Of a DNA stretch of 64,000 nt, positions 1-64,000 are shown one piece after another. Positions within the stretch are counted from its first letter, which is position 1. Each line of letters starts with the position of its first letter. The DNA comes from an uncultured Candidatus Rokubacteria bacterium (GTDB lineage: Bacteria > Methylomirabilota > Methylomirabilia > Rokubacteriales > CSP1-6), in assembly GCA_963747235.1 (NCBI GenBank), contig CAVVEU010000003.1, positions 1-64,000 of the forward strand. The letters run 5' to 3'. The notes under the pieces are model-generated. The model worked only from the letters and a program-made list of their open reading frames with translations, had not been told where the DNA came from and ran no database searches. The translations under genes were made by a program, and so were the position numbers.

Positions 1-81
1 GCATCCCGATCACCGGGCTCCGGCCGTCCGCCTGACCTCGATTCTTTCTCCTCTTCGGCCTATCGGGCAGTGCCGGGGGGT

Positions 82-108
82 CGAGGGGGGCGGCGAGCGC
101 CCCCCTCG
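82..108. repeat. GC-rich hairpin (REP-like, or terminator downstream of bpt)
   Basis: Perfect 11-bp stem CGAGGGGGGCG / CGCCCCCCTCG with a 5-nt loop. Confidence 0.5.
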
Positions 109-219
109 GGCCGTCCCGCTCACCACCCGGTCCTCCGGGAGCAAGCGAGACCCGTTAAGGCCCGAAGGCGGAGCCGCGCATGCGGCGACCGGCGCCAAAG
201 CGCCGCGGGCCCCCTCGGG

Positions 220-1030
220 CTACTTGGTCAGCGGCAGCTCGATCGCCGCGACCTGCTCGCTGATCGCCGGCGCATCGGCGCGGCGCCGGTCGAGCGACAG
301 CTCCGCCGTAGGTCTCGGCCGATCCGCCCCCAGCGGCCGTCGGCGAAGATCTCCAGCGGCTGGAAGCGCGGACTTGTAGTCCATCTTGGCGCTGCCCGGC
401 ACCCAGTAGCCGAGGTAGACGTACGGCAGCCGCATCTCGGCGGCCATGGCGATATGGTCGAGGATCACGTAGCTGCCGAGACTGTCGCGGTCGAGGTCCG
501 GGGTCGAAGAACGAATAGACCATCGACACGCCGTCCGACAGCACGTCGGTCAGGCAGACCGCCACCAGCTCGCCGTCCCGCACGTACTCGACCACCATGC
601 TGCGGACCGGCGATTTCTCGATCATCGCCGCGAACTCGCTCATGTCCATGTCGGCCATGCCGCCGGTGGCGTGCCGGGCGTCGAGGTAGCGGCGGAACAG
701 CTGGTATTGCGCCGGGGTGGCGCAGGGCGACCGCGGCGCCCGCTCGATATGGGCATTGCGCCGCATCACCCGCCGCTGGCTGCGCGTGGGCGCGAAGGCC
801 CCGACGACGATCCGCGCCGACAGGCAGGCCGAGCAGCCGGCGCAGGACGGCCGGTAGAGCACGTTCTGCGAGCGCCGGAAGCCCTGGTGCGACAGCACGT
901 CGTTCAGGTGGCAGGCACCCTCGCCCTGCAGCGCGGTGAAGAGCTTCCGCTCGACCTTGCCGGGCAGGTACGGACAGGGCTGAGGCGCTGTCACATAGAA
1001 CTGATGCGACTGTGGTAGGCTGTGGCGCAT
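220..1030 (-). CDS. bpt: Aspartate/glutamate leucyltransferase (arginyl-tRNA-protein transferase family), frameshifted near 500 and probably again near 360
   Basis: [47 protein letters not shown] and SMVYSFFDP; continues in another frame as [17 protein letters not shown]. Confidence 0.9.
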
Positions 1031-1126
1031 TTGCCCCGCATTCGCTTCCCCCTTCTGCCCCGAAGGGTAGCCACAGGTGGTGCGGACGGGCAACAGGATT
1101 TCTCCGCGCGCGGTGAACGCGCGGGC

Positions 1127-1255
1127 TCAGTCCACCGGCCGGACGATCGCCGTCGCGCCCACGATCAGGTCCGGCACCCCCTGCCGGTAGCGGGTGAAGA
1201 GCACGGTCAGGCAGCTCAGGAGCTGCAGGAACGGCACCGCGATGCAGAGCGTGCA
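1127..1255 (-). pseudogene. C-terminal fragment of an RDD-family membrane protein
   Basis: Frame reads CTLCIAVPFLQLLSCLTVLFTRYRQGVPDLIVGATAIVRPVD*, resembling the RDD C-terminal R-Q-G-x-x-D-x-x-x-G motif; RDD commonly precedes ate/bpt in Alphaproteobacteria; no N-terminus present. Confidence 0.6.
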
Positions 1256-1319
1256 CCTGGACGCGATTGTCGGTCAACACTCCGTCAAAGTCGAGTACAA
1301 GGAGCACTACATGTTTCAT
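1250..1319 (-). pseudogene. N-terminal fragment of a KdsC-like HAD phosphatase
   Basis: MKHVVLLVLDFDGVLTDNRVQVH carries HAD motif I (DxDGVLTD); similarity stops after about 23 aa. Confidence 0.6.
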
Positions 1320-1572
1320 GATGGCGGGGCGACTCTGAGGGATTGCCAGGCGGCCATGTGCTTGACGGTGCGGTCCATATTGATCGATTCGGCGGCTCTC
1401 TCTCCGAAGGGCAATTGCGTCCCTTCTGGGTAGTACCGAATCTACTTCTTCCCGCGTCGAAATCCAACAGGTGAAGGCATATCCTCCGGCTCCGCGGCGA
1501 CGGCCGGTTCAGTGGAGTATGAAAAATCTGCACCGGCCGCGCGACACGAGATGTGGAGGGGCAATAGGGCCG

Positions 1573-3906
1573 TCATGGCTGTTTCTGGCGCCCGCCCGCC
1601 GGCAAAGGCGTGAAGAACCGAAACGAGAAGATCTTGGCGTTCTGGAGCTGGAATCGCACGCGCACCACCTGTCCCGCGAGCGACCCGAGGTCGGAGTCGG
1701 CTCCCCACGTGACCACTCGCGAGATCTCATCCCCCGTCATCGAACTCGCATCGGCGATCGTGAATCCCGGGAGGGGCCGGCCGGAGCCGTCCTGAAGCTC
1801 CACGCGGACATGTCCGCCCGGGCCGGTTGCGAAGTTCATCTCCAGCGCCTTGCCGGTGAACGTAACGGGTCTGGTGATCGCCTGCCCGGCGGCCGCGCGG
1901 AGCGCGACAAAACCGTCCGTCCTGAGCGTGTAGCGTACGACGCGGCCGGGCTGCTCGAGATAGACGGACATCTCCTGGGGCCCCGTCGGGACCACGTTCG
2001 GGCTCATACGGCCGGCAAACACCGGCCAGTTGCTCTGCTCCGGAAAGAAGAATCGGGCGTTGGGGAGGCCCGTGGTGATCCAACGTTGAGTCGGAAAGAG
2101 ACGGTCGTAGGTGAGGCCGCCGCGGGTGGAGGCAAACCGCGTTTCGGAGCGAGCGCTATGGCCGTCGTCAGGTTGATTCCGAAAATCGGGATGGGGGACC
2201 GGGATGTAGTGGGAGGGCATCGCAATGGCGATATGCGGCGCTCGAAAGTACGGCGAGGTCGAGTGGAGGTACCAATGCTCGAAGGGGGGACCGCCGGTCT
2301 CCATGTCCACGGGCGGCGACCAGGTGAGCAGGTCGTGAGAAGTCGTCTTCCGGACCCAGCGATACCATCCTCCATAGCTGTCATCGGGACTCGGAGTGCT
2401 CGGTGCCTTCACCCACCCACGGAAGTAGCAGACGTAGATCTGCTCACTCTCGGACCAGAAAGCGGTGTTCATGCCATCGTAGTCGACGGGAGGAAGATTG
2501 GATTGGCCGTCGCGACTCTTGAAGCGCTGGGGAGGAAGAAAAGGCCCGGGGGAATACCTGCTCCACCGGAGGCCATCCGGCGAGACCAGGATGTGGAGGC
2601 CGTCCGTCCACATCGCGCCGTCAGCGCTCCTGTAGATGACGCCGCCGGTCACCGCCTTGTACTTCTGAGAGGGCGGAGCCCCTGGTCGTGTGTCGATGAA
2701 CGGCCGGAGGTTGTGGAAGGACGGGTCCGGCATCAACAGGACATTGTTGTCCCACGTCCCCTTGACCTTGACCTGCCGGAGGTTGGGGCGGGTCCAGGTA
2801 ATCCCGTCCCGGCTTTCCGCGTAGCACGGCATCCCTTCCTCGGCTTCAGGATTCCACCGCGTGGGATCGCAGTAGTAGTACATGCGGTAGATGTCGCCGT
2901 CCTTGATGACGGTCGGCCCCTGCCCGCTCCAGGAGCCCTCCCAGGGTCGGTCCATGAAGTTGAGGGACATCTCCGCCACCTTCGGCGTCTGGAGCTCCAA
3001 CGTCGCCTGCGAGGTGGAGGCGAGAAGTGAGCCGTCCACAAACAGCTCCCGTCGGGATCCGAGGGCCATAGGCGTGAGGTTGGCGCCCTCACTCCCGGTG
3101 ACGACTCTTACGTTGTCCACGCGATAGTCGAGCTCGTTCGAATGCATCGCGAGGACTACTTGATCGAAGGCATACGTGACCGGGTTGGCATCTGCGCGAG
3201 TCACGTCGACGAGGACAGCGCCTGAGGGGTTGCTCACCTTCATCCGCAAAGTCAACTCACGGAGGCCCGTCCGAGTGATCGTGAGGATCCCGGTGTACCT
3301 GGCGGAGCTGTTGATTGTTGCGGAGCTCTCCGCTCCCAGCTGCGCGATGTCTCCTCCTTCCATGAGCCGGGAGGTGCCGTCGCCGCTCTCCTTGAGCAGG
3401 CCGGTGTTTCCGGCGACAGGCCCGTAGCCGGTCTGCGCCCAGTACCCTTTGTCGTCGCGTGTCGCCCCGCTGCCGTCGCTGGTGCTCGGCGTCCCGGACG
3501 TGGTGTAGAGGCCGAAGCGGAAGCGGTTCTCGCTGCTCGCGCTCAAGGGGTTCGCGAACCGGAAATCGAGCGACAGGGTGAGGGTGTCGCCGACCGTCCC
3601 GAGGGTTTGCGGTGATCCAACGAACTGACCGATGACCGCCCGGGTCACGAACGTGCCGGCCGGGACCGAGGGATTGTCGGCGATCAGCGCGTTGGTCACC
3701 AGCGCACCGTCCGGACCCACCGAAAGAGCGGTCGGTGTCCCGGACGAGACCTCGTTGGAGAACCACTGTAGCGCCCGAGGGTCTCGCCCGGCGGTTCTCC
3801 GGCCGTCCTTGAAGGTCTCCTCCACGACTATCGTGGAGGAGAGGGCGGACGTGGCAAGTGCGGCTGCGATGAGGACTAGCCCGATGGCAATTGCTTTGCG
3901 TTGCAT
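1573..3906 (-). CDS. Secreted two-domain protein: N-terminal beta-rich domain plus five-bladed beta-propeller glycoside-hydrolase-like domain
   Basis: Signal peptide MQRKAIAIGLVLIAAALA; RRELFVD, YAESRDGITWTRP, SPDGLRW, RYTLRTDGF and C-terminal VRVRFQLQNAKIFSFRF; TAGAAT 8 nt before ATG 3906. Confidence 0.7.
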   Translation of the reverse strand: MQRKAIAIGLVLIAAALATSALSSTIVVEETFKDGRRTAGRDPRALQWFSNEVSSGTPTALSVGPDGALVTNALIADNPSVPAGTFVTRAVIGQFVGSPQTLGTVGDTLTLSLDFRFANPLSASSENRFRFGLYTTSGTPSTSDGSGATRDDKGYWAQTGYGPVAGNTGLLKESGDGTSRLMEGGDIAQLGAESSATINSSARYTGILTITRTGLRELTLRMKVSNPSGAVLVDVTRADANPVTYAFDQVVLAMHSNELDYRVDNVRVVTGSEGANLTPMALGSRRELFVDGSLLASTSQATLELQTPKVAEMSLNFMDRPWEGSWSGQGPTVIKDGDIYRMYYYCDPTRWNPEAEEGMPCYAESRDGITWTRPNLRQVKVKGTWDNNVLLMPDPSFHNLRPFIDTRPGAPPSQKYKAVTGGVIYRSADGAMWTDGLHILVSPDGLRWSRYSPGPFLPPQRFKSRDGQSNLPPVDYDGMNTAFWSESEQIYVCYFRGWVKAPSTPSPDDSYGGWYRWVRKTTSHDLLTWSPPVDMETGGPPFEHWYLHSTSPYFRAPHIAIAMPSHYIPVPHPDFRNQPDDGHSARSETRFASTRGGLTYDRLFPTQRWITTGLPNARFFFPEQSNWPVFAGRMSPNVVPTGPQEMSVYLEQPGRVVRYTLRTDGFVALRAAAGQAITRPVTFTGKALEMNFATGPGGHVRVELQDGSGRPLPGFTIADASSMTGDEISRVVTWGADSDLGSLAGQVVRVRFQLQNAKIFSFRFFTPLPAGGRQKQP

Positions 3907-4053
3907 CGTTGCCCATTCTATCGGCTTCAGGAAGGCTATGGACCGGCAAGCGGGCTTCGGGGGGCTGGTCCGCGGCCAAAGCTCCGCTATGGGCGGCAAC
4001 CTTGGTCGGCCAGATGCTTCGACCGGGCGTGAGCCCGGCGGGTTAGCCGGATG

Positions 4054-4209
4054 CTAGGGCCGTTCGGGCCGAGTGGGACGGGTGCGACGCCCCAGCAATC
4101 CGATCCCTGTCAGAGCCGTACCAATCAGCAGAAGCGAGGCCGGTTCGGGCCCAACAAAACCACCCAGCACCCCCAAGCTCAGGAGCGCCAGAATCAAGAT
4201 CAGTCTCAT
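4054..4209 (-). CDS. 51-aa minimal PEP-CTERM peptide (not in the ORF track)
   Basis: MRLILILALLSLGVLGGFVG-PEP-ASLLLIGTALTGIGLLG-RRTRPTRPERP*; AAAGG upstream; divergent from the exosortase gene. Confidence 0.75.
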   Translation of the reverse strand: MRLILILALLSLGVLGGFVGPEPASLLLIGTALTGIGLLGRRTRPTRPERP

Positions 4210-4264
4210 ATCGGTTGCCTTTCATGACCAAGCCAGAGAGGCCAGCCGGGTCGGCACGAGGACG

Positions 4265-4280
4265 TGCACGGTTCGTACCG
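4265..4280 (-). promoter_or_regulatory. sigma54 -24/-12 promoter of the mini PEP-CTERM gene
   Basis: CGGTACGAACCGTGCA (GG-N10-GC); IHF-like TTTCAATATCTTG at 4308-4320. Confidence 0.55.
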
Positions 4281-4470
4281 GCCGTCCACATCTCAAGACT
4301 CCTTATATTTCAATATCTTGTTGACTCTGGGCCGAGAAGAACCTGAAAACTCGTGCAGATTAAAGGGAGAAACTTTTCAGCTAGTTGAATCGGGTTGACT
4401 TACGATTCTTCCCTCGCCGAAACCGCCGCCGTAGGATCATCAACTCCAGGGGACCAGGACCACCGCTTCC

Positions 4471-5373
4471 ATGTCGAACTCCAGCCGATCTCTTTCCGAC
4501 CTGAAGAGTGACGGAAGCCCTATTGAAGCCTGTCGGGCCAAGGGGGCCGTTGCGGCCACGATCCTGGTTGTCCTGCTGACGGCGCTGTACTGGTCGATTC
4601 TCGGCGGCCTGGTGACCCAGTGGTGGGATGACGCCAACTACACGCATGGATTCCTCGTGCCCGTGTTCAGCGGCTTTCTGGTCTGGCGGGAACGCGCCAG
4701 GCTGATGGCCGTGGTCCCCCGCGGCACCCGCCTGGGCCTGGCGGTGCTGGTCGGGGGTATCGGCATCCTGTTCCTCGGAAGCATCGGCTCCGAGAACTTT
4801 CTGATGCGCAGCTCCCTGATCGTTGTCCTCGCCGGACTGGTGCTGTTTCACCTGGGCGCGCGGGTCCTCCGAATCGTCTTCTTTCCGCTGGCCTTCCTGT
4901 TCTTCATGGTGCCCCTGCCGGGCGTGGTCTTCTACGCCGTGACGTTTCCTCTCCAGCGGCTCGCCGCCGAGCAGGCCGCCTGGACCCTCGACCTGCTCGG
5001 GGTGCCCGTCCTGCTGGACGGCAACGTCATTCACCTGAGCCAGATCACCCTGGGCGTCACCGAGGCGTGCAGCGGGATCCGTTCGCTCATCTCGTTGCTG
5101 GCCAGCGCGGTCGCCTGGGCGTACCTCACGCTGCCCCTGGGTTTGATCGCACTCGCCTTTGTGCTCCTGGCAATCCCGATCACCATCTTCGCCAACGCGG
5201 CCCGCGTGGTCGCCACCGGGCTCATCGGGCAATGGTTCGGCGTCGAGTACGCCAGCGGGTTCTTCCACGAGTTTGCCGGCCTGGCCGTCTACTCCCTGGC
5301 CCTCGCCTGCCTGGGCGGGGTCTACACCGTCGCCCGCGGGCTCGTCAGGCCGGGCGGGAAGCCTCGCGATTGA
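4471..5373 (+). CDS. xrt: Exosortase (EpsH/XrtA family)
   Basis: Multi-TM protein with YTHGFLVP, VTEACSGIRSL (catalytic Cys), ANAARV (Arg) and FFHEFAG (His). Confidence 0.92.
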   Translation: MSNSSRSLSDLKSDGSPIEACRAKGAVAATILVVLLTALYWSILGGLVTQWWDDANYTHGFLVPVFSGFLVWRERARLMAVVPRGTRLGLAVLVGGIGILFLGSIGSENFLMRSSLIVVLAGLVLFHLGARVLRIVFFPLAFLFFMVPLPGVVFYAVTFPLQRLAAEQAAWTLDLLGVPVLLDGNVIHLSQITLGVTEACSGIRSLISLLASAVAWAYLTLPLGLIALAFVLLAIPITIFANAARVVATGLIGQWFGVEYASGFFHEFAGLAVYSLALACLGGVYTVARGLVRPGGKPRD

Positions 5374-6014
5374 CCTCGCTCCTGCGCGTATCGCTCTCGG
5401 CGGCGGTGCTCCTCACGGCCTTGCTGGTGCTGCAGTTCCGCTCCAGCGGGGAAGCGGTTCCCATCCGGAAGTCTCTCGATCTGTTTCCGGTCGACCTTGG
5501 CCAGTGGCGAGGCCGTCAGGACACGGCGCTGGAGCCGCAGATCATCAACCAGTTGAAGGTCAACGATTACCTCATGCGCCGGTACGTCCACGACTCCGGG
5601 CAGAGCCTGTGGCTCTACATCGGCTACTGGGCGACGCAGCGCAAGGGGGCTGACTTTCACTCCCCGAAGAACTGCCTTCCCGGTGGCGGCTGGGAGCCCG
5701 TCGAGGCTACCCGGATCACCATCGACCTGCCCGGCCCCCAGCCGCCGATCGTGGTGAACCGGTACGTGATCCAGAAGGACCGGACGATGCAGGTCGTGCT
5801 GTACTGGTATCAGACCCATGGCCGAGCCATCGCCGGCGAGGTCGAAGCCAAGATCGAGCTGGTCCGGGGTTCCATCACCCGGAACCGGACCGATGGAGCC
5901 CTCGTGAGGGTCTCGAGCGTCGTCGCCGGCAACAACCCACAGGCCACGACCGAGCGCCTCGTCGAGTACGTCCAGAGCGTCTACCCGGTGCTCCACGAGT
6001 TTCTGCCGGACTAG
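5370..6014 (+). CDS. epsI: EpsI-family exosortase-associated protein
   Basis: TTG start overlaps the exosortase stop; LYIGYW..QR, HSPKNCLPGGGW, VLYWYQ and RTDGALVRVS. Confidence 0.88.
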   Translation: MTSLLRVSLSAAVLLTALLVLQFRSSGEAVPIRKSLDLFPVDLGQWRGRQDTALEPQIINQLKVNDYLMRRYVHDSGQSLWLYIGYWATQRKGADFHSPKNCLPGGGWEPVEATRITIDLPGPQPPIVVNRYVIQKDRTMQVVLYWYQTHGRAIAGEVEAKIELVRGSITRNRTDGALVRVSSVVAGNNPQATTERLVEYVQSVYPVLHEFLPD

Positions 6015-6017
6015 TCC

Positions 6018-8198
6018 ATGTCTCGCACGGGTGGATTGCGACGTGGGGCGCTGCTCATCCTGGTGGTGATGTCGCTCCTCGCCGGCTGTGCGAGATCTCC
6101 GGAGGCCAAGAAGGCTCGCCATCTCGAGCGGGGTGACCGCTACTTCCAGCAGGAGAAGTACCGGGAGGCCGTGCTCGAGTACCGCAATGTCCTCCGTATC
6201 GACAGCGGCAACGCTCAGGCGATCCGCCAGCTGGGGCTTGCCCACTACCAGCTCGGCGAGATGGGGAATGCCGGGCGCTATCTGCTGCGCATCCAGCAGC
6301 TCGAGCCCGAGAACCTGGAGGCCCGATTGAAGCTGGGGAGTCTCTACCTGCTCGGCGGCCGGTCCGAGGACGCCATGCGGGAGGCCGAGTTCGTGCTCGA
6401 GCGGGATCAGGAGAATCTCGACGGGCTCGTGCTGCTCGCGGGCGCAGCCAGGACGCCCGAGCAAGTAGAGGCCGCCGTTCGACGTCTGGAAGCGGCGCGG
6501 GCGGCCCTGTCCGAGCGGGCCAGATTCCACCTGGCGATCGGGGGGCTCTACCTGCAGAAGGGAGACTGGGCGGCCGCCGAGCGGGCCTTCCGGGAGGCAG
6601 GGGCCCGCGAGCCGAAGTCCGCCGAGCCGCATCTCGCGCTCGCGAGCCTCTACGTCTCCCGACGCGACACCGCCCGGGCCGAGAGCGAGTACAAGCTCGC
6701 CGCGCAGCTCGCTCCGATCGGCTCCGCGGCCCGGGTAAGATTGGCCGACTTCTATCTGCTCCTGGGGCGACGAGATGAGGCCAGGAGCACGCTGAAGGAG
6801 ATCACCGACGCGGCACCCGACTATCTGCCGGCGTGGCGACGGCTCGGCGAGCTCGCCTTCATCGAGCGGAACCTGGAGGAGTCCGCCCGGGCCGCCGCGG
6901 TGGTCCTGAAGAAGAACCCGTCCGATCTGGACGGCCTCTTTCTCACCGCGCGCATCCACCTGGCGAAGCGCGAGACCGCGCTGGCCACCGAGGCTTTCCG
7001 GAAGGTGCTGAGCCTGGAGCCGAACTCGGCCCCGGCCCGCCACCAGCTCGCCCTCGCGCATCTTCAGGCGGGGAACGTGCAGCAGGCCAGGTCGGAGCTT
7101 CGCGAGACCCTGAAGCTCGCGCCGAACGTCCTGGAGGCCAGCCTGCTGCTCGCGCAGCTCGATATCCAGAGCGGTGCCGTGCGCCCGGCCATCGATGATC
7201 TGGAGAAGCTCATCGCACGCCGGCCGGATGCGCTGGCCGCCTACGCCCTCCTGGTCACCGCGCACCTGGGAGCGCGTGACCCCGTCCGAGCCGCGGCCGC
7301 CGCGCGCGCGCTGACGACGGCCGCTCCCCGAGAGCCGCGCGGGCCCTACCTGCTCGGCGTCGCGCTCCTGGCCCAGGGCAAGCCGCCAGAGGCGCGCGAG
7401 CAGTTCGTACGCGCGCTATCGCTTTCGCCCGGATTCGTGGAGCCGCTGAGCCAGCTTGTCTCGCTGGATCTGGCCGCCCGGCAGTCCGACGCGGCGCTCG
7501 CAAGGGTGACGAAGCAGATCACCATCGTGCCCGGATCGGCCGCGCACCGGATGCTCCTGAGCCAGGTGCATGTCGCCCGCAATGAATCCCGCTCGGCCGA
7601 GGCCGCCCTCCTCAAGGCGGCCGAGATCGACCCGCAGTCGACCGACCCCTACCTGGGGCTTGGCCAGCTCTATGCCCGAACCGGCCGTCACGAGGAGGCG
7701 CTCGCGAAGCTGGACGAAGGGTTGAAGAAGAACCCGCAAGACCTGGGTCTCGTGATGGCCAGTGGAATCATTCATGAGCTGATCGGTGACATCCCCCGGG
7801 CCCGTGAGGAGTACGAGAAGGTTCTCGCGATCAATCCGCGGTTCGCCCCCGCCGCGAACAATCTCGCGTGGCTCCTCTCCGAGCACGGCGGGGACAGGGA
7901 GAGGGCGTTGGCGCTGGCCCAAACGGCAAAGGACGTTGCCCCCGGCGACCCGCGGATCTCGGACACGCTCGGCTGGATTCTGTATCGACGTGGGGCGAAT
8001 CAGCGAGCGCTGACCCTGCTGCAAGAGAGCGCGGCCAAGCTGCCGGACAATCCGCAAGTGCAATACCATCTCGGGATGGCCTACGCACAGGCCGGTAACC
8101 AGGTAAGTGCGCGGAAGGCGCTGGCCGCGGCGGTGGGCTCGCCGGTCGATTTTCAGGGCAAGGAAGAGGCGAAGAAGGTACTACTAGGGCTGCAGTAA
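6018..8198 (+). CDS. TPR-repeat lipoprotein, PrsT-like (PEP-CTERM system)
   Basis: Lipobox LLAGC; many TPRs; C-terminal AANNLAW and DTLGWILY..YHLGMA. Confidence 0.85.
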   Translation: MSRTGGLRRGALLILVVMSLLAGCARSPEAKKARHLERGDRYFQQEKYREAVLEYRNVLRIDSGNAQAIRQLGLAHYQLGEMGNAGRYLLRIQQLEPENLEARLKLGSLYLLGGRSEDAMREAEFVLERDQENLDGLVLLAGAARTPEQVEAAVRRLEAARAALSERARFHLAIGGLYLQKGDWAAAERAFREAGAREPKSAEPHLALASLYVSRRDTARAESEYKLAAQLAPIGSAARVRLADFYLLLGRRDEARSTLKEITDAAPDYLPAWRRLGELAFIERNLEESARAAAVVLKKNPSDLDGLFLTARIHLAKRETALATEAFRKVLSLEPNSAPARHQLALAHLQAGNVQQARSELRETLKLAPNVLEASLLLAQLDIQSGAVRPAIDDLEKLIARRPDALAAYALLVTAHLGARDPVRAAAAARALTTAAPREPRGPYLLGVALLAQGKPPEAREQFVRALSLSPGFVEPLSQLVSLDLAARQSDAALARVTKQITIVPGSAAHRMLLSQVHVARNESRSAEAALLKAAEIDPQSTDPYLGLGQLYARTGRHEEALAKLDEGLKKNPQDLGLVMASGIIHELIGDIPRAREEYEKVLAINPRFAPAANNLAWLLSEHGGDRERALALAQTAKDVAPGDPRISDTLGWILYRRGANQRALTLLQESAAKLPDNPQVQYHLGMAYAQAGNQVSARKALAAAVGSPVDFQGKEEAKKVLLGLQ

Positions 8199-8215
8199 CG
8201 GGCCGGTGTTAGGCC

Positions 8216-8656
8216 TCAAGCACCAGTCGATAAGCGACGCCGGCGCGCATACACGCCCAGCCCGGCCAAGGTAGATCCCAGCAAGAGGAGGGTCCCCGGT
8301 TCCGGCGAGGATACAGGGGGATCGCAGTCGGGGTCGTCCTGGCCATAGCCCTTGTCCCATTTCACGAAGCCGTAGCCTTCGTGGCCCTTGTACTTATCCA
8401 AGCCTGACTTGTAGTTGCTGGCCTTCCCGTACTTGCCGTGCTTCTCTTGGCCACCGGAATGGCCGTAGTCGTAGTCGTGCTTCCCGTAGTCGTACTTCCC
8501 ATAGTCGGGCTTGCCGTACTCAGGCTTGCCATGGAGGCCGCTCTTACCCCACCCCATGTCGTAATCGTGGGCCGGCAGTGCCTCTGCCGAGGCGCCGAAA
8601 ACCAAGGACAGCGCGGATATTGCCCCGAGAATCACTCTTTGCCGGTGGCGTGCCAT
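8216..8656 (-). CDS. PEP-CTERM protein with a low-complexity Tyr/Gly/Lys/Asp/His-rich domain
   Basis: GGAGG RBS; signal peptide ending ASAEA; C-terminal SPEPGTLLLLGSTLAGLGVYARRRR. Confidence 0.88.
   Translation of the reverse strand: MARHRQRVILGAISALSLVFGASAEALPAHDYDMGWGKSGLHGKPEYGKPDYGKYDYGKHDYDYGHSGGQEKHGKYGKASNYKSGLDKYKGHEGYGFVKWDKGYGQDDPDCDPPVSSPEPGTLLLLGSTLAGLGVYARRRRLSTGA
8472..8531 (-). repeat. 4 x 15-bp coding tandem repeat (GK-x-D/E-Y pentapeptides)
   Basis: Plus-strand units tagtcgtgcttcccg / tagtcgtacttccca / tagtcgggcttgccg / tactcaggcttgcca. Confidence 0.85.
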
Positions 8657-8697
8657 GGCTTCCTCCCCCAATCGATACTCGTCCGCTGGCGGAGTGA

Positions 8698-8713
8698 AGC
8701 AATTCGCATACCA
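8698..8713 (-). promoter_or_regulatory. sigma54 promoter of the YGK-repeat PEP-CTERM gene
   Basis: TGGTATGCGAATTGCT (GG-N10-GC) about 40 nt upstream of the ATG, with an AT-rich tract upstream. Confidence 0.7.
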
Positions 8714-8901
8714 CGGGGACGGTACCCCGCAACGCTTTATTTTTATGGGCGGTCGGAAATCGTGAGGCGGACAGAAGCTGGGTAATTCACTCCTCTATCT
8801 GGATGTCGCCGTATCCATGGTTCCTTTTCTCGAGATTCCCCTGGACCGAAGCCCGAGTGGGCCGGTTTTGACTCCGTGCGGTATCGTGCTAACGATGTCA
8901 T

Positions 8902-10980
8902 GTGCAACGCCAGCCCTCAGCGCAGCGTCACTTCCGCGTCGGCCTTGTCGGCGCTGGCTATGTCAGTGAGTTCCATATTCGGGCGCTTCAACGCCTGCCG
9001 GAAGTCCGGATCGTCGGGCTCACTGATCTCGTCGAGGAGCGCGCGCGCGCCGTAGCCGCCCGCTTCGGCATTGCCGCTTGGCCAGCACTCGAGGCCATGG
9101 CCGACACCGGCTTGGACGTTGTCCACGTCCTGACTCCGCCCGCCAGCCACACCACGGTCGCCCTGGATGCGCTGCGCCGCGGCTGCCACGTTCTCGTGGA
9201 GAAGCCGCTCGCCACGAGCGTCGAGGAATGCGACCGGCTGAGCGCGGAAAGCGTGGCGGTCGGCCGGCACGTCTGCGTCGGCCACTCGATGCTCGCGGAT
9301 CCGACATTCGTACGGCTCCTTGCGGCCGTGCGGGCAGGCGCGGTGGGTGACCTGTTGAGCGTCGACATCTTCCGCAGCTCGATCTATCCCCCCTACTACG
9401 GGGGGCCGCTGCCGCCACAATACGGTGACGGTGGCTACCCCTTCCGGGATCTGGGTGTCCATGCGCTCTACATGCTCAGCGAGCTGCTTGGCCCGATCGG
9501 GGGCATCACCCCGGAGTTCCGGACGGCGGGCGCGCTCGCCGCCGACCCGAATCTACTTTTCGATGAATGGCGAGCGCTCGTGCGGTGTGCTCGCGGGAGC
9601 GGCCACGTCCAGCTCTCCTGGAACGTCCGCCCGCTGCAGCACCTGGTGATGGTCCAGGGCACACGAGGCACGTTACGGGCAGACCTCTACTCGATGTTCG
9701 TCAGCGGCCGACGGAACACTCCCGCCCCGAAGGCCATCGAGCGGGTCTTCAACGCGGTGAGCGAGTCTGCGCAGTCGGCAACGGGCGTCTTGATGGGAGC
9801 CGGGCGCTTCGCGGCAGGACGCGTGTTGCCGTATCAAGGCCTGCACAACCTCGTGCGCGAGTTCTATCGGTGTCTGGCCGAAGATCGCCCGATGCCGGTG
9901 ACGGTGGCGAGCGCCCGCAGTATCGTGGACTGGACGGAGCGCGTGGCACGTCCGGCCGACGTCGCCAAGCTGGCGGTGCGGGCGTCCCACTCGGCCCGGC
10001 CGCAGGCCGCGGTGGTCGTCACCGGCGCCAACGGTCTGCTTGGTCGCGCACTGGTGCAGCGGCTGCTCGAGCGCGGCGAGCGCATCCGGCTCTTTGTCCG
10101 GCGGGCCCCCCCGCCTGAGATCAGCGAGCATCCGTTGGTGGACGTCGTGCTCGGCGACCTGGGTGACCCGTCCGCGGTGGCGCGGGGTCTGGCGAATGCC
10201 ACGACCGTGTTCCATTGCGGTGCCGCCATGTTCGGGGCGTGGCCTGCGCACGTGAGCGGAACCGTCGAGGGTACGCGCAACGTGCTCGCCTCCTGTCTGG
10301 CCCATGGAGTGAAGAAGCTCGTTTACGTCAGCTCCCTCTCCGTGCTGGATACCGCGGGGCTGTCCGGCAAGGTGGTCACGGAGTCGTCCCCGCTCGAGCC
10401 ACGTTCCGAAGAGCGCGGCGCCTACAGCCGAGGCAAGTTCCAGGCAGAAGAGCTCGTACGCGCCGTGGTGGCCGAGCAGCAGCTACATGCCGTCATCCTG
10501 CGGCCGGGCCATATCTGGACCGAAGAGGGGCCATTGCTGTCGCCGGCGGTCGGGATGCGCGTCGGGCGCTTGCTGCTCATGCTCGGCGATCCCCACCTCC
10601 TCTTGCCTCTCGTTCATGTGGATGATGTTGTGAGCGCACTACTCCTGGCCCGGGATGCGGATGTCGCGCCCGGCACGGTGTTCCACCTCGTCGACGACGA
10701 CCCGATACCTCGCGAGGAGCTGGCTCGTCTGTACCGGGATGCGCGCGAACCTGGCCTGCGCATCCTGCCCATACCGCTTGTGCTCGCCACGAGCGTGGCC
10801 GGCTTGCTCGGTGGCTTGACGCGCGCACTCGGGCGGCCGATCGGACCCTCACCCTACCGGCTGCGCGCGGGCGTCGCGTCCCTCCGGTTCGATTGCAGCA
10901 AGGCCTTTCGGCAGTTGGCGTGGAAGCCCAGGGTGAAGAGCCGCACTGCGCTGCACACGGTGCTGGGCCGCCGAATCTGA
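8902..10980 (+). CDS. Gfo/Idh/MocA oxidoreductase fused to an NAD-dependent epimerase/dehydratase
   Basis: VGAGYV and VLVEKPLA in the N-terminal half; VTGANGLLG, YVSSLSV and YSRGK (YxxxK) in the C-terminal half. Confidence 0.85.
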   Translation: MQRQPSAQRHFRVGLVGAGYVSEFHIRALQRLPEVRIVGLTDLVEERARAVAARFGIAAWPALEAMADTGLDVVHVLTPPASHTTVALDALRRGCHVLVEKPLATSVEECDRLSAESVAVGRHVCVGHSMLADPTFVRLLAAVRAGAVGDLLSVDIFRSSIYPPYYGGPLPPQYGDGGYPFRDLGVHALYMLSELLGPIGGITPEFRTAGALAADPNLLFDEWRALVRCARGSGHVQLSWNVRPLQHLVMVQGTRGTLRADLYSMFVSGRRNTPAPKAIERVFNAVSESAQSATGVLMGAGRFAAGRVLPYQGLHNLVREFYRCLAEDRPMPVTVASARSIVDWTERVARPADVAKLAVRASHSARPQAAVVVTGANGLLGRALVQRLLERGERIRLFVRRAPPPEISEHPLVDVVLGDLGDPSAVARGLANATTVFHCGAAMFGAWPAHVSGTVEGTRNVLASCLAHGVKKLVYVSSLSVLDTAGLSGKVVTESSPLEPRSEERGAYSRGKFQAEELVRAVVAEQQLHAVILRPGHIWTEEGPLLSPAVGMRVGRLLLMLGDPHLLLPLVHVDDVVSALLLARDADVAPGTVFHLVDDDPIPREELARLYRDAREPGLRILPIPLVLATSVAGLLGGLTRALGRPIGPSPYRLRAGVASLRFDCSKAFRQLAWKPRVKSRTALHTVLGRRI

Positions 10981-11003
10981 CCCGACCGGATCGGCCGCTC
11001 GCG

Positions 11004-11746
11004 TCACCGCCGGGCCGAGATCCTCGGCGACGGCTGGCCCACGTGGATGTGGGCCCCCGACGTGGAGCCCGGAATGGCCCCCCACGCCGCGATGAACGGG
11101 ATCCCCTGGCTCCGTAGATGCTCCATGAGCGCTCGCCCCTCGGGGCTGTCCGGGTGGACGGCCAGGTCGAGCGCGTTGCGATGGTCGAAGCCCATGCGGT
11201 CGTGCAGGGCGGTCTGCCCGAAGGCGCTGATGGGTAGCGCCCGCCCGAAGCGCGCCAGGAAGAACTGCTGCAGCCGAGGTGTGTCCACGGCCAGCGGACC
11301 ACGCGCGAGCCCGTTGAACCGGGCCAGGCCCGGCGTCTCCTCGTAGCCGCCGCGCGGCCAGCGGGGTGAGGCGCGCCAGGGCCTCCGCCATCCGCGCCTC
11401 GGTCAGCATCCGATCCGTCGTCGGCGATCGCCGCCCGGGTCTCGTCCACGTTCTTCTGGGCCTCGGTCTGGGCCCGCTGGCCGTCCTCGAACTCGCGCTT
11501 CGAGATGACCTCCCGCTCGAACAGGTCCTGGCGCAGCTCGGCCAGCTCGGCGCGCCGGGCCAGGTCCCGCTCGTAGATGGCCAGGACCCGCTCCAGGGCG
11601 GCCCGGTAGTTCAAGGTGGCCGCGATCACGTCGGACGCGGTTTTCTCCAGCCTGTTGGGAGCTTGGGCCCAGGCGATCGGGGCGGACAGGCGGGCTGCAA
11701 CAGCGCCAGAAGGCAGATCAGAGCTGATATATAAGGCTTTTGTCAT
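11004..11746 (-). CDS. Exported coiled-coil protein with a C-terminal putative zinc-peptidase-like domain (several frameshifts)
   Basis: Pieces join across frames: signal peptide, helical region, then ALHDRMGFDHRNALD...GAHIHVG. Confidence 0.6.
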
Positions 11747-11865
11747 TTCTAGGGTGACCAGTGTACCAGCCTGGGGACAGTTTTCGTCAACCGGCCGGCA
11801 GTTTCGGGGATGAACGGCTGGCGTCATGCCGCCTATCTACTTGATTTGCCAGCGCTCAATGGACA

Positions 11866-11881
11866 TGGCCTTCTCCTTGCT
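11866..11881 (+). promoter_or_regulatory. sigma54 promoter
   Basis: TGGCCTTCTCCTTGCT (GG-N10-GC); IHF-like AATCAAGTAGATA on the minus strand at 11834-11846. Confidence 0.6.
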
Positions 11882-11898
11882 CATGATCTGATCGAGAT

Positions 11899-12135
11899 AT
11901 GAAGCCCATGCCAGAACCGGAACAGCACCAGCCGAATGGCCAGGCCAACAAGCGATGGCTGATCGTCGTCGCGCGGGGCCAGGCGGATCTCTACGCGCAT
12001 CTCGTGCAAGCCTTCTCGCGCGACGGCAAGGTGCGCGTGATCCTCGATCGTCGCAAGGACGATTCGCGCAACTCGCCCGAGGTGACCCACCGTCTGCGGA
12101 CTCACGGCGCCGTGATCATCCGGCAGGCACCGTAG
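11899..12135 (+). CDS. Small protein of unknown family (DRR domain); paralog of 20368-20766
   Basis: WLIVVARGQADLYAHLVQAFSRDGKVRVILDRR. Confidence 0.75.
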   Translation: MKPMPEPEQHQPNGQANKRWLIVVARGQADLYAHLVQAFSRDGKVRVILDRRKDDSRNSPEVTHRLRTHGAVIIRQAP

Positions 12136-12160
12136 AAGAACTTACCGGCTTCCCGTCCCG

Positions 12161-12814
12161 ATGGGTACGATGGGGACCAGGAAGATGCCCGAGGCGAACG
12201 GCAGGGACCGGCGACGTTTCCAGCGCATCCGAACGGCGTGGCCCGTCATCCTGGAGTCTGCCGACGGCCGGGTGGGCGTCGGCCAGGTGGTGGACACGAG
12301 CCTCTCCGGTATGCGCATCGCCACCGATCTCGATCTCGAGCCCGAGACGCCCCTCGTCTTGCGTATCACGCTGCCCAAGGACACCGGCCGGCTCGAGATC
12401 CTCGTGAAGGTGGCCCGCCGCGACCCGCATGGCTTCGGCGTGTCCTTCCTCACCGTGGGCGAGGGAGAAGCCGAGCGCATTGCGCCCTTCGTGGCGCCCG
12501 GCGACATCCGGCGCTGGGCTCGCCGCGTGACGGTGAGCCTGCCCGTGCGAATCGAGGCCGGCACCGTGGAGGGCGAGATCATCCACGGCCGCACCGTGGA
12601 CCTGAGCACCTCGGGCGCGCGCCTCACCACGGACGGCAGCCTGGCCGTGAGCGACGTCGTCGTGGTCGAGCTGCCCGGCCCCGAGATCGGCGGAACCCTT
12701 CGCCTGCCCGCGCTGGTCTGGGAGGCCTACTCCGGAGGCGCGGTGGTGGTCTTCGCCAACCTGGCCCGGGGCGAGTACTTGAAGCTGCGCGACTTCCTGA
12801 ACCACTTCGGCTAG
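12161..12814 (+). CDS. Tandem PilZ-domain protein (start possibly 12185)
   Basis: RRRFQR...DTSLSG and RRWARR...DLSTSG give two RxxxR / DxSxxG pairs. Confidence 0.85.
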   Translation: MGTMGTRKMPEANGRDRRRFQRIRTAWPVILESADGRVGVGQVVDTSLSGMRIATDLDLEPETPLVLRITLPKDTGRLEILVKVARRDPHGFGVSFLTVGEGEAERIAPFVAPGDIRRWARRVTVSLPVRIEAGTVEGEIIHGRTVDLSTSGARLTTDGSLAVSDVVVVELPGPEIGGTLRLPALVWEAYSGGAVVVFANLARGEYLKLRDFLNHFG

Positions 12815-12852
12815 CACGGTGGTTGCCTAGTCGGAGGGAAATCTGGGTGACG

Positions 12853-12873
12853 GTCAGGGGGTGCCCCCCTGAC
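12853..12873 (+). terminator. Hairpin after the PilZ gene (terminator or operator)
   Basis: GTCAGGGGG-TGC-CCCCCTGAC followed by AATTCTT. Confidence 0.4.
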
Positions 12874-12938
12874 AATTCTTGCACTCCCCGCCTCGCTGGA
12901 TACCTTCAAGTAGCCTGATTTTACTGGATAACGAATGG

Positions 12939-12954
12939 TGGCACATGCGTTGCT
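12939..12954 (+). promoter_or_regulatory. sigma54 promoter
   Basis: TGGCACATGCGTTGCT, a near-perfect TGGCAC-N5-TTGC. Confidence 0.8.
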
Positions 12955-13098
12955 CACTTCTGTGCGATGCTCAAATCTGCCCCGTACCGCGTATTGCGAG
13001 CGGGCAGAACGGTCGTCACGGCTTTGCGGTGGAGGGCCCCCCGGCGGGACGCTAGAATGGGTCGCCCTGAGGAACTTCCGATACGAGGAGAGGGAGCG

Positions 13099-13554
13099 AT
13101 GGACAATTCGGCCGAGAAGAACCCGCTGACCAGGTGGGTTGACGAGATGCAGGGCGTGATGAAGATGATCACGGGCCTCATCGAGGACAGCGACCGCAAC
13201 CGCGTGGTGGTCGAATCCGCCCAGCGCGAGCAGGCCGAGCTGCGCGAGGAGATCCACCGCTTGCGGGCCGAGGTCGAGACCCAGCGCATGGAGGTGGACC
13301 GGCAGCGGGGCGAGACCGAGCGCCAGCGCTCGCTCGTGGACGCCGCCCAGCGCGAGCGCGACGATCTCCGAACCGAGCTCGCGGCCCTCAACGCCGAGAC
13401 CGAGCGTCTCCGCAGCGAGCAGACCGAGGCCGGCGAGAGCGCGGCCAAGCTCCTCGGGGAGATGAAGGACCTCGTGAACCAGGTGGCGCACAAGTTCCAG
13501 GGGCCGTCCAAGAGCAGCCCCTTCGCTCGCGAGCCGCGGTCGCCCCAGTCCTGA
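13099..13554 (+). CDS. Coiled-coil protein of unknown function; paralog of 20082-20363
   Basis: GGAGAGGGAG RBS; heptads AEVETQR/MEVDRQR/GETERQR. Confidence 0.8.
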   Translation: MDNSAEKNPLTRWVDEMQGVMKMITGLIEDSDRNRVVVESAQREQAELREEIHRLRAEVETQRMEVDRQRGETERQRSLVDAAQRERDDLRTELAALNAETERLRSEQTEAGESAAKLLGEMKDLVNQVAHKFQGPSKSSPFAREPRSPQS

Positions 13555-13562
13555 GCCTGTCC

Positions 13563-14835
13563 ATGACTCCCAACGCCGATGCGCTGAAGGCCGCGCCCCC
13601 GCGAGCCGGAACCGCGATCGGCGAGGTTCGCGCCGCGCTCGACGAGCTCGTCGCGAGCCATCACCAGACCGTGCAGATCGAGCGCCTCCGCGCCTTCCGG
13701 GAGATGGCGGGCGAGGTCGCGCACGACTTCAACAACACGCTCTCCGGCATCCTCGCCCGCGCCCAGCTCCTCCTGGCCGACGTGCAGGATCCCGACGTGC
13801 GCCGCTCCCTCCGCATGATCGAGCAGGTCGCCCTGGAAGGCGCCTGGGTGGTCCGCCGCTTCCAGGACTTCAGCCGCACGCGCCCGTCCCGTCCCTTCCA
13901 GCCCGTGGATCTCAACCAGCTCGTGGAGGAGATCGCCAACTCCGCCCGCTCGCGCTGGAGCCAGCAGCTTGCCGCGCGCGGCATCACGGGAGAGGTACAC
14001 GCCGAGGCGGGCCCGGTGCCGCTCGTGTCGGGCGACATGGCCGAGCTGCGCCAGGTGCTGACCAGCATCGCGCTGAATGCCCTGGACGCGATGCCCGAGG
14101 GCGGCAACCTGACCTTCCGGACGGGCCGCGAGCGCGGCCGCGTCTTCTGCCAGGTGGCCGATACCGGCATCGGCATGACCGAGCAGGTGCGCCTGCACAT
14201 CTTCGATCCCTTCTTCACCACCAAGCGCGAGAAGGGCAAGGGCTTCGGGTTGAGCGGCGCCTACTCCATCGTGGACCGTCACGGCGGCGAGATCACCGTG
14301 CAGAGCGAGCCCGGCAAGGGCGCGGTCTTCACCGTGTGGCTGCCCCTCGTGGCCGCGGCCGCCGAGCCGCTCCCGGCATCGGGCCGGTCCAACGGGCCCG
14401 CCGCAGTGGCCAGCGCCGCCGCCCCGGTCGCGCCGCCCGCGCCGAAATCCGTTCCGGGCGCCAAGATCCTGGTGGTGGACGACTCCGAGGAGGTCCGTGA
14501 AGTCCTGCGGGAGCTCCTCAGCCGGCACGGGTACACCGTGGTCACGTGCCCCGGACGGCGAGTCGGGCCTCGTGGAGCTGGAGAGCCGCACGTTCGACCT
14601 GGCGATGGTGGACCTGGGCCTGCCCGGCATCTCCGGCCTCGAGGTCGCCAATCGCCTGAAGGCCCGCTGGCCCTCGACGCAGGTCGCGCTCATGACCGGC
14701 TACGGAGATCGCATGGGGCCCGAGGATGCGCACGCCAAGGGCGTCGACTTCGTCCTGGCCAAGCCCTTCTCCCTCGACCAGCTCCGCTCCGTCGTGGATC
14801 ACGCCCTCGCCAACGGCAAGAACGCGACCGTCTAG
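13563..14835 (+). CDS. Hybrid histidine kinase/receiver with no sensor domain (frameshift near 14550)
   Basis: AGEVAHDFNNTL, DTGIGM, FDPFFTTK, GKGFGLS; receiver ILVVDD...MVDLGLP...MTGY...KPF. Confidence 0.88.
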
Positions 14836-15140
14836 CCCGCCCCGCGTCGCCGCCAGCAGAAGAACACGGCGCCCTGAAGGATCGAGAGCGCCACCAGCGA
14901 GATGTCGTTGAGCATGTAGATCGAGACGAAGACCGACGACGCCGCCCGGATTGCCAGCACGATCGCCGCGCCGAGCACGAGATTTCCGGCCAGGAAGAGC
15001 GCCGCGATCCCCACCATTTCCACGACCGCCAGGACCGCCCGCCCGAGCGACCGGTTCCCCGCGACCGCCTTGGGAACCAGGAACCCGGCCAGGAGCGACG
15101 TCGTGACGGCCAGCATCAGCAGGAAGCCGGTCTGCCGCAT
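14832..15140 (-). CDS. Small three-TM membrane protein
   Basis: Hydrophobic 102-aa ORF directly downstream of the YdcF gene. Confidence 0.65.
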   Translation of the reverse strand: MRQTGFLLMLAVTTSLLAGFLVPKAVAGNRSLGRAVLAVVEMVGIAALFLAGNLVLGAAIVLAIRAASSVFVSIYMLNDISLVALSILQGAVFFCWRRRGAG

Positions 15141-15149
15141 GGGGATCGT

Positions 15150-15767
15150 CTAGATGTAACCCATCGTCCGATAGTAGAGACGGGCGGCGAATTCCATCGT
15201 GACCGACCGCAGGAGGGCCAGGCGCTCCTCCGGACTCGCGTTGAGGTTCCACACGCTGTTCCAGGGTGCGGGGACGACCTCGAAGCCCACGCGCTCGAAT
15301 ACCACCATCGCGCGGCGCGTTCCCGGGCCATCGACGACGAGGAGCACCTTCCGGACGCCTCGCGGCTGCAGCAGCGCCTGGAGCTGCACGGCCTCCTCGC
15401 GCGTGGTGTGGGCCGGCGGCGCGGTCACGATGGCCGCCTCCGGCACGCCCGACTGGCGGGCGAAGTCGGCGCGGGCCTCGGCTTCTGTTCGCCCTCCTTT
15501 CTGCCCGCCTCCCGACAGGACCAGCACGGGGGCCCAACCCTGTCGGAACAGCGTGACGCCCTCCATCGCCCCGCGCAGCGACGTGTCGGTGAGAGCGCCC
15601 GCTCCCGAGACACCGCCGGCGCCCAGCACCACGATCGCCTCGGCCCGCTCCGGGGGCCGATCCGGGTCCAGCCAGGATCCGGCCATCTCCACCGCGGGCG
15701 TGAACGCGGCGAGCAGGAAGCCGAGCACGACTCCCCCCCCGAGCCACCGCAGCAGACGGCCGCTCAA
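15150..15767 (-). CDS. YdcF/ElyC (DUF218) family protein
   Basis: AIVVLGAG, LVLSGG, TEAE, TTREEA. Confidence 0.8.
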   Translation of the reverse strand: MSGRLLRWLGGGVVLGFLLAAFTPAVEMAGSWLDPDRPPERAEAIVVLGAGGVSGAGALTDTSLRGAMEGVTLFRQGWAPVLVLSGGGQKGGRTEAEARADFARQSGVPEAAIVTAPPAHTTREEAVQLQALLQPRGVRKVLLVVDGPGTRRAMVVFERVGFEVVPAPWNSVWNLNASPEERLALLRSVTMEFAARLYYRTMGYI

Positions 15768-17575
15768 GGCCGTGGCCCGTAGTGAGGAAGCGTGCCGCCC
15801 AGCTCGCAGCAGCCGAGGTCCGGCGCGGTTCCCGCGAAGCCGTCATTGAAGTTCGGCAGCGCGACGCCCGCGTCCACCGCGAGCGACCCCGGGCTCAGGC
15901 GGACGTCGATTCCGACACTCGGGAAGCGGGTGCCCTCGCTGCCGGGCCGCTCGATGCCGCTCGCAAAGTTCCCCTTCGGGTTGAGGACGATGGCCCCGCG
16001 CCGAGCGTACAGGGCCCCGGAGCGCCGCGCCGCGTCCGCGGAGCCATAGACCGCGTCGTTCCAGAGGGCGAACCCCCCGAGCAGCGTGCCGGCGCCGGCC
16101 CCGGGCCAGCCATAGCCGTCGGCGTCGAAGTCACACCGGATCATCTTGCCCTTCGAGTAGAGAGCGGGCCCCCCGCCGCCGAGCAGGAGATTGTTCCGGG
16201 TGACCACGTAGGTGACGGTTTCGCCACCCGTCTCGATCCGCCACGGAAGGGTCGCGACCACCGAGGTGTTGTGGAAGATGAGCACCCCGGATGTGTCGTT
16301 GTGCAGCTTGAAGGGCGAGTAGAGGGCGTTGTAGATGACGTTGCGGAAGATGTAGAGCGGCCCGCCGTTGCTGGGCTGGGCGCTGATCCCCGAGTAGACG
16401 TTGGCGATCCGGTTGCGGTAAACACGGACGTTGGTGTCCGAGTAGTCGGCCTCGATCCCGTCGTCGGTGGCGACCTCGATGTCGTTGTTGTAGATGTCGC
16501 TCGCCGAGAGCCCGCCCGCCTGGTTGCCGTGGATCCCGTCGCCGAGGTTCTGCAGCCGGTTGTAGGCGATCACGTGTCCCGCGCCGGTGATCTCGATCCC
16601 GTTGATCCCCTCGATTCCCCGGCTGCGCGGCCAGGTCGCCGGCCCCCGGATCACGTTGTCGGTGATGACGAACCCGCGCGATTCCTCGTACCCGCCGTTG
16701 ATCGCGGTGATCCCAGTCCACGTCACGTCGAGCCGGCACCGTCGGATCACGAAATGAGATCCGTTGTGGCCGACGAACAGGTACTCGGCGTTGCGCATCG
16801 TTAGCCGCTCGAACCAGACGTGCTCGACGCGATCCGCGTTGATGAGCCGCGTGCGCCCGCCTCCGTCGAGGATCGTCTCTCCATCTCCCGCGCCCCGGTA
16901 GATGATGGGCCGCCCCGCCATCCCGTGCCGCCGGATCGTCACCTGCCCTTCGGCGTAGACACCGGCGTGGAGGAGAAAGAGGTCTCCCGGCGCCGCCGCG
17001 GCCTCCGCGGCGAGAATCCCTCGGAATGGATCCCGCTCCGTCCCGGTGCCCGGCCCGCCAGACCCGGTCCCCGCCGGAACGACGTGCCGTACCCGCATGC
17101 CCGCCGGCTCGCGCGGCTCGCCCGCGGTTTGCATGAGGAGCACGCGCTGGGTGCCGCCGCCATCCGGGTCGATCAGGGAGAGCACCACCTCATGCTCGGT
17201 TTCCGGCGCGAGGTCCACGATGCTGCCCGCGAAAAGCCAGCCTCCGGCCACGCGGTTCTCGTCCGACACCGCCTCCGGGTCCGTGCGAAAGAGAGGCAGC
17301 CCGTCCTTCCAGGCGGTGTCACCCCGCCGCCGGTACTGGACCGTGATGACGGCGTTACCGTTCTGGTCACCGCGGACCGGCCAGCGGACACCTAGCGAGT
17401 GAAAGGTCGGGGGCTCGATCACGAGCTCGCCCGGCTCCGAGCGATTCGCGGCGGGGTCGCCCGCGCTCTCGGCAGGCGGGGCGGCCACGAGTGGGACCTG
17501 AGGCTGCCGCACGGCGTCCGCACAAGCTCCGAGGGCCAAGGTCAGCAGGCTCAACAGGACTAGCGCTTGTGCCAC
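15764..17575 (-). CDS. Lipoprotein with a right-handed parallel beta-helix (pectin-lyase-like)
   Basis: Lipobox LGAC; PGDLFLLHAGVY; DDGIEAD, GISAQP..GGPLYIFRNV; GTAPDLG. Confidence 0.8.
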   Translation of the reverse strand: MAQALVLLSLLTLALGACADAVRQPQVPLVAAPPAESAGDPAANRSEPGELVIEPPTFHSLGVRWPVRGDQNGNAVITVQYRRRGDTAWKDGLPLFRTDPEAVSDENRVAGGWLFAGSIVDLAPETEHEVVLSLIDPDGGGTQRVLLMQTAGEPREPAGMRVRHVVPAGTGSGGPGTGTERDPFRGILAAEAAAAPGDLFLLHAGVYAEGQVTIRRHGMAGRPIIYRGAGDGETILDGGGRTRLINADRVEHVWFERLTMRNAEYLFVGHNGSHFVIRRCRLDVTWTGITAINGGYEESRGFVITDNVIRGPATWPRSRGIEGINGIEITGAGHVIAYNRLQNLGDGIHGNQAGGLSASDIYNNDIEVATDDGIEADYSDTNVRVYRNRIANVYSGISAQPSNGGPLYIFRNVIYNALYSPFKLHNDTSGVLIFHNTSVVATLPWRIETGGETVTYVVTRNNLLLGGGGPALYSKGKMIRCDFDADGYGWPGAGAGTLLGGFALWNDAVYGSADAARRSGALYARRGAIVLNPKGNFASGIERPGSEGTRFPSVGIDVRLSPGSLAVDAGVALPNFNDGFAGTAPDLGCCELGGTLPHYGPRP

Positions 17576-17639
17576 CGCGTCATTCCTCTAGTGATACGAG
17601 TGACGCTCACCACGGAGCTCTCTCCCGCTCCCAACGAGC

Positions 17640-17684
17640 AACCGGCGCGGATGGCGAATCTTGCTCGCCAGTTCCGCGCCGGTT
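17640..17684. terminator. Long hairpin just 3' of tRNA-Val
   Basis: AACCGGCGCGGA-TGGCGA...TCGCCA-GT-TCCGCGCCGGTT. Confidence 0.5.
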
Positions 17685-17695
17685 TGGGATTGTCA

Positions 17696-17771
17696 TGGTG
17701 GACGATACTGGACTTGAACCAGTGACCCCCGGCATGTGAGGCCGGTGCTCTGCCAACTGAGCTAATCGTCC
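17696..17771 (-). tRNA. tRNA-Val(CAC)
   Basis: 76-nt cloverleaf GGACGATTAGCTCAGTTGGCAGAGC...CCGGC-CTCACAT-GCCGG...GTTCAAGTCC...ATCGTCCACCA with encoded CCA. Confidence 0.97.
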
Positions 17772-17852
17772 GTGGAAGGGATATTAACCGCTTGCACGGA
17801 GGGTTTCAAGCTGTCGCCGCCGATTGTACCCTGCCTATCGCTTCGTCCACCG

Positions 17853-18077
17853 CTAGCTGTTATCGTCGATCCACTTCTTCGCCACTGCAAGCGAGTAGGT
17901 GTCCGCCTCTGTCTCCGAGTCGAACAGCACCTCGATTGGCTCGGACACGATCTCCTGATGCAGCGCCCCGCTGTGGTAAATGGACACGACCGCCTTCGCT
18001 TGCCACCGCTGGCCATCGGATTCGTACGACTGGATGTCGATGAAGTAGCCGCGGTACTCGATGTCAGCCTCGCTCAT
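17853..18077 (-). CDS. Small acidic hypothetical protein
   Basis: IEYRGYFIDIQSY...FDSETEADTYSLAVAKKWID; GGAG RBS. Confidence 0.7.
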   Translation of the reverse strand: MSEADIEYRGYFIDIQSYESDGQRWQAKAVVSIYHSGALHQEIVSEPIEVLFDSETEADTYSLAVAKKWIDDNS

Positions 18078-18125
18078 GTCATCAGGCTCCAGTCTGTCAC
18101 GGCGGTGCCTCCCTCGGGCGCCGGG

Positions 18126-19358
18126 TCATTCGTGTCGCAGGGCGGCGATAGGGTCGAGGCCCGCGGCTTTCCGCGCCGGATAGAGGCCGCAGAAGATCCC
18201 CACCGCGCCGGCAAAACCGAAGGCTATCAGGACGGCCTCCGGCTCTACTAGCATGCGCCACTCGGCAAAGTATGCGATGCCGTACGAGCTGGCGAGACCG
18301 AACCCGATGCCGATGGCGCCGCCGATCAACGAGAGGGTGACCGCCTCCACCAGGAACTGCGCGAGGATGTCCTTGCTGCGCGCGCCCACGGCCATGCGGA
18401 GGCCGATCTCCCGGGTCCGCTCGGTTACCGACACGAGCATGATGTTCATGATGCCGATGCCACCCACCACAAGCGATACGGAGGCGATGGTGGCCAGCAG
18501 CATGGTCAGCACGCGCGACGAAGCCTCCTGAGCCTGGAACTCCTCAGCTAGGCTCGTGAGAACAAACCCGTCCTCCTGATAGGGCTGCAACCCGTGTCGC
18601 TGACGGAGCACCTCCCGGATCTCCTGCTCGGCCGCCTTCATGAGTCCGGCCGCGCGGACCTTGACGAAGATGGCGCCGACGGCTCGGCCGCGGGCCGGAT
18701 TCAATCCCAGCAGCTTCCGTTTGGCCGTGGACAAGGGGATCAGGATCTGATCGTCCTGATCCTCGCCCCACGTGGTCTGGCCCTTGTGGTCCAAGACGCC
18801 GATCACCGTGAACGGGACCTTGCGAATCCGGATCCCGAGCCCGACCGGATCCTCGTCGCCAAACAGGTTCCGGGCTACGGTCTGGCCGATCACCGCCACC
18901 TTGCTGGCCCCCTCCACCTCGCCCGGGCTGATCGTCCGGCCGGCCACGACGTCCCAGTCTCTCGTTGGAAAGTACTCGGAGGTCACACCCCGGATCGCGG
19001 TCCACCAGTTCAGGTTCGCGGACACGACGTGGGCGGTGCCGGCGACATACGGGGCCGCGCCCTCGACCAACGGCACCTCGCGCTGGATGGCCGAGGCGTC
19101 CTCTTCGGTGAGCGTGGGCGACGTACCCGCACCGAGTCGGGCGCCCCCAGCCTGGACGGATCCGGCCCTTATGACAATCATGTTGGAGCCCAAGCTCCGG
19201 AACTGCTCCATCACCCGCGCTTGGGCGCCCGCGCCCACGGCTGCCATGGTGATCACGGCGCCGACGCCGATGACGATGCCAAGCATCGTGAGAGAGCTGC
19301 GCAGCTTGTTCACGCGCAAGGCCCGGACAGCAATGCGCACGCTCGCCAGGACATTCAT
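18126..19358 (-). CDS. MacB/FtsX-family ABC transporter permease
   Basis: RSSLTMLGIVIGV, VGGIGIMNIMLVSVTERTREIGLRMAVGA, PIAALRHE. Confidence 0.92.
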   Translation of the reverse strand: MNVLASVRIAVRALRVNKLRSSLTMLGIVIGVGAVITMAAVGAGAQARVMEQFRSLGSNMIVIRAGSVQAGGARLGAGTSPTLTEEDASAIQREVPLVEGAAPYVAGTAHVVSANLNWWTAIRGVTSEYFPTRDWDVVAGRTISPGEVEGASKVAVIGQTVARNLFGDEDPVGLGIRIRKVPFTVIGVLDHKGQTTWGEDQDDQILIPLSTAKRKLLGLNPARGRAVGAIFVKVRAAGLMKAAEQEIREVLRQRHGLQPYQEDGFVLTSLAEEFQAQEASSRVLTMLLATIASVSLVVGGIGIMNIMLVSVTERTREIGLRMAVGARSKDILAQFLVEAVTLSLIGGAIGIGFGLASSYGIAYFAEWRMLVEPEAVLIAFGFAGAVGIFCGLYPARKAAGLDPIAALRHE

Positions 19359-19481
19359 GTTGACGCTTCGTACTACTCCCATCGCAGCCTACCACGGCCG
19401 AACGTTCGGCTTCTGACGAGACTTGGCCCGGCGGAGAGGCCACCGCGAGTCACTTGGCGGCCGGGCAACCGCCGCCCCGGC

Positions 19482-19904
19482 TCAGAAGGCGAACACGAGC
19501 TTCGTCAGGCGGACCGCCCGCTCGATACTGCTGCGCACCTCGTCGAGATACGGGTGCAGCGGCGGGGAGTGCCGGTTACTTCTGAGCGCATCCCCCGCCC
19601 GCTCGAGCAGCGAGAGCGCCTCGGTGGCTTTCTCGCTGTTCAGATCGAGGAGCGGGTCCGGGAATTTCGCCCCGGACGCCTTGATGAGCATGGCACTGTG
19701 GGCCGCCTTGAGCTCACGGTGCGCGGTGCGTATCAGCACCTCAGCCCGAGCCGGGTCGCCGAGATTCGCCAGCGCTTCCTGCTGCAGCTTGCTGCTCCGC
19801 TCGAGCCTCCCCTGTACGTCCGGCGAAAGCTGCGCGAATGCCGATGAGACGGTCGCAAGGGCGAGGGCCAGGGCCAATGGGATCAATCGGCCAGGTGTCG
19901 TCAT
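19482..19904 (-). CDS. Secreted helical hypothetical protein
   Basis: GAGGAG RBS; signal peptide ending SSAFAQ. Confidence 0.65.
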   Translation of the reverse strand: MTTPGRLIPLALALALATVSSAFAQLSPDVQGRLERSSKLQQEALANLGDPARAEVLIRTAHRELKAAHSAMLIKASGAKFPDPLLDLNSEKATEALSLLERAGDALRSNRHSPPLHPYLDEVRSSIERAVRLTKLVFAF

Positions 19905-20081
19905 CGCGTCTCCTCTTCTATCGTCCCAGTCCCGAACGTGCCTCCGTGCGTGGTCCATCGGTTGGATGTGCCGAGCCGTTTATCCTGGGCGGACCCTACC
20001 ACCGGCAGCGCGGACAAGCAAGGTAGATACAAGCCCTTGGCGGTTGGACGCCCCGTGGACGGCCGGTGATACTCTCCCGCC

Positions 20082-20363
20082 ATGGCGTCCACGACCGAGC
20101 TCCTGACCTGGGTCCGAGAAGGCGAGCGTCTCTTCGGTGCGGTGGTCGGCGTGCTCCAGCAGCATGACCCGCTCCAGGCCCGGGTGATCACGCTCGAGCG
20201 GGAGAACCAGGCCCTCCGAGAGGAGCTTCAGGCGGCGCGGGCGGAGCTGGAAGTCCTCCGGTCCGAGCGGATCGAGGCGGCGGAGACGATGAAGGCCATC
20301 GCCGAGCACGTCACCCGGCTCGCCACGGTGGCGCTGCAGCGCCTGAGCAAGCGCGTCGGCTGA
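20082..20363 (+). CDS. Short coiled-coil protein; paralog of 13099-13554
   Basis: LLTWVRE...LERENQALREELQAARAELE; 18/54 ungapped identities to 13099-13554 by hand. Confidence 0.78.
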   Translation: MASTTELLTWVREGERLFGAVVGVLQQHDPLQARVITLERENQALREELQAARAELEVLRSERIEAAETMKAIAEHVTRLATVALQRLSKRVG

Positions 20364-20367
20364 TCCG

Positions 20368-20766
20368 CTATTCGCCCTGCCACGACGCCGCGCGGCTGAA
20401 GCGCACCGTCGTGTAGCCGAGCGCGTGAGCGGTCCCGCGGGGCTGGCGCCGATCGGTGCGACGCCGATCGTGCGTGGCCCGCCGGTGCGTGGAGCGCCGA
20501 TCCCCGGCTCGCCGCTCCATGATGATCTTCACGCCGCGCACGCCCAGAAAGGCCCGCTCCAGGTGGTCGTAGAGGCCCGTCTCGCCCGGCCGGATGACGA
20601 AGAGGTACGTGACATTCGGAAAGGTCTGCGACGGGAGGGCGGCCAGGATGTTCTGGAGATGGCGACGGCAGACCCCGTGAGTCTCGCTCTCATCGTCGAA
20701 CGGCTCCCGCTCGCCGAGGAACGCAGGTCCCCCTTCCCGCTGACACCAGGCGCAGAAGGCTTTCAA
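20368..20766 (-). CDS. Putative Zn-binding domain fused to the DRR domain
   Basis: CAWC...THGVCRRH, then YLFVIRPGETGLYDHLERAF...MERRAGDRR...DRRRTDRR; TATGAT 10 nt before TTG 20766. Confidence 0.72.
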   Translation of the reverse strand: MKAFCAWCQREGGPAFLGEREPFDDESETHGVCRRHLQNILAALPSQTFPNVTYLFVIRPGETGLYDHLERAFLGVRGVKIIMERRAGDRRSTHRRATHDRRRTDRRQPRGTAHALGYTTVRFSRAASWQGE

Positions 20767-20854
20767 GGTTCCGCCGATCATAGCACGATCGCGGAGGGTC
20801 CCGACCGCGTTGCCTCCTCCGGGAACCCGGGTGTAGAGTCGAAAGCCGGAGGTA

Positions 20855-21400
20855 GTGACGATGACTCGCGTCTTGAAACTCGGCGCCGCCTTGGTGGCGC
20901 TCACCGCATCCACCACGTTTGCCCAGACCCCCGCGCTCGCTCCCGCCGCGGTCCAGAATGGAGCCACCGTGAGCCTCGAGTACACGCTCAAGGACGATGG
21001 CGGCCAGGTGCTGGATTCCAACAAGGGGGGCGCCCCGCTCGTCTTCGTGCAGGGCCAGCGCCAGATCATCCCGGGCCTCGAGCGGGAGCTCGTCGGCATG
21101 CGTCCCGGCGAGGAGAAGAAGGTCGTGGTCGCGCCGGACGATGGGGGTTACGGCCCGGTCGTGCCGGGGGCCCAGCAGGAAGTGCCGAAGGACGCCATCC
21201 CGAAGGAGGGGCTGAAGGTGGGCACGCAGCTCACCGCCCGCAGCGGATCCGGCGAGGCGCGGCCCGTGACCGTCACGGAGATCAAGGACACGACGGTGGT
21301 GCTCGACTTCAATCATCCCCTCGCGGGAAAGACCCTCTTCTTCGACGTGAAGATTCTCGGGGTCCAGGCGCCCGCCACGCCCGCCCGCCCCTCCCCGTAG
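20855..21400 (+). CDS. Exported SlyD/SlpA-type FKBP peptidyl-prolyl isomerase
   Basis: Signal peptide; VSLEYTL, IIPGLE, LDFNHPLAGKTLFFDV. Confidence 0.9.
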   Translation: MTMTRVLKLGAALVALTASTTFAQTPALAPAAVQNGATVSLEYTLKDDGGQVLDSNKGGAPLVFVQGQRQIIPGLERELVGMRPGEEKKVVVAPDDGGYGPVVPGAQQEVPKDAIPKEGLKVGTQLTARSGSGEARPVTVTEIKDTTVVLDFNHPLAGKTLFFDVKILGVQAPATPARPSP

Positions 21401-21407
21401 CGCGGCT

Positions 21408-22535
21408 ATGTCCCTCCGCCGCGCCGCCCTCTGGACGCTCCTCGCCTCGAAGCTGATCGCGGGCTGGGGCGTGCAGTGGGACATCCAGTGGCACGTGCTG
21501 ATCGGGCGTGACTCCTTCTGGATCCCCCCGCACGTCATGACCTACGCGGGGGTGGCGCTGGCGGTGCTCGTGAGCTTCGGAGTCCTGGCGTGGGAGACCC
21601 TGGTCGGCCGCCCGGGGGTTCGCGTTCTGGGCCTCAGCGGGACGCGCGGCTTTCACCTCGCGGCCTGGGGCATCGCCCTGACCGTCCTGGCCGCGCCGAT
21701 CGATGATCTCTGGCATCGGCTCTTCGGCCTCGACGTCACGCTCTGGAGCCCGCCGCACCTGCTCGGCATCGTGGGCGCGGTGATCAACTCCTTCGCGTGC
21801 CTGGTGATCGCCCGCGAGGTCTACCCCGAGGGGTCGCGGGCCCGGCTGGCCGCGCTCGTGCTCACCGGCGCGGTGCTCTACGGCGGGCTACACCTGACGG
21901 TGGACCCGTCCACCCGCGTGGCCTATCTGCACGGCGGCGTGCTCTTCTACACGCTGGCCATCCTCTCGGCGCTGATCCTGCCGCTGGCCCACGTGCCGAC
22001 CGCCCGGCTCTCGAACAGCCGCTGGGCGCCCATCACCCTGCTCCTCGTGCTCATCGGGCTCGGCCTCATCGGCCAGCAGATCGCGCAGAAGGGCTTCGAG
22101 GTCATGAAGCCCGTCTCGGTGATCGAGGAGGAGATCACGAAGGATCCGACGTCGCCGATCGCGGTGGCCACCCTGATGGCCCGCAAGGAAGGCGTCCCGG
22201 CCGGCCAGACCGGCGGGCGGCGCCACCTGTTCGCCCTCTGGCCCGCTCTGGCAATGGCGCTGGTGGACGCCCGACGCCGCCCCATCGCCGCCACGCTGGC
22301 CTACGCGGCCGCGCTCTTCGCCCTGCTCGCCTGGCGCCTGCCCTCGCGCCCCTCGCTGGCCGCGATGGCCCCCGGGCTCCCCGAGACGCTCGTCGCCCTG
22401 CTCCTGACCCTCGCCGCCGCCCTGGTCGCCGCCTACGCGGCCCGCTGGCTGTCCGACGCCCTCGCCGGGGGTCAGGTCTTGAATTACGACATTTCGAGCG
22501 CGGCCATGAGGTCCCGGGAGAAGGTCCCGGTGTAG
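21408..22535 (+). CDS. Polytopic membrane protein with two D-x3-H-x12/13-H motifs
   Basis: WDIQWHVLIGRDSFWIPPH and DDLWHRLFGLDVTLWSPPH. Confidence 0.8.
   Translation: MSLRRAALWTLLASKLIAGWGVQWDIQWHVLIGRDSFWIPPHVMTYAGVALAVLVSFGVLAWETLVGRPGVRVLGLSGTRGFHLAAWGIALTVLAAPIDDLWHRLFGLDVTLWSPPHLLGIVGAVINSFACLVIAREVYPEGSRARLAALVLTGAVLYGGLHLTVDPSTRVAYLHGGVLFYTLAILSALILPLAHVPTARLSNSRWAPITLLLVLIGLGLIGQQIAQKGFEVMKPVSVIEEEITKDPTSPIAVATLMARKEGVPAGQTGGRRHLFALWPALAMALVDARRRPIAATLAYAAALFALLAWRLPSRPSLAAMAPGLPETLVALLLTLAAALVAAYAARWLSDALAGGQVLNYDISSAAMRSREKVPV
22468..22494. repeat. Single arm of REP family A
   Basis: GGGGTCAGGTCTTGAATTACGACATTT, identical to 46353-46379. Confidence 0.9.
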
Positions 22536-23361
22536 ACCTCCTCCACCGGCCCCTGAGCCGGATGGACCAGTCGGGCCGCACGTCCACGGAGAGCTCGCCG
22601 CCCGGCATCCGCACCGTCACCAGCCCGTGATCGCAGAGCCCGTTCTTGACCGCGGCGCACGCCACCGCGCTCGAGGACGACCCCGACGCCAGCGTCCAGC
22701 CCGCCCCGCGCTCCCAGATCAGGATGTCCACCATCGAGCGTGAGGCCACCCGCGCCCACTGCACGTTGATCCGGTTCGGAAACGCGGGGTGATGCTCGAC
22801 CTGCGGCCCGAGCCGGCGGACCAGCGCCTCGTCGAGGCGGTCGGTGAAGATCACGCAGTGCGGGTTGCCCACCGAGACCGCGGTGATCAGCAGGGTCTCG
22901 CCGGCCACCTGGAGCGGGATCTTCACCACCTCGCGCTCGGGACCGTTCATGGGGATCTCGGGCGCCACGAACGTGCAGCGGCCCATCTCGACGGTGACCA
23001 GGTTCATCCGCCCGTCCGTCACGTGGCAGCGGCACTCCACCCGCCCGCCCATGGTGTCCACCGTGAAGGTGTCGCGCTTGGCGTGGCCGTGATCGTGGAG
23101 GTACTTGGCGAAGATGCGCAGGCCGTTGCCCGACTTCTCGGCCTCGCTGCCGTCCGGATTCAGGATGCGCAGCCCGAAGTCCCCGCCGGCCCAGGCCGGG
23201 ACGAGGAGCAGGATGCCGTCCGAGCCCACGCCCCAGTTGCGATCGCAGATGCGCATCACCTGGCCCGGCGTCAGCGGCGACGGCAGATCGGCGCCGTTGA
23301 TCACGATGTAGTCGTTGCCGAGCCCGTGGCCCTTCACGAAGGGGATCATGCGCGGCATCAT
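22484..23361 (-). CDS. dapF: Diaminopimelate epimerase-like protein, Ser/Ser active-site variant (frameshift near 22550)
   Basis: KGHGLGNDY, NPDGSEAEKSGNGLR, SVGNPH, ERGAGWTLASGS. Confidence 0.85.
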
Positions 23362-24163
23362 ACCTTCCGGAGCGCGCGGAGCCAATCGCGCGCGCGCTCG
23401 ACCGGCCGCCGCACGTCGCAGGGCAGCCGATGCCCCCACTTCTCGCGCGAAGCGCGCCAGCGCCGCCTGCCGCTGGGCCAGATCCTCGCGGCGGCGCCAC
23501 CGGCGCGTTCTCGCCGGTCCGCGTGCCCCCGCCCCGGTGCACGAAGGGCGCGTTCACCACCGCGCAGCGCAGGCCCAGCTCCCGCACCGCGAAGGAGAGA
23601 TCGCGGTCGTAGCCGTGGAAGAAGCCGTAGCCCTCGTCGAAGCCGCCGACCGCCTCCAGGACGTCGCGCGCGAGGAAGAGGCAGACGCCGTCCACCACCG
23701 CCACCTCCGCCCGGGGGCTGCGGAGCGTCGGCGCGCCCTCGAGGCAGTGCACGATGGTCCGGCCCACGTAGCGGCCGTCGCGCCGGAGGCGCTGCACGCC
23801 GTAGAGGCCGGCCAGGCCGATCCGCGCGGTGGACGCCGAGCGCGCCCTGCAGGCGCTCCAGCCACCGCGGGTCGCGCAGCTCGGTGTCGTTGTGCAGGAA
23901 GCAGAGCAGCTCCCCGGTGGCGAGCTGCGCGCCCTGGTTGAGCGCGCGGATGAGCCCCACGTTCTCGTCATTGCGAAGGTAGCGGAGCGGGAGCGCGCGC
24001 GCGAGCCGGTCGCAGGTAGTCCACGCGTCTCGTCGTCGGAGGCGTTGTCCACGACGCAGAGCTCGAACGGGCCCTGGGTGGCCTGCAGGCTTTCCACGCA
24101 CGCGCGGGTGAGCGCGGGCTGGTTGTGCACCACCAGCACCACGCTCGTCGTCACGGCCGCCAC
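23358..24163 (-). CDS. GT2 glycosyltransferase (frameshifts)
   Basis: VVDNASDD, ALNQGA, CFLHND, GGFDEGY..YDRDLS. Confidence 0.82.
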
Positions 24164-24193
24164 GGCAGCGCCGTGGCCCGGCCCCGCGGCCGC

Positions 24194-25337
24194 CTACCGC
24201 TCGGAGAGCGGGACGTACTTCAGGTCGAGCGCGCCCGAGTAGTCGGAGCGAGGCCGGATCAGGCGGTTGTTGCCGTGCTGCTCGAGCACGTGCGCGGCCC
24301 AGCCCGCGATCCGGCTCATGGCGAAGATCGGCGTGAACTGGTCGGTGGAGATCCCCATGGCCGCGTAGGCCGCGCCCGAGTAGAGATCCACGTTGGGGAA
24401 GATGTGCTTCTCGCCGCCGACCACGCGCACCATCGTGTCGAGGATCTCGCACCTTGCTGGTGTCGCCCACCTGCTGCCCGAGCTCGAGCGCGAGCCGCTT
24501 GAGGTGCTTCGCCCGCGGGTCCTCCACCCGGTACACGCGGTGGCCGAAGCCCATGATGCGCGCCTTGTCGGTGAGCGCCTTCCGGATCCACGCCTCCGCC
24601 TTGGCCGGGTCCTTGATCTTCTCGACCATGAGCATGACCTGCTCGTTCGCCCCGCCGTGCAGCGGGCCCTTGAGCGCGCCGATGCCGGAGACCGCGGCCG
24701 AATGCAGATCGGACAGGGTGGCGGCGGTGACGCGGGCCGCGAAGGTCGAGGCGTTGAACTCGTGATCGGCGTGGAGGATGAGCGCGGTGTCGAAGGTCTT
24801 GGCCGCGAGCGGCGTGGGCTTCTTGCCGCTCATCATGTAGAGGAAGTTGCCCGCCAGGTTGAGCTTCGGGCTCGGGGCGATCGGGGGCTTGCCGCGGCGG
24901 ATGCGCTCCCAGGCCGCGACCAGCGTCGGGAGCTGGGCGGTGAGGCGCAGGGACTTTCGCAGCGTCGCCTCGCGGCTATTGTCGGCCGCGTCGGGGTCGA
25001 ACGAGGAGAGCGCCGACACGCCGGTCCGGAGCACCTCCATCGGGGTCGTCTTCCTGGGGAGGAGCTTCAGCATCGCGAGGAGCTTCGGCGGGAGCTTGCG
25101 GTTCGACGTCGAGGCCAGCGCCTTCAGGTGCGTGTCGAGCTCCTTCCGCGACGGCAGCCGCCCCTGCCACAGGAGGTAGGTGACCTCCTCGAAGGTCGAG
25201 TGGGCCACGAGGTCGTCCACGTCATAGCCCCGGTAGATGAGCCGGCCCTTGTGCCCGTCGATGAAGCAGATCTCCGACGGAGAGACGACGACGTCCTCGA
25301 GACCAGCCTTCAGGGGATTGACCGCGGCGTCCGTCAT
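24194..25337 (-). CDS. gltA: Citrate (or 2-methylcitrate) synthase (frameshift near 24450)
   Basis: HADHEFNAS, GPLHGGAN, GFGHRVY, FPNVD, RIAGWAAH. Confidence 0.9.
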
Positions 25338-25434
25338 GGCTCTCTCCGGTTCTCCTTGAGGCGCAGATAGAAACGACTCCTTCTACCACACGCCCCCGGT
25401 GACTTCAAGGCGGCCTCCCCGTACACTCGGCGTC

Positions 25435-26296
25435 GTGCGCGAATCCCATCCTGCGCCCGCGGTGGACTCCGTGATGGATTTCTACGACCGTCACCCCATC
25501 AACGAGGCGCAGGTGCTGGAGTCGGCGCGCGCGGGCCGCGGCCACGGCCCGCTCCAGCCGGAAGACCTCTGGGCGTGGGATCAGGATCACTATGGCGGCC
25601 TCGGGGCCGTGGAGACGCTGGCCCGCCGCGCGGCCATCACGCCCGGCATGACCGTGCTCGACATCTGCGCGGGCCTCGGCGGCCCCGCGCGCTTCCTGGC
25701 GCATCGCTTCGGCGTTCGCGTCACCGGCGTGGACCTGACCCACTCGCGGTGCGCGGCGGGTGCCCGCCTCACCGCCCTCGTCCGCCTGAGCCCCCTGGTG
25801 CGGCTCCTGCGGGCCGACGCGCAGGTCCTCCCCTTCCGCGCCCGCGCCTTCGACGCCGCGGTCAGCCAGGAAGGGCTCCTGCACGTGCCGGACAAGGCGG
25901 CAGTCCTCCGGGAGTGCGCGCGGGTGCTCAAGCCCGGGGCGCGCCTGGCCTTCAGCGACTGGGTCGCGCGGCCCCGGCTCGAGGACAACGAGCGGCGCCG
26001 CCTCGACGAGTGGATGGCCGCGGTCACCCTGCAGCGCGATCGAGGGCTATCGCGAGCTGCTGGCGCGGGCCGGCTTCGCGCTGGTCGAGGCCGAGGACCT
26101 CTCCGCGGAGTGGATCGGCATCCTGCGCGAGCGGCTGCGCATGTACCGGGGCATGCGCGAGCAGACCGTCGCCCGCTTCGGGCCGGCGCGCTACGACGAG
26201 TACAACCAGCTCTACGCGTTCTTCGTGGGGCTCGTGGAGGCGGGCAAGCTGGGCGGGGCGCGGTTCAGCGCAACAGCCGATCGAGCGGCTTCCTGA
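25435..26296 (+). CDS. Class I SAM methyltransferase, sarcosine/dimethylglycine N-methyltransferase-like (frameshift near 26040)
   Basis: DQDHYGG, VLDICAGLGG, RVLKPG. Confidence 0.8.
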
Positions 26297-27897
26297 GGTC
26301 CTTCGGCTCCTTGATCCGGACGTCGGTGGGCACGATCGTCAGCGCCCCGGGCCCGCCCGCCACCCGGGCCTTCACCCGGTTGCCACCCTGGGTCACGATC
26401 ACGTCCATCTGCGGTGCGCCCGTCCACGAGCCCGTAGGTCCCCGCCCCGGTCAGCTTGAGCTCCCGGGCCTCGTAGACCAGGTCCTCGGTGCGGGCCACC
26501 CCGTTGGTGATCGTGTAGCTCGCGGTGATGGAGTCGAAGTTGAGCGGGGAGCCCGCGGCGGGCCGCTTCCCGCGGCGGCCGGAGTCGAGCGTGCCCGAGA
26601 CCAGGTCGGTCAGGGCCAGGGCCTGGCCGAGCGCGTTCAGCAGGTCGGGGCCGATGACGCGGCCCGCGCCGATGTGGACCCGGCCCGAGCCGTTGAGCGT
26701 GGGCAGGGCCTCCAGCGGCTGCAGGGTCGCCTCGCCGGTCAGGTCCAGGGGCCCGGTCACCGCGTTGCGCTGGCAGAGGTAGTCCACCAGCACCGGCTCG
26801 AGCTGCACGCCCTTGACCGTGATGTCGCGCAGCGTGGCCACGCGCGGCGGGCCCAGCGCGACGGTCAGCCGGAAGGTGACCGTTCCCTTGGCCACCTTGG
26901 CCTGCACCGCCTGGCTCTCGAGCTGCGGCGGCGTGTAGAGCAGCGGCACCCGGACGTCCTCCAGCGTCAGCGACCGCCGCTTCGGCTCGAGACAGTGCGG
27001 CTGCTGCGCGGACACCGTGAGGCGGTCGAAGCCGACGGCGCCGGTGGCGGTCAGGCGGGCCGCGGTGCCCGATACCTGGATCCGTCCCTTGAGTGGACCG
27101 GCCACGCTGGGCGTCGGGACGAACAGGGCGGCGGCCGGGGCGACATCACGCGTCTCGATGTCCACCGTCGCCTTGATCTGCGCGTCGCCGAAGGCGCGCC
27201 CGGGCGGCGCGCTCACGGTGGCCTCCGCGATGGTCAGCTTGACGTTGCCGGGCTGGGCCTGCGCGCTCCCGGTGACGCGCAGGGACTCGCCGGCGGCGGC
27301 CTGGGTCACCGTGACGTCAATGGCGTCGAGGGTGAAGAGGGCGCTCTTCGCGCCCGCCTTCTGGTAGTCGATGGCGCCCCGGACGATGCGCACGCGCGAG
27401 AGCAGCACCGCGCTGGCCGCGGCGACCCCGGGGCGGCTCGTGCCCACGCGCGGGGCGCCGGTCGGCGCGGGCGGCGCGCCGCCGCCCAGCGTCGCCACGT
27501 TGAGCCGCCCCGCGGCGTCCTCCACCACGTGGATGCGGGGCTCCTCCAGCGTGAGGTCGGCCAGCTCCACCCGCCCCTGCAGCAGCGGGCGGATGCGGAT
27601 GCGCATGCGGCCCTCGGTCACCGTGATGAAGGGCCCGGGCCCGAAGCTCGGGTCCTCGGCGACCTGGAGCCCGCGGAGCTTGACGGTCGGCAGCGGCAGC
27701 GCGGAGATGGAGAGCGCGTCGAACTTCACAGGCCGCCCCAGGGCGTGCGAGGCGGCCTGTGAAGCGTAGGTCTGGATCGCGGGCGTGTCGAGCAGCAGCG
27801 GCAGCGCGAGCAGGGCGCCCAGCATCAGCACCACCAGCGCGGCCAGCCCGATCAGCGTCCACTTCAGCATCGGCCACTTCAGCATCGAGGCGGTCAT
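26265..27897 (-). CDS. AsmA-family protein (frameshift near 26410)
   Basis: N-terminal TM, ASHALGRPV, PLLQGRVEL..LEEP, FDSITASYTITNG. Confidence 0.8.
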
Positions 27898-28862
27898 GGA
27901 ATCAGCAGGATCTTCCCCGTCGTCTTGCGGCCCTCGAGCTGGCGATGGGCCTCGGCGGCCTGCTCCAGCGGGAACTGGTGCTCCACGCGCAGATTGACCT
28001 TCTTGTCGCGGATCCATCCGAGCAGCTCGGTGGAGCGCTGCATCAGCTCTTCGCGCGAGGCGATGTGATGGTTGAGGCTCGGGCGTGTGATGAAGAGCGA
28101 GCCGCCCGCGTTCAGGCGCTGCAGATCGAGCGGCGGCACCGGGCCGCTCGCCGCGCCGAAGAGGGCCATGAGCCCGCGCGGGCGCAGGCAGTTGAGCCCC
28201 TTGTCGAAGGTGCTCGCCCCGACGCCGTCGTAGACCACGTCCACGCCGCGGCCGCCGGTGATGCGCTTCACCTCGGGCTCGAAATCCTGCTTGGTGTAGA
28301 GGATCACGTGGTCGGCGCCGGCCGCCTTCGCCAGGGCCGCCTTCTCCTCGGTGGACACGGTGCCGATCACGGTCGCGCCCCGCATCTTGGCCATCTGGCA
28401 GAGCAGCAGCCCCATGCCGCCCGCCGCGGCCTGCACCAGCGCGGTCTGGCCCTTCTGGAGCGGCCAGGTGGAGGTCACGAGGTAGTGCGCGGTGAGCCCC
28501 TGGAGCATCGCGGCGGCGCCGTCCTTGAACGTGAGCTCCTTCGGCAGGGCCACGAGGCGGTCGGCCGGGACGGAGAGCATCTGGGCGTAGGAGCCGATCA
28601 CGCCGGTCCACGCCACGCGGTCTCCCACCTTGACGTCGGAGACGCCCGCGCCGACCGCGGTCACGGTGCCCGCGCCCTCCATGCCCGGGGTGAGCGGCAG
28701 CGGGGCCTTGTAGGCGCCGGTGCGGAAGTACACGTCGATGTAGTTCACGCCGCAGGCTTCGAGCTTCACCTGGGCCTGGCCCGCCGCGGGCGCGGCGGCC
28801 GCCACTTCCTCCAGCTTCATGCTCTCCGGACCACCCGGAGCGTGCACGCGAATCGCCTTCAT
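27894..28862 (-). CDS. qor: NADPH:quinone oxidoreductase
   Basis: GVNYIDVYFRTG, AAAGGMG, GRKTTGKILL. Confidence 0.92.
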   Translation of the reverse strand: MKAIRVHAPGGPESMKLEEVAAAAPAAGQAQVKLEACGVNYIDVYFRTGAYKAPLPLTPGMEGAGTVTAVGAGVSDVKVGDRVAWTGVIGSYAQMLSVPADRLVALPKELTFKDGAAAMLQGLTAHYLVTSTWPLQKGQTALVQAAAGGMGLLLCQMAKMRGATVIGTVSTEEKAALAKAAGADHVILYTKQDFEPEVKRITGGRGVDVVYDGVGASTFDKGLNCLRPRGLMALFGAASGPVPPLDLQRLNAGGSLFITRPSLNHHIASREELMQRSTELLGWIRDKKVNLRVEHQFPLEQAAEAHRQLEGRKTTGKILLIP

Positions 28863-28875
28863 GGCTCGGTCCTCC

Positions 28876-29286
28876 TCAGACCTTCAGCAAGGTGCGCAGC
28901 TCGGTCACCACGTCCTGGCGCTCCATGTAGCGCGCCAGCTCGTTCATCTGCTCGTCGAAGAAGACGATCACGGGGATCGTGCGGTAGAGCCCCCGCTTGA
29001 GGTACTGGTCCATCACGTCCGGGTTCGCGTCGCGCAGGAAGACGCGCATCTCCACGTCGGGTGCCCCCTCCACCAGCCGGGCGACGGCGGGGAAGCCGAC
29101 CAGCGCGTCGCCGCACCAGTCCTCGGTGATCACCAGGACCTTGAGCTTGCGTCCGCGGATCGCCTCGCGGTCGGCGGGGGTGATCGGGGCGTCGGCCATG
29201 CGCTGCTCGAACCGCTCCTTGTTCGTGCGCATCTGCGCCAGATATTGCGCGAAGGTCAGGCCCTGCGCGAACCGTTCCGGGGTCAC
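28876..29286 (-). CDS. Thioredoxin-like protein (single Cys, WCGD)
   Basis: VITEDWCGDA...RTIPV. Confidence 0.8.
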   Translation of the reverse strand: MTPERFAQGLTFAQYLAQMRTNKERFEQRMADAPITPADREAIRGRKLKVLVITEDWCGDALVGFPAVARLVEGAPDVEMRVFLRDANPDVMDQYLKRGLYRTIPVIVFFDEQMNELARYMERQDVVTELRTLLKV

Positions 29287-29308
29287 CGTCGCGGGATCCT
29301 TTCCGGCT

Positions 29309-29899
29309 CTAGCGCATGGTCGAGAGATCGACCGTGAACTTCGCCACGACCTTCTCGTCGCCGTCCCGCACCAGGAGGGTCACGGTGGCCCGCGGATCCA
29401 GGCCCTCCGCCGGAAACACGTACAGGCAGCGCGCGGTGAACTTCCCGTCCTCGCCGCGCAGCGCGGTCCGCTCGTTCTGGGTGAAGGACGCCTTGATCTC
29501 CTGCTGCCGTGCCACCAGCGCGGGCGTGTAGAAGCGGGCGAAGTCCACCTTGGACCCGCGCAGGGTCGCCCACACGACGACCTTGCCCTGCTGGTTCTTC
29601 AGCACCGAGTCCACGTCGCGTGGCTTGAGCTCCTTGTCCTGGAAGGCGGAGTTGCGCGCGGCCAGGGCCAGCCGGTGGAACGGGGTCATGACGGTGACGA
29701 GCTGGCCCTCGCCGCCAGTCACCCGCCACTCGCCGCCCCAGCTCTCCGTGGTCACGCTGCGCCGCCCGACCCGCACGGCTTCTTCGCGGTCCGGCGGCGT
29801 GAGGGTGAACAACGCGGCGTCGAGGGGAGCGCAGCAGATCAGCGACAGGCAGGCCGCCATCACCGAGCACCACCACCGGCATGAGCGAGCCCGCCTCAT
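29309..29899 (-). CDS. Exported hypothetical protein
   Basis: Signal-like N-terminus; TGCTACAAT 8 nt before ATG 29899. Confidence 0.65.
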   Translation of the reverse strand: MRRARSCRWWCSVMAACLSLICCAPLDAALFTLTPPDREEAVRVGRRSVTTESWGGEWRVTGGEGQLVTVMTPFHRLALAARNSAFQDKELKPRDVDSVLKNQQGKVVVWATLRGSKVDFARFYTPALVARQQEIKASFTQNERTALRGEDGKFTARCLYVFPAEGLDPRATVTLLVRDGDEKVVAKFTVDLSTMR

Positions 29900-29957
29900 G
29901 TGCGCGGATTGTAGCACAGCGATTGCGGCTTCCCCGGGCCGGCGGTATCGTGAATTC

Positions 29958-30512
29958 ATGCGCTGGCTCCGGCTGGTCCTGCTGGCAACTCTGGTCGGTG
30001 GCTGCGCCACCGCGTTTCCCGAGTCGGTGATGCGCACCGTGGACAGCCGGATCACCGCCGACGAGCTCGCGAATCAGCCGGCCGCCTTGAAAGGCGCCCG
30101 CGTGATCCTGGGCGGCGACATCCTGGCGGTCCAGCCCCGCCCGGGCCTCACCGAGATCGAGCTCCTGACGCGGCGGCTCCGCGGCGACGACTCCCCGGAG
30201 CGCAGCGACCGGTCTCCCGGCCGTGCGCTGCTCCACACGCCCGAGTTCCTCGATCCCGCGGTTTACGCTCCGGGCCGGCGCGTCACGGTGGTGGGCGAGG
30301 TCACCGGCGTGGAGGAGCGCAAGATCGGCGAGGTCCCGTATCGGTATCCGGTGATCACGGCGGAGCGGATCCGCCTCTGGCCAAAGGAGGTCGTGGTGAG
30401 CCCCGGGTACTATTCATATCCCTGGCCATATCCGTGGGGATACGGCCCGTACGGTTACTATGACCCCTTCTACATCGGCCCGCGCCGGTACCATCCCGGC
30501 TGGTGGTGGTGA
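29958..30512 (+). CDS. Slp-family outer-membrane lipoprotein
   Basis: Lipobox VGGC; VILGG, FLDPAVYAPGRRVTVVG, YRYPV; Tyr/Trp/Pro-rich tail. Confidence 0.85.
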   Translation: MRWLRLVLLATLVGGCATAFPESVMRTVDSRITADELANQPAALKGARVILGGDILAVQPRPGLTEIELLTRRLRGDDSPERSDRSPGRALLHTPEFLDPAVYAPGRRVTVVGEVTGVEERKIGEVPYRYPVITAERIRLWPKEVVVSPGYYSYPWPYPWGYGPYGYYDPFYIGPRRYHPGWWW

Positions 30513-30518
30513 CCCGCA

Positions 30519-31810
30519 TCAGCGGCCGATCTGAACCTCCGAGAAGCTCGCGGGGTCGAGGTACTTCGCGGCGACCCGCTGCACATCGGCCGCGGTGACG
30601 CGCCCGATCCGCTCCTTGTAGCGCTCCGGGTAGTCGAGCCCGAGGCCGTTCTCCTCCACCGCCCCCAGGAAGCGCGCCAGCTTGCCCGAGGTGTCGAGCC
30701 GCAGCGGGAAAACTCCCGATCAGGTAGGACTTGGCGAGGGACAGCTCCCGGGGCGCCACCGGCTCCCGCGCGAGCCGCGTCATCTCCTCCCGGGTGAGCC
30801 GCACCGCCTCCACCACCCCGTCGGTCCGCGTCTGCAGCGAGACGAGATACGAGGCGCCGTGGCGGGCGGGACTGAGCGAGCTGTAGACCGAGTAGGCGAG
30901 GCCCCGCTCCTCCCGCACGCGCGTGTAGAGGCGCGAGGCGGAGCCGCCGCCGAGGACATACGTCGCCACCGCCAACGCAAAGTAGTCCGGATCATCCTGT
31001 TTGATACTCGGGCGTCCGAGCAGCACGGTGGTCTGGGTCAGGTCCCGGACGATCTTGCGCTCCTCGATGGCGGTGACGGTCGGCGCCTTCGCCACCGCCC
31101 CTACCGGAGCCGGCGGCGCGGCCCAGCCGGCCAGGCGCCGCAGCAGCTCGCGGCGGATCTCCTCCACCGTCACGTCGCCCACCGCCACGATGTTCGCCCC
31201 GTCCGGCCGGTAGTGGCGCTGGTAGAAGGCGATCACCTGCTCGCGCGTGATCCTCCCGACGGATTCGATGGTGCCGTAGACGGGCCGCCCGTACGGATGC
31301 CCCGGGAACATCATCCGGCTCAGCTCGCGGGCGGCCACGGTCTCGGGCTCCTGCTCGGACCGGCGGAGTGCCCCCTGGATGTCCGTCACCTTGCGCGTCA
31401 GCTCGTCGGGCGCGAACGCGGGCTGCAGCAGGACCTCGGCGAGGAGATCCAGCCCGAGCGCGAGGTCCTTCTTGAGCACCGACAGCGTGACGGTGGCCCC
31501 GTCGCTCCCGGCGCCGGCCTCGAGGCTGCCTCCCACGAACTCGATGGCGCGATCCAGCTCCGGGCCGGTGCGCCGCGCGGTGCCGCGCGTGAGCAGCGCG
31601 GCGGTGAGGTTGGCGACGCCGAGGGCGTCGGCCGGATCGTGACGCGGCGCCGGCGGGCACGCCCACGCGCACCACCACGATGGGGATCGCGGGCCGCTCG
31701 GCCACCAGGAGCACCGCGCCGTTCGGCAGCGTCTCGCGGTGCGCCAGCGGGCCGGCCGCCTGCGCGGGGCCGGCGAGCAGGAGCAGCAGCACGGCCAGGA
31801 TCACTCGCAT
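30519..31810 (-). CDS. M16B peptidase, non-catalytic subunit (frameshifts near 31640 and 30710)
   Basis: Signal peptide; LPNGA; no HxxEH; GGGSASRL..VREERGLAY. Confidence 0.85.
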
Positions 31811-31824
31811 GAGGGCCTCTCTCG

Positions 31825-32953
31825 TCAATCGAGCTGTTTGCGGAACTTGAGCACGGCCAGGGAGAACACGACCGTCCCGAAGATCACCAGCGGGATGAGC
31901 GAGGGCCACAGGTACTCGAAGCCCACGCCCTTGAGGATGATGCCGCGCACGATCTTCAGGAAATAGGTGAGCGGGATGATCGCGGCCAGGTACTGCGCGC
32001 CGGCGGGCATGCCCTCGATCGGGAAGAGCAGCCCGGAGAGATAGATGGACGGCAGGAACGTGAGGAACGCGAGCTGCATGGCCTGCGGCACCGTGCGGGA
32101 GGCCGCCGAGAGCAGGATGCCCACGCCGAGCGTGCCCATCATGAAGACGAGCGAGAGCGCGTAGAGGAGCGGCAGGCTGCCCCGGATCGGCACGTCGAAG
32201 ACGTAGTGGGCGACCAGGAGGGCCATGGTCATCTGGCCGAAGGCCACCAGCAGGTTGGGCACGATCTTGCCGAGCAGCAGCTCCCAGCGCCGGATGGGGC
32301 TCACGATCAGCGCCTCCAGCGTGCCCTTCTCGCGCTCGCGCACCACCGAGACCGCCATCGCGGTGATGGTGGTCTGCATGAGCAGCGCGCCGATCAGCCC
32401 CGGCACGATGAAGATCGCGGAGACGAGATCCGGGTTGTACCAGGCGCGGACCCGCACGTCCACCGGCGGCTCCGCCTGGCGCGAGAGCCGCGTGCCCTCG
32501 AGCGTCCGGGTCAGGACCTGCAGCGAGCGCTGGGCGCCGAGCGAGGTGGCCGCGTTGAGCGCGGAGGTCGCCACCAGGGGATCGGAGGCGTCCACGATCA
32601 CCTGGATCGCGGCGTCCTGCCGGGTGAGGCGGCGGGCGTAGTCGGGCGGGATCACCACGCCGACCTTGGCCTCGCCCGAGTCGATGAGGCGCGTCAGCTC
32701 CTTGTGGCTGCTCACGCGCCGCCGGACGTCGAAGTACTGGCTGTTCTCCATCGCCTCCAGGAAGCGCCGGGCCTCGAGGCTGCCCGACTGCTCGAAGACC
32801 GCGGTGGGGATGTGCTTGACGTCGGTGTTGATGGCCCAGCCGAAGATGAACAGCATGCGCCACCGGCACCGCCAGGGCCAGCACGAGCGCGAGCATGTCG
32901 CGCTGGAGGTGGATGAACTCCTTCACGATGATGCCGAGGAGCCGCGAGGCCAT
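31825..32953 (-). CDS. ABC-2 permease, YbhR/S-like (frameshift near 32860)
   Basis: WYNPDL, REREKGTLEAL, PLTYF. Confidence 0.88.
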
Positions 32954-33977
32954 CTACCCCTCACCCTGCCCTCTCCCCGGAGGGGAGAGGGCGAGCGCGC
33001 GCAGCTGCTCGCGCAGGCGGGCCTTGCGCTGCTTGTCCACGAAGGAGACGAAGAGATCCTCGACCGAGGGCTCCACCTCCTGCACCCAGCGGACGTCGAG
33101 CCCGCGCGCCCGCAGGAATGTCGCTCGACGTCGCTGCGCGTCAGGGCGTGATCGCCCACCACCAGGCGCAGCCGCGCGCCGACCCGCTGCACCTCCTCGA
33201 TCGCGTCCCAGTCGGCCAGCACGTCGGCGGCGCGGCGCAGCTCGGCGGTCTCCACCTCGATGACCGGCTGGCGGAAGGTGGTCGGTCTTGATGGACGCGG
33301 GCGAGCCCTGGGCGATGAGCTTGCCCTGGTAGATGAAGCCGAGGGTGTCGCAGAGCTCGGCCTCGTCCATGTAGTGGGTGGTGACCAGGATCGTGGTGCC
33401 CTCGTCGGCCAGGCGGCGGATCAGGCCCCAGAAGTTCCGCCGCGAGACCGGATCCACGCCCGCGGTCGGCTCGTCGAGGAAGATGAGCCGCGGCGCGTGC
33501 ACGAGGGCGCAGGCCAGGGCCAGGCGCTGGCGGTAGCCGCCCGAGAGCGTGCCCGCGAGCTGATGCTCGCGGCCGGCCAGGTCCGCGAGCTGGATCATCT
33601 GCGCGATTCGCCCGCGCGCTGGGTCGCGCGCGGGACCTGTAGACGCGGGCGTAGAACGTGAGGTTCTCGTTCACCGTCAGGTCGTCGTAGAGGGAGAACT
33701 TCTGCGACATGTAGCCGATCACCGACTTGATCCGCTCGGGCTCGGTGACCAGGTCGATGCCGAGCACGGTCCCGCCCCCTTCGTTCGGCGCGAGCAGCCC
33801 GCACAGCATCCGGAGCGTGGTGGACTTCCCCGCCCCGTTCGGCCCCAGGAATCCGTACAGCTCGCCCGCGCGCACCCGCAGATCGAGGTGGTCCACCGCG
33901 ATCCGGCGGCCGAAGCGCCGCGTCAGGCCCTGGGTGACGACGGCATAGCCGCCCGGGTTGACCTCAGGCTCAGTCAA
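32954..33977 (-). CDS. ABC transporter ATP-binding protein (frameshifts)
   Basis: GPNGAGKST, LSGG, FLDEPTAGVD, TTHYMDEAE. Confidence 0.88.
32957..32991 (+). repeat. REP family B copy inside a gene 3' end
   Basis: CCCCTCACCCTGCCCTCTCCCCGGAGGGGAGAGGG. Confidence 0.8.
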
Positions 33978-34968
33978 TATCGGCGTCCGCCGGCATGCCC
34001 GGCTTGAGGATGCCCTCCGGGTTGTCGACCGCGATCTTGATCCGGAAGACCAGGTTCACGCGCTCCTTCCGGGTCTGGACGTTCCGCGGGCGTGAACTCG
34101 GCCTCCGAGGCGATCTCGGTGATCCGGCCGGGGAACCGACGGGCCGGGTAGCCGTCCACCGCGACCCGCGCCGGGCTGCCGACCTTGATCCGGGCCACCT
34201 CTTCCTCGGGGACATAGGCCCGCACCCAGATGTCGGACGGCTTCATGAGGGTCAGGATCGGCACCCCCGGATTGGCCAGCTCCCCCACCTCGAGGTTCTT
34301 ACGAAGCACGACCCCGTCAAGGGGTGACAAAATGGTCATTTCCTTGAGGCGCGTCTTGCGCCATGTCGAGCGCGTTCCGGGCCTGGGCGAGCTGACCAGC
34401 GCGCGGCCTCGACCTGGTCGGGGCGCGAGCCCGCCTCGAGCAGCAGGAGCTTCTGGCGGGCCGACTTCTCCTGGGCGGTGGCCACCTCGTAGGCCTGGCG
34501 CGCCCGGTCCACCTCCTGGGCTGCGATCAGGGTCTGGCGGAAGAGGCCTTCCGCCCGGCGGAAGTCGCGCTCGGTCCACTCCCGCGTGGCCGCGGCGCTC
34601 TGGAGCGCCGCCCGGGCGTCCTCCATCTCTTCACGGCGCGCGCCCGCCAGCAGGTCGTTCAGGGTGGACTGCGCGGTCCGCACCGCGGCTTCCTGCCGCC
34701 GCACCTCCGCGGCCTGCTCGGCCTCGTCGAGGCGCACCAGGAGCTGGCCCGCCGCGACCCGGTCGCCCTCGTTGACCGGGCGCTCCGCGATGCGGCCGGC
34801 GATCTTGGCGCTCACGTCCACCTGGATGGCCTCGATGGTCCCGGTCACGCTCACGACGGGCTTGCCGTTGCCGGACCCGAAGAGCCGCCCGCCGTAGGCA
34901 TAGGCCAGCCCCAGGACGAGCAGGAGCGTGAGGACCAGAGGCACCCCCTTGGCCAGCCGGGAGGCCAT
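33970..34968 (-). CDS. HlyD/YbhG-family membrane fusion protein (frameshifts)
   Basis: N-terminal TM, GTIEA..VSAKIAG, SPLDGVV, AEFTP, LKPGMPAD. Confidence 0.88.
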
Positions 34969-34994
34969 CGGGCTCACCCGGGAAGCCGGAGCGC

Positions 34995-36375
34995 TCACCG
35001 GGAGGCCGGGGCGGCCGGCTCCGGGGGCAGCAGGATCGAGACGTTCTTGCGATCGAGGGCGAAGTAGGTGCGCGCCACCCGCTGCAGGTCGGCGGCGGTG
35101 ACCGCGCGGAGCTTCGGCAGGTAGTCGTCGAGCAGGCGCCAGGAGCCGAGCATCTCGAAGCGCCCGAGCACCGAGGCGCGGGAGAAGACCGAGTCCTGCT
35201 GCCAGACGAAGGACGCCTCGATCTGGTTGCGCGCGCGGGCCAGCTCCTCCTCCGGCACCACCTCCTGCTTGAGCCGCTCGATCTCGGCGAGCAGGGCCTG
35301 CTCGACCGCCTCGGGCGCCTGGCCGGGCAGCGGCGGCCGCGTAGAACCAGAAGAGCGACGGGTCCAGCGAGAAGTAGGAGTAGTCCCCGCCCGCGCCCAG
35401 GACCATGCGCTGCTCGTAGACCAGCTTCTGGTAGAGCCGGGAGGTGCGCCCGGACGACAGCACCGTGGACAGCAGCTCGAGCGCGGGGGCGTCGGGCGAC
35501 GTGTGGTTCGGCACGTGCCACGCGATGTTGACGACCGGGAGCTGCGCCTGCTCGCGGCGCACCACCAGCCGGCGCTCGTCGATGGCGGGCGGCTCGACCG
35601 CGGTCACCGGCGGCGGCGCCGGCCCCCGACGAAGCCCCGCGAAGTGACGGCGCACCATCGCCAGCGCGGCGGGGGCGCGGACGTCGCCCGCGATGACCAG
35701 GATCGCGTTGTTCGGCAGGTAGTAGGTGTCGTAGAACGCGCGCAGCTCGGCCCGGTTGATGCGGGCGATGTCCGACATCCACCCGATGATGGGCCAGCGA
35801 TACGGATGCGCCTTGAACGCGAGCGAGCTCATCGCCTCGTAGACGAGCCCGTCCGGATCGTCCTCCGAGCGCATCCGGCGCTCTTCCGTCACGACCTTCC
35901 GCTCGGAGTCGATCTCGGCGGCGTCGAGCAGCAGGTGCCGCATCCGGTCCGCCTCGATCCGGAGCACCAGGTCGAGCTTGTCCGCCGCGATGTTCGTGTA
36001 GTAGCTGGTCACGTCCTTGGTGGTGTAGGCGTTGTCGCGGCCGCCGTTCTCCTCGATGAGGCGCGCGATCTGCCCGCGGCCATAGGTGGGCGTGCCCTTG
36101 AACATCATGTGCTCGAGGAAATGGGCGAGGCCGGTCGCCCCGGGCCGCTCGTTGCGCGAGCCCACGCGATAGAAGACCTGCACCGCGACGATGGGGTTGC
36201 GCGGATCGTCCTGCACGAGCACCCGCAGCCCGTTCTCGAGCGTGGCCTCGGTCACCGCGAGCTGCTGCGCCGCGGCCGATGCTGCCGTCTGGCCCGCCGC
36301 GGGGCCGGCCCAGGCCAGCCCGCCCAGCAGCCCGGCCACGAGCAGCCGCGCCACCGGCCGCAGCCGGGCCTTCAT
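34995..36375 (-). CDS. M16B zinc peptidase, catalytic subunit (frameshift near 35335)
   Basis: Signal-like segment; TGLAHFLEHMMFKG (HxxEH); EERR. Confidence 0.88.
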
Positions 36376-37392
36376 GGCGCGCAGGAGATCCTTGAAGCCC
36401 GACATCTCGGCCTCGAAGTCGAGCTGGTCGATGTTCTCGCCATCGAGGAAGCGCCGGAGGGCCAGCCGCGGCGTGGCGGGATCGTTCAGCCCCGGGTCGC
36501 ACGTGGTGGCGCTCCGGATGCCGTCCCGCTCGAGCCAGGGCCAGTGCGCGCGCGACCAGCGACCGCTCGGATAGCAGAAGTGGCTCAGGCGCCGCCCGAC
36601 CACGGGCTCGAGCACGGCCCGGTTCGCGGCCAGCTCGTGCGCCACGGTCCGCTCCTCTTCCGGGAACTCGTGCGCGTGCGAGTGGAGCTGCAGGTCGAGC
36701 CCGGCCGCCGACACCTCGGCCAGCTCCCGCGGCCGCATCAGCGAGTACACGCGCTGCCGGCCGACGCCGTCGTGGTCCACGCCCAGCCGCTCGCCGACCG
36801 ACTTGGCGAGATGCGAGCGGTCGCTCTCCTCCCCCGCCGCCTCGCCCAGCGCGATGATCGCGCGCGCGGCCTCGTCACGGGCTCCGTCGACGCGCAGCGA
36901 GATCGGCCGATCGTAGGCCGCGGGCAGCCCGAGCCCACTCAGGTCGGCCGGCTCGCGCGTCGTCTTCCAGAGCATGTACTGGATCGCGATGTCGAAGACC
37001 GGAGTGTCGTGCTCGACGTAGTGCGTGGTGACGTACAGCGTGGCCGGGAAGCCGAACTCGCGCAGGAGCGGCCAGCCGTGCGCATGGACCCCCACCCACC
37101 CGTCATCGATGGTGATGACGGTGGCCCGCGGGGGCAGCGTGCCCCGCCCGAGGCCTTCGACCGCCTCGTCCAGCGGCAGCACCGGGTAGCCGTTCGCGGC
37201 CAGCCAGGCCAGGCGGCGCCGGAACGTGCCCGCGCTGATGAACAGCTTGGGGCGAAAGGCGCTCTCCTCGCCGGTCGCGAAGCTGTGATAGCAGAGGATC
37301 CGCAGGCGAGCCCGGGTGAGCCGACGGGCGATCCGGAAGAAGCCGAGGCCCTTGCCGAGGCCGAGAAACACGCGCTTGAGGGCACCCGTCAC
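36376..37392 (-). CDS. CE4 polysaccharide deacetylase (reads in frame into the M16 gene; 3' end uncertain)
   Basis: ILCYH, TIDDGW, LHSHAH, FCYPSG. Confidence 0.85.
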
Positions 37393-37407
37393 GATGGATT
37401 GATTATC

Positions 37408-38141
37408 CTATGCGGTCCCCCTGCCAGCAAGTTGACGGGCTTTCGTGAAGACGCGCTGGAGCATCGGCCGCGTGAGGCGTCCGGTGAAGGTGTTCTGCTG
37501 GCTCGGGTGAAAGCTACCCAGGAGCGTGATCCCGTCGGGCATCCGCGCGGTGGCGCCGTGGCCGAAGCGCGGCAGGGGCCGTGGCACCGCGAGCCCGGCG
37601 TCCCGTCGCGCGCGCAGGTAGGCGTCCCAGCCGATCTTGCCGAGCGCCACCACCACGCGCGTCCGGTCGAGCAGCGGCCAGCTCCTCCAGGAGAAACGGG
37701 CGGCAGCGGGCGATCTCGACGGGGGTCGGCTTGTTGGCCGGCGGCGCGCAGCGCAGGGTGGCGGTGATGTAGGCCCCGCGGAGCGCGAGCCCGTCGCCCG
37801 CGTGGGTGGAGGCGGCCTGGTTGGCGAAGCCGGCCTCGTGCAGCGCGCGGAAGAGCCAGTCCCCGCTCCGGTCACCGGTGAACATGCGCCCGGTGCGATT
37901 GCCGCCGTGCGCGGCCGGCGCCAGCCCCACGAGCAAGACGGTGGCGCGCGGGATCGCCGAAGCCCGGCAGCGGGCGCGCCCAGTACTCCTGCCCGCGATA
38001 GCGTCGCGGCGGCTCCGCGGCCACCGCTTCCCGGTGCCGCACGAGGCGCGGGCAGAGCCGGCAGGCGGTGATCCGCCGCGCGAGCCCGGCGAGCGCTTCG
38101 CCCCGCGACTTGTCCTCCGCCGCCGATTGCCCGACAATCAC
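37408..38141 (-). CDS. Family 5 uracil-DNA glycosylase, UdgB-like (frameshifts)
   Basis: [41 protein letters not shown]. Confidence 0.88.
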
Positions 38142-38170
38142 CCGGGCATGATAGCGATCGGCGTGAAGCC

Positions 38171-39034
38171 ATGACAAGCCGCGTTCCCGCGCTCATCGTG
38201 CACGGCGGCGCCGGCGCCGATCCCGGCGGGCGGGAGGAGCTGCGCGGCGGGATGCGCGACGCGGTCGGCGCGGGCTGGCGCGCGCTGGCCGCGGGCGGGA
38301 CCTCGCTCGACGCGGTGGAAGCCGCGGTCCGGAGCCTCGAGGATCATCCTCGTTTCAACGCCGGGCGCGGCTCCGTGCTGACCAGCAGCGGGACAGTGGA
38401 GACCGACGCCTCGATCATGGAGGGCGATCAGCTGCGCAACGGCGCCGTGGCCGCGGTCACGGGCGTGCGCAATCCGATCACCCTGGCCCGCCGGATCCTC
38501 GAAGAAGGCCGGCACTCCTTCTTCGTGGGCGCCGGCGCGGTCGCGCGCGCCCGCGCGCTGGGCGTGCCGCTCTGCGATCCCGCCGAGCTCGTGACCGAGC
38601 CGCAGCGGCGGCGCCTGGCCGCGCTGCAGGCCGGCACGGTGGGTGCGGTGGCGCTCGACCGCTTCGGGACCATGGCGGCCGCCACCTCCACCGGCGGCAC
38701 GCCTGGCAAGCTGCCCGGCCGCGTGGGCGACAGCGCGCTCATCGGCTGCGGCACGTATGCCGAGAGCACGCTCGGCGGCGCCTCCTGCACCGGCGACGGC
38801 GAGGCCATCATCCGCGTCACGCTGGCGCGGCGGGCGCTCGATATCCTGAAGACCGTCGGCGAGCCGGGCCACGCCTGCGAGGTTGCGGTGAGCGTGCTGG
38901 TGGAAGAAGGCCGCGGTCAGGGCGGTCTCATCCTCGTGGACTGGCGCGGCCGGGTGGGGTGGGCCCGCTCCACCAAGCTGATGCCGGTGGGGTTCATGTC
39001 TCCGGCCCACGCCGAGCCCGAGCTGCCGTTCTGA
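38171..39034 (+). CDS. iaaA: Isoaspartyl peptidase/L-asparaginase
   Basis: IVHGGAG, FNAGRG, GTVGAVA, TSTGG, GRVGDS. Confidence 0.9.
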   Translation: MTSRVPALIVHGGAGADPGGREELRGGMRDAVGAGWRALAAGGTSLDAVEAAVRSLEDHPRFNAGRGSVLTSSGTVETDASIMEGDQLRNGAVAAVTGVRNPITLARRILEEGRHSFFVGAGAVARARALGVPLCDPAELVTEPQRRRLAALQAGTVGAVALDRFGTMAAATSTGGTPGKLPGRVGDSALIGCGTYAESTLGGASCTGDGEAIIRVTLARRALDILKTVGEPGHACEVAVSVLVEEGRGQGGLILVDWRGRVGWARSTKLMPVGFMSPAHAEPELPF

Positions 39035-39044
39035 TCGCGCGCGC

Positions 39045-40478
39045 ATGATCGACGCCGCGGACGTCCGGGCGGCCCGCGCGCGACTGGGCCGCATCATCGC
39101 CGAGACGCCTTGCCCCTACTCGGAGACCCTCTCCGCGCTGACGGGCGCCCGCGTCTACGTGAAGCTGGAGAACCTCCAGATGACGGGCTCCTTCAAGGAG
39201 CGGGGCGCGGCCAACCTGCTCCTGCAGCTCTCTCCGGACGAGCGCCGGCGCGGCGTCGTCGCGGCCAGCGCGGGCAACCATGGCCTGGGCGTCGCCTTCC
39301 ACGCGGCGAAGCTCGGTATCTCCGCCGTGATCGTCATGCCCGAGTGGGCGCCGCTGGCCAAGGTGACGTCCGCCCGCCGCCGCGGGGCGGAGGTCATCCT
39401 GCACGGGGAGAACTTCGAGGAGGCCCACGCCCGCGCCCGCTCGATCGAGGCCGAGCGCGGCCTGGTCTTCGTGCATCCGTTCGACGATCCGCGCGTCATC
39501 GCCGGCCAGGGCACGATCGGGCTCGAGCTGCTGGAGCAGGTATCGGACCTGGACGCGGTGCTGGTGCCCGTGGGCGGCGGGGGCCTCATCGGCGGCATCG
39601 CCACCGCGATCAAGGCGGAGCGGCCCGCGGTGAAGGTGATCGGCGTGCAGGCGCGGGAGATCGCGGCCATGCAGGCGGCGCTGGCCGGCGACGCTCGCGA
39701 TCTCTTGCCGGCCGCCACCACCATCGCCGACGGTATCGCGGTACGCCGCGTGGGCGAACAGACGCTGGCCCTCGCCCGGCGCTACGTGGACGCCGTGGTG
39801 ACCGTCAGCGAGGAGGAGATCGCCAACGCCATCCTTCTGCTGCTGGAGATCGAGAAGACCGTCGTGGAGGGCGCCGGGGCGGTCCCGCTGGCCGCCCTGG
39901 CCAACCGGCGGGTGGCCCTCGAGGGCCAGACGGTGGCGCTGGTGGTCTCGGGCGGCAATATCGACGTCAACCTGATCGCGCGGGTCATCGAGCGGGGCCT
40001 GGTGAAGGACGGGCGGCTCGTGCGCCTGCGGGTCCGTCTGCGCGACCGCCCGGGCGCTCTGGCGGCGCTCACCGCGATCGTGGCCCGTACGCGCGCCAAC
40101 GTGCTCGGGATCGAGCACGACCGGGCTTTCTCGAGGGCGCCGCTGGGAGACAGCGAGGTCGAGCTGACGCTCGAGACCTCCGGCCCCGAGCAGATCGAGG
40201 CCATCAAGCGCGAGCTGCGAGGGGTACGCGGCCGAGAGGTGCCGGCTACGGCGGGCCGCCGCGAGGGCGACCGCCGGCCGGGAATCAGTCGCGAGCAGGC
40301 CGCCTTGCGCCGCTTCCAGGCCGCGCCGGCCATCCCGGCCAGCGACGTGCCCAGCAAGAGCAGCGTGCCGGGCTCCGGCGTCGCCGCCAGATCCGGGTCG
40401 GCCTGTCCGATGTCCACCTTCCCGACGGTGAAGTCATCGAAATTGAAGCGGTCGGTGGCAAAGCTATTGTTGAAGTGA
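39045..40478 (+). CDS. ilvA: Threonine ammonia-lyase with ACT domain (true 3' end probably near 40250-40290)
   Basis: KLENLQMTGSFKERGA, SAGNH, GGGGL, SGGNID, DRPGAL. Confidence 0.88.
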   Translation: MIDAADVRAARARLGRIIAETPCPYSETLSALTGARVYVKLENLQMTGSFKERGAANLLLQLSPDERRRGVVAASAGNHGLGVAFHAAKLGISAVIVMPEWAPLAKVTSARRRGAEVILHGENFEEAHARARSIEAERGLVFVHPFDDPRVIAGQGTIGLELLEQVSDLDAVLVPVGGGGLIGGIATAIKAERPAVKVIGVQAREIAAMQAALAGDARDLLPAATTIADGIAVRRVGEQTLALARRYVDAVVTVSEEEIANAILLLLEIEKTVVEGAGAVPLAALANRRVALEGQTVALVVSGGNIDVNLIARVIERGLVKDGRLVRLRVRLRDRPGALAALTAIVARTRANVLGIEHDRAFSRAPLGDSEVELTLETSGPEQIEAIKRELRGVRGREVPATAGRREGDRRPGISREQAALRRFQAAPAIPASDVPSKSSVPGSGVAARSGSACPMSTFPTVKSSKLKRSVAKLLLK

Positions 40479-40974
40479 GCACGCTGAACGGCGTCGTGTC
40501 GGTGACACCGTAGAAGAATACGCTGCCGTTGGTCGCACCCGCGTGCGGGACGTTCCCGAATTCGGTGAGATTGAGCTGGCCGCCCACGTCTCCGACGTCG
40601 ATCCCATAGAAGCCCAACGCGGTTACCGCGCTGTTGAGCGTCAGCGTGAAGCCGGTCCCGTCGAGCCGCAGCAGCTTGGTCCCCGAGATCGGAAACCCGC
40701 CGTCTCCGTCATGGGTGCCACCGTAGCGATCGCGTATGCTCGAAGCCGAGATTGATCGGAGCGCCGCCGTCCGTCAGCCCCTCGAGGTTCTGGGTCGTAG
40801 GCGACACGATGTGGGTGTTGAAGTTCCCCCGCGCGGCGTCGGCGTTCGGCCGGCTAGCGAGCGGCACCCCACCGGGCGCCCCCAAGTCTTGCCCGAAGTA
40901 GAAGATGGGGCCGCCTCCGCGGCGCCGAACGTCAGCAGCAGTGCCGCGAGACTGCCGATCCAGTGCTTGGTCAT
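40285..40974 (-). CDS. PEP-CTERM protein (several frameshifts)
   Basis: Signal MTKHWIGSLAALLLTFGAAEAAP; ALGFYGIDVGD; TPEPGTLLLLGTSLAGMAGAAWKRRK. Confidence 0.8.
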
Positions 40975-40996
40975 GGACCCTCCTGAAGGGGTCCTT

Positions 40997-41012
40997 CGCA
41001 AACTGTGTGCCG
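40997..41012 (-). promoter_or_regulatory. sigma54 promoter of the PEP-CTERM gene
   Basis: CGGCACACAGTTTGCG; IHF-like AATCAGCAGCTTG at 41028-41040. Confidence 0.75.
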
Positions 41013-41114
41013 TGCCTCGACCTCACGAATCAGCAGCTTGGCCTTCATCCAGACCCGGGCTGACCCTCGTGTGCCAGATCTGTGAAGAATATTTCCTAGT
41101 CAGCGGAATCGCAT

Positions 41115-42192
41115 TCAGGTACCGGAGTGCGGCGTACCGGGCGGCGACGCACCGGCCGGGCTGGCCAGCCAGTCCCTCACCGTGGTGTAGCCGTAGCGGA
41201 GGGCGGCCCGGCTGGCCTCGAAGCCCATGGACGGGCCCACCAGGGGTGATGGCTGGGGCTCCGGCTGGATCACCAGGATCTCGATCTCGGGATGCAGAAG
41301 CTTGACCTCGCGCAGCCCGAGATTGAACAGGTTGAGGCTCGCGATGTGGCCGGTCTGCTCCATGATGGCGTAGAGCCCGCCCCGCCGGATCTCGGGCCCG
41401 TCCTGCTCGTGCAGGCACTGCGGGACCGCGGGGTTGACCGCGACCAGGACGGTGGCGCCCGCGTCCACCGCCAGGTCGGCGTGGCCCGTGTAGCCCACGT
41501 CGCCGTCCACGTAGTCGCGGCCCCCGATCCGGTAGGGCTCGAAGAAGCCGGGGATCGCCGACGAGGCCGCGATGGCCTGGGAGATCGGTACGTCCATCAG
41601 ATCGCCCTGGCCGAAGACGACACGCTCGGCGCGGTCGAGCGCGATCGCGGCGATCAGCAGCGGCCGCGGCGTGCCGGTGAAGCTGTTCGAGAGCCCCTTG
41701 GCCTGAAACGCTTCCCGGATGTAGGCCTCGAGCGGCGACAGCGAGAAGAAGCCGGCCGGCATGTCGCCGCCGCTGCGCGCGAGCAGGTCCGGCCACTCGA
41801 GGCGGAAATCGATGAGCGGCGCGCTTGCCGATGGCCCACATGAACTGGGCCACGTTGCGCGTCGCGGCCGAGAACGAGCCCTTGTGGTAGACCGCGCCGC
41901 GGTTGAAGTTGAGCGGGTCGTCGCGCTCCTCGTCCAGGATCGCGTACAGGTCGCGCGGGCGCACCCCGTTGGCCATGAGCGCGGCGACCACCGAGCCGGC
42001 GCTCGAGCCCACGTAGAGGTCGAAGTCGTTGGCGCGAAAGCCGGGCAGCGCCTCGTCGAGCGCGGCGAGGGCACCGACCTCGTACATGCCGCCGATGACC
42101 CCGCCGCCGGCGAGCACGAGGGCACGGCGCTCGGGGGGCCGGCTCCAGCCCAGACGCTGGAGCCAGCCGCGAAGACCGTCGGGAGGGCTCAC
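41115..42192 (-). CDS. Patatin-like phospholipase (frameshift near 41820)
   Basis: LAGGG..GG, GSSAG, ASSAIPG, YVDGD. Confidence 0.85.
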
Positions 42193-43292
42193 CAGCGCAG
42201 GAGCGTGGCCCCCCACGAGAAGCCGGTGCCGAAGGCCACCAGCATGACGAGGTCGCCATCCTTGATGCGGCCCTCGGCCAGCGCCTCGTGGAGGCAGATG
42301 GGAACGGACGCGCCCGCCGTGTTGCCGTAGCGGGCCAGGTTGTTGAAGTATCGCTCGGGCGGGATCTGGAAGTGCTCGGCGGCTGCCTCGATGATGCGCA
42401 GGTTCGCCTGGTGGAAGAGGTAGCAGTCCACGTCGGCCGCCCGCAGGCCATTGGCGTCGAGCGACTCCTGCACGACTTCCCGCACCCGCCGGACCGCGTT
42501 CACGAAGACGGCGCGCCCGTTCATGCGCGGGCGCACGCGGCCGTCGTCGATCTTCTTCTTGGACACCGGCGGGAACGTGGACGAGCCCCACATCTCGCCG
42601 TACAGGGCGTCCACCGCGGTGCCGTCCGAATGGAGGTGATGCGAGATCAGCCCGCGCGGGTGGGCCGCGTCCGTCTCGACGGCCTCGAGCACCACGGCCC
42701 CCGCCCCGTCGGCGAAGAGCACCGCCATGTCGCGCCCCTCGTCGGTGTAGTCGAAGGCGGACGAGAGCAGCTCCGCGCCGACCACGAGGACGCGCCGGTA
42801 CATCCCGCCCCGGATGAGCTGATCGCCGAGCGCCAGCCCGTAGACGAAGCCCGCGCAGCCCTGGGCCAGGTTGAAGACGGGGGTGCTCGTGAGCCCGAGG
42901 CGGCCCTGCATCACGCAGCCGGGCGCGGGATACGCGAGATCCGGCAGCGTGCTGGACTGGATGATGCAATCGAGATCCTCGGGGCCGATCCCCGCGTTCT
43001 TCAGCGCCATCCGCGACGCCTCGATGGCCAGGTCCGTGACGGTCAGCGAGGAATCGATCTGCCCGTCCAGGCCTCGCTCGCGGACCTCGCGCATGAAGGC
43101 GGGCTTGTCGGGCGCCTCCGCGAGCCGCAGCAGCATGCGGTACGTGTCGGGCGACATGCGGCGCTCGCGGATGCCGGTGCGCTGGGTGATCCACTCGTCG
43201 CTCGTGCTCATGCAGCGGGAGAGCAGGTCGTTGGTGACGACGCAGTCCGGCACTGACATGCCCGTGGCGGTGATCCTGGCCCGGAGGGTCAT
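42189..43292 (-). CDS. Beta-ketoacyl-ACP synthase III (FabH family) with an N-terminal insertion
   Basis: WITQRTGIRERR, GCAGF, FHQAN, YGNT, FGTGFSWG. Confidence 0.88.
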   Translation of the reverse strand: MTLRARITATGMSVPDCVVTNDLLSRCMSTSDEWITQRTGIRERRMSPDTYRMLLRLAEAPDKPAFMREVRERGLDGQIDSSLTVTDLAIEASRMALKNAGIGPEDLDCIIQSSTLPDLAYPAPGCVMQGRLGLTSTPVFNLAQGCAGFVYGLALGDQLIRGGMYRRVLVVGAELLSSAFDYTDEGRDMAVLFADGAGAVVLEAVETDAAHPRGLISHHLHSDGTAVDALYGEMWGSSTFPPVSKKKIDDGRVRPRMNGRAVFVNAVRRVREVVQESLDANGLRAADVDCYLFHQANLRIIEAAAEHFQIPPERYFNNLARYGNTAGASVPICLHEALAEGRIKDGDLVMLVAFGTGFSWGATLLRW

Positions 43293-44096
43293 GTGCCGGT
43301 GAACTTCGGGGCGCGCTTCTCGAGGAAGGCGCGCACGCCCTCGGCGTGGTCGTCGGTGGTGATGCTCTGCGCCTGGGCGTAGGCCTCGAAGCCGAGCGAG
43401 GTGCCCAGGTCCACCGTGGTCGAGCGGTTCAGCAGCGCCTTGGCGAGGCCGATCGCGCCCGGCGGGCCCGCCGCGATGCGGGCGGCCAGGGCCCGCGTCG
43501 TGGCCTCGAGCTCGGCCGCGGGCACGACCCGGTTGACGAGGCCGATCCGCAGCGCCTCCGCCGCGTCGATGATGTCGGCGGAGAAGACCAGCTCCTTGGC
43601 CTTGGCGAGGCCGACCAGACGCGGCAGGAGCCAGGTGCCGCCGCCGTCGGGCACCAGCCCGATCTTGGCGAAGACCTCGCCGAAGCGGGCGCGATCGGAC
43701 GCGATCACGATGTCGCACGCCGAGCGCTATGTTGCAGCCGGCACCGACCGCGAAGCCGTCCACCATCGCGATCGTGGGCTTCGGGTACTCGAAGAGGCGG
43801 ATGATGAAGCGGTTCAGCGACTCCACGCGCGCGCGGCCCTCGGCGGCGGTCTGCCGCTTCGCGGCCATGGTCTTCACGTCGCCGCCCGCCGAGAAGTGCC
43901 CGCCCCCGCCGGTCAGGATGACCACGCGGACGGCCGCCTCCGCCTCCAGCTCGTCCAGCGCGGTCAGCAGCTCGCGCCGCATGACGAGATCGAGCGCGTT
44001 GCGGGCCTGCGGCCGGTTGAGCGTGATCGTGGCGACCCCGTCGGTCCGATCGACCAGCCCGTTGGTGCGATCTACCAGAATGGTGCTGTAGCCCAT
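43289..44096 (-). CDS. Enoyl-CoA hydratase/isomerase (frameshift near 43720)
   Basis: TLNRPQARNA, FSAGGD, GLVPDGG, AFLEKRAPKF. Confidence 0.88.
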
Positions 44097-44280
44097 CAGC
44101 TTCCTCCCGCCACCGGGTGCGGCCGCGACGGTATCGGCACCGCGCGGCACGCCGGCCGGGCGTGCTCGTTGATGGAAAGGCTCAGGATCGCCGCGATCAG
44201 AAACAAGCCGTCGGCCACCCCGAAGGCGGCGCCGTAGCCGCCGGTCACGCCGGACCGGCACTGCTGGGCGCCTTTGCCAT
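44096..44280 (-). pseudogene. Remnant resembling the last TM helix of an MFS transporter
   Basis: GVTGGYGAAFGVADGLFLIAAILSLSINE...GGS*; its TGA overlaps the next ATG. Confidence 0.45.
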
Positions 44281-44367
44281 GACGGCACCAAGTATAGCGC
44301 CACTTGACGCCTTCTCCGGCCTGGTGGATTCGCGGGCGGTCGCGCGCGGCGTGCTATTCTTTTTCCC

Positions 44368-45183
44368 ATGACGCTCGCTCGCGTTCTCGGATTGCCCTCC
44401 GGTACGTCTCGCGCCGTGATCGGCATGGTGCATCTCCGCGCGCTGCCGGGCAGCCCCCGCTGGGACGGCGACATGCCCGCGCTCGTGCGCGCCGCCCTCG
44501 ACGACGCGCGCGCCCTGGCCGAGGGCGGCGCCGACGCGCTCCTCGTGGAGAATCACGGCGACGTGCCCTTCACCGCGCGGCGGGTGGACGCGGCCACCGT
44601 CGCCGGGATGGCGGTCGCGATCGCGGAGATCCGGCGCGCGCTGCCGCTGCCGGTCGGCGTCAACGTGCTCAAGAACGACGTGCGGTCCGCCCTCGCGGTG
44701 GCCGCCGCCACCGGCGCGCGCTTCGTGCGCGTGAACGTCCACGTGGGCGCGGTCGCCGCCGACCAGGGCATCATCGAGTCGGACGCGCACGATACCTTGC
44801 GCTACCGGCGGCTGCTCGGCCTGGAGATCGGCATCCTGGCCGACGTGCAGGCCAAGCACGGTCTGCCGCTGGCGCCGATGCCGCTCGAGCAGGAGGCGCG
44901 CGACTGCTACGCGCGCGGGCTGGCCGACGCGCTCGTGGTCTCGGGCGTGGCCACCGGCGAGCCCACCCCGATGGCCGATCTCAAGCGCGTGCGCGGCGCG
45001 GTGCCCGAGGCCCCGCTCCTCGTGGGCAGCGGCGCCTCGCCCGAGACCGTCGCCGAGCTGCTCTCGGTGGCCGACGCGGTCATCGTGGGCACCTCGATCA
45101 AGCGCGACGGGCGGCTCTCGAACCCGGTGGACGTCGAGCGCGTCCGGCGCCTCGTCGCGGCCGCCCGCGGCACGCGCGCCTGA
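44368..45183 (+). CDS. BtpA/SgcQ-family TIM-barrel protein
   Basis: IGMVHL..LPG, VENHGDVP, GVNVL.ND, ADVQAKH, VGSG. Confidence 0.9.
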   Translation: MTLARVLGLPSGTSRAVIGMVHLRALPGSPRWDGDMPALVRAALDDARALAEGGADALLVENHGDVPFTARRVDAATVAGMAVAIAEIRRALPLPVGVNVLKNDVRSALAVAAATGARFVRVNVHVGAVAADQGIIESDAHDTLRYRRLLGLEIGILADVQAKHGLPLAPMPLEQEARDCYARGLADALVVSGVATGEPTPMADLKRVRGAVPEAPLLVGSGASPETVAELLSVADAVIVGTSIKRDGRLSNPVDVERVRRLVAAARGTRA

Positions 45184-46353
45184 TGTCTCCCTCTCCCTCC
45201 CCGAGGGAGAGGGCCGGGGTGAGGGTGCCCCGGCTTCGCCTCGGCGTCCTCGTCGCGGCTCTCGCGCTCTCGGGTTGCGCCCTGATCACACCCCGCCCCG
45301 CGCCCGATCCCGTCCAGCTCCGCGTCGCCGACCTGCTCCTCATCGGCTTCAACGGCACGCAGGTCGCGGGCAACGAGGAGATCCGCCGGCTCGTCTGCGA
45401 CGTCAAGGTGGGGGGCGTGCTCCTCTTCGAGCGCTTCGCCGGCTCCGGGCAGCCGCGCAACATGGTGAGCCCCGACGCAGGTGACCGAGCTCACGCGCGA
45501 TCTGCAGGCCCTCGCGGCGCGATGCGTGGGCCGCCCGCTCTTCATCGCGGTGGACGCCGAGGGCGGCCGCGTCATGCGCCTCTCGCCGCGTCTCGGCTAT
45601 CCGCCGACCCTGCCCGCGAAGGAGCTGGGCGAGCGTGACGACCCCGCCTTCACCCAGGCCGAGGCGCGGCGCATGGGCGAGATGCTGCGCGAGGCCGGGA
45701 TCAACTGGAACCTGGCCCCGGTCGTGGACGTGGCGGTGGACCCGACCAATCCGGCGATCGTCGCGCTCGGGCGCTCGTACTCGTCCGACCCGGAGCGAGT
45801 CGCCGCGCATGCGCGCGCGTTCGTGCTCGGCATGCACGAGGCGGGCGTGCTCACGTCGCTCAAGCACTTCCCCGGCCACGGGTCGAGCCGCCAGGACTCG
45901 CATCACGGCTTCACCGACGTGAGCGACACCGCCCGGCTCCGGGTCGAGCTCGCCCCGTTTCGCAGGTTGATCGCGGCGGGGCTGGCCGATAGCGTCATGA
46001 CCGCGCACGTCTTCAACCGCGGGCTCGACCCCTGGGACCCGGCCACGCTGTCACGCTTCACGGTGCAGCGCGTCCTGCGTGGGTGGCTGCACTACGACGG
46101 CGTGGCGGTCTCCGACGACCTGCTCATGGGCGCCATCGCCCAGCACTACGGGCTCGAGGACGCGGCGGTTCTCGCGCTGGGCGCCGGCGTGGACGTGCTG
46201 CTCATCGCGCAGAACACCACCAGGCAGGACGACCGCGCGGCCGAGCGCGTGATCGCCGCCATCACCCGCGCCCTCGCCGCGGGCACCCTCAGCGAGTCCC
46301 GCGTCCGCGAGGCGGTCGCCCGAGTCGACGCCCTCCGCGCGAAGCTCAAGTAG
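45183..46353 (+). CDS. nagZ: GH3 beta-N-acetylhexosaminidase lipoprotein (start 45183 or 45225; frameshift near 45475)
   Basis: Lipobox LSGC; DAEGGRV, KHFPGHG, SDDLLM. Confidence 0.85.
45189..45225 (-). repeat. REP family B copy
   Basis: CCCTCTCCCTCCCCGAGGGAGAGGGCCGGGGTGAGGG on the plus strand. Confidence 0.8.
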
Positions 46354-46436
46354 GGGTCAGGTCTTGAATTACGACATTTGTCTCGTATCCGGCGAAGCGG
46401 CCGGCGCGGAAATGTCGTAATTCAAGACCTGACCCC
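46353..46436. repeat. REPIN-like element: two inverted 27-bp REP-A arms with a 30-bp spacer, between convergent genes
   Basis: GGGGTCAGGTCTTGAATTACGACATTT ... AAATGTCGTAATTCAAGACCTGACCCC. Confidence 0.92.
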
Positions 46437-46439
46437 AGA

Positions 46440-47366
46440 TTAGCGGTTGCGGAGAGATTGGAGGAAGCGCTCGACGTCGGCGCGCGTGGGGAGGGCGTCC
46501 TGGGCGCCGCGGCGCGTGCAGGTCAGGGCGGCGGCGGCGCCCGCGAGCGGGATGATCTGCTCGAGGCTGCCGCCGGCGGCGAGGCCGACCGCGAGGGCGC
46601 CGTTGAAGGCGTCGCCCGCCCCGGTGGTGTCCACCGCCTCCACCGGGAAGGCCTCGAAGTGCATCACCGAGCCGCCGTCGCAGACGAGCGCGCCCTGCTC
46701 GCCCAGCGTGATGATGACGGTCCCCGCGCCGCGCTCGACGAGCCGACCCGCCGCCTGCCGGCCCGTGTCGAGATCGTGCACCTCGATGCCGGTGAGCGCC
46801 ATGACCTCGCCCGCGTTCGGCGTCAGGTAGTCCACCAGCGCGAGCAGGTCGTCCGACAGCTCCTGCACCGGCGCGGGGTTGAGCACGGTGATGACGCCGT
46901 GCCGCCGCGCCGTCTCGAGCGCCCAGCGGACCACCGGCACCGGGACCTCCAGCTGGCAGAGGACCACCTCGGCCCACGCGATCGCGTCCTCCCCCCGCCG
47001 CGCCATGTCGACCGTGAGCGTGTGATTCGCTCCCGGGGCGACGCCGATCTGGTTCTGGCCCTCGCGGTCCACGAAGATCAGCGCGGTGCCGGTGGCGGCG
47101 TCGGGCGTGGTCACGAGCCCGTCCACGCCGATCCCCTGCTCCAGGAGCCCCCGGCGGATGTCCCCGCCCGAATCGTCGTCGCCCACGCAGCCGATCATCC
47201 GCACCTCGGCGCCGAGCCGCCGCGCGGCCACCGCCTGGTTGGCGCCCTTGCCGCCGCGATTGACCAGCAGCGTGCCCGACGAGACCGTCTCGCCCACGCG
47301 GGGCAGGCGCGGCAGGGCCACCGTGAAGTCCACGTTGGCCGAGCCGATCACGCAGAGACGGGGCAC
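46440..47366 (-). CDS. rbsK: Ribokinase
   Basis: IGSANVD, GGKGANQA, NPAP, DTTGAGDAF. Confidence 0.92.
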   Translation of the reverse strand: MPRLCVIGSANVDFTVALPRLPRVGETVSSGTLLVNRGGKGANQAVAARRLGAEVRMIGCVGDDDSGGDIRRGLLEQGIGVDGLVTTPDAATGTALIFVDREGQNQIGVAPGANHTLTVDMARRGEDAIAWAEVVLCQLEVPVPVVRWALETARRHGVITVLNPAPVQELSDDLLALVDYLTPNAGEVMALTGIEVHDLDTGRQAAGRLVERGAGTVIITLGEQGALVCDGGSVMHFEAFPVEAVDTTGAGDAFNGALAVGLAAGGSLEQIIPLAGAAAALTCTRRGAQDALPTRADVERFLQSLRNR

Positions 47367-48330
47367 AGACGCTCCAGGACCATCTCGCAGGACGCGCTCG
47401 GCGTCCACGTCCATCGCCACGCGGCAGGTGGACGCGCGCTTGCGGTGCGACGGAATCTCGCGGCGGTCGGCGAGCGAGAGGCCGCGCGTGAGCCGGCCCT
47501 CGCACTCGACCTCGACGTGGAGGGGCTCGAAGGTGACCAGCGAGGGATCGAGCGCCACCGCCATGGCCAGCGGGTCGTGCAGCACGATGCCGCCGCCCTC
47601 GCGCTCGGCTCCGAAGGCGAAGCCGTGCAGGGTGAAGTCCAGGATGAAGCGGGCGACCCGGTCGGAGCAGCGCAGCAGCCGCTCCGTGAGGGCCGTCTGC
47701 GCGAGCACCACCCGGCGCGTCACGTCGAGCGGGACCAGCTCCACCGGCAGCCCGGCCTCCAGCACCGCCGCGGCCGCCTCCGGATCCACGTAGAAGTTGA
47801 ACTCGGCGGCCGGCGTGATGTTGCCCGGCACCGCGATCGCCCCGCCCATGACCACGATCCGGCCGACCCGGCCGAGCCGCCGGGGGTCCTGCTGGAGGGC
47901 GAGCGCCAGGTTGGTCAGCGGCCCCAGGGCCACGATGGTGAGCTCGGGCCCCCAGCGATCTGCCGCGTCCAGAATCACTTCCGGTCCCGAGCGCATCTCA
48001 ATCGCGTAGGTCGGCTCCGGGTAGCGGGGCCGCCCGTCGGGCTCCACGAAGCGCTCGAGGTTGCCCAGCCCGTCCTGGCCGTGCACGTGATGCGCGGTGA
48101 CCAGCGCCCGCTTGAGCGGGGCCGGGGCGCCGCCGGCGAGCCGCGGCGGTGGCATCGGGCGCGACGACCGCGAGGATGCGGCGGGCATTCGCGGTCGCGC
48201 GATCCACCGCGACGTTGCCGGCGACGGTGGTGACGGCTTCCACGCGGACGTCGGACGAGCGCAGAGCGAGCAGGATCGCCAGCGCGTCGTCGATGCCGGG
48301 GTCGGTATCGATCAAGAGGTGCTGGGTCAT
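47348..48330 (-). CDS. Nucleoside hydrolase (frameshifts near 48150 and 47385)
   Basis: DTDPGIDDA, VHGQDGLG, GPLTN, AEFN..DPEAA, HDP. Confidence 0.9.
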
Positions 48331-48400
48331 TTGACAGTCCCCGCCGGGCTTCGTATCATACGCGGCAGTCCGGCGCAAACTCGGCGCAAAGGAGGATCGG

Positions 48401-48628
48401 ATGCACATCCGGATCACGTACTGCGGAGAGTGAAACTATCTCCCCCAGGCCTCCAGTTTGCAGGCCGCGATCAAGAGCAAGTACGGCATCGACTCCGAGC
48501 TGCGCGAAGGCGTCGGGGGCATCTTCACCGTCGAGGCCGACGACAAGATGATCTACGACAACCAGGTCACGTACCGCTTCCCCGAGGATCAGGAGGTCTT
48601 CACCGAGATCGACAAGCTCAAGGCTTGA
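48401..48628 (+). CDS. Rdx/SelW-family selenoprotein (CxxU, UGA at 48431); not in the ORF track
   Basis: AAGGAGG RBS; MHIRITYCGE(U)NYLPQASSLQAAIK...GVGGIFTVEAD...RFPE. Confidence 0.88.
48434..48466 (+). promoter_or_regulatory. Putative bacterial SECIS element
   Basis: Stem GGCCT/AGGCC closing an apical CA-GTT-TG; loop G lies 23 nt after the UGA. Confidence 0.65.
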
Positions 48629-49888
48629 TCTCGCGCTCGATACGATCCCGGAACGCCGGGTCGGCGATGTGGAGCAGCTCCCGCGCCCGCCCGGCGTCGC
48701 TTTTTCCCCGCAGCGCCGCCACCCCGTGCTCGGTCACCACGTAGTCCGCGAGAAAGCGCGGCGTGGTCACCCGCGCGCCCGCGGCCAGCCGCGCCACGAT
48801 GCGGGAGAGCGTGCCCCCGCTCGCGGTGGCGGGCAGCGCGATGATGGACCGCCCGCCTTCCGCCCGCGCCGCCCCCAGCACGAAGTCGAACTGGCCGCCG
48901 ATGCCCGTCACCTGCCGGCCGTCCACGCTCTCCGCGTTCACCTGCCCGAGCAGATCCACCTCGAGGGCCGAGTTGATCGAGACGAAGTCGCCGAGCGTCC
49001 CCACCACCTCCGGATCGTGCACGACGTCGGAGGGCTCCATGTTCACCAGCGGGTTCTCGTGGCTCCACTCGAAGAGCGCGGCGGTGCCCATGATCTCCCC
49101 CACGTCCATGCGGCCGGGGTGCAGGCGCTTGCGCGCGTTGGTGATCACGCCGCTCCGACCAGCGGCAGCATGTGCTCGACCAGGAGCGAGTGCACGCCCA
49201 GGTCCTTCTTGCCCGCGAGCGCCTCCATCACCGCCTGCGGGATCGAGCCCACGCCCACCTGGAGCGTGGCCCCGTCGGGGACGAGGTCGGCCACGTAGCC
49301 GGCGATCCGGCGCTCCACGTCCCCGACCGGGGTCGGCGGGTACTCGAGCAGCGGGTGGTCCACCGGCGTCCATGCGTCCATCTGCGAGCGATGCAGGAAG
49401 GCGTTGCCGAGCGTGCGGGGCATCCGCGGGTTGACCTGGGCGATCACGAGCGGGGCCCGACGCGCCGCGGACAGCAGGTAGCTCACCGACACCCCGAGCG
49501 AGAGATAGCCGCCGCGATCGGGAGGCGCGGTGTGGACCAGCACCGCGTCGGGCGCCCAGGGCCCGCCCGCCGCGAAGAGGCTCACCGTGTCGAAGTAGCG
49601 CGCGGGGACGAAGTCCACGTCGCCGCGGGCCGCCGCGGCGGCGAGCCGCGGCGACATGTGCCACGTCGCGAAGCGGATCTTGCCCGCGTAGGCGGCCGCG
49701 CCGAAGGGATAGTCGTCGAGCCGGAGCCCGCCCATCAACGTGAGCGGAGCCAGCCGGTCGGCCTGCCGGAGGATCTCGGCGAGGAGCGCGGTGGGATCGC
49801 CGCACCCCGGGGCAAGCAGCACCTTCATGCCGGGGCGGAGACGGCCGACGGCGTCGGCGAGCGTGACCTGCGCGAAGGGGCGGCCCAT
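48618..49888 (-). CDS. Acetyl-CoA hydrolase / 4-hydroxybutyrate CoA-transferase (frameshift near 49150)
   Basis: TLQVGVGSIP, INSALEVDL.GQV, GGQFDF, VTEHG. Confidence 0.88.
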
Positions 49889-49940
49889 GAAGCGCGGGTA
49901 GTATAATCGCGCGCAGCCACTCACGGGAGAGGGGGAATCC

Positions 49941-50411
49941 ATGCCCAAGCTCATGCTGCCCGTCAATCCGCCGAGTCTCCCGAAGCCGGCCGGTTTCGCC
50001 CACGGCTTCGAAGTCCAGGGCGGCAAGACCCTCTACATGTCCGGCCAGGTCGCGATGGACAAGGAGGGCCAGGTGGTCGGCAAGGGCGATCTGGTCGCCC
50101 AGTTCCGCCAGGTCTGCGACAATCTCAAGGCGATCGTCACCGCGCGCGCCGGCCAGATGAACGACATCGTGAAGCTCACCATCTTCGTGCTCTCCAAGAC
50201 CGAGTACAAGGCGCGCGGGCGCGAGATCGGCGCGGTCTACCGCGAATACTTCGGCCGACACTACCCGGCCATGACCCTCGTGGAGGTCCGAGGCCTCTAC
50301 GACGACGACTGCCTGATCGAGATCGAAGGCGTCGCGGTCGTAGCGGGGCGAGCTGAAGCCGAAGGCGAGGCGAGCGATAGGGAAGAGGGGCAAGCGAACG
50401 TGGCAGGGTGA
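49941..50411 (+). CDS. RidA/YjgF-family protein (C-terminus extended by repeat-like sequence)
   Basis: [21 protein letters not shown]. Confidence 0.85.
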
Positions 50412-50424
50412 GGGGGAGAGATCC

Positions 50425-50766
50425 ATGCCCGTGCATCCGCAGTGGGTGACGACCGCGTTCGAGTTCGACGGCCATCGCATCGTGGGCTATCGCGGCGTGG
50501 TCCGCGGCATCACGGTGCGCTCGCGCAATATCATCGTCAACCTGGGCGCCACCATCCAGACCCTCTTCGGCGGCAACATCACGCTCTACACCGAGCTGTG
50601 CGAGCGGGCGCGCCAGGACGCCTTCGACCTGATGCTGGAGCACGCGGCCCAGATGGGCGCCAACGCCGTCGTGGCGATGCGCTACGACGCCAACGACGTG
50701 GCCGCGGGAGTGACGGAGGTGCTCTGCTACGGCACCGCGGTCGTGATCGAGCCCGTGGCCCGCTGA
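50425..50766 (+). CDS. YbjQ (UPF0145) family protein
   Basis: [19 protein letters not shown]. Confidence 0.9.
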
Positions 50767-50797
50767 AACCGTGAACGCCGACGCCAGGGTGTTTCCC

Positions 50798-50816
50798 ACG
50801 TGACGCTCTGTCACGT
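50798..50816. promoter_or_regulatory. Perfect dyad; candidate activator site
   Basis: ACGTGAC-GCTCT-GTCACGT about 85 bp upstream of the sigma54 site. Confidence 0.4.
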
Positions 50817-50899
50817 CACCGTGGCAAGACAAGAACGGGAAGCGGACACTCACGGATGCCCCCGTCCCTAACTATGCCCACCGATGGGCATTGTGGCTC

Positions 50900-50915
50900 G
50901 GGCACGCAAGTTGCC
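50900..50915 (+). promoter_or_regulatory. sigma54 promoter of the PilZ gene
   Basis: GGGCACGCAAGTTGCC. Confidence 0.7.
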
Positions 50916-50927
50916 CAACGTCAGCCC

Positions 50928-51224
50928 ATGGTCACTCTCCAGGCTCGGAATCGACGCCAGTATCCACGGACCCGCGTGGCGTGGCCCGTGGTGATCGAAA
51001 CCAGGACCCAGCGCTATCCTTGCCAGGTCTTGGACATCAGCAACCACGGCGCGAAAGTCATGACCAGCGCGCGGCTCCAGACCGGGAGCGTCGTGCGGTT
51101 GCAGATCATCCCGCCGGACGGAACTCCGCTGCGTGTCGGGGCATTGGTGTGGCGCCTGGATACGGATGGTGTGGCCTTCTTCTTCGCTCATGGCATCCAT
51201 CACCCGTTCATTCGCGCCGCCTAG
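50928..51224 (+). CDS. Single-domain PilZ protein
   Basis: NRRQYPR...DISNHG. Confidence 0.85.
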   Translation: MVTLQARNRRQYPRTRVAWPVVIETRTQRYPCQVLDISNHGAKVMTSARLQTGSVVRLQIIPPDGTPLRVGALVWRLDTDGVAFFFAHGIHHPFIRAA

Positions 51225-51236
51225 TGAGTGCGCCCC

Positions 51237-51264
51237 AAGCCTGAAGCCTGAAGCCCGCAGCCCG
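51237..51264. repeat. Heptamer tandem repeat
   Basis: AAGCCTG AAGCCTG AAGCCCG CAGCCCG. Confidence 0.6.
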
Positions 51265-51434
51265 AACGCCTCCGCACGTCGCCACCAACAATCTGCCGGG
51301 CACCGACGTACCGCCGGATCATCGTCTCGGGCTTCCACGCGCCGAGGTCGGGCTTTCAGCCTTGCTCGGGCGGGGGCAGGACTATACTCTCGGGCGGAGT
51401 ACAGAACCACGGCGGCCCTGAGGGATGAGACATC

Positions 51435-52073
51435 ATGCGGACGATCAAGCCGGGTGGCCGCGACGTGCTCCTCGTGGTGGACGTCCAGAACGACTTCATC
51501 CCGGGCGGGGCCCTGGCGGTGAAGGAGGGCGACGTGATCGTCCCCCTCGTGAACCAGATCGCCGCGGGCTTCGAGCACGTGATCCTGACCCAGGACTGGC
51601 ACACCCCGCGTCACATCTCATTCGCCTCCGCGCATCCGGGCAAGAAGCCGTTCGAGACCACCAAGCTGGCCTACGGCACCCAGGTCCTCTGGCCGGATCA
51701 CTGCGTGCAGGGCACGCCGGGCGCCGATTTCCACAAGGACCTCAAGATCCCCCACGCCGAGCTGGTCATCCGCAAGGGCTATCGCAAGCAGATGGACTCC
51801 TACTCGGCCTTCTACGAGGCCGACGGCAAGGCGACGACCGGGCTCGCCGGCTACGTGCGCGACCGCGGCTTCCGCCGGGTGTTCCTGGTCGGTCTCGCCA
51901 CCGACTTCTGCGTCTGCTGGTCGGCGCTGGACGCGCGCAAGGTCGGCCTGGGCGCGCTGGTGGTCGAGGACGCCTGCCGCGGCATCGACACCAATGGCTC
52001 GCTGGCCAAGGCGTGGGACCAGATGACCAAGGCCGGCGTGAAGCGCATCCGCTCGGCCGACCTGTCGGTCTAG
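51435..52073 (+). CDS. pncA: Nicotinamidase/pyrazinamidase
   Basis: VDVQNDF, QDWH, WPDHC, DSYSAF, GLATDFC. Confidence 0.93.
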   Translation: MRTIKPGGRDVLLVVDVQNDFIPGGALAVKEGDVIVPLVNQIAAGFEHVILTQDWHTPRHISFASAHPGKKPFETTKLAYGTQVLWPDHCVQGTPGADFHKDLKIPHAELVIRKGYRKQMDSYSAFYEADGKATTGLAGYVRDRGFRRVFLVGLATDFCVCWSALDARKVGLGALVVEDACRGIDTNGSLAKAWDQMTKAGVKRIRSADLSV

Positions 52074-52077
52074 AGGC

Positions 52078-52536
52078 GTGAGGCGCCGCGGCGCGGCCGT
52101 CCTGGTGCTCGCGCTGGCCGGCGCCCTGGTCGCGGCCACGATCGCCGGGCCGATCACGCCCAACTCCGTCGGCGGCCGGGCCTGGGCGGAGCACCAGGTC
52201 TCGTACCGCTACGTCGTGCTCGGCTACGTGACCGGCGCGGACAACCGGGGCCGGCGCGGCGTGCGGGTGGAGCTGCGGCGCGAGAAGACCGGGTTCTCCT
52301 ACCTGGGCGAGACGGACGCCGACGGCTTCTACGTGATCGTCGCCCGCCTCGGCGACGAGAGCGCGGGCGAGGCCCTGCAGCTCCGCGCCGAGAGCCAGGC
52401 GATGACCCTGACCGTGCGCTTCGATCCCGACGACCACGCCACCGAGCGGGGCACGCGGGTGGACTTCACCGCCCGCCGGCCGGTCGAGAGCCCGACCGCC
52501 TTCGCCGGGACGCTCAAGCGGTACCTCGCCCAGTGA
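52078..52536 (+). CDS. Exported beta-sandwich hypothetical protein
   Basis: Signal peptide; TDADGFY. Confidence 0.65.
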   Translation: MRRRGAAVLVLALAGALVAATIAGPITPNSVGGRAWAEHQVSYRYVVLGYVTGADNRGRRGVRVELRREKTGFSYLGETDADGFYVIVARLGDESAGEALQLRAESQAMTLTVRFDPDDHATERGTRVDFTARRPVESPTAFAGTLKRYLAQ

Positions 52537-53910
52537 AAGGCGATCGGTTCTACTCGGCAGTCCGCTCAGTTGGCCGGTTCTGGCTCTGGTTCTTCTTCAG
52601 GGAGCTGGCCGTCGTCCGCCCGGAGATGGTGCCGGCCTCGGGGCCCGTGCTCCTCTGCATCAACCACCCCAACAACCTGATCGACTCCCTGCTGGTCGGC
52701 GGGGTCCTGCCCCGGAAGGTGCACTACCTGGCGACCGCCGCCCTGTTCCGCAATCCCCTGGTGGCCCGCTTCCTCACCGGCCTGCGGGGCGATCCCGGTC
52801 TACCGCAAGCAGGACGATCCCGACAAGATGGACCGGAACGCCGACGCCTTCGCAGCCTGCTTCCGCGCCCTCGAGCGGGGACAGCTCGTCGGGATCTACC
52901 CGGAGGGCACGACCCATTCGGAGAGCCGCGTCCAGCGCATCAAGACCGGCGCCGCGCGCATCGCCCTGGACTACCAGGCCGCCGGGCGCGGGGCGCCGCT
53001 CACCCTGATCCCGGTGGGCATCACGTTCGAGGCGCGCAAGGCCTTCCGCGGCCACGTGCGGGTCTCGTTCGGGGAGCCGATCCCGCTGGCGCCCTACGCG
53101 CCGGTGTACCGGGATGAGCCCGCGAAGGCGGTCGAGGCCCTCACCACCACCATCCAGTGGGGCATGGAGGCCGAGATCCTCCACGTGGGTCGGCCGGAGC
53201 GGCAGGATCTCATCCGCGCGGTGGACGAGATCTACCGGAGCGACCTGATCCGCGAGCTGCAGGAGGAGCGCGGGCTCGGGACGCGGCAGATCGACCCCCT
53301 GCGACTGTCGCGCGCGATCGCGGACGCCGCGGCGCACTTCGAGGAGCGCGACCCCGAGCGGGTGGCGCGCCTCTGGACGGCGGTGCAGAAGTATCGCGCC
53401 CTCCTCGCCGCCTACCAGGTGCGGGACCAGACGGTCCGCAGTCGCGCCCATCGTCCGGCCGCGCGGGCCCGGCTACGGCACTCCTGGGAGGCGTCCATCG
53501 GCCTCCCCTTCTTCGCCTATGGCCTGGTCGTCAACGGCCTGCCGTACCTCCTGCCGCGCTGGCTCGCCCGCCGCACCGCGCGCAAGGAGACGGACTACGC
53601 GACGACCCGGCTGCTGGCGAGCATCGTGGCGTTCCCGCTCTTCTGGGCGCTCGAGGTCTGGATCGTGTGGCGGCTCCTGGGCCCGGCGTGGGCGCTCGGC
53701 TTCGCGCTCTCGCTGCCGATGAGCGGCCTCCTCGCCTACCGGTACCTGGGCGGCATGAGCCGGCTGCGGAACCAGCTCCGCTTCGGCGTGCTCTCCCTCA
53801 CCCACCGCCAGTCCGCCACGCGCCTCCTGGCGGAGCGGCAGGCCCTGGTGGCCGAGCTGGAGCGGGCCAAGGACGACTACCTGGCGGCCACGCGGGGGAG
53901 CAGCTTTTGA
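52533..53910 (+). CDS. PlsC-type acyltransferase with C-terminal TMs (frameshift near 52785)
   Basis: NHPNNLID (HxxxxD), YPEGT, KTGAAR. Confidence 0.85.
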
Positions 53911-54848
53911 CCATCCACCGTCTGGAGGAGCTGTCCACGCCGCAGCTCGACGCGCTCGACCGGGCGCGCACCGTGGTGATCCTCACGGTGAGCCCGCTCG
54001 AGACGCACGGCCCCCACCTGCCCGCTCGGCGTGGACGCCTTCACCGCGCGCCACTTCAGCGAGTCCATCGCGGAGCGGCTGGTGGCGTCGCGGCCGGGCT
54101 GGTCGGTGGTGCTGGCCCCCACGCTCCACCTGGGCTCCTTCACCTTCGACTCGGTGGGCACCGTGCCCATCCGCCAGCGCGTGGTCCGCGACGCGGTGGT
54201 GGACTACGGCTCGGCCCTGGGCCGGGCCGGCTTCCGCCACGTCCTCGTGTCCAATGGCCACGGGGGCCCGGGCCATCTGGTCGCGCTGGAGGAGGCGGCC
54301 GCCATCGTCTCCCGTCGCCACGGCATCACGATGGCCTCCTTCACCGGGCACCTCGCCTGGGAGTTCCTGCGCGGACGCCTCCTGCCCCGGATCGAGGCCG
54401 GCCTCGGGCGTCCCCTGACCGAATCGGAGCGGGCGGCTTTTTCCGAAGACGCGCACGGCGGGTGGTGGGAGACTTCGATCATGCTCGTCCTGCGGCCCGA
54501 CCTGGTGGACGAAGGCTACCGGCGACCTGCCCGCCGCGCGCTACTCCTTCATGGAGCGGCTTCGCCCGAACTATGCGGTGCGCGGCGGCGGCCCGGGCTA
54601 CGTCGGGCATCCCGCGATGGCCGACCCGGCCTTCGCGCGGGTGACGAGCCAGGTGCTGATGGACGAGGCGATGGCGGTGGTGGACGGGCTCCTGGACGGC
54701 CGCCTCCGGCCCGTCCGACCGGCGCTCGCCGTTCTTCGCGATCCCGTTCTTCCGCACGAACTTCCGTCCGATCGCAGTGTCGGCCACGGCCCTGCTCGCC
54801 GCGCTCGCGGCGTGGCGGCTTCTCGGCCGACAAAGGAGAGCACCATGA
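53907..54848 (+). CDS. Creatininase-family amidohydrolase with a C-terminal membrane anchor (frameshifts)
   Basis: LETHGPHLP.GVD, NGHGG, HGGWWETS; tail PIAVSATALLAALAAWRLLGR. Confidence 0.8.
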
Positions 54849-55093
54849 AAGCCTACGTCCTCATCGAGACCGCCGCCGGCAAGACCAAGAACGTGAAGAA
54901 GGCCCTCGCCAAGATCAAGAGCCCGCGCGCCACCGTCGCGGCGATGGACGCGGTCACCGGGCCCTACGACTTCATCGCGGTGGTGGACGGCCAGACCCTC
55001 GACGCCATCGGCAGCCTCGTCACCGACTCCATCGGCATCATCGACGGCGTCACCCGGACCACGACCTGCGTCGCGGTCACGGTCGGCGGCTAG
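54845..55093 (+). CDS. Stand-alone Lrp/AsnC ligand-binding domain protein
   Basis: AAGGAG RBS; MKAYVLIE...VTGPYD...GVTRTTT. Confidence 0.88.
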   Translation: MKAYVLIETAAGKTKNVKKALAKIKSPRATVAAMDAVTGPYDFIAVVDGQTLDAIGSLVTDSIGIIDGVTRTTTCVAVTVGG

Positions 55094-55106
55094 GGCGCGC
55101 TCGCGC

Positions 55107-56102
55107 ATGAGCCCCGGCCACAACACGAGCCAGGTCGTCGCGTGCGCGGCCTACGCGGAGGGGCGCCGCGTGGCGGACGTCGCGCTCGAGGACATCAGCG
55201 AGGTCCTCAAGCAGGACGACCGCTTCGTCTGGATCGGCCTCTACGAGCCCGACGAGTCCCTCCTGAAGGAAGTGCAGGCCGAGTTCGGGCTGCACGACCT
55301 GGCCATCGAGGACGCCCACCTGGCCCACCAGCGGCCCAAGCTGGAGCGCTACGGCGACTCGCTCTTCATCGCGCTGCGCACCGCGCAGCCGGATCGGGAG
55401 CAGGGGCGGATCGCCTTCGGCGAGACCCACCTCTTCGTGGGCGCCCGCTACGTGGTCTCGGTCCGCCACGGGGCCTCCCTCTCCTACGCGGACGTGCGCG
55501 CGCGCTGCGAGGGGCAGCCGCAGCTCCTCGCCAAGGGGCCCGCCTTCGTGCTCCACGCGATCATGGACTTCGTGGTGGACCAGTACTTCCCGATCGTGGA
55601 CGGGCTCGAGGACGGCCTGGAAGCGCTCGAGGACGAGATCTTCAACGAGCGCATCAGCCGCGACACCACCATGCGGATCTACACCCTCAAGCGCGACCTG
55701 CTCGAGATCAAGCGCGGCGTGTCCCCGCTCGTCGACATCTGCAACCGCCTGATGCGGACGGATCTCGACCTGATCCCCGACGACGCGCGCCCCTACTTCC
55801 GCGACGTCTACGACCACGCGCTGCGGATCAACGAGAAGGTGGACGGCCTCCGCGAGCTGCTCGGGACCGCGCTCGAAGCCAATCTATCCCTGACCACCAT
55901 TGCGCAGAATGAAGCCACGAAGCGCATCACCGCCTGGGCCGCCATGTTCGCGGTTCCCACCATGATCGCGGGGATCTACGGGATGAACTTCGAGGTCATG
56001 CCCGAGCTGCGGTGGCGCTGGGGCTACCCCATGGTGATGGCGGTGACGGTGACGCTCTGCGGGATCCTGTACTACCGCTTCAAGCGCTCCGGCTGGCTCT
56101 GA
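55107..56102 (+). CDS. corA: Magnesium/cobalt transporter CorA
   Basis: HQRPKLE, YFRDVYDH, YGMNF, MPEL. Confidence 0.93.
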   Translation: MSPGHNTSQVVACAAYAEGRRVADVALEDISEVLKQDDRFVWIGLYEPDESLLKEVQAEFGLHDLAIEDAHLAHQRPKLERYGDSLFIALRTAQPDREQGRIAFGETHLFVGARYVVSVRHGASLSYADVRARCEGQPQLLAKGPAFVLHAIMDFVVDQYFPIVDGLEDGLEALEDEIFNERISRDTTMRIYTLKRDLLEIKRGVSPLVDICNRLMRTDLDLIPDDARPYFRDVYDHALRINEKVDGLRELLGTALEANLSLTTIAQNEATKRITAWAAMFAVPTMIAGIYGMNFEVMPELRWRWGYPMVMAVTVTLCGILYYRFKRSGWL

Positions 56103-56118
56103 TAGAATCACCGCCGTC

Positions 56119-57088
56119 ATGCGCGTGCTCGTCATGGGCGGCACCGAGTTCATCAGCCTGCACCTGCTCCGGGCGCTCCAGCAGCGGGGCCACGAGGTCA
56201 CCGTCTTCAACCGCGGCCGCCACCCGGACCGGCTGCCCGCCGGCGTGGCCGCGATCACCGGCGACCGCAAGGACCACGCGGGGCTACGCGAGCGGCTCGG
56301 CGGCACCCGGTGGGACGGCGTCTACGACGTCACCTACGCGCCGACCCTGCCGGAGGACGTGACCGCGCTGCTGGATGCCCTCCCGGGCTCCCCGCACGTC
56401 TTCTTCGTGTCCACGTGCCGCGTCTACGACCACGCCCTCCCCGTCCCCTACTCCGAGGAGACCGCGCGGAGCTTCTACTGGGGCGACTACGCCCGGCACA
56501 AGATCGGCGGGGAGGACGTGCTCCTCGAGCGCTACCGGGAGCGCGGGCTGCCCGTGACCATCGTCCGCCCCACCCACGTCATGGGCCCGCTGAACACGCG
56601 CAACAACGAAACGTTCTTCATGGACCGGATCAGTCGCGGACGTCCGGTGCTGGTGCCGGGCCACGGCGGCTGGCTCCGCCAGTTCGGCCACGTGGAGGAT
56701 CTGGCCGAGGTGATGGCCGCGCTCCTGGGCGACGCCCGGGCCTACGGGCAGGCCTACAACGTGATGGGCGAGGACGTGGTGAGCCAGGTGGGCTTCGTCG
56801 AGCTGATCGCCGAGGTGATCGGCCGGCCGGTCACGCTGCGGCACTTCGACGCGGCGCTGCTCAAGAGCTTCGACAAGCCGGGTCCCGTCTTCGGCCAGAA
56901 CCTGGTCTACGACTGCCACGCCGTTCACACCACCACGAAGCTGCGCAACGACGCTGGGCCTCCGCCCCCGCTACACGCTCCACGCGGGACTCGCCCAGAC
57001 CTGGGAGTGGTATCGCGCCCAGGGCCCGGCCGACCGGCCCGTGGACTTCTCGTTCGAAGACCGGCTGCTCGCCAAGATCGGCGCGTGA
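56119..57088 (+). CDS. NAD-dependent epimerase/dehydratase family protein (frameshift near 56955)
   Basis: VMGGTEFIS, FNRG, YARHK, HVEDLA. Confidence 0.82.
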
Positions 57089-58030
57089 CCCGCGGGATTC
57101 TCGTGTACTACCCGGACGCGGCGGAAGCCCGCGCCTACGCGGACCTCATCCGCCTGCCGTCGCGCGCCTTCCGCGTGCACGTGGCCTCCACCCCGGACGA
57201 GGCCGCCGGACCGGGCGCCGACGCGGAGATCTTCTACTGCTGGGGCCCGCCGCGCCCGCTACTCGCCGGCGCGAAGGGACTCCGCTGGATCCAGTGCATG
57301 GGCGCCGGCGTCGAGCGCCTGCTCGTGCCCGAGCTGCCCGACGGCGTTCGCGTGACCCGCGCCGCGGGCATCTTCGGCCCGTGGATGGCCGAGTACACGC
57401 TCGGCTGGTGCCTCTGGGTCACGCAGCGCATGGGCGGCTTCCGGGCGAGCCAGCGGCAGCGGCGGTGGGCGCCGGTGGATCCCGTGCCGCTGCGCGGCCA
57501 GACCCTCTGCGTCGTCGGGCTCGGCGATATCGGCCGGACCATCGCGAAGCTGGCCCGCGGCCTCGGCATGCAGGTGATCGGCGTCACCCGGAGCGGCCGC
57601 GCCGCGCGCGACGCCGCGCGCGTCTACCGGACCAAGGCCCTCCGCACCGCGCTCGCCCGCGCGGATTTCGTGGTCCTGACGCTGCCGCTGAGCGAGGAGA
57701 CCCGCGGGCTCCTGGGGGCGGCCGAGCTGGCCGCGATGAAGCCCACCGCCTGGCTGCTCAACCTGGCGCGCGGGCCGATCGTGGACGAGGCCGCGCTGCT
57801 GGCCGCGCTGCGCGGGCGTCGCATCGGCGGGGCGGTGCTCGACGTCTTCAACGTGGAGCCGCTCCCCGCCGACCATCCGCTCTGGGGATTCGACAACGTG
57901 GTGGTCACGCCGCACATCTCGGGCCCCAGCACGCCCGCGGGAGATCGGCCCCATCTTCAACGACAACCTCCGCCGCTACGCCGCCAACCGCCCGCTCCGC
58001 CACACCGTCGACCGTACCCTCGGCTATTAA
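57085..58030 (+). CDS. D-2-hydroxyacid dehydrogenase (frameshift near 57940)
   Basis: GLGDIG, NLARG, LDVF..EPL, TPHISG. Confidence 0.88.
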
Positions 58031-58049
58031 GAGCCGTCCCTCCTCATTC

Positions 58050-58084
58050 CCCTCTCCCCTCAGGGGAGAGGGCAGGGTGAGGGG
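58050..58084 (-). repeat. REP family B copy
   Basis: CCCTCTCCCCTCAGGGGAGAGGGCAGGGTGAGGGG on the plus strand. Confidence 0.85.
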
Positions 58085-58089
58085 TGGTC

Positions 58090-59125
58090 TCAGAGAGGGC
58101 GCGGGTGCTCGATCCCCACCCGCACCACTTCCCCCCGCCCAAGCCACCGCGCCAGCGGCAGCGTCAGCTCCAGCAAGAGCTTCAGCGCGCCGTACACGGG
58201 CCGCCACTCGGCACAGCCCGCGCCAGCCCACCGAGCCGTCGGTCGCGCAGCCAGAACCCCAGGCTCCAGAGGTAGTAGCGCGGCTTCGCCTGGTGCCAGG
58301 TCCAGACGACGCGCCCCCCGGCCTGCGCGACGGCCGCGCCCAGCGTCTCGGGCGTGAAGTGCGAGAGATGCCGCGGCAGCTCGAGCCCCGACCACGCCCG
58401 CCCGAAGAGGCGCGCGCCGAGGCCGCCCGCATTGGGCACCTCGACGATGAGCAGGCCCGCCGGGAGCGAGCCAGCCGAGCATGCGGCGGACCGCCGCGAC
58501 CGGATCCGGCACGTGCTCGAGCACGTGAAAGGCCGTCACGCAGTCGAACTCGCCCGGAGCGAACGGCGCCCCGAGCAGATCCCCCGCGTGCACGCGCGGG
58601 CTGAAGCGCCGCGCCTTCTTCGCCGCGGCCTCGTCCACCTCGACCCCCGCCACCTGCCAGCCGAGCGCCTGCGCGACGCCCAGCGCGCCGCCCGAGCCGC
58701 AGCCCACGTCGAGGTAGCGGCCCTGCCCACGCCACGGCGGGCAGTCCCACTTGATACGCCGGAACAGGAGCGCGGCGCGCAGCGCGCGTGCTGCAGCCCA
58801 TCGCCGACCTCCCGCGAGCGACGCGTAGCCGAGCCGCGAGCGCGAGCGCCCAGCGAACGGCGCGCACCCGCGCGGGCGAGCCCTTGAACGGGACGCGGGG
58901 CGACGGCTCCTGGTGCCGCGGGTAGTGATCGGGATAGCAGGCGGCCAGGTGCTCGTCCCGCACCCGCGGCCGCTGGTAGAGGAAGCCGCAGCTCCGGCAG
59001 CGCGCGACCGTGTAGATGCCGGGCACCGCGAAGGCGCGATCGGACGTGGTCCAGAGCGGGTCGGCATCGGGCGCGCCGCAGAGAAAGCAGGGGGCGTCGA
59101 CGGTGGGGAGTGACACCGCGGTCAC
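58090..59125 (-). CDS. Class I SAM methyltransferase with an N-terminal Zn ribbon (frameshifts)
   Basis: CFLC...CRSC, YLDVGCGSG, HVLEHVPDP, PRHLSHF. Confidence 0.85.
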
Positions 59126-59159
59126 CCCTCACCCGGCCCTCTCCCCTGAGGGGAGAGGG
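59125..59159 (+). repeat. REP family B copy
   Basis: CCCCTCACCCGGCCCTCTCCCCTGAGGGGAGAGGG. Confidence 0.85.
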
Positions 59160-59174
59160 TGAGAGGCCGCGGCA

Positions 59175-60933
59175 TTACTTCTTCGAGAGCAGCCAGTGCC
59201 CGACCGCCAGGTGCGGCAGGCCGGAGCGCTCGAAGGTGTCCACCGCGTCGGCGGCGCCGCCGACGATGGGCTCGCCGTGCAGGTTGAACGAGGTGTTCAG
59301 CACCGCGCCCACGCCGGTCCGCCGCTCGAACTCACGGATCACCGCGTGGTATTCCGGGTTCCACTCGCGCTCCAGGATCTGCGGCCGCGCGGTGGCGTCC
59401 TGGGGATGGAGCGCGGCGGTGAGGGCGTCGCGCGCCTCCGGGCGCGTCGGCATCGCCAGCATCATGTAGGGCGAGGCGAAGCCCTTCGGATTGACCAGGT
59501 AGTCCCCCGCCCGCTCGGCCAGCACGGTCGGGGCGAACGGCATCCAGAAGTCGCGGTTCTTGATCATGCGGTTGATGAGCCCGACCACCCGGTGGTCCGA
59601 GGGATTGGCGAGGATGGAGCGGTTGCCGAGCGCGCGTGCCCCGAACTCCGCCCGCCCCGCGCAGCGGGCGACGACGCCGTCCGAGACCAGGAGCTCCGCG
59701 ATGCGCTCCTCGATGCGGTCGTGGAAGGCGACCTTGTACTGCCCCTCGAGGCGCCGCTCGCGGATGACCGCCTCCGCCTCCTCGTCGGTCACCGACGGGC
59801 CCAGGTAGGCCGCCCCGAACGGCTGGGGCGCGGCGGCCAGGCCGCGCCGCGCGCACTCCTGCACGTACCCGAGATAGGCCGCGCCCACCGCGTTCGACTC
59901 GTCGCCGCAGGACGGGAAGGCGAAGAGCTCCTCCACCCAGTCCTCCTGGCCGAGCAGCATGTTGGCCTTCACGTTCATGAAGACGCCGCCGCCCAGCGCG
60001 AGCCGCCCGCCGCCGTAGCGCTGGCGCATGAGGCGGCTCCAGCGCAGCAGCACGTCCTCGAGCAGGCGCTGGGCCCCGCCCGCCACCCAGTCGAAGCGCA
60101 GGCCGACCATGGCGCGCAGCAGGAGCTGATAGCGCTCACCCTGGGCGCGCCAGCGGAAGCGCGCGGGCCGGCCTTCCTCGAGATCGAAGACCTCGCGCAG
60201 GGCCGCCTCCGCGCGCGCCGCGTACTTCTCCGGCGCGTACGGGGCCATGCCCATCACCTTGTACTCGTGCTCGCCGAACTTCATCCCCATCGCCAGCGTC
60301 ACGAAGGAGTAGAAGGCGCCCACCGAGCCCGGCGCGCTCGGCGTGGCCTCGTGCCGCTCGAGCCCCAGGCCCCGGCCGGTGGAGGCCGTCGCGCAGAGCC
60401 CGTCTCCGGAGTTGTCGTTGGTGAGGACGAGCGCGTCGCGCCCCGCGAAGCCCGAGCCCCAGTAGGCGGCGGCCGCGTGGCAGGTGTGATGGTCGAGGCA
60501 CACGATGCGATCCGTCGCGAGCCCCAGGTGCTCGGTGACGAAGCCGAGCCGCTCGCGCTGCGAGATGCCGAACTTGCCGCGGGAGGCGTCGATGAGCCCG
60601 AACTTGGCGCCCCACTTCCGCACCTTCTTCTCGAAGGTGCGCCGCGCGGGACGGCCAGGAGACGCCGTAGTACTCCTTGACGTAGTCCTCGTCGTGCAGC
60701 ACGCGGTTGAGCCACTCCCGCGAGGCCGCGCGCGCGCCCGCCAGGGCCACCACGTCGATCTCGCTGGGGGTGATCCCGAGCTCATGCAGGAGGGCGTCGA
60801 TCGCGCGGCGCGGGTAGCCCGCGTCGTTCTTGAGCCGGCTGAAGCGCTCCTCGGAGGCGCAGCCGATGACCCGCCCGTCCCGGAGAACGGCCGCGGTCGC
60901 GCAATGAGTTTCGTTGATGCCGAGGACGATCAT
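59175..60933 (-). CDS. NodU/CmcH-family carbamoyltransferase (frameshift near 60650)
   Basis: EERFSR.K, HHTCHAA, YKVMGMAPY, GGVFMNVK, RALGNRS, NTSFN.HGEP. Confidence 0.9.
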
Positions 60934-60960
60934 GTCCCCGGTAGTATACCGCCCAGTCCG

Positions 60961-62300
60961 CTAGGCCCCCACGGACTCCACGAGCCAGCGCGCGGTGCGC
61001 AGGAGGCGCCCGTCGCCGTGGCGCGGCCCGACGAGCTGCACGCCCAGCGGCAGGCCGTTGGCGCCCTGCAGCAGCGGCAGGCTCACCGAGGGCAGGCCCA
61101 GCATCGTCCACAGCGTGCAGAAGGTCGGCTCCCCGGTGGACTCGAGGCCCGCCGGCGCCGTCCCGTGCGCCGCCGGCGTCAGGATCGCGTCGTAGCGCTG
61201 CTCGAACAGCTCGGTGAACGTGGCCAGGAGCGGCCCCGCCGCGGCCCGCGCGGCCAGGTACTCGGGGGCCCGCACCGCGTGCCCGGCCTCGATGCGCGCG
61301 CGCAGCGGCGCCGACAGCCGATCGCGGCCCGTCTCCCATTCGCGCCGCAGGTTGACCGCCACCTCCGAGTCCATGATCACGCGCGTGCCACTCGGCCAGC
61401 TCGTCGGCGCTCGCGCTCAGCTCGAACTCCTCCACGCGCCCGCCCAGATGCTCGACCACTTCGCCGAGCGCCGCCTGCGCGTCCTCGGCGATGCGATCCC
61501 ACCGCCCGGACCGGAAGAACCCGAAGCGCGGCTCGATCGGCGGCTCCTCCATCGCGACCGCGCGGTAGGGTCCCCGACCCCGAGGATGCGTGTCGGGATC
61601 GCGCTCGTCGTAGCCCGCGACCTCCTCCAGCAGCAGCGCCAGATCCTCGATCGTCCGCCCGAAGAGCCCGACGTGGTCGAGGCTCCGCGAGAGCTGGAAC
61701 ATGCCGTGCCGCGACACCAGCCCGTGAGTGGGCTTGAGCGCGTAGACCCCGCAGTAGGATCCGGGCCGGATGGTGGACCCGCCGGTCTGGCTCCCGAGCG
61801 AGAGCGGCACCATCCCCGCGGCCACCGCCGCGGCCGACCCGCTCGACGACCCCCCCGGCGTATGGTCCGGGTTGTGCGGGTTCCGCGTCTTGCCCGCCGT
61901 CCGCGTCGCGAACTCGGTGGTGACCGTCTTGCCCATGATCACCGCCCCGGCCGCCCGCAGCCGCTCCACCACCGCCGCATCCCGCGAGGGCGTCCGCCCC
62001 GCGTGCAACACCGACCCGTTCTCGGTCGGCATATCCCCGGTATCGATGATGTCCTTCAACCCCACCGGCACCCCATGCAACCCCCCCGTCGGCCGTCCCG
62101 ACAACCTCCACTCATCCGCAGCCTTGGCCTGCGCCAGCGCATACTCCGTATCGAGATAAATCCACGCCTCCACCCGGGGCTCCGTCTCCCGGATCCGCCC
62201 CAGACAGCTCTCCACCAGCTCAACCGAGCTGACGCCGCCCCGCCCGCATCAACCCCGTCGCCTCCGCCGCCGTCAGCTCCCAGAGCTCCCGATCTCCCAT
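60961..62300 (-). CDS. Amidase-signature enzyme (frameshifts near 62240 and 61385)
   Basis: LKDIID, GKTVTTEF, PGGSSSGS, GSQTGGSTIRP. Confidence 0.9.
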
Positions 62301-62419
62301 AGCGCCGCAGTATACGGTCAACCCCGGAGAAGAAGAACGGGAGAAGCCGAAGCGCTTCTACATACCGACGCGACGGCAACAACACAGGAAAGATCGGACT
62401 AGCGACGCCGTAGAGGAGA

Positions 62420-62585
62420 GGCTGGCGGGGGCCGGGGGTGGGGTGATTGGGAGGCAATCTGACCCGTTCCCTCCGGGGCTGCGCTACGCCTCACCTACCC
62501 CGATTGGGAACTCCCCGGCCAAGCTACCGAGACAGCGTGTCGTGGTCAGATGCCCCCAACACCCCACCCCCGGCCCCCGCCAGCC
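62420..62585. repeat. About 166-bp element with long terminal inverted repeats (MITE/REPIN-like or structured RNA)
   Basis: GGCTGGCGGGGGCCGGGGGTGGGGTG...TCTGACC pairs with GGTCAGA...CACCCCACCCCCGGCCCCCGCCAGCC; inner GTTCCC/GGGAAC and CGGGG/CCCCG stems. Confidence 0.75.
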
Positions 62586-62607
62586 GGGCCACCACGGAAA
62601 CGCCAGA

Positions 62608-64000
62608 CTAGTTGCCGTACAAGAAGTTAGGCAGCCAGAGCGTCATGCCAGGCCAGATGTACATGCACGCCAGGCAGACGAGCACGATCAGCATGTACGG
62701 CATCATCCCCGCGAAGATCTGGTTGAGCGTGACGTGCTTCGGCGCCACCCCCTTGAGATAGAACGCGGACATCGCCACCGGCGGGGACAGGAACGCGGCC
62801 TGCAGGTTCACCGCGACCATGGTCCCGAACAGGATCGGGTCGACGTCGAAGTGGCTCAGCAGCGGGATGAAGATCGGGCAGAAGATCACGATGATCTCGG
62901 TCCACTCGAGGGGCCAGCCGAGCAGGAAGATCAGGAGCTGGGCGACGAACAGGAATCCGAGCGGCGAGAGGTTCATGCCGAGCACCCACCGCTCGATCAG
63001 GGACTGGCCGCCGTGCAGCGCGAATACCGCCGAGAAGAGCGCGGAGCCGACGAAGAGCCAGCAGACCATCGCGGTGGTCTTGGCGGTCAGGAACGTCGAC
63101 TGCTTGAGGTTCTCGCGCAGCTCCTTCGAGTCGCGCAGGTGCAGGAGCCCCGGCGCCACCGTCCCGAGGAAGGTGCCCGCGATCGAGGCCGCCACCAGCA
63201 TGGACATCCAGGGCTCGTTCTCGTACCACCCGAGCGCGAAGCCCATGATCGCGCCCACGAGGCTCCACCACAGGACCTCCTTGCGGAACTTGGCCATGAC
63301 CGCGAGGTAGAGCGCGCCCAGCGCGCCGATCGCGGCCGACTCGGTGGCGGTGCAGATGCCGAACAGGATCACCGCGAGCACCACCGCGGTGAGCACGCCC
63401 AGCGGCACCACCGAGGCGATCAGCTCCTTCAGGATCTCGAGCTGCTCGCCGTCCATGCGCCAGAAGTAGAACAGGAGGATCAGCGCCGAACAGGGCGGCG
63501 ATCCCTCCGAACCAGACGACGAAGTTCGCGGGCACCTTGCTCACCGCCGGGCCGGTGGGCACCTCCCGCACCGACGACATCTCCTCGAGCTTCCCCTCGG
63601 TCGCCTGCTCCGTCGACTCCGACTCTCCGCCCGAGCCCAGCTCCTGCGGCTGCTCTTCCTTGGCGCGCGCCGGCGCCGCCGGCCCAGGCGTCGCGGCCGG
63701 CGCCGGCTTCGCGGCCGGGGCCACCGCCACGGTGGGCGGCGCCACGGGGGCCGCCACCGCCACCTCGGGCGCGTTGTAGACCACCACGTACCACCACGTG
63801 GCGCCGAGGGTCCCGGCGGTCAGCAACACCGGCACCGCGATGGCGGCCAGGTTGGCCAGCACCGTGCGGTAGCCGGCCGTGCGGGCCAGGCTCGGCCGCA
63901 CCAGCGCGGCCAGCAGCCCGGGCACGATGCGGCGCTGCGGCCCGCGCTCGAGAGCCTGGAGGGCCTCGGGCACCGCGACGCGATACTCGTCGGGCGAGAG
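62608..64000 (-). CDS. dctM: TRAP transporter large permease DctM, 5'-partial (frameshift near 63490)
   Basis: GICTATESAA, GWPLEWTEI, NLQAAFLSPP..AFYLKG. Confidence 0.88.

Follow-up and report, generated by a model that had tools for sequence, protein, structure and literature searches.

The closest described relatives of the protein discussed here are the PEP-CTERM proteins (TIGR02595/PF07589), substrates of the exosortase XrtA, which carry a Pro-Glu-Pro (PEP) motif followed by a hydrophobic helix and an arginine cluster, and in which PEP is called 'nearly invariant' in the account of Haft 2006 (PMC1569441). The same account describes the proteobacterial genes as single-gene units with >200 nt of upstream DNA, arranged in the order activator motif, spacer of ∼63 nt, sigma-54 motif and a further ∼71 nt (SD 38.5) to the start, and gives the location of exosortase cleavage as 'unspecified' and the acceptor as 'unknown' (Haft 2006, PMC1569441). 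Sigma-54 control has been demonstrated experimentally in Aquincola tertiaricarbonis, where the PEP-CTERM gene pepA depends on RpoN, lies upstream of prsT and has a mapped -24/-12 promoter as well as a stem-loop behind its ORF; the product, PepA, is described as a full-size secreted protein that runs at <29 kDa on blots and by which exopolysaccharide is bound to the cells (PMC9850573). Among published criteria for sorting tags are a near-invariant signature (criterion 3) and the presence of the tag on unrelated passengers (criterion 7) (bioRxiv 10.1101/2023.06.07.544157).

The gene described here encodes a natural protein of 51 residues that is essentially the recognition tag only, and that would lend itself directly, as a minimal ligand, to studies of binding, cleavage and structure with the neighbouring exosortase. 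To our knowledge, no structure with bound substrate, no mapped cleavage site and no identified acceptor has been published for exosortases. BofA, a small multi-helix membrane inhibitor, sits in the substrate site of the intramembrane protease SpoIVFB; any likeness of the micro-protein to BofA would be a functional analogy, the sequence, enzyme class and organism being unrelated, and inhibition by the micro-protein would be part of that analogy. AgrD and M13 procoat are precursors of ∼46–73 aa that begin with a hydrophobic part, expose only a very short segment and end in a charged tail; such precursors are processed by AgrB, a cysteine peptidase that is a polytopic membrane protein, and by signal peptidase, and procoat inserts as a helical hairpin. 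The micro-protein has no sequence relationship to either and may be likened to them by analogy only. A full-text literature search (main texts) found no paper on passenger-less PEP-CTERM proteins, and the only existing label found for the family is the automatic NCBI name 'PEP-CTERM sorting domain-containing protein', carried by one member on a contig labelled Candidatus Rokuibacteriota.

The window, that is, the whole 64-kb stretch of DNA that was analysed, comes from a genome of 5.6 Mb that is 88 per cent complete. The micro-gene lies in it among the following genes.

4054..4209, minus strand: micro-protein gene, 51 aa, stop included (translation, PEP-CTERM HMMs, homologues, dN/dS, frame test, AF2)
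1573..3906, minus strand: 777-aa secreted protein, family-less, 147 nt downstream of the micro-gene on the same strand
4471..5373, plus strand: XrtA-like exosortase (xrt), divergent from the micro-gene (PF09721, 226 bits)
5067..6014 as longest ORF, plus strand: EpsI (TIGR02914, 149.6 bits, cut-off 42.8; PF11984)
6018..8198, plus strand: PrsT TPR protein (TIGR02917, 383.1 bits, cut-off 312.2)
8216..8656, minus strand: canonical 146-aa PEP-CTERM protein with a Tyr/Gly/Lys/Asp-rich passenger; sigma-54-like site at 8699-8713

The exosortase scores 194.6 bits against TIGR02602 (cut-off 105.55) and 203.3 bits against the XrtA model TIGR03109, which is under the cut-off of 208, and its Cys200, Arg245 and other residues are invariant across 14 sequences. 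The domain of EpsI begins at residue 111, and the true start of this protein is probably past the xrt stop. The 777-aa secreted protein gave no sequence match in Pfam, NCBIfam or the PDB. The whole genome holds only four TIGR02595 matches, three of which are inside the window near xrt, and one of which is frameshift-broken; the micro-gene is single copy in the genome, and an Rfam search with its stretch of DNA returned no match.

The 51-aa ORF that a first-pass annotation had placed here is present, with a translation identical to the residues quoted, and the further claim that an N-terminal helix is joined straight to a complete sorting signal, with no passenger, is borne out by translation and HMMs. 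Met-Arg is followed by a hydrophobic run of 18 residues, then by Pro-Glu-Pro and a second hydrophobic run, so laid out that helix 1 (approximately residues 2–19) leads through a Gly-Pro-Glu-Pro turn to helix 2 (22–42), RRTR and a seven-residue tail. PEP occupies residues 21–23 and RRTR residues 41–44; the 20 residues before PEP are all hydrophobic signal or helix, and the tail past RRTR, at seven residues, is longer than usual for PEP-CTERM and is kept within the family. An in-frame stop lies five codons upstream of the ATG, and the micro-ORF therefore cannot extend further. An AF2 model built on a 13-row alignment has helices at residues 2–19 and 22–42 with a break at Gly20-Pro21 (mean pLDDT 71). 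Scoring against the PEP-CTERM HMMs, which the annotation had proposed, gave a match over residues 21–42 that passes TIGR02595 (18.7 bits, cut-off 16; 19.0 bits in a six-frame scan of the genome) and falls just under Pfam PF07589 (20.6 bits, 0.1 bit below the cut-off of 20.7), with models that are short and rich in common residues and that found sub-threshold matches in 13 of 14 control genomes and matches above cut-off in two of the 14.

The micro-protein can be compared with PEP-CTERM proteins feature by feature. Like them it has PEP, a hydrophobic helix and an Arg cluster, preceded by a hydrophobic N-terminus, and like the genes described by Haft 2006 (PMC1569441) its gene is a single-gene unit near xrt, epsI and prsT, with >200 nt of non-coding DNA and a candidate -24/-12 element upstream. 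It passes the TIGR02595 cut-off and is encoded in a genome with an exosortase and several tagged proteins. It has, however, no passenger, and its family has a fixed length of 51 aa and two extra conserved features, Trp17 and an RKE tail, the latter 4–8 residues past the Arg cluster; and whereas canonical PEP-CTERM proteins share the tag alone, the micro-proteins are homologous end to end over all 51 residues. Because the signature is not invariant among its own relatives, and because the tag does not recur in them as a module on unrelated passengers, the micro-protein is set apart from ordinary members of the class. It also differs from PepA in having no domain able to bind exopolysaccharide to cells.

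Homologues were found in soil-type metagenomes, and pooling gave 45 sequences with 44 distinct cores. A word-indexed search returned two 51-aa relatives (88 and 82 per cent identity); a metagenome scan returned two contigs that carry one and the same ORF, whose product shares 65 per cent identity with the window protein over the full length (70 per cent in the best tblastn segment), and a third homologue-bearing contig truncated by the contig end; and profile searches returned 137 matches among 1.84 billion representatives (eight full-profile, all ≤104 aa, and 129 tail-only) and 43 matches in a 5.8-billion set. Assembly duplicates of one sequence are excluded because the homologues diverge. 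Counted from the conserved Met, length is exactly 51 aa in 31 of the 44 and 57 aa in five, the others being scattered; Met stands at the aligned start in 41 of the 44, and length and start are kept down to ∼47 per cent identity. Some full-length family matches carry miscalled upstream starts. Left out of the homologue count were three weak partial matches (E 1e-4 to 9e-4) from a profile scan of the genome collection (alignment A5). Short open frames with PEP-CTERM tails in relatives (L039, L043 and L024) had no start codon or hydrophobic N-terminus, look broken or cut, and were rejected. The best ESM Atlas scores, 0.86–0.87, are under the 0.9 level and belong to clusters of 53–72-aa proteins, some named PEP-CTERM, VPEID-CTERM or VPDSG-CTERM, which serve as leads only.

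The dN/dS check that had been proposed points to purifying selection: over codons 11–46 the ratio is 0.12 for the window against L049 (dS 0.86) and 0.09 against L051 (dS 1.43), with differences at codon positions 1/2/3 of 5/2/17 and 5/4/21, respectively. In a six-frame comparison the sense frame had the lowest pN/pS (0.18) and no stops. Codons 1–10 have a dN/dS of ∼1.2, yet their residues stay hydrophobic, and constraint begins at residue 11. Reads aligned to the stretch come from 20 runs, all DNA, as low-depth contigs. One of these, X5, from a soil run of a different study, has the same arrangement of micro-ORF, spacer and xrt at low depth, and in it the micro-ORF is the least variable part of the locus, with three differences listed in the 156-nt ORF versus 15 differences and two indels in the 261-nt intergenic region; replacements at codons 42 and 21 are on one contig each at a depth <3 and are possibly errors. 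On this comparative evidence the micro-ORF is a genuine, conserved gene under purifying selection, and the question whether the ORF is conserved is answered by the 44 distinct homologues.

A gene that consists of a tag could nevertheless have arisen by loss of a passenger, and a non-functional remnant of that kind, or a chance ORF in GC-rich DNA, would account for the 264-aa PEP-CTERM protein that occupies the same divergent position in G036 (exosortase 63 per cent identical), for a micro-ORF GC3 (0.67) lower than that of the neighbouring genes (0.77–0.85) and for a Pfam score 0.1 bit short of the cut-off. Against this, the micro-protein resembles the G036 protein and the window's 146-aa protein in the generic tail only (E 0.41 and 0.65, respectively), and neither a remnant nor a chance ORF would be expected to have a dN/dS of 0.09–0.12 at a dS of 0.86–1.43 or a length and start conserved in 44 homologues down to ∼47 per cent identity. 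In G002, with an exosortase 71 per cent identical, there is no small ORF at the divergent position. The test set beforehand was whether relatives have a long domain before PEP: in the profile search of 1.84 billion representatives no full-length relative has a passenger domain between signal and PEP, the relatives being ∼51 aa, and the long proteins among the matches share the generic tail only and have unrelated N-termini, no long relative sharing both ends of the micro-protein having been found there. The micro-protein is not a deletion remnant because no relative has a passenger, and the comparative data effectively refute the remnant and chance readings, which we regard as scarcely credible.

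The family has its own pattern of conservation (per-position counts are for the 41 members with ≥50 residues that start at the conserved Met; counts for the triplet and for Trp17 are for all 44). Leu26, Gly30, Leu33, Gly37, Arg41, Arg42 and Arg44 are invariant in 41/41, and Gly20 is present in 34/41. Trp17 occurs in 41/44, the window copy being the sole member with Gly there, and Phe18 occurs in 34/44; the RKE tail is represented by Lys48 in 31/41 and Glu49 in 29/41. Judged by its alignment, the family is distinct, with a signature of its own made up of Trp17, the invariant helix-2 face, RRxR and the RKE tail. The PEP triplet itself is relaxed: it is present in 28/44 micro-proteins, versus 128/129 canonical tails taken as a control from the tail-only matches of the same search, and the remaining 16 members have PQP (5), PGP (2), SES (2), SDP (2), SEP (2), GEA (1), PKP (1) or PDP (1). 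As far as these alignments go, the family conserves the segments inside the membrane and in the cytoplasm more tightly than the motif presumed to be cleaved, and the relaxed PEP beside an invariant helix face would show which parts of the tag matter for something besides cleavage.

This pattern speaks for selection on docking in the membrane and not on delivering a cargo. The gene is single copy and encodes a 51-residue inner-membrane micro-protein whose C-terminal half is a PEP-CTERM sorting signal, and the explanation favoured here, which we hold tentatively, is that this protein is an exosortase pseudo-substrate or modulator. The micro-protein would insert with its N- and C-terminus both cytoplasmic, forming a tight helical hairpin whose Pro-Glu-Pro turn lies on the periplasmic side; helix 2 and the RRxR tail would fit into the substrate site of the exosortase encoded next to it, like any PEP-CTERM tag; and the co-induced pseudo-substrate or modulator would tune exosortase throughput. 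Occupancy of the exosortase may be the selected function because there is no passenger and because constraint falls on the helix face, on Trp17 and on the tail in the cytoplasm, not on PEP. The roles put forward in the first-pass annotation (decoy or competitive inhibitor, activity sensor, membrane signalling peptide) are conjectural, and the retention of PEP in 28/44 versus 128/129 with an invariant helix 2 and RRxR favours, at the level of sequence comparison, a binding or decoy role over cargo delivery. A link to the exosortase is supported by the divergent arrangement with xrt-epsI-prsT here and in the X5 strain, and by the position of three of the genome's four PEP-CTERM matches near xrt. 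Several observations point away from a pseudo-substrate: 28/44 keep PEP, so that processing may be the norm; the small residues at positions 14 and 16 would give a cleaved single-pass peptide and not a hairpin; the window copy has Gly at 17; the contigs L049/L050 and L051 have no exosortase; and no clear full-length copy was found in the other phylum genomes searched. A complex prediction for the exosortase (alignment A6) and the micro-protein (A4) gave a score of 0.00 and was run with no controls, and it counts neither way. If the pseudo-substrate regulator is true, it would be the first natural modulator described for the exosortase family, and a bacterial micro-protein evolved from a sorting signal.

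The same N-terminal positions bring in a second explanation. Position 14 is A/V/G/L in 41/41 and position 16 is G/S/A in 39/41, which fits the -3/-1 site of signal peptidase, and therefore cleavage that leaves a stub of four residues ahead of PEP is a real alternative to the uncleaved hairpin, although the hydrophobic run might just as well stay in place as a helix. The micro-protein could then be a true minimal substrate or peptide precursor. A cut by signal peptidase I after residue 16 would leave a single-pass peptide of 35 residues with no 'cargo' other than the stub (Trp/Gly)-Phe-Val-Gly; cleavage at PEP by the exosortase would follow, with release or transfer of a peptide of 5–6 residues, so that either the product or the act of processing matters (as priming, activity reporter or signal). 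This possibility, which we consider rather doubtful, would explain why codons 1–10 evolve in a signal-peptide-like way, with a dN/dS of ∼1.2 and hydrophobicity kept, while constraint sets in at residue 11, and why Trp17 and Phe18 are strongly conserved; it also accords with PEP being the majority triplet, with the TIGR02595 score above cut-off and the adjacent xrt, and with a distant analogue in G072 (L077) that has a classic Ala-x-Ala site directly before the tag. It is harder to reconcile with the 16/44 members that have no PEP, with a conserved RKE tail past the basic cluster that would have no role in a discarded tag, and with a window copy that has no Trp17. A signal peptide of 16 residues is also at the short extreme, which counts against this reading as well. 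In a more specific form, with residues 1–16 removed, a cut at PEP by the exosortase and the stub (Trp/Gly)-Phe-Val-Gly-Pro(-Glu) released or transferred, the micro-protein would be the precursor of a tiny exported peptide, which we think improbable; if true, the exosortase would have a second role in maturing peptide signals, comparable to that of AgrB towards AgrD, and would couple cell density or matrix state to the sigma-54-controlled sorting of surface proteins.

The distribution of the family is uneven. A family profile run against 183 genomes of the order gave a sole strong full-length match, in G000 (E 4.7e-31), the next best (E 4.5e-8) covering positions 11–46 only in a 147-aa frame, and against 251 genomes of the phylum at E ≤1e-6 the strong full-length match was again only in G000; clear full-length copies were not found in the other 182 genomes of the order or the other 250 of the phylum searched, in searches whose first-look filter scored part of the candidates and whose counts include the unpublished genome G165, from which nothing claimed here is drawn. 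The search of relatives' genomes that had been proposed was thus answered in two ways: the micro-protein is conserved in metagenomes, but a clear full-length copy was found in only one of the 251 phylum genomes searched. Exosortase homologues are found in 14/41 relatives, and because of these two proportions the micro-protein is not a general exosortase partner.

The surroundings of the homologues in turn bear on whether the exosortase is the partner at all. Metagenome homologues adjoin a phosphomannomutase gene, a polysaccharide-lyase-like lipoprotein gene and a TupA-like ATP-grasp gene, and on L049/L050 (7.5 and 6 kb) and L051 (2.8 kb) there is a micro-protein homologue with no exosortase on the contig. 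The distant analogue of L077 has 58 aa, in which a classic Ala-x-Ala signal is followed by Thr-Asp-Pro-Gly, a helix and RR. Its gene diverges from that of a sigma-54 activator, and GGDEF-like and receiver proteins are encoded beside it. An exosortase-independent two-helix membrane hairpin, whether of PEP-CTERM ancestry or with merely its shape, might act on another partner (a sensor kinase or the polysaccharide machinery) or on the membrane itself, and would suit the relaxed PEP, the family-specific conserved features outside the tag and the shortness of PEP-CTERM models that also find matches in control genomes. We consider this unlikely, given that the micro-gene is adjacent to and divergent from xrt both here and in the strain of the second study, that it is one of four PEP-CTERM matches in 5.6 Mb of which three are clustered near xrt, and that its putative promoter is of the same sigma-54-type class as those of canonical PEP-CTERM genes; the homologue-bearing metagenome contigs are short, and an exosortase may sit elsewhere in those genomes.

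The micro-gene has a putative sigma-54-type regulatory region of its own, as in other PEP-CTERM genes, and, as the first-pass annotation had stated, the intergenic region is common to the micro-gene and the divergent xrt-epsI-prsT; this region is 261 nt long and relatively AT-rich. The elements recognised around the gene are as follows.

4218..4223, minus strand: Shine-Dalgarno-like GAAAGG, 8 nt before the ATG, read from the sequence
4266..4280, minus strand: sigma-54-type -24/-12 element CGGTACGAACCGTGC (CGGTAC-N5-GTGC, GG-N10-GC), a weak match, 56 nt before the ATG
4308..4320, plus strand: IHF-like site TTTCAATATCTTG, one mismatch to WATCAANNNNTTR, flanked by the upstream block and the -24/-12 element
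4342..4394, minus strand: upstream block, candidate activator-binding site, conserved with the L049 homologue (DNA alignment) and including TAATCTGCA-N5-TTTTCA
4023..4038, minus strand: GC-rich hairpin 16 nt past the stop, with a 6-bp stem, a 4-nt loop and no U-tract; possibly a terminator or stabiliser (weak)

The hairpin after the stop has a folding energy of -17.7 kcal/mol (z -2.0), and 7 of 200 shuffled sequences did as well. L049 and L051 have short GGGG/CCCC hairpins at the corresponding position that do not stand out from their shuffles, and RNAalifold on the hairpin region did not recover a shared stem. A terminator scan of 3850-4500 gave one terminator-like site, which is inside the ORF and at chance level (one found versus 0.8 expected), and a scan of the same interval found no sigma-70-type promoter.

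A ribosome-binding site and an IHF-like site had also been claimed, and both are found in the sequence: a Shine-Dalgarno-like GGAAAGGAAA is present at the place in L049 equivalent to GAAAGG, and the IHF-like match is the sole one in the intergenic region, with six in the whole 64-kb window on both strands. The claim that the gene has its own sigma-54-type promoter stands in part. The window element has three mismatches to TGGCAC-N5-TTGC and, taken alone, is at chance level (0.43 sites per 300 nt); across the window the consensus at three mismatches gives 448 sites versus 511 expected and is uninformative alone. It aligns, however, with a stronger TGGCGC-N5-ATGC (two mismatches) in the 70 per cent identical homologue of L049, where the distance to the ATG is 63 nt, and other PEP-CTERM genes have similar sites in front of them. 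GG-N10-GC sites with ≤2 mismatches, against a background of 0.054 per 300 nt, lie 42 nt before the second PEP-CTERM gene of the window and 56 nt before the L077 analogue; in G036 such a site is 18 nt from the start of the longest ORF of the PEP-CTERM gene, and a one-mismatch site is upstream of the broken third PEP-CTERM gene. A degenerate sigma-54 pattern has six matches versus 3.16 expected, three of the six being upstream of the window's three PEP-CTERM ORFs, with a pattern that was partly defined from two of those three sites.

The genome encodes RpoN (400.4 bits, cut-off 277.35) together with PrsT. The best PrsR-like match (440.1 bits, cut-off 502.6) and the best PrsK-like match (99 bits, cut-off 300) are both under cut-off, and many NtrC-type activators are present, none at the PrsR cut-off. 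As read from the sequence, the putative regulatory layout of the micro-gene matches that described by Haft 2006 (PMC1569441) and that of pepA in the Aquincola report (PMC9850573), and the upstream block would have a place in this layout as a candidate activator-binding site. In the related X5 strain, no differences are listed for 4322-4382, whereas the flanks vary.

A second passenger-less tag protein, apparently independent of the 51-aa PEP-CTERM micro-protein encoded divergently from the exosortase gene, is present on contig C522 of genome G072, which belongs to the same phylum.

L077 (G072:C522) 1487-1662, plus strand: 58-aa micro-protein analogue, a passenger-less tag protein

The signal peptide of this analogue has an Ala-x-Ala site; Thr-Asp-Pro-Gly comes next, followed by a helix and RR. 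The analogue's gene is divergent from that of a sigma-54 activator. Genes for a receiver protein and for a GGDEF-like protein adjoin it, and a sigma-54-like site with two mismatches to the -24/-12 consensus (TGGCAC-N5-TTGC) lies 56 nt 5' of it. Several sorting systems may have tag-only mini-proteins, as suggested by the sizes (53-72 aa) and automatic names of the nearest ESM Atlas clusters (53-222 members), some of whose proteins are called PEP-CTERM, VPEID-CTERM or VPDSG-CTERM sorting-domain proteins, although with scores below 0.9 these matches serve as leads only. In L049, a 7.5-kb metagenome contig carrying a homologue of the 51-aa protein, the ∼1.4 kb upstream of the homologue (3300-4686) holds no convincing ORF, and integrase-core (rve) fragments downstream (5407-7508) hint that this neighborhood is rearranged or mobile.

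Within the window, the following features lie near the micro-gene.

1573-3906, minus strand: 777-aa protein with a signal peptide, on the strand of the micro-gene and immediately downstream of it
4471-6014, plus strand: exosortase and EpsI ORFs
8216-8656, minus strand: 146-aa PEP-CTERM protein, passenger present

The exosortase falls slightly short of the XrtA model cut-off (203.3 bits vs 208). Taken with EpsI, a separate ORF, it matches the fused XrtD and XrtW models over both their halves, and the pair is therefore a split form of what in other lineages is a single fused protein. The 777-aa protein lacks a PEP-CTERM tag and found no match in Pfam, NCBIfam and PDB sequence comparisons. The passenger of the 146-aa protein is a low-complexity repeat region rich in Tyr, Gly, Lys and Asp, and a sigma-54-like TGGTATGCGAATTGC lies 42 nt upstream of the gene start. 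Most 400-nt bins near the exosortase module (1201-6400 and 7601-9200) are 58-68% G+C against a mean of 70% for the whole window, and gene-wise GC3 there is 0.67-0.85 vs at least 0.9 in many genes farther along, which may indicate a foreign origin.

A third PEP-CTERM gene lies farther along the window.

40285-41026, minus strand: third PEP-CTERM gene, apparently broken
40998-41012, minus strand: sigma-54-like site with one mismatch, upstream of this gene

The pieces of the gene are spread over three different reading frames; the one that carries the tag (40304-40381) has no stop past the basic cluster and continues antisense to an ilvA-like gene (39045-40478). The C-terminus of the ilvA-like gene too looks over-extended.

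The window also contains a perfect sigma-54 consensus.

12939-12953, plus strand: TGGCACATGCGTTGC, a sequence match

Shortly 3' of it begins an ORF (12967-13554) that belongs to no known family; a PilZ-domain protein gene (12161-12814) precedes this ORF and a histidine kinase gene (13563-15782) follows it.

Follow-up and report, generated by a model that had tools for sequence, protein, structure and literature searches.

A candidate sigma54-controlled signalling cassette of soil Rokubacteriales that combines two uncatalogued protein families with a tandem PilZ protein and a hybrid histidine kinase

We analyzed a stretch of 64,000 nucleotides from an uncultured Candidatus Rokubacteria bacterium (contig CAVVEU010000003.1, positions 1 to 64,000; hereafter, the window) and focused on a group of small signalling genes. 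The initial annotation had described four co-oriented genes at 11866-14835, and open reading frames for a DRR-domain protein (DRR1), a tandem PilZ protein, a coiled-coil protein (CC1) and a histidine kinase are indeed present there (Table 1). It had also reported that both unassigned families recur at 20082-20766. This recurrence is real, as a CC1 paralog (CC2) and a zinc-ribbon protein with a second DRR domain (zinc-ribbon-DRR2) are encoded there by convergent neighbours. The CC1 open reading frame opens at 12967, but conservation places the start codon at 13099 (ATG), behind GGAGAGGGAG. Neither an Hpt protein nor a terminal response regulator was found in the window locus. RNA runs contained 6-14% of sampled words.

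Table 1. Genes and candidate regulatory elements of the window, in order of position
Feature	Position	Strand	Basis or remark
Conserved block GACAGTTTTCGTCA, possible enhancer-binding-protein site	11776-11789	+	~90 bp upstream of P1; role inferred
Candidate sigma54 promoter P1, TGGCCTTCTCCTTGCT (-24 GG / -12 GC)	11866-11881	+	2 mismatches to consensus
DRR1, 78-aa small protein	11899-12135	+	ORF list; short subtype of DRR domain family
Tandem PilZ protein, 217 aa	12161-12814	+	PF07238; begins 25 bp past DRR1
GC hairpin CAGGGGG-TGC-CCCCCTG, possible terminator of the DRR1-PilZ unit	12855-12871	+	past PilZ stop
Invariant block TGACAATTCTTGCAC, possible enhancer-binding-protein site	12870-12884	+	~70 bp upstream of P2
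Sigma54 promoter P2, TGGCACATGCGTTGCT, perfect TGGCAC-N5-TTGCT	12939-12954	+	
CC1 leader, ~145 nt, with hairpin CTGCCC..GGGCAG and conserved blocks GGCTTTGCGATGGAGGGC and GCTAGAATGG	12955-13098	+	alignments
CC1, coiled-coil protein (CC family, 151 aa)	13099-13554	+	ORF and family alignment
Hybrid histidine kinase, first frame: ~50-aa N-terminal helix, H-box, HATPase_c, linker, start of REC	13563-14552	+	Pfam
Remainder of kinase REC, +1 frame	14545-14835	+	PF00072, 55.2 bits
C-run with one surplus base (+1 frameshift splitting REC)	14549-14552	+	frames; orthologues; contigs
CC2, 93-aa CC1 paralog	20082-20363	+	phmmer and HMM matches; common N-terminal W motif
Zinc-ribbon-DRR2 protein: CxxC..HGxCxxH, then full DRR domain with Arg-rich loop	20368-20781	-	

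Searches of Pfam and NCBIfam with DRR1 gave no match. We found 271 homologous clusters, of which the best 120 are 78-100% identical, all called 'hypothetical' and without a Pfam assignment. The AF2 model of DRR1 is a beta-alpha-beta-alpha-beta arrangement (pLDDT 86), and the protein lacks the long Arg-rich loop that is typical of the family. The DRR family as a whole comprises 3923 sequence clusters, has no model in either database and is lineage-expanded, being matched in 196 of 251 sampled genomes of the phylum, a single genome having as many as 21 or more matches. Its members are mostly stand-alone proteins of 75-125 aa with a disordered (D/E)RR-rich loop, and the atlas cluster nearest to zinc-ribbon-DRR2 contains 1569 members without Pfam annotation. 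Fusions of the types REC-DRR (P0353; L021 in G035), DRR-REC (P0311) and AAA_16-TPR-DRR were also seen. A Foldseek comparison of the DRR fold with the PDB returned nothing at E<=0.001 (all E>=0.32), and a wide structural search with VIA-align gave only thioredoxin-like, KaiB and SasA-N rows, with a best Z of 4.7. A relation to half a receiver (REC fold) was rejected at an hhalign probability of 1.2%.

In CC1, a rod that varies by heptads lies between two conserved ends, an R-W-x-x-E helix at the N terminus and EAGE..LVNQVAHKFQGPSK.SPFARE at the C terminus. We found 343 homologous clusters for CC1, and in the best 120 of them the protein length follows 151 +/- 7n residues in 113 cases. The rod spans ~110 residues, and the CC part of a paralog was modelled (AF2 type) as one long helix with pLDDT 96-98. 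Pfam yielded only coiled-coil noise for CC1, and three other identities were considered and dismissed. The motif VAHKFQG had hinted at an Hpt- or DHp-like phosphotransfer protein; this was rejected because its His is not conserved, being Gln in 3 of 12 CC1-type orthologues (L050, L051, L052) and in the paralogs CC2 and C13. Pfam searches at E<=0.01 with CC1, CC2 and 16 other CC proteins did not return PspA/IM30 (PF04012), a coiled coil under sigma54 control. DUF7491 (PF24319) was passed by a single protein of 16 (31.8 versus 30 bits), which is of type 'b', and CC1 and CC2 did not match it. Our sequence comparisons support DRR and CC as genuine, uncatalogued families.

The tandem PilZ protein matched PF07238 in two stretches (82.9 bits against a cut-off of 22.5). 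C-di-GMP binding by PilZ domains is defined by the motifs RxxxR and (D/N)xSxxG. Both domains carry them intact, with RRxxxR at residues 17 and 117, DTSLSG at 45 and DLSTSG at 147, so that the double PilZ protein reported upstream of the kinase is indeed complete and is a predicted c-di-GMP receptor. In the kinase, HATPase_c (85.8 bits) and REC (55.2 bits, covering profile positions 27-110 of PF00072) scored above their cut-offs; HisKA reached 22.5 bits, below its cut-off of 26.9 (E 1.2e-4), and the H-box AHDFNN is present with its His at residue 54. This box is invariant as EVAHDFNN in 10 kinase orthologues, and a conserved helix of ~30 aa, GEVRA.LDELVA.H.QTVQQERLRAFREMAGEVAHDFNN, precedes it. 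Pfam detected no domain besides these three and no sensor domain, confirming the earlier description of a sensor-less kinase with ~50 aa before the H-box that starts 8 bp past the coiled-coil gene. For an intact orthologue (L038), the nearest NCBIfam models were CckA, EspC and VirA-like (E 2e-48 to 5e-45), all matched far below their cut-offs.

The genes are preceded by two predicted sigma54-type promoters. Sites with 2 mismatches to the consensus number 17 in the window against 17.9 expected; the P1 sequence is therefore by itself no better than chance. Its core TGGCC-N6-TTGCT is invariant in 6/6 loci of three genera, with a variable spacer, and the start codon follows ~17 nt past the -12 element. 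Columns AC..TT..GTCA of the block upstream of P1 are likewise invariant in 6/6 aligned orthologous loci. P2 is the only 0-mismatch site of the window and one of 22 exact consensus sites in the genome, where 2.9 were expected; amid diverging flanks, 11 of 12 orthologous loci retain TGGCAY-N5-TTGC. The block upstream of P2 resembles that upstream of P1 and is kept in 7 aligned loci, as well as in loci of genus g21 that lack an upstream PilZ gene. The hairpin between the units is retained in aligned loci despite altered stem letters, and a terminator scan that requires a T run did not detect it. The genome encodes rpoN (one Sigma54_DBD match) and ~20 enhancer-binding proteins (27 Sigma54_activat matches), none of the latter on the contig of the window. 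The two sigma54 promoters of the initial annotation thus hold up across three genera (P2 in 11/12 and P1 in 6/6 loci), and the alignments support a division of the four genes into two sigma54-driven units conserved beyond the species. A riboswitch in the CC1 leader was also considered and rejected, with no Rfam match at E<=1 and a consensus fold showing little covariation. Within 11700-13700, the single Rfam match was a sub-threshold gyrA RNA inside the kinase gene.

We then compared gene order across the phylum. The order DRR1-PilZ-CC1-HK.REC is present in 6 loci (the window, G007, G003, G002, L046 and G203, the last from another genus), and a further genome (G001) carries the same cassette cut by a contig end. 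The four-gene synteny is confined to a sub-clade of genus g1, one g5 genome and L046. CC1 is followed by a hybrid kinase in 12/12 CC1-type loci from 3 genera, and the gap between both genes ranges from 8 to about 45 nt in the loci of ten relatives. In genus g21, the CC1-kinase pair occurs without DRR or PilZ in 5 loci; unit 1 (DRR1-PilZ) is therefore dispensable. As for a link between the PilZ protein and the kinase module, the preserved gene order of one orthologous group speaks in its favor, but it receives no support from paralogs: 0/24 tandem-PilZ loci contain DRR, CC, HK or REC within 1.5 kb.

DRR and CC are tied to each other by fusion and adjacency. Of 52 CC genes examined, 13 share one open frame with a DRR domain, distributed over genus g1 (7 loci), family f7 (4) and family f4 (2), and 12 more have a DRR gene within 1.5 kb. 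The fusion forms 138 protein clusters, which JGI, NCBI or ENA annotate as one protein each; the 120 listed are 177-249 aa long. The window genome holds 6 DRR domains, and DRR adjoins 3 of its 4 CC genes. The proposal that both families are functional partners is thus borne out by three adjacencies in this genome and by fusions in three families of the phylum, and the sequence data support DRR and CC as genuine partners. Viewed from the DRR side, the expected synteny failed to appear: among 26 general DRR loci, CC was a neighbour in none and REC in 3, against ~7% expected, so that DRR at large is not tied by neighbourhood to either. An AF2 model of a DRR.CC fusion placed no DRR surface on CC (pTM 0.33), and its linker and Arg loop were disordered; it is thus uninformative about DRR-CC contact.

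On the other side, CC genes are frequently followed by receiver domains. A kinase core or REC lies on the same strand within <=700 bp behind 24 of the 50 CC genes with sufficient flank, and neither lies behind the other 26; the CC subtypes 'b' and 'c' adjoin unrelated genes. In the window genome, with ~119 REC matches in 5.57 Mb, 3 of 4 CC genes precede a kinase or REC gene, involving three different CC subtypes and, in one case, an ATGA overlap with the REC gene. As the receiver domain is the common neighbour of CC genes, CC points toward REC rather than DHp as its likely target. All CC neighbour counts were taken from 50-52 of roughly 360 CC matches in the phylum, where DRR has roughly 1570, and the sampled loci are picks from the best matches with many close kin; these counts therefore overstate independence.

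The REC domain of the kinase is encoded in two frames in the window. The initial annotation overlooked a one-base insertion: the reading frame ends in the C-run at ~14549-14552, past which REC resumes in the +1 frame. The kinase is in a single frame in 10/10 orthologous loci. Near-identical contigs from 3 other studies (runs X1, X3 and X4) have one base fewer at 14547-14553, with all covering contigs in agreement. With the surplus base missing from all of these loci and contigs, the frameshift is probably a sequence or assembly error. It is very unlikely that the cassette is decaying, with a true pseudogene for a kinase and a module that no longer works in the window genome. Besides the frameshift itself, two more frame changes within 60 bp of the divergent upstream gene and other split genes elsewhere in the genome are compatible with decay, but three frame breaks in 3.5 kb, together with split genes of housekeeping type (for an AMP-binding enzyme and an AddA-like helicase), fit error-prone assembly better. 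Moreover, the break sits in a homopolymer run, the surplus base is absent from every covering contig of the other studies, and, the break aside, the kinase shares 79-83% identity with three orthologues from the same genus along its full length. A single CC1-kinase gene split by an error was named in the initial annotation as a way to refute the module; it was rejected, since in 11 loci a stop codon and a frame change set the two genes apart.

Two further readings concern how the genes work together. The coiled coil had been proposed as the missing input of the kinase, its helix pairing in trans with the N-terminal helix or the DHp domain to set autophosphorylation while PilZ and DRR1 act on CC1. 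The 8-bp gap, the strict CC1-kinase pairing in 12/12 loci, the conserved helix ahead of the H-box and a heptad-stepped length (113 of the best 120) that would hold both ends in register speak for this arrangement. However, two paralogous CC subtypes precede single-domain receivers, which lack a kinase core as well as an N-terminal extension or helix; the family as a whole can therefore not have a DHp-directed role in common. None of our results shows a trans input helix, and we consider it unlikely. A complex prediction for the L038 kinase with CC1 scored 0.00 in two runs without controls and weighs neither way. Alternatively, DRR1-PilZ could be a c-di-GMP effector pair and CC1-kinase a two-component unit that are functionally unconnected and neighbours merely by descent. 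Such independence is compatible with the narrow range of the four-gene synteny (g1 sub-clade, one g5 genome and L046), the solitary CC1-kinase pairs of genus g21, the other neighbours of PilZ paralogs and most DRR genes, and the hairpin and separate promoter between the units. It is nevertheless quite unlikely in view of the DRR-CC fusions in three families and adjacency at three loci of the genome, the preservation of gene order in G203 at 53-70% protein identity, and the sigma54 type of both promoters with their similar conserved upstream blocks.

We favor, with a probability of about one half, the interpretation that the locus is a lineage-specific sigma54 signalling cassette of soil Rokubacteriales (Methylomirabilota) in two units, with REC docking by CC, a DRR effector and a PilZ c-di-GMP input; the contacts, the direction of the signal and the role of DRR are inferred. 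In this proposal: 1) unit 1 encodes the small protein with a DRR domain along with the tandem PilZ receptor for c-di-GMP, and unit 2 a CC protein and a cytoplasmic HisKA-HATPase-REC kinase, probably translationally coupled; 2) the CC rod would dock on a receiver domain, which is the kinase's own REC here and a single-domain receiver at paralogous loci; 3) the DRR domain, carried or recruited by CC, would be the effector end, so that the phosphorylation state of REC is read out via CC and DRR; 4) the tandem PilZ protein would add a c-di-GMP input at DRR1; and 5) both units would be switched on together by an enhancer-binding protein encoded elsewhere. A broader view is possible, if doubtful: DRR and CC might together constitute an accessory layer of two-component signalling that is new and expanded in this lineage. 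CC would then be a heptad-metered rod docking on phosphorylated receivers, and DRR an output domain of a new type, with nucleic acid or a nucleotide messenger as the ligand of its (D/E)RR-rich loop; at this locus, PilZ would add gating by c-di-GMP. If so, signals from the single-domain receivers and hybrid kinases of Rokubacteriales would pass via DRR.CC proteins instead of classical DNA-binding regulators.

Both single-domain receivers and sensor-less hybrid kinases are common, and for most of them no partner is known. The present locus offers a concrete candidate, in which two uncatalogued domains are linked to receiver domains through gene fusions, synteny and common control by sigma54. With DRR and CC defined, a major uncultured soil phylum could be annotated better and, if the contacts are confirmed, two-component and c-di-GMP signalling would gain a new kind of adaptor/output pair. 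A word search of the literature retrieved no description of either family or of the cassette, with the proviso that unnamed domains escape such searches.

The proposed cassette can be compared with several known systems. HapZ binds the REC domain of the hybrid kinase SagS. In Pseudomonas aeruginosa, the two are described as working together to regulate two-component signalling, in the passages available from a review (PMC12564702). In both systems, a hybrid HK-REC kinase is accompanied by a c-di-GMP receptor of the stand-alone PilZ type, but the PilZ protein here is tandem and placed in a separate sigma54 unit alongside a DRR protein, DRR and CC intervene between PilZ and the kinase, and SagS has a periplasmic sensor that the window kinase lacks. 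The review PMC12564702 cites a paper on a c-di-GMP switch of CckA. CckA-type kinases, which sense c-di-GMP directly, resemble the window kinase in their AHDFNN-type H-box, and CckA is among its nearest NCBIfam models; by contrast, the window kinase has no PAS domains or membrane anchor and is no equivalog of the named kinases. Sda, KipI and FixT are small accessory regulators of histidine kinases. CC1 is similarly small and soluble, has its gene next to that of a kinase and would presumably act by binding; however, CC has no sequence relation to them and is a heptad-stepped rod of ~110 residues that also occurs beside single-domain receivers and fused to DRR. Finally, DRR can take the output-domain position C-terminal to REC (P0353; L021), as in REC-X response regulators, but it differs from their output domains in having no Pfam or NCBIfam model, in being mostly stand-alone, in its disordered (D/E)RR-rich loop and in also occurring N-terminal to REC.

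The cassette comprises four co-oriented genes encoding two proteins of uncatalogued domain families (DRR1 and the coiled-coil protein CC1), a tandem PilZ protein and a hybrid kinase. Both domains of the PilZ protein retain the RRxxxR and DxSxxG motifs. Comparison of CC1 with Pfam and NCBIfam returned generic coiled-coil noise and no family, and in the kinase a Pfam search detected neither PAS nor GAF nor any further input domain. Its core resembles CckA/EspC/VirA kinases and scored below all NCBIfam cut-offs. The gene description in the initial annotation (four co-oriented genes, an intact double PilZ protein, an 8-bp gap and a kinase lacking an input domain) was therefore borne out. The C-terminal motif QVAHKFQG of CC1 (13480-13520) resembles the kinase H-box EVAHDFNN (13715-13740); judged from sequence, this likeness may be due to chance, because Gln takes the place of the His in 3 of 12 CC1 orthologues. 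Within the coding sequence of the kinase, 13599-13676 matches gyrA RNA in Rfam below threshold (25.3 bits, gathering score 45; E 0.0019), which is probably fortuitous.

Features of the cassette and its upstream flank
Feature	Position	Strand	Description
Divergent upstream gene	11007-11788	-	signal peptide, coiled coil, C-terminal domain with H..D..HIH motif
Cassette, four co-oriented genes	11.8-14.9 kb	+	ORF calling
P1 (predicted sigma54 promoter)	11866-11881	+	two mismatches to sigma54 consensus
DRR1, 78 aa	11899-12135	+	no Pfam or NCBIfam family
Tandem PilZ protein, 217 aa	starts 25 bp after DRR1	+	PF07238, 82.9 bits, two stretches
P2 (predicted sigma54 promoter)	12939-12954	+	perfect TGGCAC-N5-TTGCT; sole 0-mismatch sigma54 site in the window
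CC1, 151 aa	conserved start ATG at 13099, behind GGAGAGGGAG	+	284 bp after PilZ gene; ORF opens at 12967, conserved start gives 151 aa
Hybrid kinase	starts 8 bp after CC1 stop	+	His54 in AHDFNN H-box, HATPase_c 85.8 bits, receiver domain

The domain anatomy previously proposed for the kinase stands, but a one-base frame break in its receiver domain had been overlooked. A shift at a CCCC run (14549-14552) places the remainder of this domain (55.2 bits) in the +1 frame, at about 14545-14835, and the original frame continues as nonsense up to 15782. Kinase core and receiver domain share one frame in 10 of 10 orthologous loci. Four public soil metagenome runs were also compared: aligned to the window, contigs of X1, X3 and X4, from three studies, had one base fewer at 14547-14553, a stretch at which X2 had no coverage. 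We attribute the break to an error of the assembly or, at most, to a lesion private to this strain; a true pseudogene in a decaying locus is a less likely alternative. In the relative G007 the divergent upstream gene is a single intact ORF of 290 aa; here its frame changes twice within 60 bp, at about 11358 and 11419, and these are further indel errors or lesions. Further genes of the genome are split between frames. An AMP-binding enzyme (L003 2949-4097 / 3844-4086) and an AddA/UvrD-like helicase-nuclease (L005 8132-11327) are both divided over two overlapping frames, suggesting an assembly with many single-base indels.

The full gene order is preserved in G007, G003 and G002 of the same genus, in L046, and in G203 of another genus, with identities between G203 and G002 of 70% for the kinase and 53% for CC1; in G001 the contig ends inside the PilZ gene. 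In genus g21, five loci carry CC1 followed by the hybrid kinase alone. CC1 precedes the kinase in 12 of 12 CC1-type loci, because the full-cassette loci and the g21 pairs all keep this order, and the distance from CC1 stop to kinase start ranges from 8 to about 45 nt in ten relatives' loci. The two are never fused in the loci read, indicating separate genes rather than one gene split by an error, a possibility that the initial annotation had raised. In G203, the region behind the cassette (L048, 7666-10517 of C31) contains another DRR gene and two additional receiver genes; the module may extend further in that genus.

Both predicted promoters proposed for the four genes are conserved. Across three genera, 11 of 12 orthologous loci retain P2 as TGGCAY-N5-TTGC within diverging flanks, and P2 is among 22 exact sigma54 sites observed genome-wide against 2.9 predicted from base composition. 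P1 does not exceed chance by count (17 two-mismatch sites in the window, 17.9 expected); its TGGCC-N6-TTGCT is invariant in 6 of 6 loci, with a varying spacer. In alignments of orthologous loci, conserved blocks about 90 bp upstream of P1 (GACAGTTTTCGTCA) and about 70 bp upstream of P2 (TGACAATTCTTGCAC) are alike, and the latter is retained in g21, where the PilZ gene is absent upstream. A GC hairpin 3' of the PilZ stop has changed stem letters between aligned loci. The genome encodes rpoN and about 20 enhancer-binding proteins, none of them on the window's contig. From these sequence features we conclude that the cassette forms two predicted sigma54 units, which are possibly co-regulated. In the CC1 leader (12955-13098), blocks such as GGCTTTGCGATGGAGGGC and GCTAGAATGG are strongly conserved, and a hairpin CTGCCC..GGGCAG is present; the leader matched no Rfam family and its covariation is slight. 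A sigma54-like site, TGGCACCGAGTTTGCC, identical in L001 (6070-6085) and L067-L072, lies about 14 nt ahead of a small zinc-ribbon ORF that starts with TTG and precedes a DRR.CC fusion gene, a spacing comparable to the roughly 17 nt between P1 and the DRR1 start; transcripts from both sites would be near-leaderless. Seven of the 22 exact TGGCAC-N5-TTGCW sites fall on the + strand of one 54-kb stretch of contig C39 (4713-58369), which may be a large sigma54 regulon cluster.

That the two unassigned families are partners was confirmed by domain fusion and by adjacency. The genome carries 6 DRR domains and 4 CC genes in 5.57 Mb, and three of the four CC genes have a DRR within 1.2 kb, in three different arrangements. 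On contig C13 both domains lie in a single open frame, as they do in all six same-genus relatives examined, four loci of family f7 and two of f4. In total, 13 of 52 CC genes examined are such fusions, and another 12 have a DRR within 1.5 kb. Public gene calls contain 138 clusters of DRR.CC fusions, the 120 listed being 177-249 aa long and mostly covering the whole query. The association holds from the CC side but not from the DRR side: no CC lies within 1.5 kb of any of 26 non-orthologous DRR genes from relatives; the dependence of CC on DRR far exceeds that of DRR on CC. In the three genomes read, the fusion linker carries a Shine-Dalgarno-like AAGGAG and an in-frame ATG just ahead of the CC part (L001 6600-6650; L067; L069), by which a CC-only product could arise through internal initiation.

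The DRR domain follows the pattern RWL.VVAR....LY..L...F.....V.VILDRR, then a (D/E)RR-rich loop in most members and G(F/Y).hV. A profile search of 1.84 billion representatives yielded 3923 clusters at E<=1e-3 and 1240 at E<=1e-10, the best 150 being mostly stand-alone proteins of 75-125 aa; the DRR part lacked a Pfam family in 36 of 36 checked. With the unpublished genomes G232, G116 and G233 included, DRR occurs in 196 of 251 phylum genomes (150/158 of the window's family, 21/21 of f4, 0/20 of f13), and single genomes reach 21 or more matches. AF2 modelled DRR1 as beta-alpha-beta-alpha-beta (pLDDT 86), and fold searches gave only weak thioredoxin-like or KaiB-like rows. By profile comparison, DRR is unrelated to the receiver domain. 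Fusions include REC-DRR (P0353; L021 in G035), DRR-REC (P0311), zinc ribbon-DRR (DRR2, convergent with CC2, and others), a NusG-N-like region with DRR (P0327), tandem DRR repeats, and an AAA_16-TPR protein of about 1000-1200 aa with DRR at its end, kept across the genus (open frames 545-1241 aa). DRR behaves like response-regulator output domains, but it has no Pfam or NCBIfam model.

CC1, CC2 (20082-20363) and two further paralogs of the genome share an N-terminal helix with an invariant Trp (R-W-x-x-E), a coiled-coil rod and a conserved C-terminal helix. CC1 homologues measure 151 +/- 7n residues (144, 151, 158, 165, 172 aa) in 113 of the best 120, indicating that the rod varies by whole heptads, and the CC part of one paralog was modelled as a single helix of about 110 residues (pLDDT 96-98). 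By profile search, the family occurs in 156 of 251 phylum genomes and 126 of 158 in the window's family, unpublished G232 and G116 included. CC subtype 'b' (RERLIRWMDES ... SPFART) always lies beside an unannotated ORF of about 580-630 aa lacking a Pfam family (L054, L055, L056, L059, L063), a different conserved pairing for the CC family.

In the initial annotation, CC1 was proposed to supply an input helix to the kinase in trans, as it may. What lies behind CC genes does not support this mechanism. At least 700 bp of downstream flank was available for 50 CC genes, of which 24 have a kinase core or receiver domain downstream on the same strand within 700 bp, a fraction that is descriptive and not a test because the sample consists of best hits and close kin. 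The genome itself shows this for three of four CC genes, of three subtypes: the hybrid kinase lies behind CC1; between the DRR.CC fusion and the single-domain receiver downstream of it come a terminator-like hairpin and a second sigma54-like site (reading TGGCAC-N5-ATGCA in this genome and TGGCAC-N5-TTGCA in three relatives); and the stop of an SCO4226-like.CC gene overlaps (ATGA) the start of a single-domain receiver. Since these receivers have no N-terminal extension, the element common to CC neighbours is the receiver domain and not the kinase core. Beside two other CC subtypes stand unrelated genes. On this evidence we favour CC as a rod that would dock on the receiver domain, with DRR as the domain that it would carry or recruit, every contact being inferred. 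The tandem PilZ protein might pass c-di-GMP status to DRR1, and an enhancer-binding protein encoded elsewhere might govern both sigma54 units.

The cassette may also be two unrelated neighbouring units. Orthologues of its tandem PilZ protein occur in the cassette only, and none of 24 paralogous loci, comprising more distant relatives and a second tandem-PilZ group that all genomes of the genus carry, has a DRR, CC, kinase or receiver gene within 1.5 kb; the PilZ link rests on conserved order in one orthologous group. Fusion and synteny support the module idea.

Neither DRR nor CC nor the cassette turned up in our literature search. In sum, the cassette is genuine and conserved, a lineage-specific variant of two-component and c-di-GMP signalling that is built on two new domain families. 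The nearest described logic is HapZ-SagS, in which a PilZ adaptor acts on a hybrid kinase (PMC12564702). In contrast to that pair, the cassette has a tandem PilZ protein in its own predicted sigma54 unit, two extra uncatalogued proteins and a sensor-less kinase.

Follow-up and report, generated by a model that had tools for sequence, protein, structure and literature searches.

The window analysed here, a 64,000-nucleotide stretch of DNA from an uncultured Candidatus Rokubacteria bacterium, carries a gene for a 375-aa membrane protein. With moderate confidence, this stand-alone protein is proposed to be distantly homologous to the four-helix bundle that forms the catalytic core of PmoC/AmoC (subunit C of copper membrane monooxygenases, CuMMO) and to act as a copper redox membrane protein. 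Four methods (PDB profile, profile-profile comparison, Foldseek with the N-terminal domain and protein-language features) agree on this relationship, each of them being weak to moderate alone.

Domain organization and putative ligand motifs

The gene, its domains and its two candidate metal sites are located as follows.

21408..22535, + strand: gene of the PmoC-like membrane protein, 375 aa (stop codon included; first-start ORF, from the ORF list and its translation)
21408..21830, + strand: conserved PmoC-like module, a four-helix bundle at the N-terminus (residues 1-141)
21480..21533, + strand: motif 1, D25-x3-H29-x4-R34-D35-x6-H42, counterpart of the PmoC CuC site (coordinates checked by translation)
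21702..21758, + strand: motif 2, D99-x3-H103-x5-D109-x5-P115-x-H117, positional counterpart of the CuD site (coordinates checked by translation)
21831..22466, + strand: C-terminal domain, about six transmembrane helices and a soluble loop (residues 234-268), poorly conserved

The gene has a GC3 of 0.95. The AlphaFold2 model of the full-length protein has a pLDDT of 93.6, and that of the isolated N-terminal domain 94.3. The bundle helices span residues 2-31, 40-66, 80-106 and 115-138. D25 and H29 lie at the end of helix 1 and H42 at the start of helix 2, while D99 and H103 lie at the end of helix 3 and H117 at the start of helix 4, so that the two triads share one end of the bundle, which the positive-inside rule assigns to the outer (periplasmic) side.

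A sequence-only reading of the gene had noted a D-x3-H-x12-H motif with a Trp before the first His and an internal RD, and had likened it to the metal-binding loop of subunit C. The motif is present and aligns with PmoC CuC. The PmoC motif cited for comparison was essentially right; in Methylomirabilis-like genomes, PmoC genes carry DGTWHQTVIRDTDFTPSH. Exactly two regex matches occur in the protein, D25-IQW-H29-x12-H42 and D99-DLW-H103-x13-H117, separated by 74 residues. When the protein was shuffled 200,000 times, at least one D-x3-H-x12/13-H was obtained in 0.98% of cases and at least two in 0.003%. The second copy, announced about 75 aa downstream, is there; rather than adding to the PmoC arrangement, it matches the position and spacing of PmoC's own CuD site.

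In PmoC, the CuC ligands are described as Asp156, His160 and His173, with Arg165, and the CuD site as Asn227-x3-His231-x13-His245 (PMC12576850). Both bundles carry D-x3-H-x12-H (CuC in PmoC) followed about 71-74 residues on by [N/D]-x3-H-x13-H (CuD in PmoC), an Arg-Asp pair (R34-D35) at +5/+6 after the first His, and a Pro two residues ahead of the last His of each site. However, the 375-aa protein starts with its bundle (1-141) and continues with six additional helices, whereas PmoC/AmoC chains are ~240-290 aa long with the bundle at their C-terminal end (aligned residues 103-132 through 246-276 in solved chains). Moreover, the second site has Asp99 in the position of the PmoC Asn. It lies 74 residues after D25 (~71 in PmoC).

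Conservation was assessed on an alignment of 50 diverse homologues (mean column identity 18%). W24, D25, H29, R34, H42, G88, D99, H103, G107, D109, P115 and H117 are invariant; the sequence-only reading had made its proposal depend on conserved Asp/His residues, and all six are. The C-terminal domain sequence is not conserved in this alignment. The pattern D,H,H,D/N,H,H is observed in 74 of the 76 representatives covering all six ligand positions, which were selected by that coverage from the 150 best 50%-identity representatives.

Sequence and structural relationship to PmoC/AmoC

The 375-aa sequence alone has no match in Pfam (E<=1), NCBIfam or PDB sequences, and hence does not reach the AmoC/PmoC PF04896 threshold (26.7 bits). 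With a profile of 50 family members, 15 distinct PDB sequences were matched at E<=10. AmoC takes the first three places (E 7.5e-4, 1.8e-3 and 3e-3) and three further matches are PmoC; motif 1 pairs with DASWHQVIIRDTSFTPSH of AmoC. With a profile restricted to the N-terminal domain, the first 13 of 15 PDB matches are all AmoC/PmoC (E 0.075-1.0). Pfam AmoC is matched weakly by 7 of the 50 members (best E 0.0011) and each other Pfam family by at most two; the AmoC model also finds a paralogue in a related genome (E 9.8e-4, 14.9 bits). Among protein-language features, which serve as a lead only, the named clusters nearest to the N-terminal domain are AmoC (0.88 and 0.87).

Comparison of the 50-member family with 40 PmoC/AmoC sequences by hhalign gave a score of 38.6 over 114 columns (E 2.1e-4, probability 46%). 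The motif 1 pairs, family/PmoC, are D25/D131, H29/H135, R34/R140, D35/D141 and H42/H148, the family residues D25, H29, R34 and H42 being present in 50/50 sequences. Those of motif 2 are D99/N202, H103/H206, D109/E212, P115/P218 and H117/H220. Other sets of family members reached E 6.3e-5 and 7.4e-5, the latter alignment covering both motifs, and hhalign probabilities range overall from 46 to 65%.

The four-helix-bundle fold of the AmoC/PmoC catalytic core is found in the N-terminal domain. In a Foldseek search of 350,542 PDB chains with this domain, AmoC/PmoC occupy ranks 1-6 (probability 0.98-1.00, E 0.024-0.13), with no match at E<=0.001; this supports the distant relationship to subunit C put forward from the sequence. 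VIA-align places model residues 1..145 onto 7s4h_C 132..273 and 9pxf_G 110..251. On 7s4h_C, D25/H29/H42 fall on Asp156/His160/His173 and D99/H103/H117 on Asn227/His231/His245. On 9pxf_G (ligand numbering as in PMC12801151), they fall on Asp134/His138/His151 and Asn205/His209/His223. Superpositions with PmoC/AmoC cover 129-138 of 145 residues at 3.1-3.6 A.

PmoC surfaced in structure searches only with the isolated N-terminal domain. For the full-length model, the best Foldseek match was cytochrome bd (E 0.016, TM ~0.2) with PmoC absent among the matches listed, and PmoC was likewise absent among the best 50 matches of the wide VIA search. The C-terminal domain resembles S components of ECF transporters (rmsd 4.9 A, identity 13%), with a score at a level where helical bundles may share a common arrangement alone. 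No ECF A or T gene lies near the window gene, and the sequence of this domain is not conserved in the family.

Internal duplication and the question of convergence

The two helical hairpins of the N-terminal bundle are a clear internal duplication (hhalign E 8.9e-10), as had been suspected from the repeated motif. In PmoC, by contrast, comparison of one half with the other detects no duplication (hhalign probability 1.5%). The independent PmoC sequence signal comes from the first hairpin alone and not from the second: the motif 2 hairpin compared on its own with the PmoC CuD half gave E 0.15, which is not significant. Motif 2 is accordingly designated a positional counterpart of CuD, on the strength of collinearity, spacing and ligand type.

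These observations bear on whether an unrelated duplicated hairpin could have acquired the same D-x3-H-x12-H spacing with no homology to PmoC. Four-helix bundles are common and many unrelated ones outscore PmoC structurally. The statistics are modest, with hhalign probabilities of 46-65% and Foldseek E-values above 0.01, and both the restriction of the signal to the first hairpin and the lack of a detectable duplication in PmoC would fit such an origin. However, AmoC/PmoC ranked first from whole libraries by four different kinds of method, and none of the 42 hhalign controls reached the real score (17.9 and 17.4 for reversed alignments, at most 24.7 for 40 column shuffles). The agreement also takes in R34, D35, a Trp immediately ahead of the first His, an acidic residue six positions after the second His and, in each site, a Pro two positions ahead of the final His. 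Finally, the inter-site distance (74 versus 71 residues) and the x12/x13 asymmetry are both reproduced. Convergence therefore appears unlikely, and homology to PmoC/AmoC is inferred with good confidence.

Distribution of the family and its paralogues

The protein had been described as an orphan; it belongs instead to a large unnamed family. More than 1561 homologues were found. The family comprises at least 1837 clusters at 50% identity, with members in many soil phyla, and at least 599 matching stretches occur in species-representative genomes. Within Methylomirabilota, 118 of 251 genomes carry the family. Its abundance in soil phyla suggests that the putative copper-dependent activity could be ecologically relevant. 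No Pfam or NCBIfam model covers it, cluster look-up returned only the name 'hypothetical protein', and a literature search at title and abstract level found no published description. Cultured bacteria that carry members include Ktedonobacter racemifer DSM 44963, Dictyobacter spp., Puia dinghuensis and Segetibacter aerophilus. When longer, fused versions were sought, a single protein of 661 aa without a recognised domain emerged.

Long-form paralogues of ~500-600 aa also exist, often as tandem pairs. Their neighbours in several genomes are RmlD-DegT fusions, dTDP-sugar isomerase, GT2 glycosyltransferases, Wzi and undecaprenyl-diphosphate synthase. This location in envelope-glycan clusters suggests a chemistry other than copper redox. 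For the short forms, neighbourhoods are not conserved and the commonest neighbour is found in 13/81 loci.

Nature of the putative metal

The window gene itself lies beside dapF and envelope genes (exosortase, AsmA, polysaccharide deacetylase). A Pfam scan of 45 ORFs in the window identified neither CuMMO nor copper genes, so that the survey for copper neighbours suggested by the sequence-only reading gave nothing locally. Its statement that no pmoA/B or amoA/B is nearby was correct and extends to the whole genome (88% complete), where AmoC, AmoA (AMO, PF02461) and PmoB (Monooxygenase_B, PF04744) have no match above cut-off; the PF04744 search matched no control genome and is therefore weak evidence. 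The protein accordingly stands alone as proposed from the sequence, with no XmoA, XmoB or XmoC detected in this genome, a further difference from PmoC/AmoC.

The envelope-gene surroundings, like those of the long-form paralogues, would suit a metallo-enzyme that uses Zn, Fe or Mn for non-redox chemistry, for example hydrolytic or transfer reactions acting on a lipid of the envelope or on a polyprenyl-linked glycan, on the outer face of the membrane. Asp/His/His triads also bind Zn or Fe, and the CuC site reportedly held Zn in early pMMO crystals. Against this, the glycan context is confined to a paralogous subfamily and the short-form neighbourhoods vary. No similarity to known membrane hydrolases appeared: the 50 matches listed per structure search (full-length and N-terminal domain) include no chain of the CREST, PAP2 or ceramidase type. 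The seven-helix CREST fold (alkaline ceramidase/PAQR-like, with a His/Asp/Ser metal site), suggested for comparison in the sequence-only reading, is thus missing from these lists, though a missing match does not preclude that family. Moreover, the weak family-level leads all point toward copper proteins. This alternative is judged improbable, and copper, with fair confidence, to be the metal.

Copper genes and periplasmic partners in relatives

Three loci from three genera carry a gene for the membrane copper chaperone PpoB2 (COG5486) directly upstream of the family gene on the same strand (E 1e-63 to 1e-66), and in two of them a P1B ATPase bearing an HMA domain lies between the two. This copper-gene context concerns 3 of the 103 family loci examined and is absent from the window. 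PpoB2 is described as delivering copper to the oxidase of its own operon; the tyrosinase PpoB1 is encoded in one operon with PpoB2 (PMC2855505). Three relatives thus resemble PpoB2 clients in being encoded directly behind a PpoB2 homologue, but tyrosinase is a soluble type-3 copper protein of unrelated fold and the window lacks this context.

At 46 of 77 loci in other phyla, the family gene is tightly linked to that of a periplasmic Ig-like partner. The partner begins with a signal peptide and a conserved His, followed by an Ig-like domain; two transmembrane helices then lead to a second periplasmic domain, which is rich in His. When 15 of the 21 long-form partners were aligned, the conserved His proved invariant; it opens a conserved HVGSPDV stretch just past the hydrophobic core of the signal peptide. 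PmoB has the same beta-2TM-beta layout. The partners have no Pfam family and none of 8 long partners scanned matched Monooxygenase_B at E<=1, so the likeness to PmoB is topological only. The sole PDB match of the partner is a 'copper resistance protein' (E 0.016); other weak matches of partners or fused domains are to CopC (E 0.026, in 1 of 6) and FixH (E 0.0095). The partner profile does not match the C-terminal extension of protein P0258 (probability 1.1%), nor does the fused N-terminal domain of three f2 members match the partner family (4.6% and 0.2%). No partner was found in the Rokubacterial genome (one partner profile without a match, another at E 0.071).

A polytopic membrane protein with an adjacent or fused periplasmic Ig-like domain is also the arrangement of the copper uptake pair CopC-CopD (YcnJ), and the relatives similarly couple a membrane protein to an Ig-like domain with a His just after the signal peptide. 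The protein could therefore take up, buffer, sense or pass on periplasmic copper, together with the Ig-like partner in relatives. The His/Asp sites on the periplasmic face and the Ig-like His partner mirror CopC-CopD, and the weak CopC, FixH and copper resistance protein matches and the copper ATPase or chaperone neighbours at three loci point the same way. However, none of the 50 family members matches Pfam CopD or CopC at E<=1, the one exception on the partner side being the CopC match at E 0.026, and the window protein is partnerless. An importer encoded after an exporting P1B ATPase would serve no purpose, and the PmoC bundle is not known to be a transport path. In addition, the client described for PpoB2 is an enzyme (PMC2855505), and R34-D35 with the aromatic shell W24, W28, W102 and W113 repeats the surroundings of the PmoC active site as described in PMC12576850. 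Copper handling is a rather unlikely alternative, while catalysis in its place has slightly less than an even chance.

Proposed activity and significance

The protein is probably a membrane cuproprotein, with a predicted oxidase role. Where the membrane meets the periplasm, the bundle would bind one or two copper ions through triads that may repeat the PmoC CuC and CuD sites, including the second-sphere Arg-Asp pair (R34-D35). The bound copper would drive redox chemistry, most likely an oxidation that depends on O2. Its substrate would be hydrophobic and soluble in the membrane, and might enter through the space separating the bundle from the variable C-terminal domain of six helices.

A broader and rather unlikely possibility is that the family and its linked partner constitute unrecognised, widespread two-component membrane copper oxidases, sister or ancestral to CuMMO. 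The family would then keep the symmetrical duplicated CuC/CuD bundle from which PmoC evolved, the window protein being a partner-less, single-polypeptide version of the catalytic core.

pMMO and AMO are multi-subunit, fragile and hard to express. Where and how they activate methane and ammonia is a question of long standing, for which the CuC/CuD pocket of subunit C has become the focus (PMC11725843, PMC13058606, PMC12801151). A single-polypeptide family with both triads and the second-sphere Arg, and with cultured members, could make the chemistry of this site directly testable; if the two-component proposal is true, it would provide a minimal, expressible model of the disputed active site. 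The family also displays the bundle as an internal duplication that is no longer detectable in PmoC. A published CuMMO phylogeny used Thaumarchaeota as the 'logical outgroup' (PMC6215863). The present family offers a non-CuMMO outgroup, which would be the true one for rooting XmoC trees under the two-component proposal.

Immediate upstream neighbour

The gene directly upstream is the following.

20855..21400, + strand: FKBP-type peptidyl-prolyl isomerase (Pfam FKBP_C, E 1e-14) with a signal-peptide-like N-terminus

Its stop lies 7 nt upstream of the start codon of the 375-aa protein, and the two genes are possibly co-transcribed, on weak evidence. Sequences 90-99% alike are found on contigs from four RNA libraries (four studies); these contigs belong to relatives and may reflect DNA carry-over, so that transcription is not established thereby. 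Two of them bridge the FKBP junction, and the FKBP neighbour recurs in 8 of 81 related loci.

The gene and its conserved motifs

The protein under study is encoded by the following gene:

21408-22535, + strand, PmoC-like family gene, first-start ORF of its frame, 375 aa

Its GC3 is 0.95, against about 70% G+C across the window. A regular-expression search of the protein retrieved D25-IQW-H29-x12-H42 and D99-DLW-H103-x13-H117, 74 residues apart, and no further match of that form. The pair of spacings noticed in the sequence-only reading is therefore present. In 200,000 shuffles of the protein, just 0.98% carried one such motif and 0.003% carried two.

As a single query the protein matched nothing in Pfam, NCBIfam or the PDB sequences. 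It had been called an orphan, which proved wrong: a word-indexed search found 1561 homologues at E≤0.001 among 8000 candidates scored, and 1837 were recovered when the 50%-identity representatives were searched exhaustively (646 at ≤1e-10 and 69 at ≤1e-30). The best 120 of the 1561 matches are unnamed or 'hypothetical protein', four with NCBI names of Methylomirabilota MAGs.

An alignment of the family (A1) was built from the query and 49 of 150 listed 50%-identity representatives, picked for near-full length (338-551 aa); the remaining 101, most of them shorter fragments, were left out. Despite a mean column identity of 18%, W24, D25, H29, R34, H42, G88, D99, H103, G107, D109, P115 and H117 are invariant, and every invariant column falls within residues 1-141 (the N-domain). 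As an unselected check, all 150 representatives were aligned to an N-domain HMM. The pattern D,H,H,D/N,H,H occurs in 74 of the 76 that cover all six ligand positions. Conservation is similar site by site, both in motif 1 (D25 96/98, H29 98/98, R34 98/99, H42 99/100) and in motif 2 (D99 114/115, H103 111/113, H117 107/108).

Family distribution

The family is found in 118 of 251 Methylomirabilota genomes (58 of 104 in the high-quality subset), a tally in which G217 and G076, both flagged unpublished, are counted. It is present in 98 of 158 genomes of the window's own taxonomic family and 15 of 21 of a second one; in the Methylomirabilis-like taxonomic family, which carries real pmoC, 1 genome of 20 has the stand-alone family. 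Up to five copies per genome occur in this phylum, and the window genome (88% complete) has a single one. The first of two scans of species-representative genomes, cultured strains among them, gave 494 matching stretches and the second at least 599. These belong to Chloroflexota, Acidobacteriota, Verrucomicrobiota, Bacteroidota, Gemmatimonadota, Myxococcota, Eremiobacterota, Dormibacterota, Deinococcales, Actinomycetota and Binatia. A search of the literature at the level of abstracts and passages turned up no description of the family.

Relationship to PmoC and AmoC

The sites of M. capsulatus PmoC are Asp156/His160/His173 (CuC) and Asn227/His231/His245 (CuD), with Arg165 in the second sphere (PMC12576850), and those of N. 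briensis AmoC are Asp134/His138/His151 and Asn205/His209/His223 (PMC12801151). This numbering means that PmoC itself reads D-x3-H-x12-H, then N-x3-H-x13-H 71 residues on. The window protein has both spacings, with an inter-site distance of 74 rather than 71 residues. The second copy proposed earlier (D99-x3-H103-x13-H117) is present as a motif; by spacing and position, however, it would be the counterpart of PmoC's own CuD and not an extra copy.

The A1 profile, run with hmmsearch over 177,635 PDB sequences (E≤10), gave 15 matches. AmoC takes the first three ranks (7.5e-4, 1.8e-3 and 3e-3); another three matches are PmoC (0.028-0.15), and unrelated membrane proteins make up the remainder (E 0.023-1.6). 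An N-domain profile (A4) also gave 15 matches, of which ranks 1-13 are all AmoC/PmoC (E 0.075-1.0). For profile-profile comparison, PmoC genes of same-phylum Methylomirabilis-like genomes led to 1033 relatives, 40 of which, picked for spread, were aligned (A3). With hhalign, A1 and A3 align over 114 columns (score 38.6, E 2.1e-4, probability 46%), pairing all six ligands as well as R34/R140, D35/D141, D109/E212 and P115/P218. Two reversed controls scored 17.9 and 17.4, and 40 column shuffles reached at most 24.7 (median 15.0). Other sets of family members gave similar values against PmoC/AmoC (A6 E 6.3e-5, A8 7.4e-5, A4 1.1e-4). Pfam AmoC is weakly matched by 7 of 50 members (best E 0.0011) and any other Pfam family by at most 2; the AmoC model also picks up one paralogue of the family. 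The nearest named ESM-Atlas clusters, taken as a lead only, are AmoC (0.88 and 0.87).

Tests of different kinds agree on AmoC/PmoC kinship, each single score falling short of strong, and the family is probably homologous to PmoC/AmoC. Hairpin 1 alone is significantly similar to PmoC (E 2.4e-6, probability 88.8%). Speaking against the kinship, profile comparison of hairpin 2 alone with the CuD half of PmoC gave no significant similarity (E 0.15); a review describes the loop between the CuD histidines as poorly conserved even across 679 xmoC sequences (PMC13058606). The window protein shows the CuC-site features of PF04896 and a motif that matches CuD by position, but lies below its threshold and differs in architecture and partners, and is therefore classed as a member of a PmoC-like superfamily, not as a PmoC. 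A published phylogeny of copper membrane monooxygenases (CuMMO) has Thaumarchaeota as outgroup (PMC6215863).

Internal duplication and topology

Comparison of family hairpins 1 (residues 1-70) and 2 (75-145) bears out the proposed internal duplication (probability 96.5%, E 8.9e-10, score 48.3; reversed control 8.5, maximum of 30 shuffles 18.3). The same profile test between the two PmoC halves detected nothing (probability 1.5%), so the family retains a symmetry lost by PmoC. In a model of the window protein the bundle helices span residues 2-31, 40-66, 80-106 and 115-138. Within each triad, Asp and the first His are predicted to lie one turn from each other at a helix end, the last His opening the next helix. 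Positive charges lie at the N-terminus (RR) and in the 67-79 loop (three Arg), so that under the positive-inside rule both triads would be at the outer face of the membrane.

Genomic context of the window gene

The flanking genes are:

Upstream, FKBP isomerase with signal peptide, stop 7 nt before the family gene's start codon
Downstream, opposite strand, dapF

Scanning 45 window ORFs revealed neither copper genes nor CuMMO subunits. The earlier remark that no pmoA/B or amoA/B is nearby thus stands, and the survey for copper genes came back empty for these 45 window ORFs. AmoC, AmoA and PmoB had no match above cut-off in the window genome, 88% complete. In the set of 81 closest loci, only near relatives share a neighbourhood; the commonest neighbours are acyl-CoA dehydrogenase (13 loci), DapF (9), short-chain dehydrogenase/reductase (9), FKBP (8) and TetR (6). 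RNA-library contigs from four studies carry relatives 90-99% alike, short of proof of transcription, and two such contigs span the FKBP-gene junction.

Two other stretches of the window deserve mention:

23361-25337, - strand, 659-aa frame in which residues 12-292 form a citrate synthase domain and residues 449-505 a GT2 glycosyltransferase fragment
4471-5370, + strand, and surroundings, exosortase EpsH, large TPR protein, PilZ, MacB/FtsX permease, AsmA-like and polysaccharide-deacetylase genes

For the first, a frameshift and a fusion are both conceivable, as is an artefact of the long open frames of high-G+C DNA. The second indicates a region rich in envelope/exopolysaccharide functions.

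Copper genes and a periplasmic partner in relatives

A PpoB2 copper chaperone is encoded directly upstream of a family member in three genomes of three genera, a context limited to 3 of 103 family loci examined. The operon-like rows are:

L102:2578-7426
L103:2603-5049
L108:5877-10804

In two of the three an HMA-bearing P1B ATPase lies between PpoB2 and the family member. The family members behind PpoB2 carry a fused N-terminal periplasmic Ig-like domain with a weak FixH match (E 0.0095). According to PMC2855505, PpoB2 hands copper to the oxidase encoded in its own operon.

Among the 77 new loci from the second of the two scans (L117-L193), 46 have an unnamed partner family directly 3' of the PmoC-like gene, for example:

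L167:5191-6696, partner
L147:5061-5654, partner (Ktedonobacter racemifer)

The short partner (about 190 aa; 25 of the 77 loci, all Chloroflexota, directly downstream on the same strand) combines an Ig-like domain with a signal peptide and one transmembrane helix at the C-terminus. The long one (about 500 aa) is directly downstream in 21 of the 77 loci, in Acidobacteriota, Verrucomicrobiota, Bacteroidota, Gemmatimonadota and Myxococcota, and its start overlaps the family-gene stop by 4 nt in at least two (L167 and L186). Judging by their profiles the two forms are homologous (probability 98.2%, E 4.5e-14). In 15 of the 21 long partners, which were aligned, an invariant His opens a conserved HVGSPDV stretch just past the signal-peptide hydrophobic core, followed by an Ig-like domain, two transmembrane helices and a periplasmic domain in which seven His are invariant. 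The partner matched no Pfam family; its sole PDB match is a 'copper resistance protein' (E 0.016). No homologue was found in the window's genome.

Overall, the window protein would best fit a membrane cuproprotein on the PmoC catalytic bundle, copper as the metal being indicated solely by homology and the gene context of relatives. CopCD-like copper handling is a serious rival. Catalysis would nevertheless be favoured over such trafficking, because the protein shares with PmoC a conserved second-sphere Arg-Asp and aromatic shell, because the upstream chaperone and exporting ATPase of relatives suggest a client enzyme, and because the four-helix bundle of PmoC is not known to be a transport path.

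Paralogues and other relatives

Paralogues of a longer form (about 500-600 aa) frequently occur as tandem pairs; they carry an extra C-terminal soluble domain and lie in envelope-glycan clusters:

L095:4004-7390
L097:3204-4760
L098, L099 and L110

Genes around them encode RmlD-DegT, dTDP-sugar isomerase, GT2, Wzi and undecaprenyl-diphosphate synthase. A non-copper enzyme working on envelope lipids or glycans is likewise a serious rival to the cuproprotein reading.

The 491-aa representative P0258 has a C-terminal extension composed of an extra transmembrane helix, 'ALAHDPGQG...', a beta-rich domain and one last transmembrane helix. The extension may represent a partner-like domain fused to the family member; its comparison with the partner family gave no significant similarity (probability 1.1%).

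A divergent subfamily (L112, from G068:C10, and L113-L116) shows D-x3-H-x12/13-H and D-x3-H-x16-H motifs (e.g. DGWSHRH..., DMAWHQV...), and one member is from a Methylomirabilis-like genome also possessing a true pmoC. A Rokubacteria-type genome of the window genome's taxonomic family (G071:C365; L092/L195) contains a divergent CuMMO operon. Its xmoC-like gene product (Pfam AmoC E 4.3e-48) is just 34-37% identical to Methylomirabilis PmoC and has both ligand triads; a 255-aa ORF follows it at the position expected for xmoA. The same genome also carries four copies of the stand-alone family.
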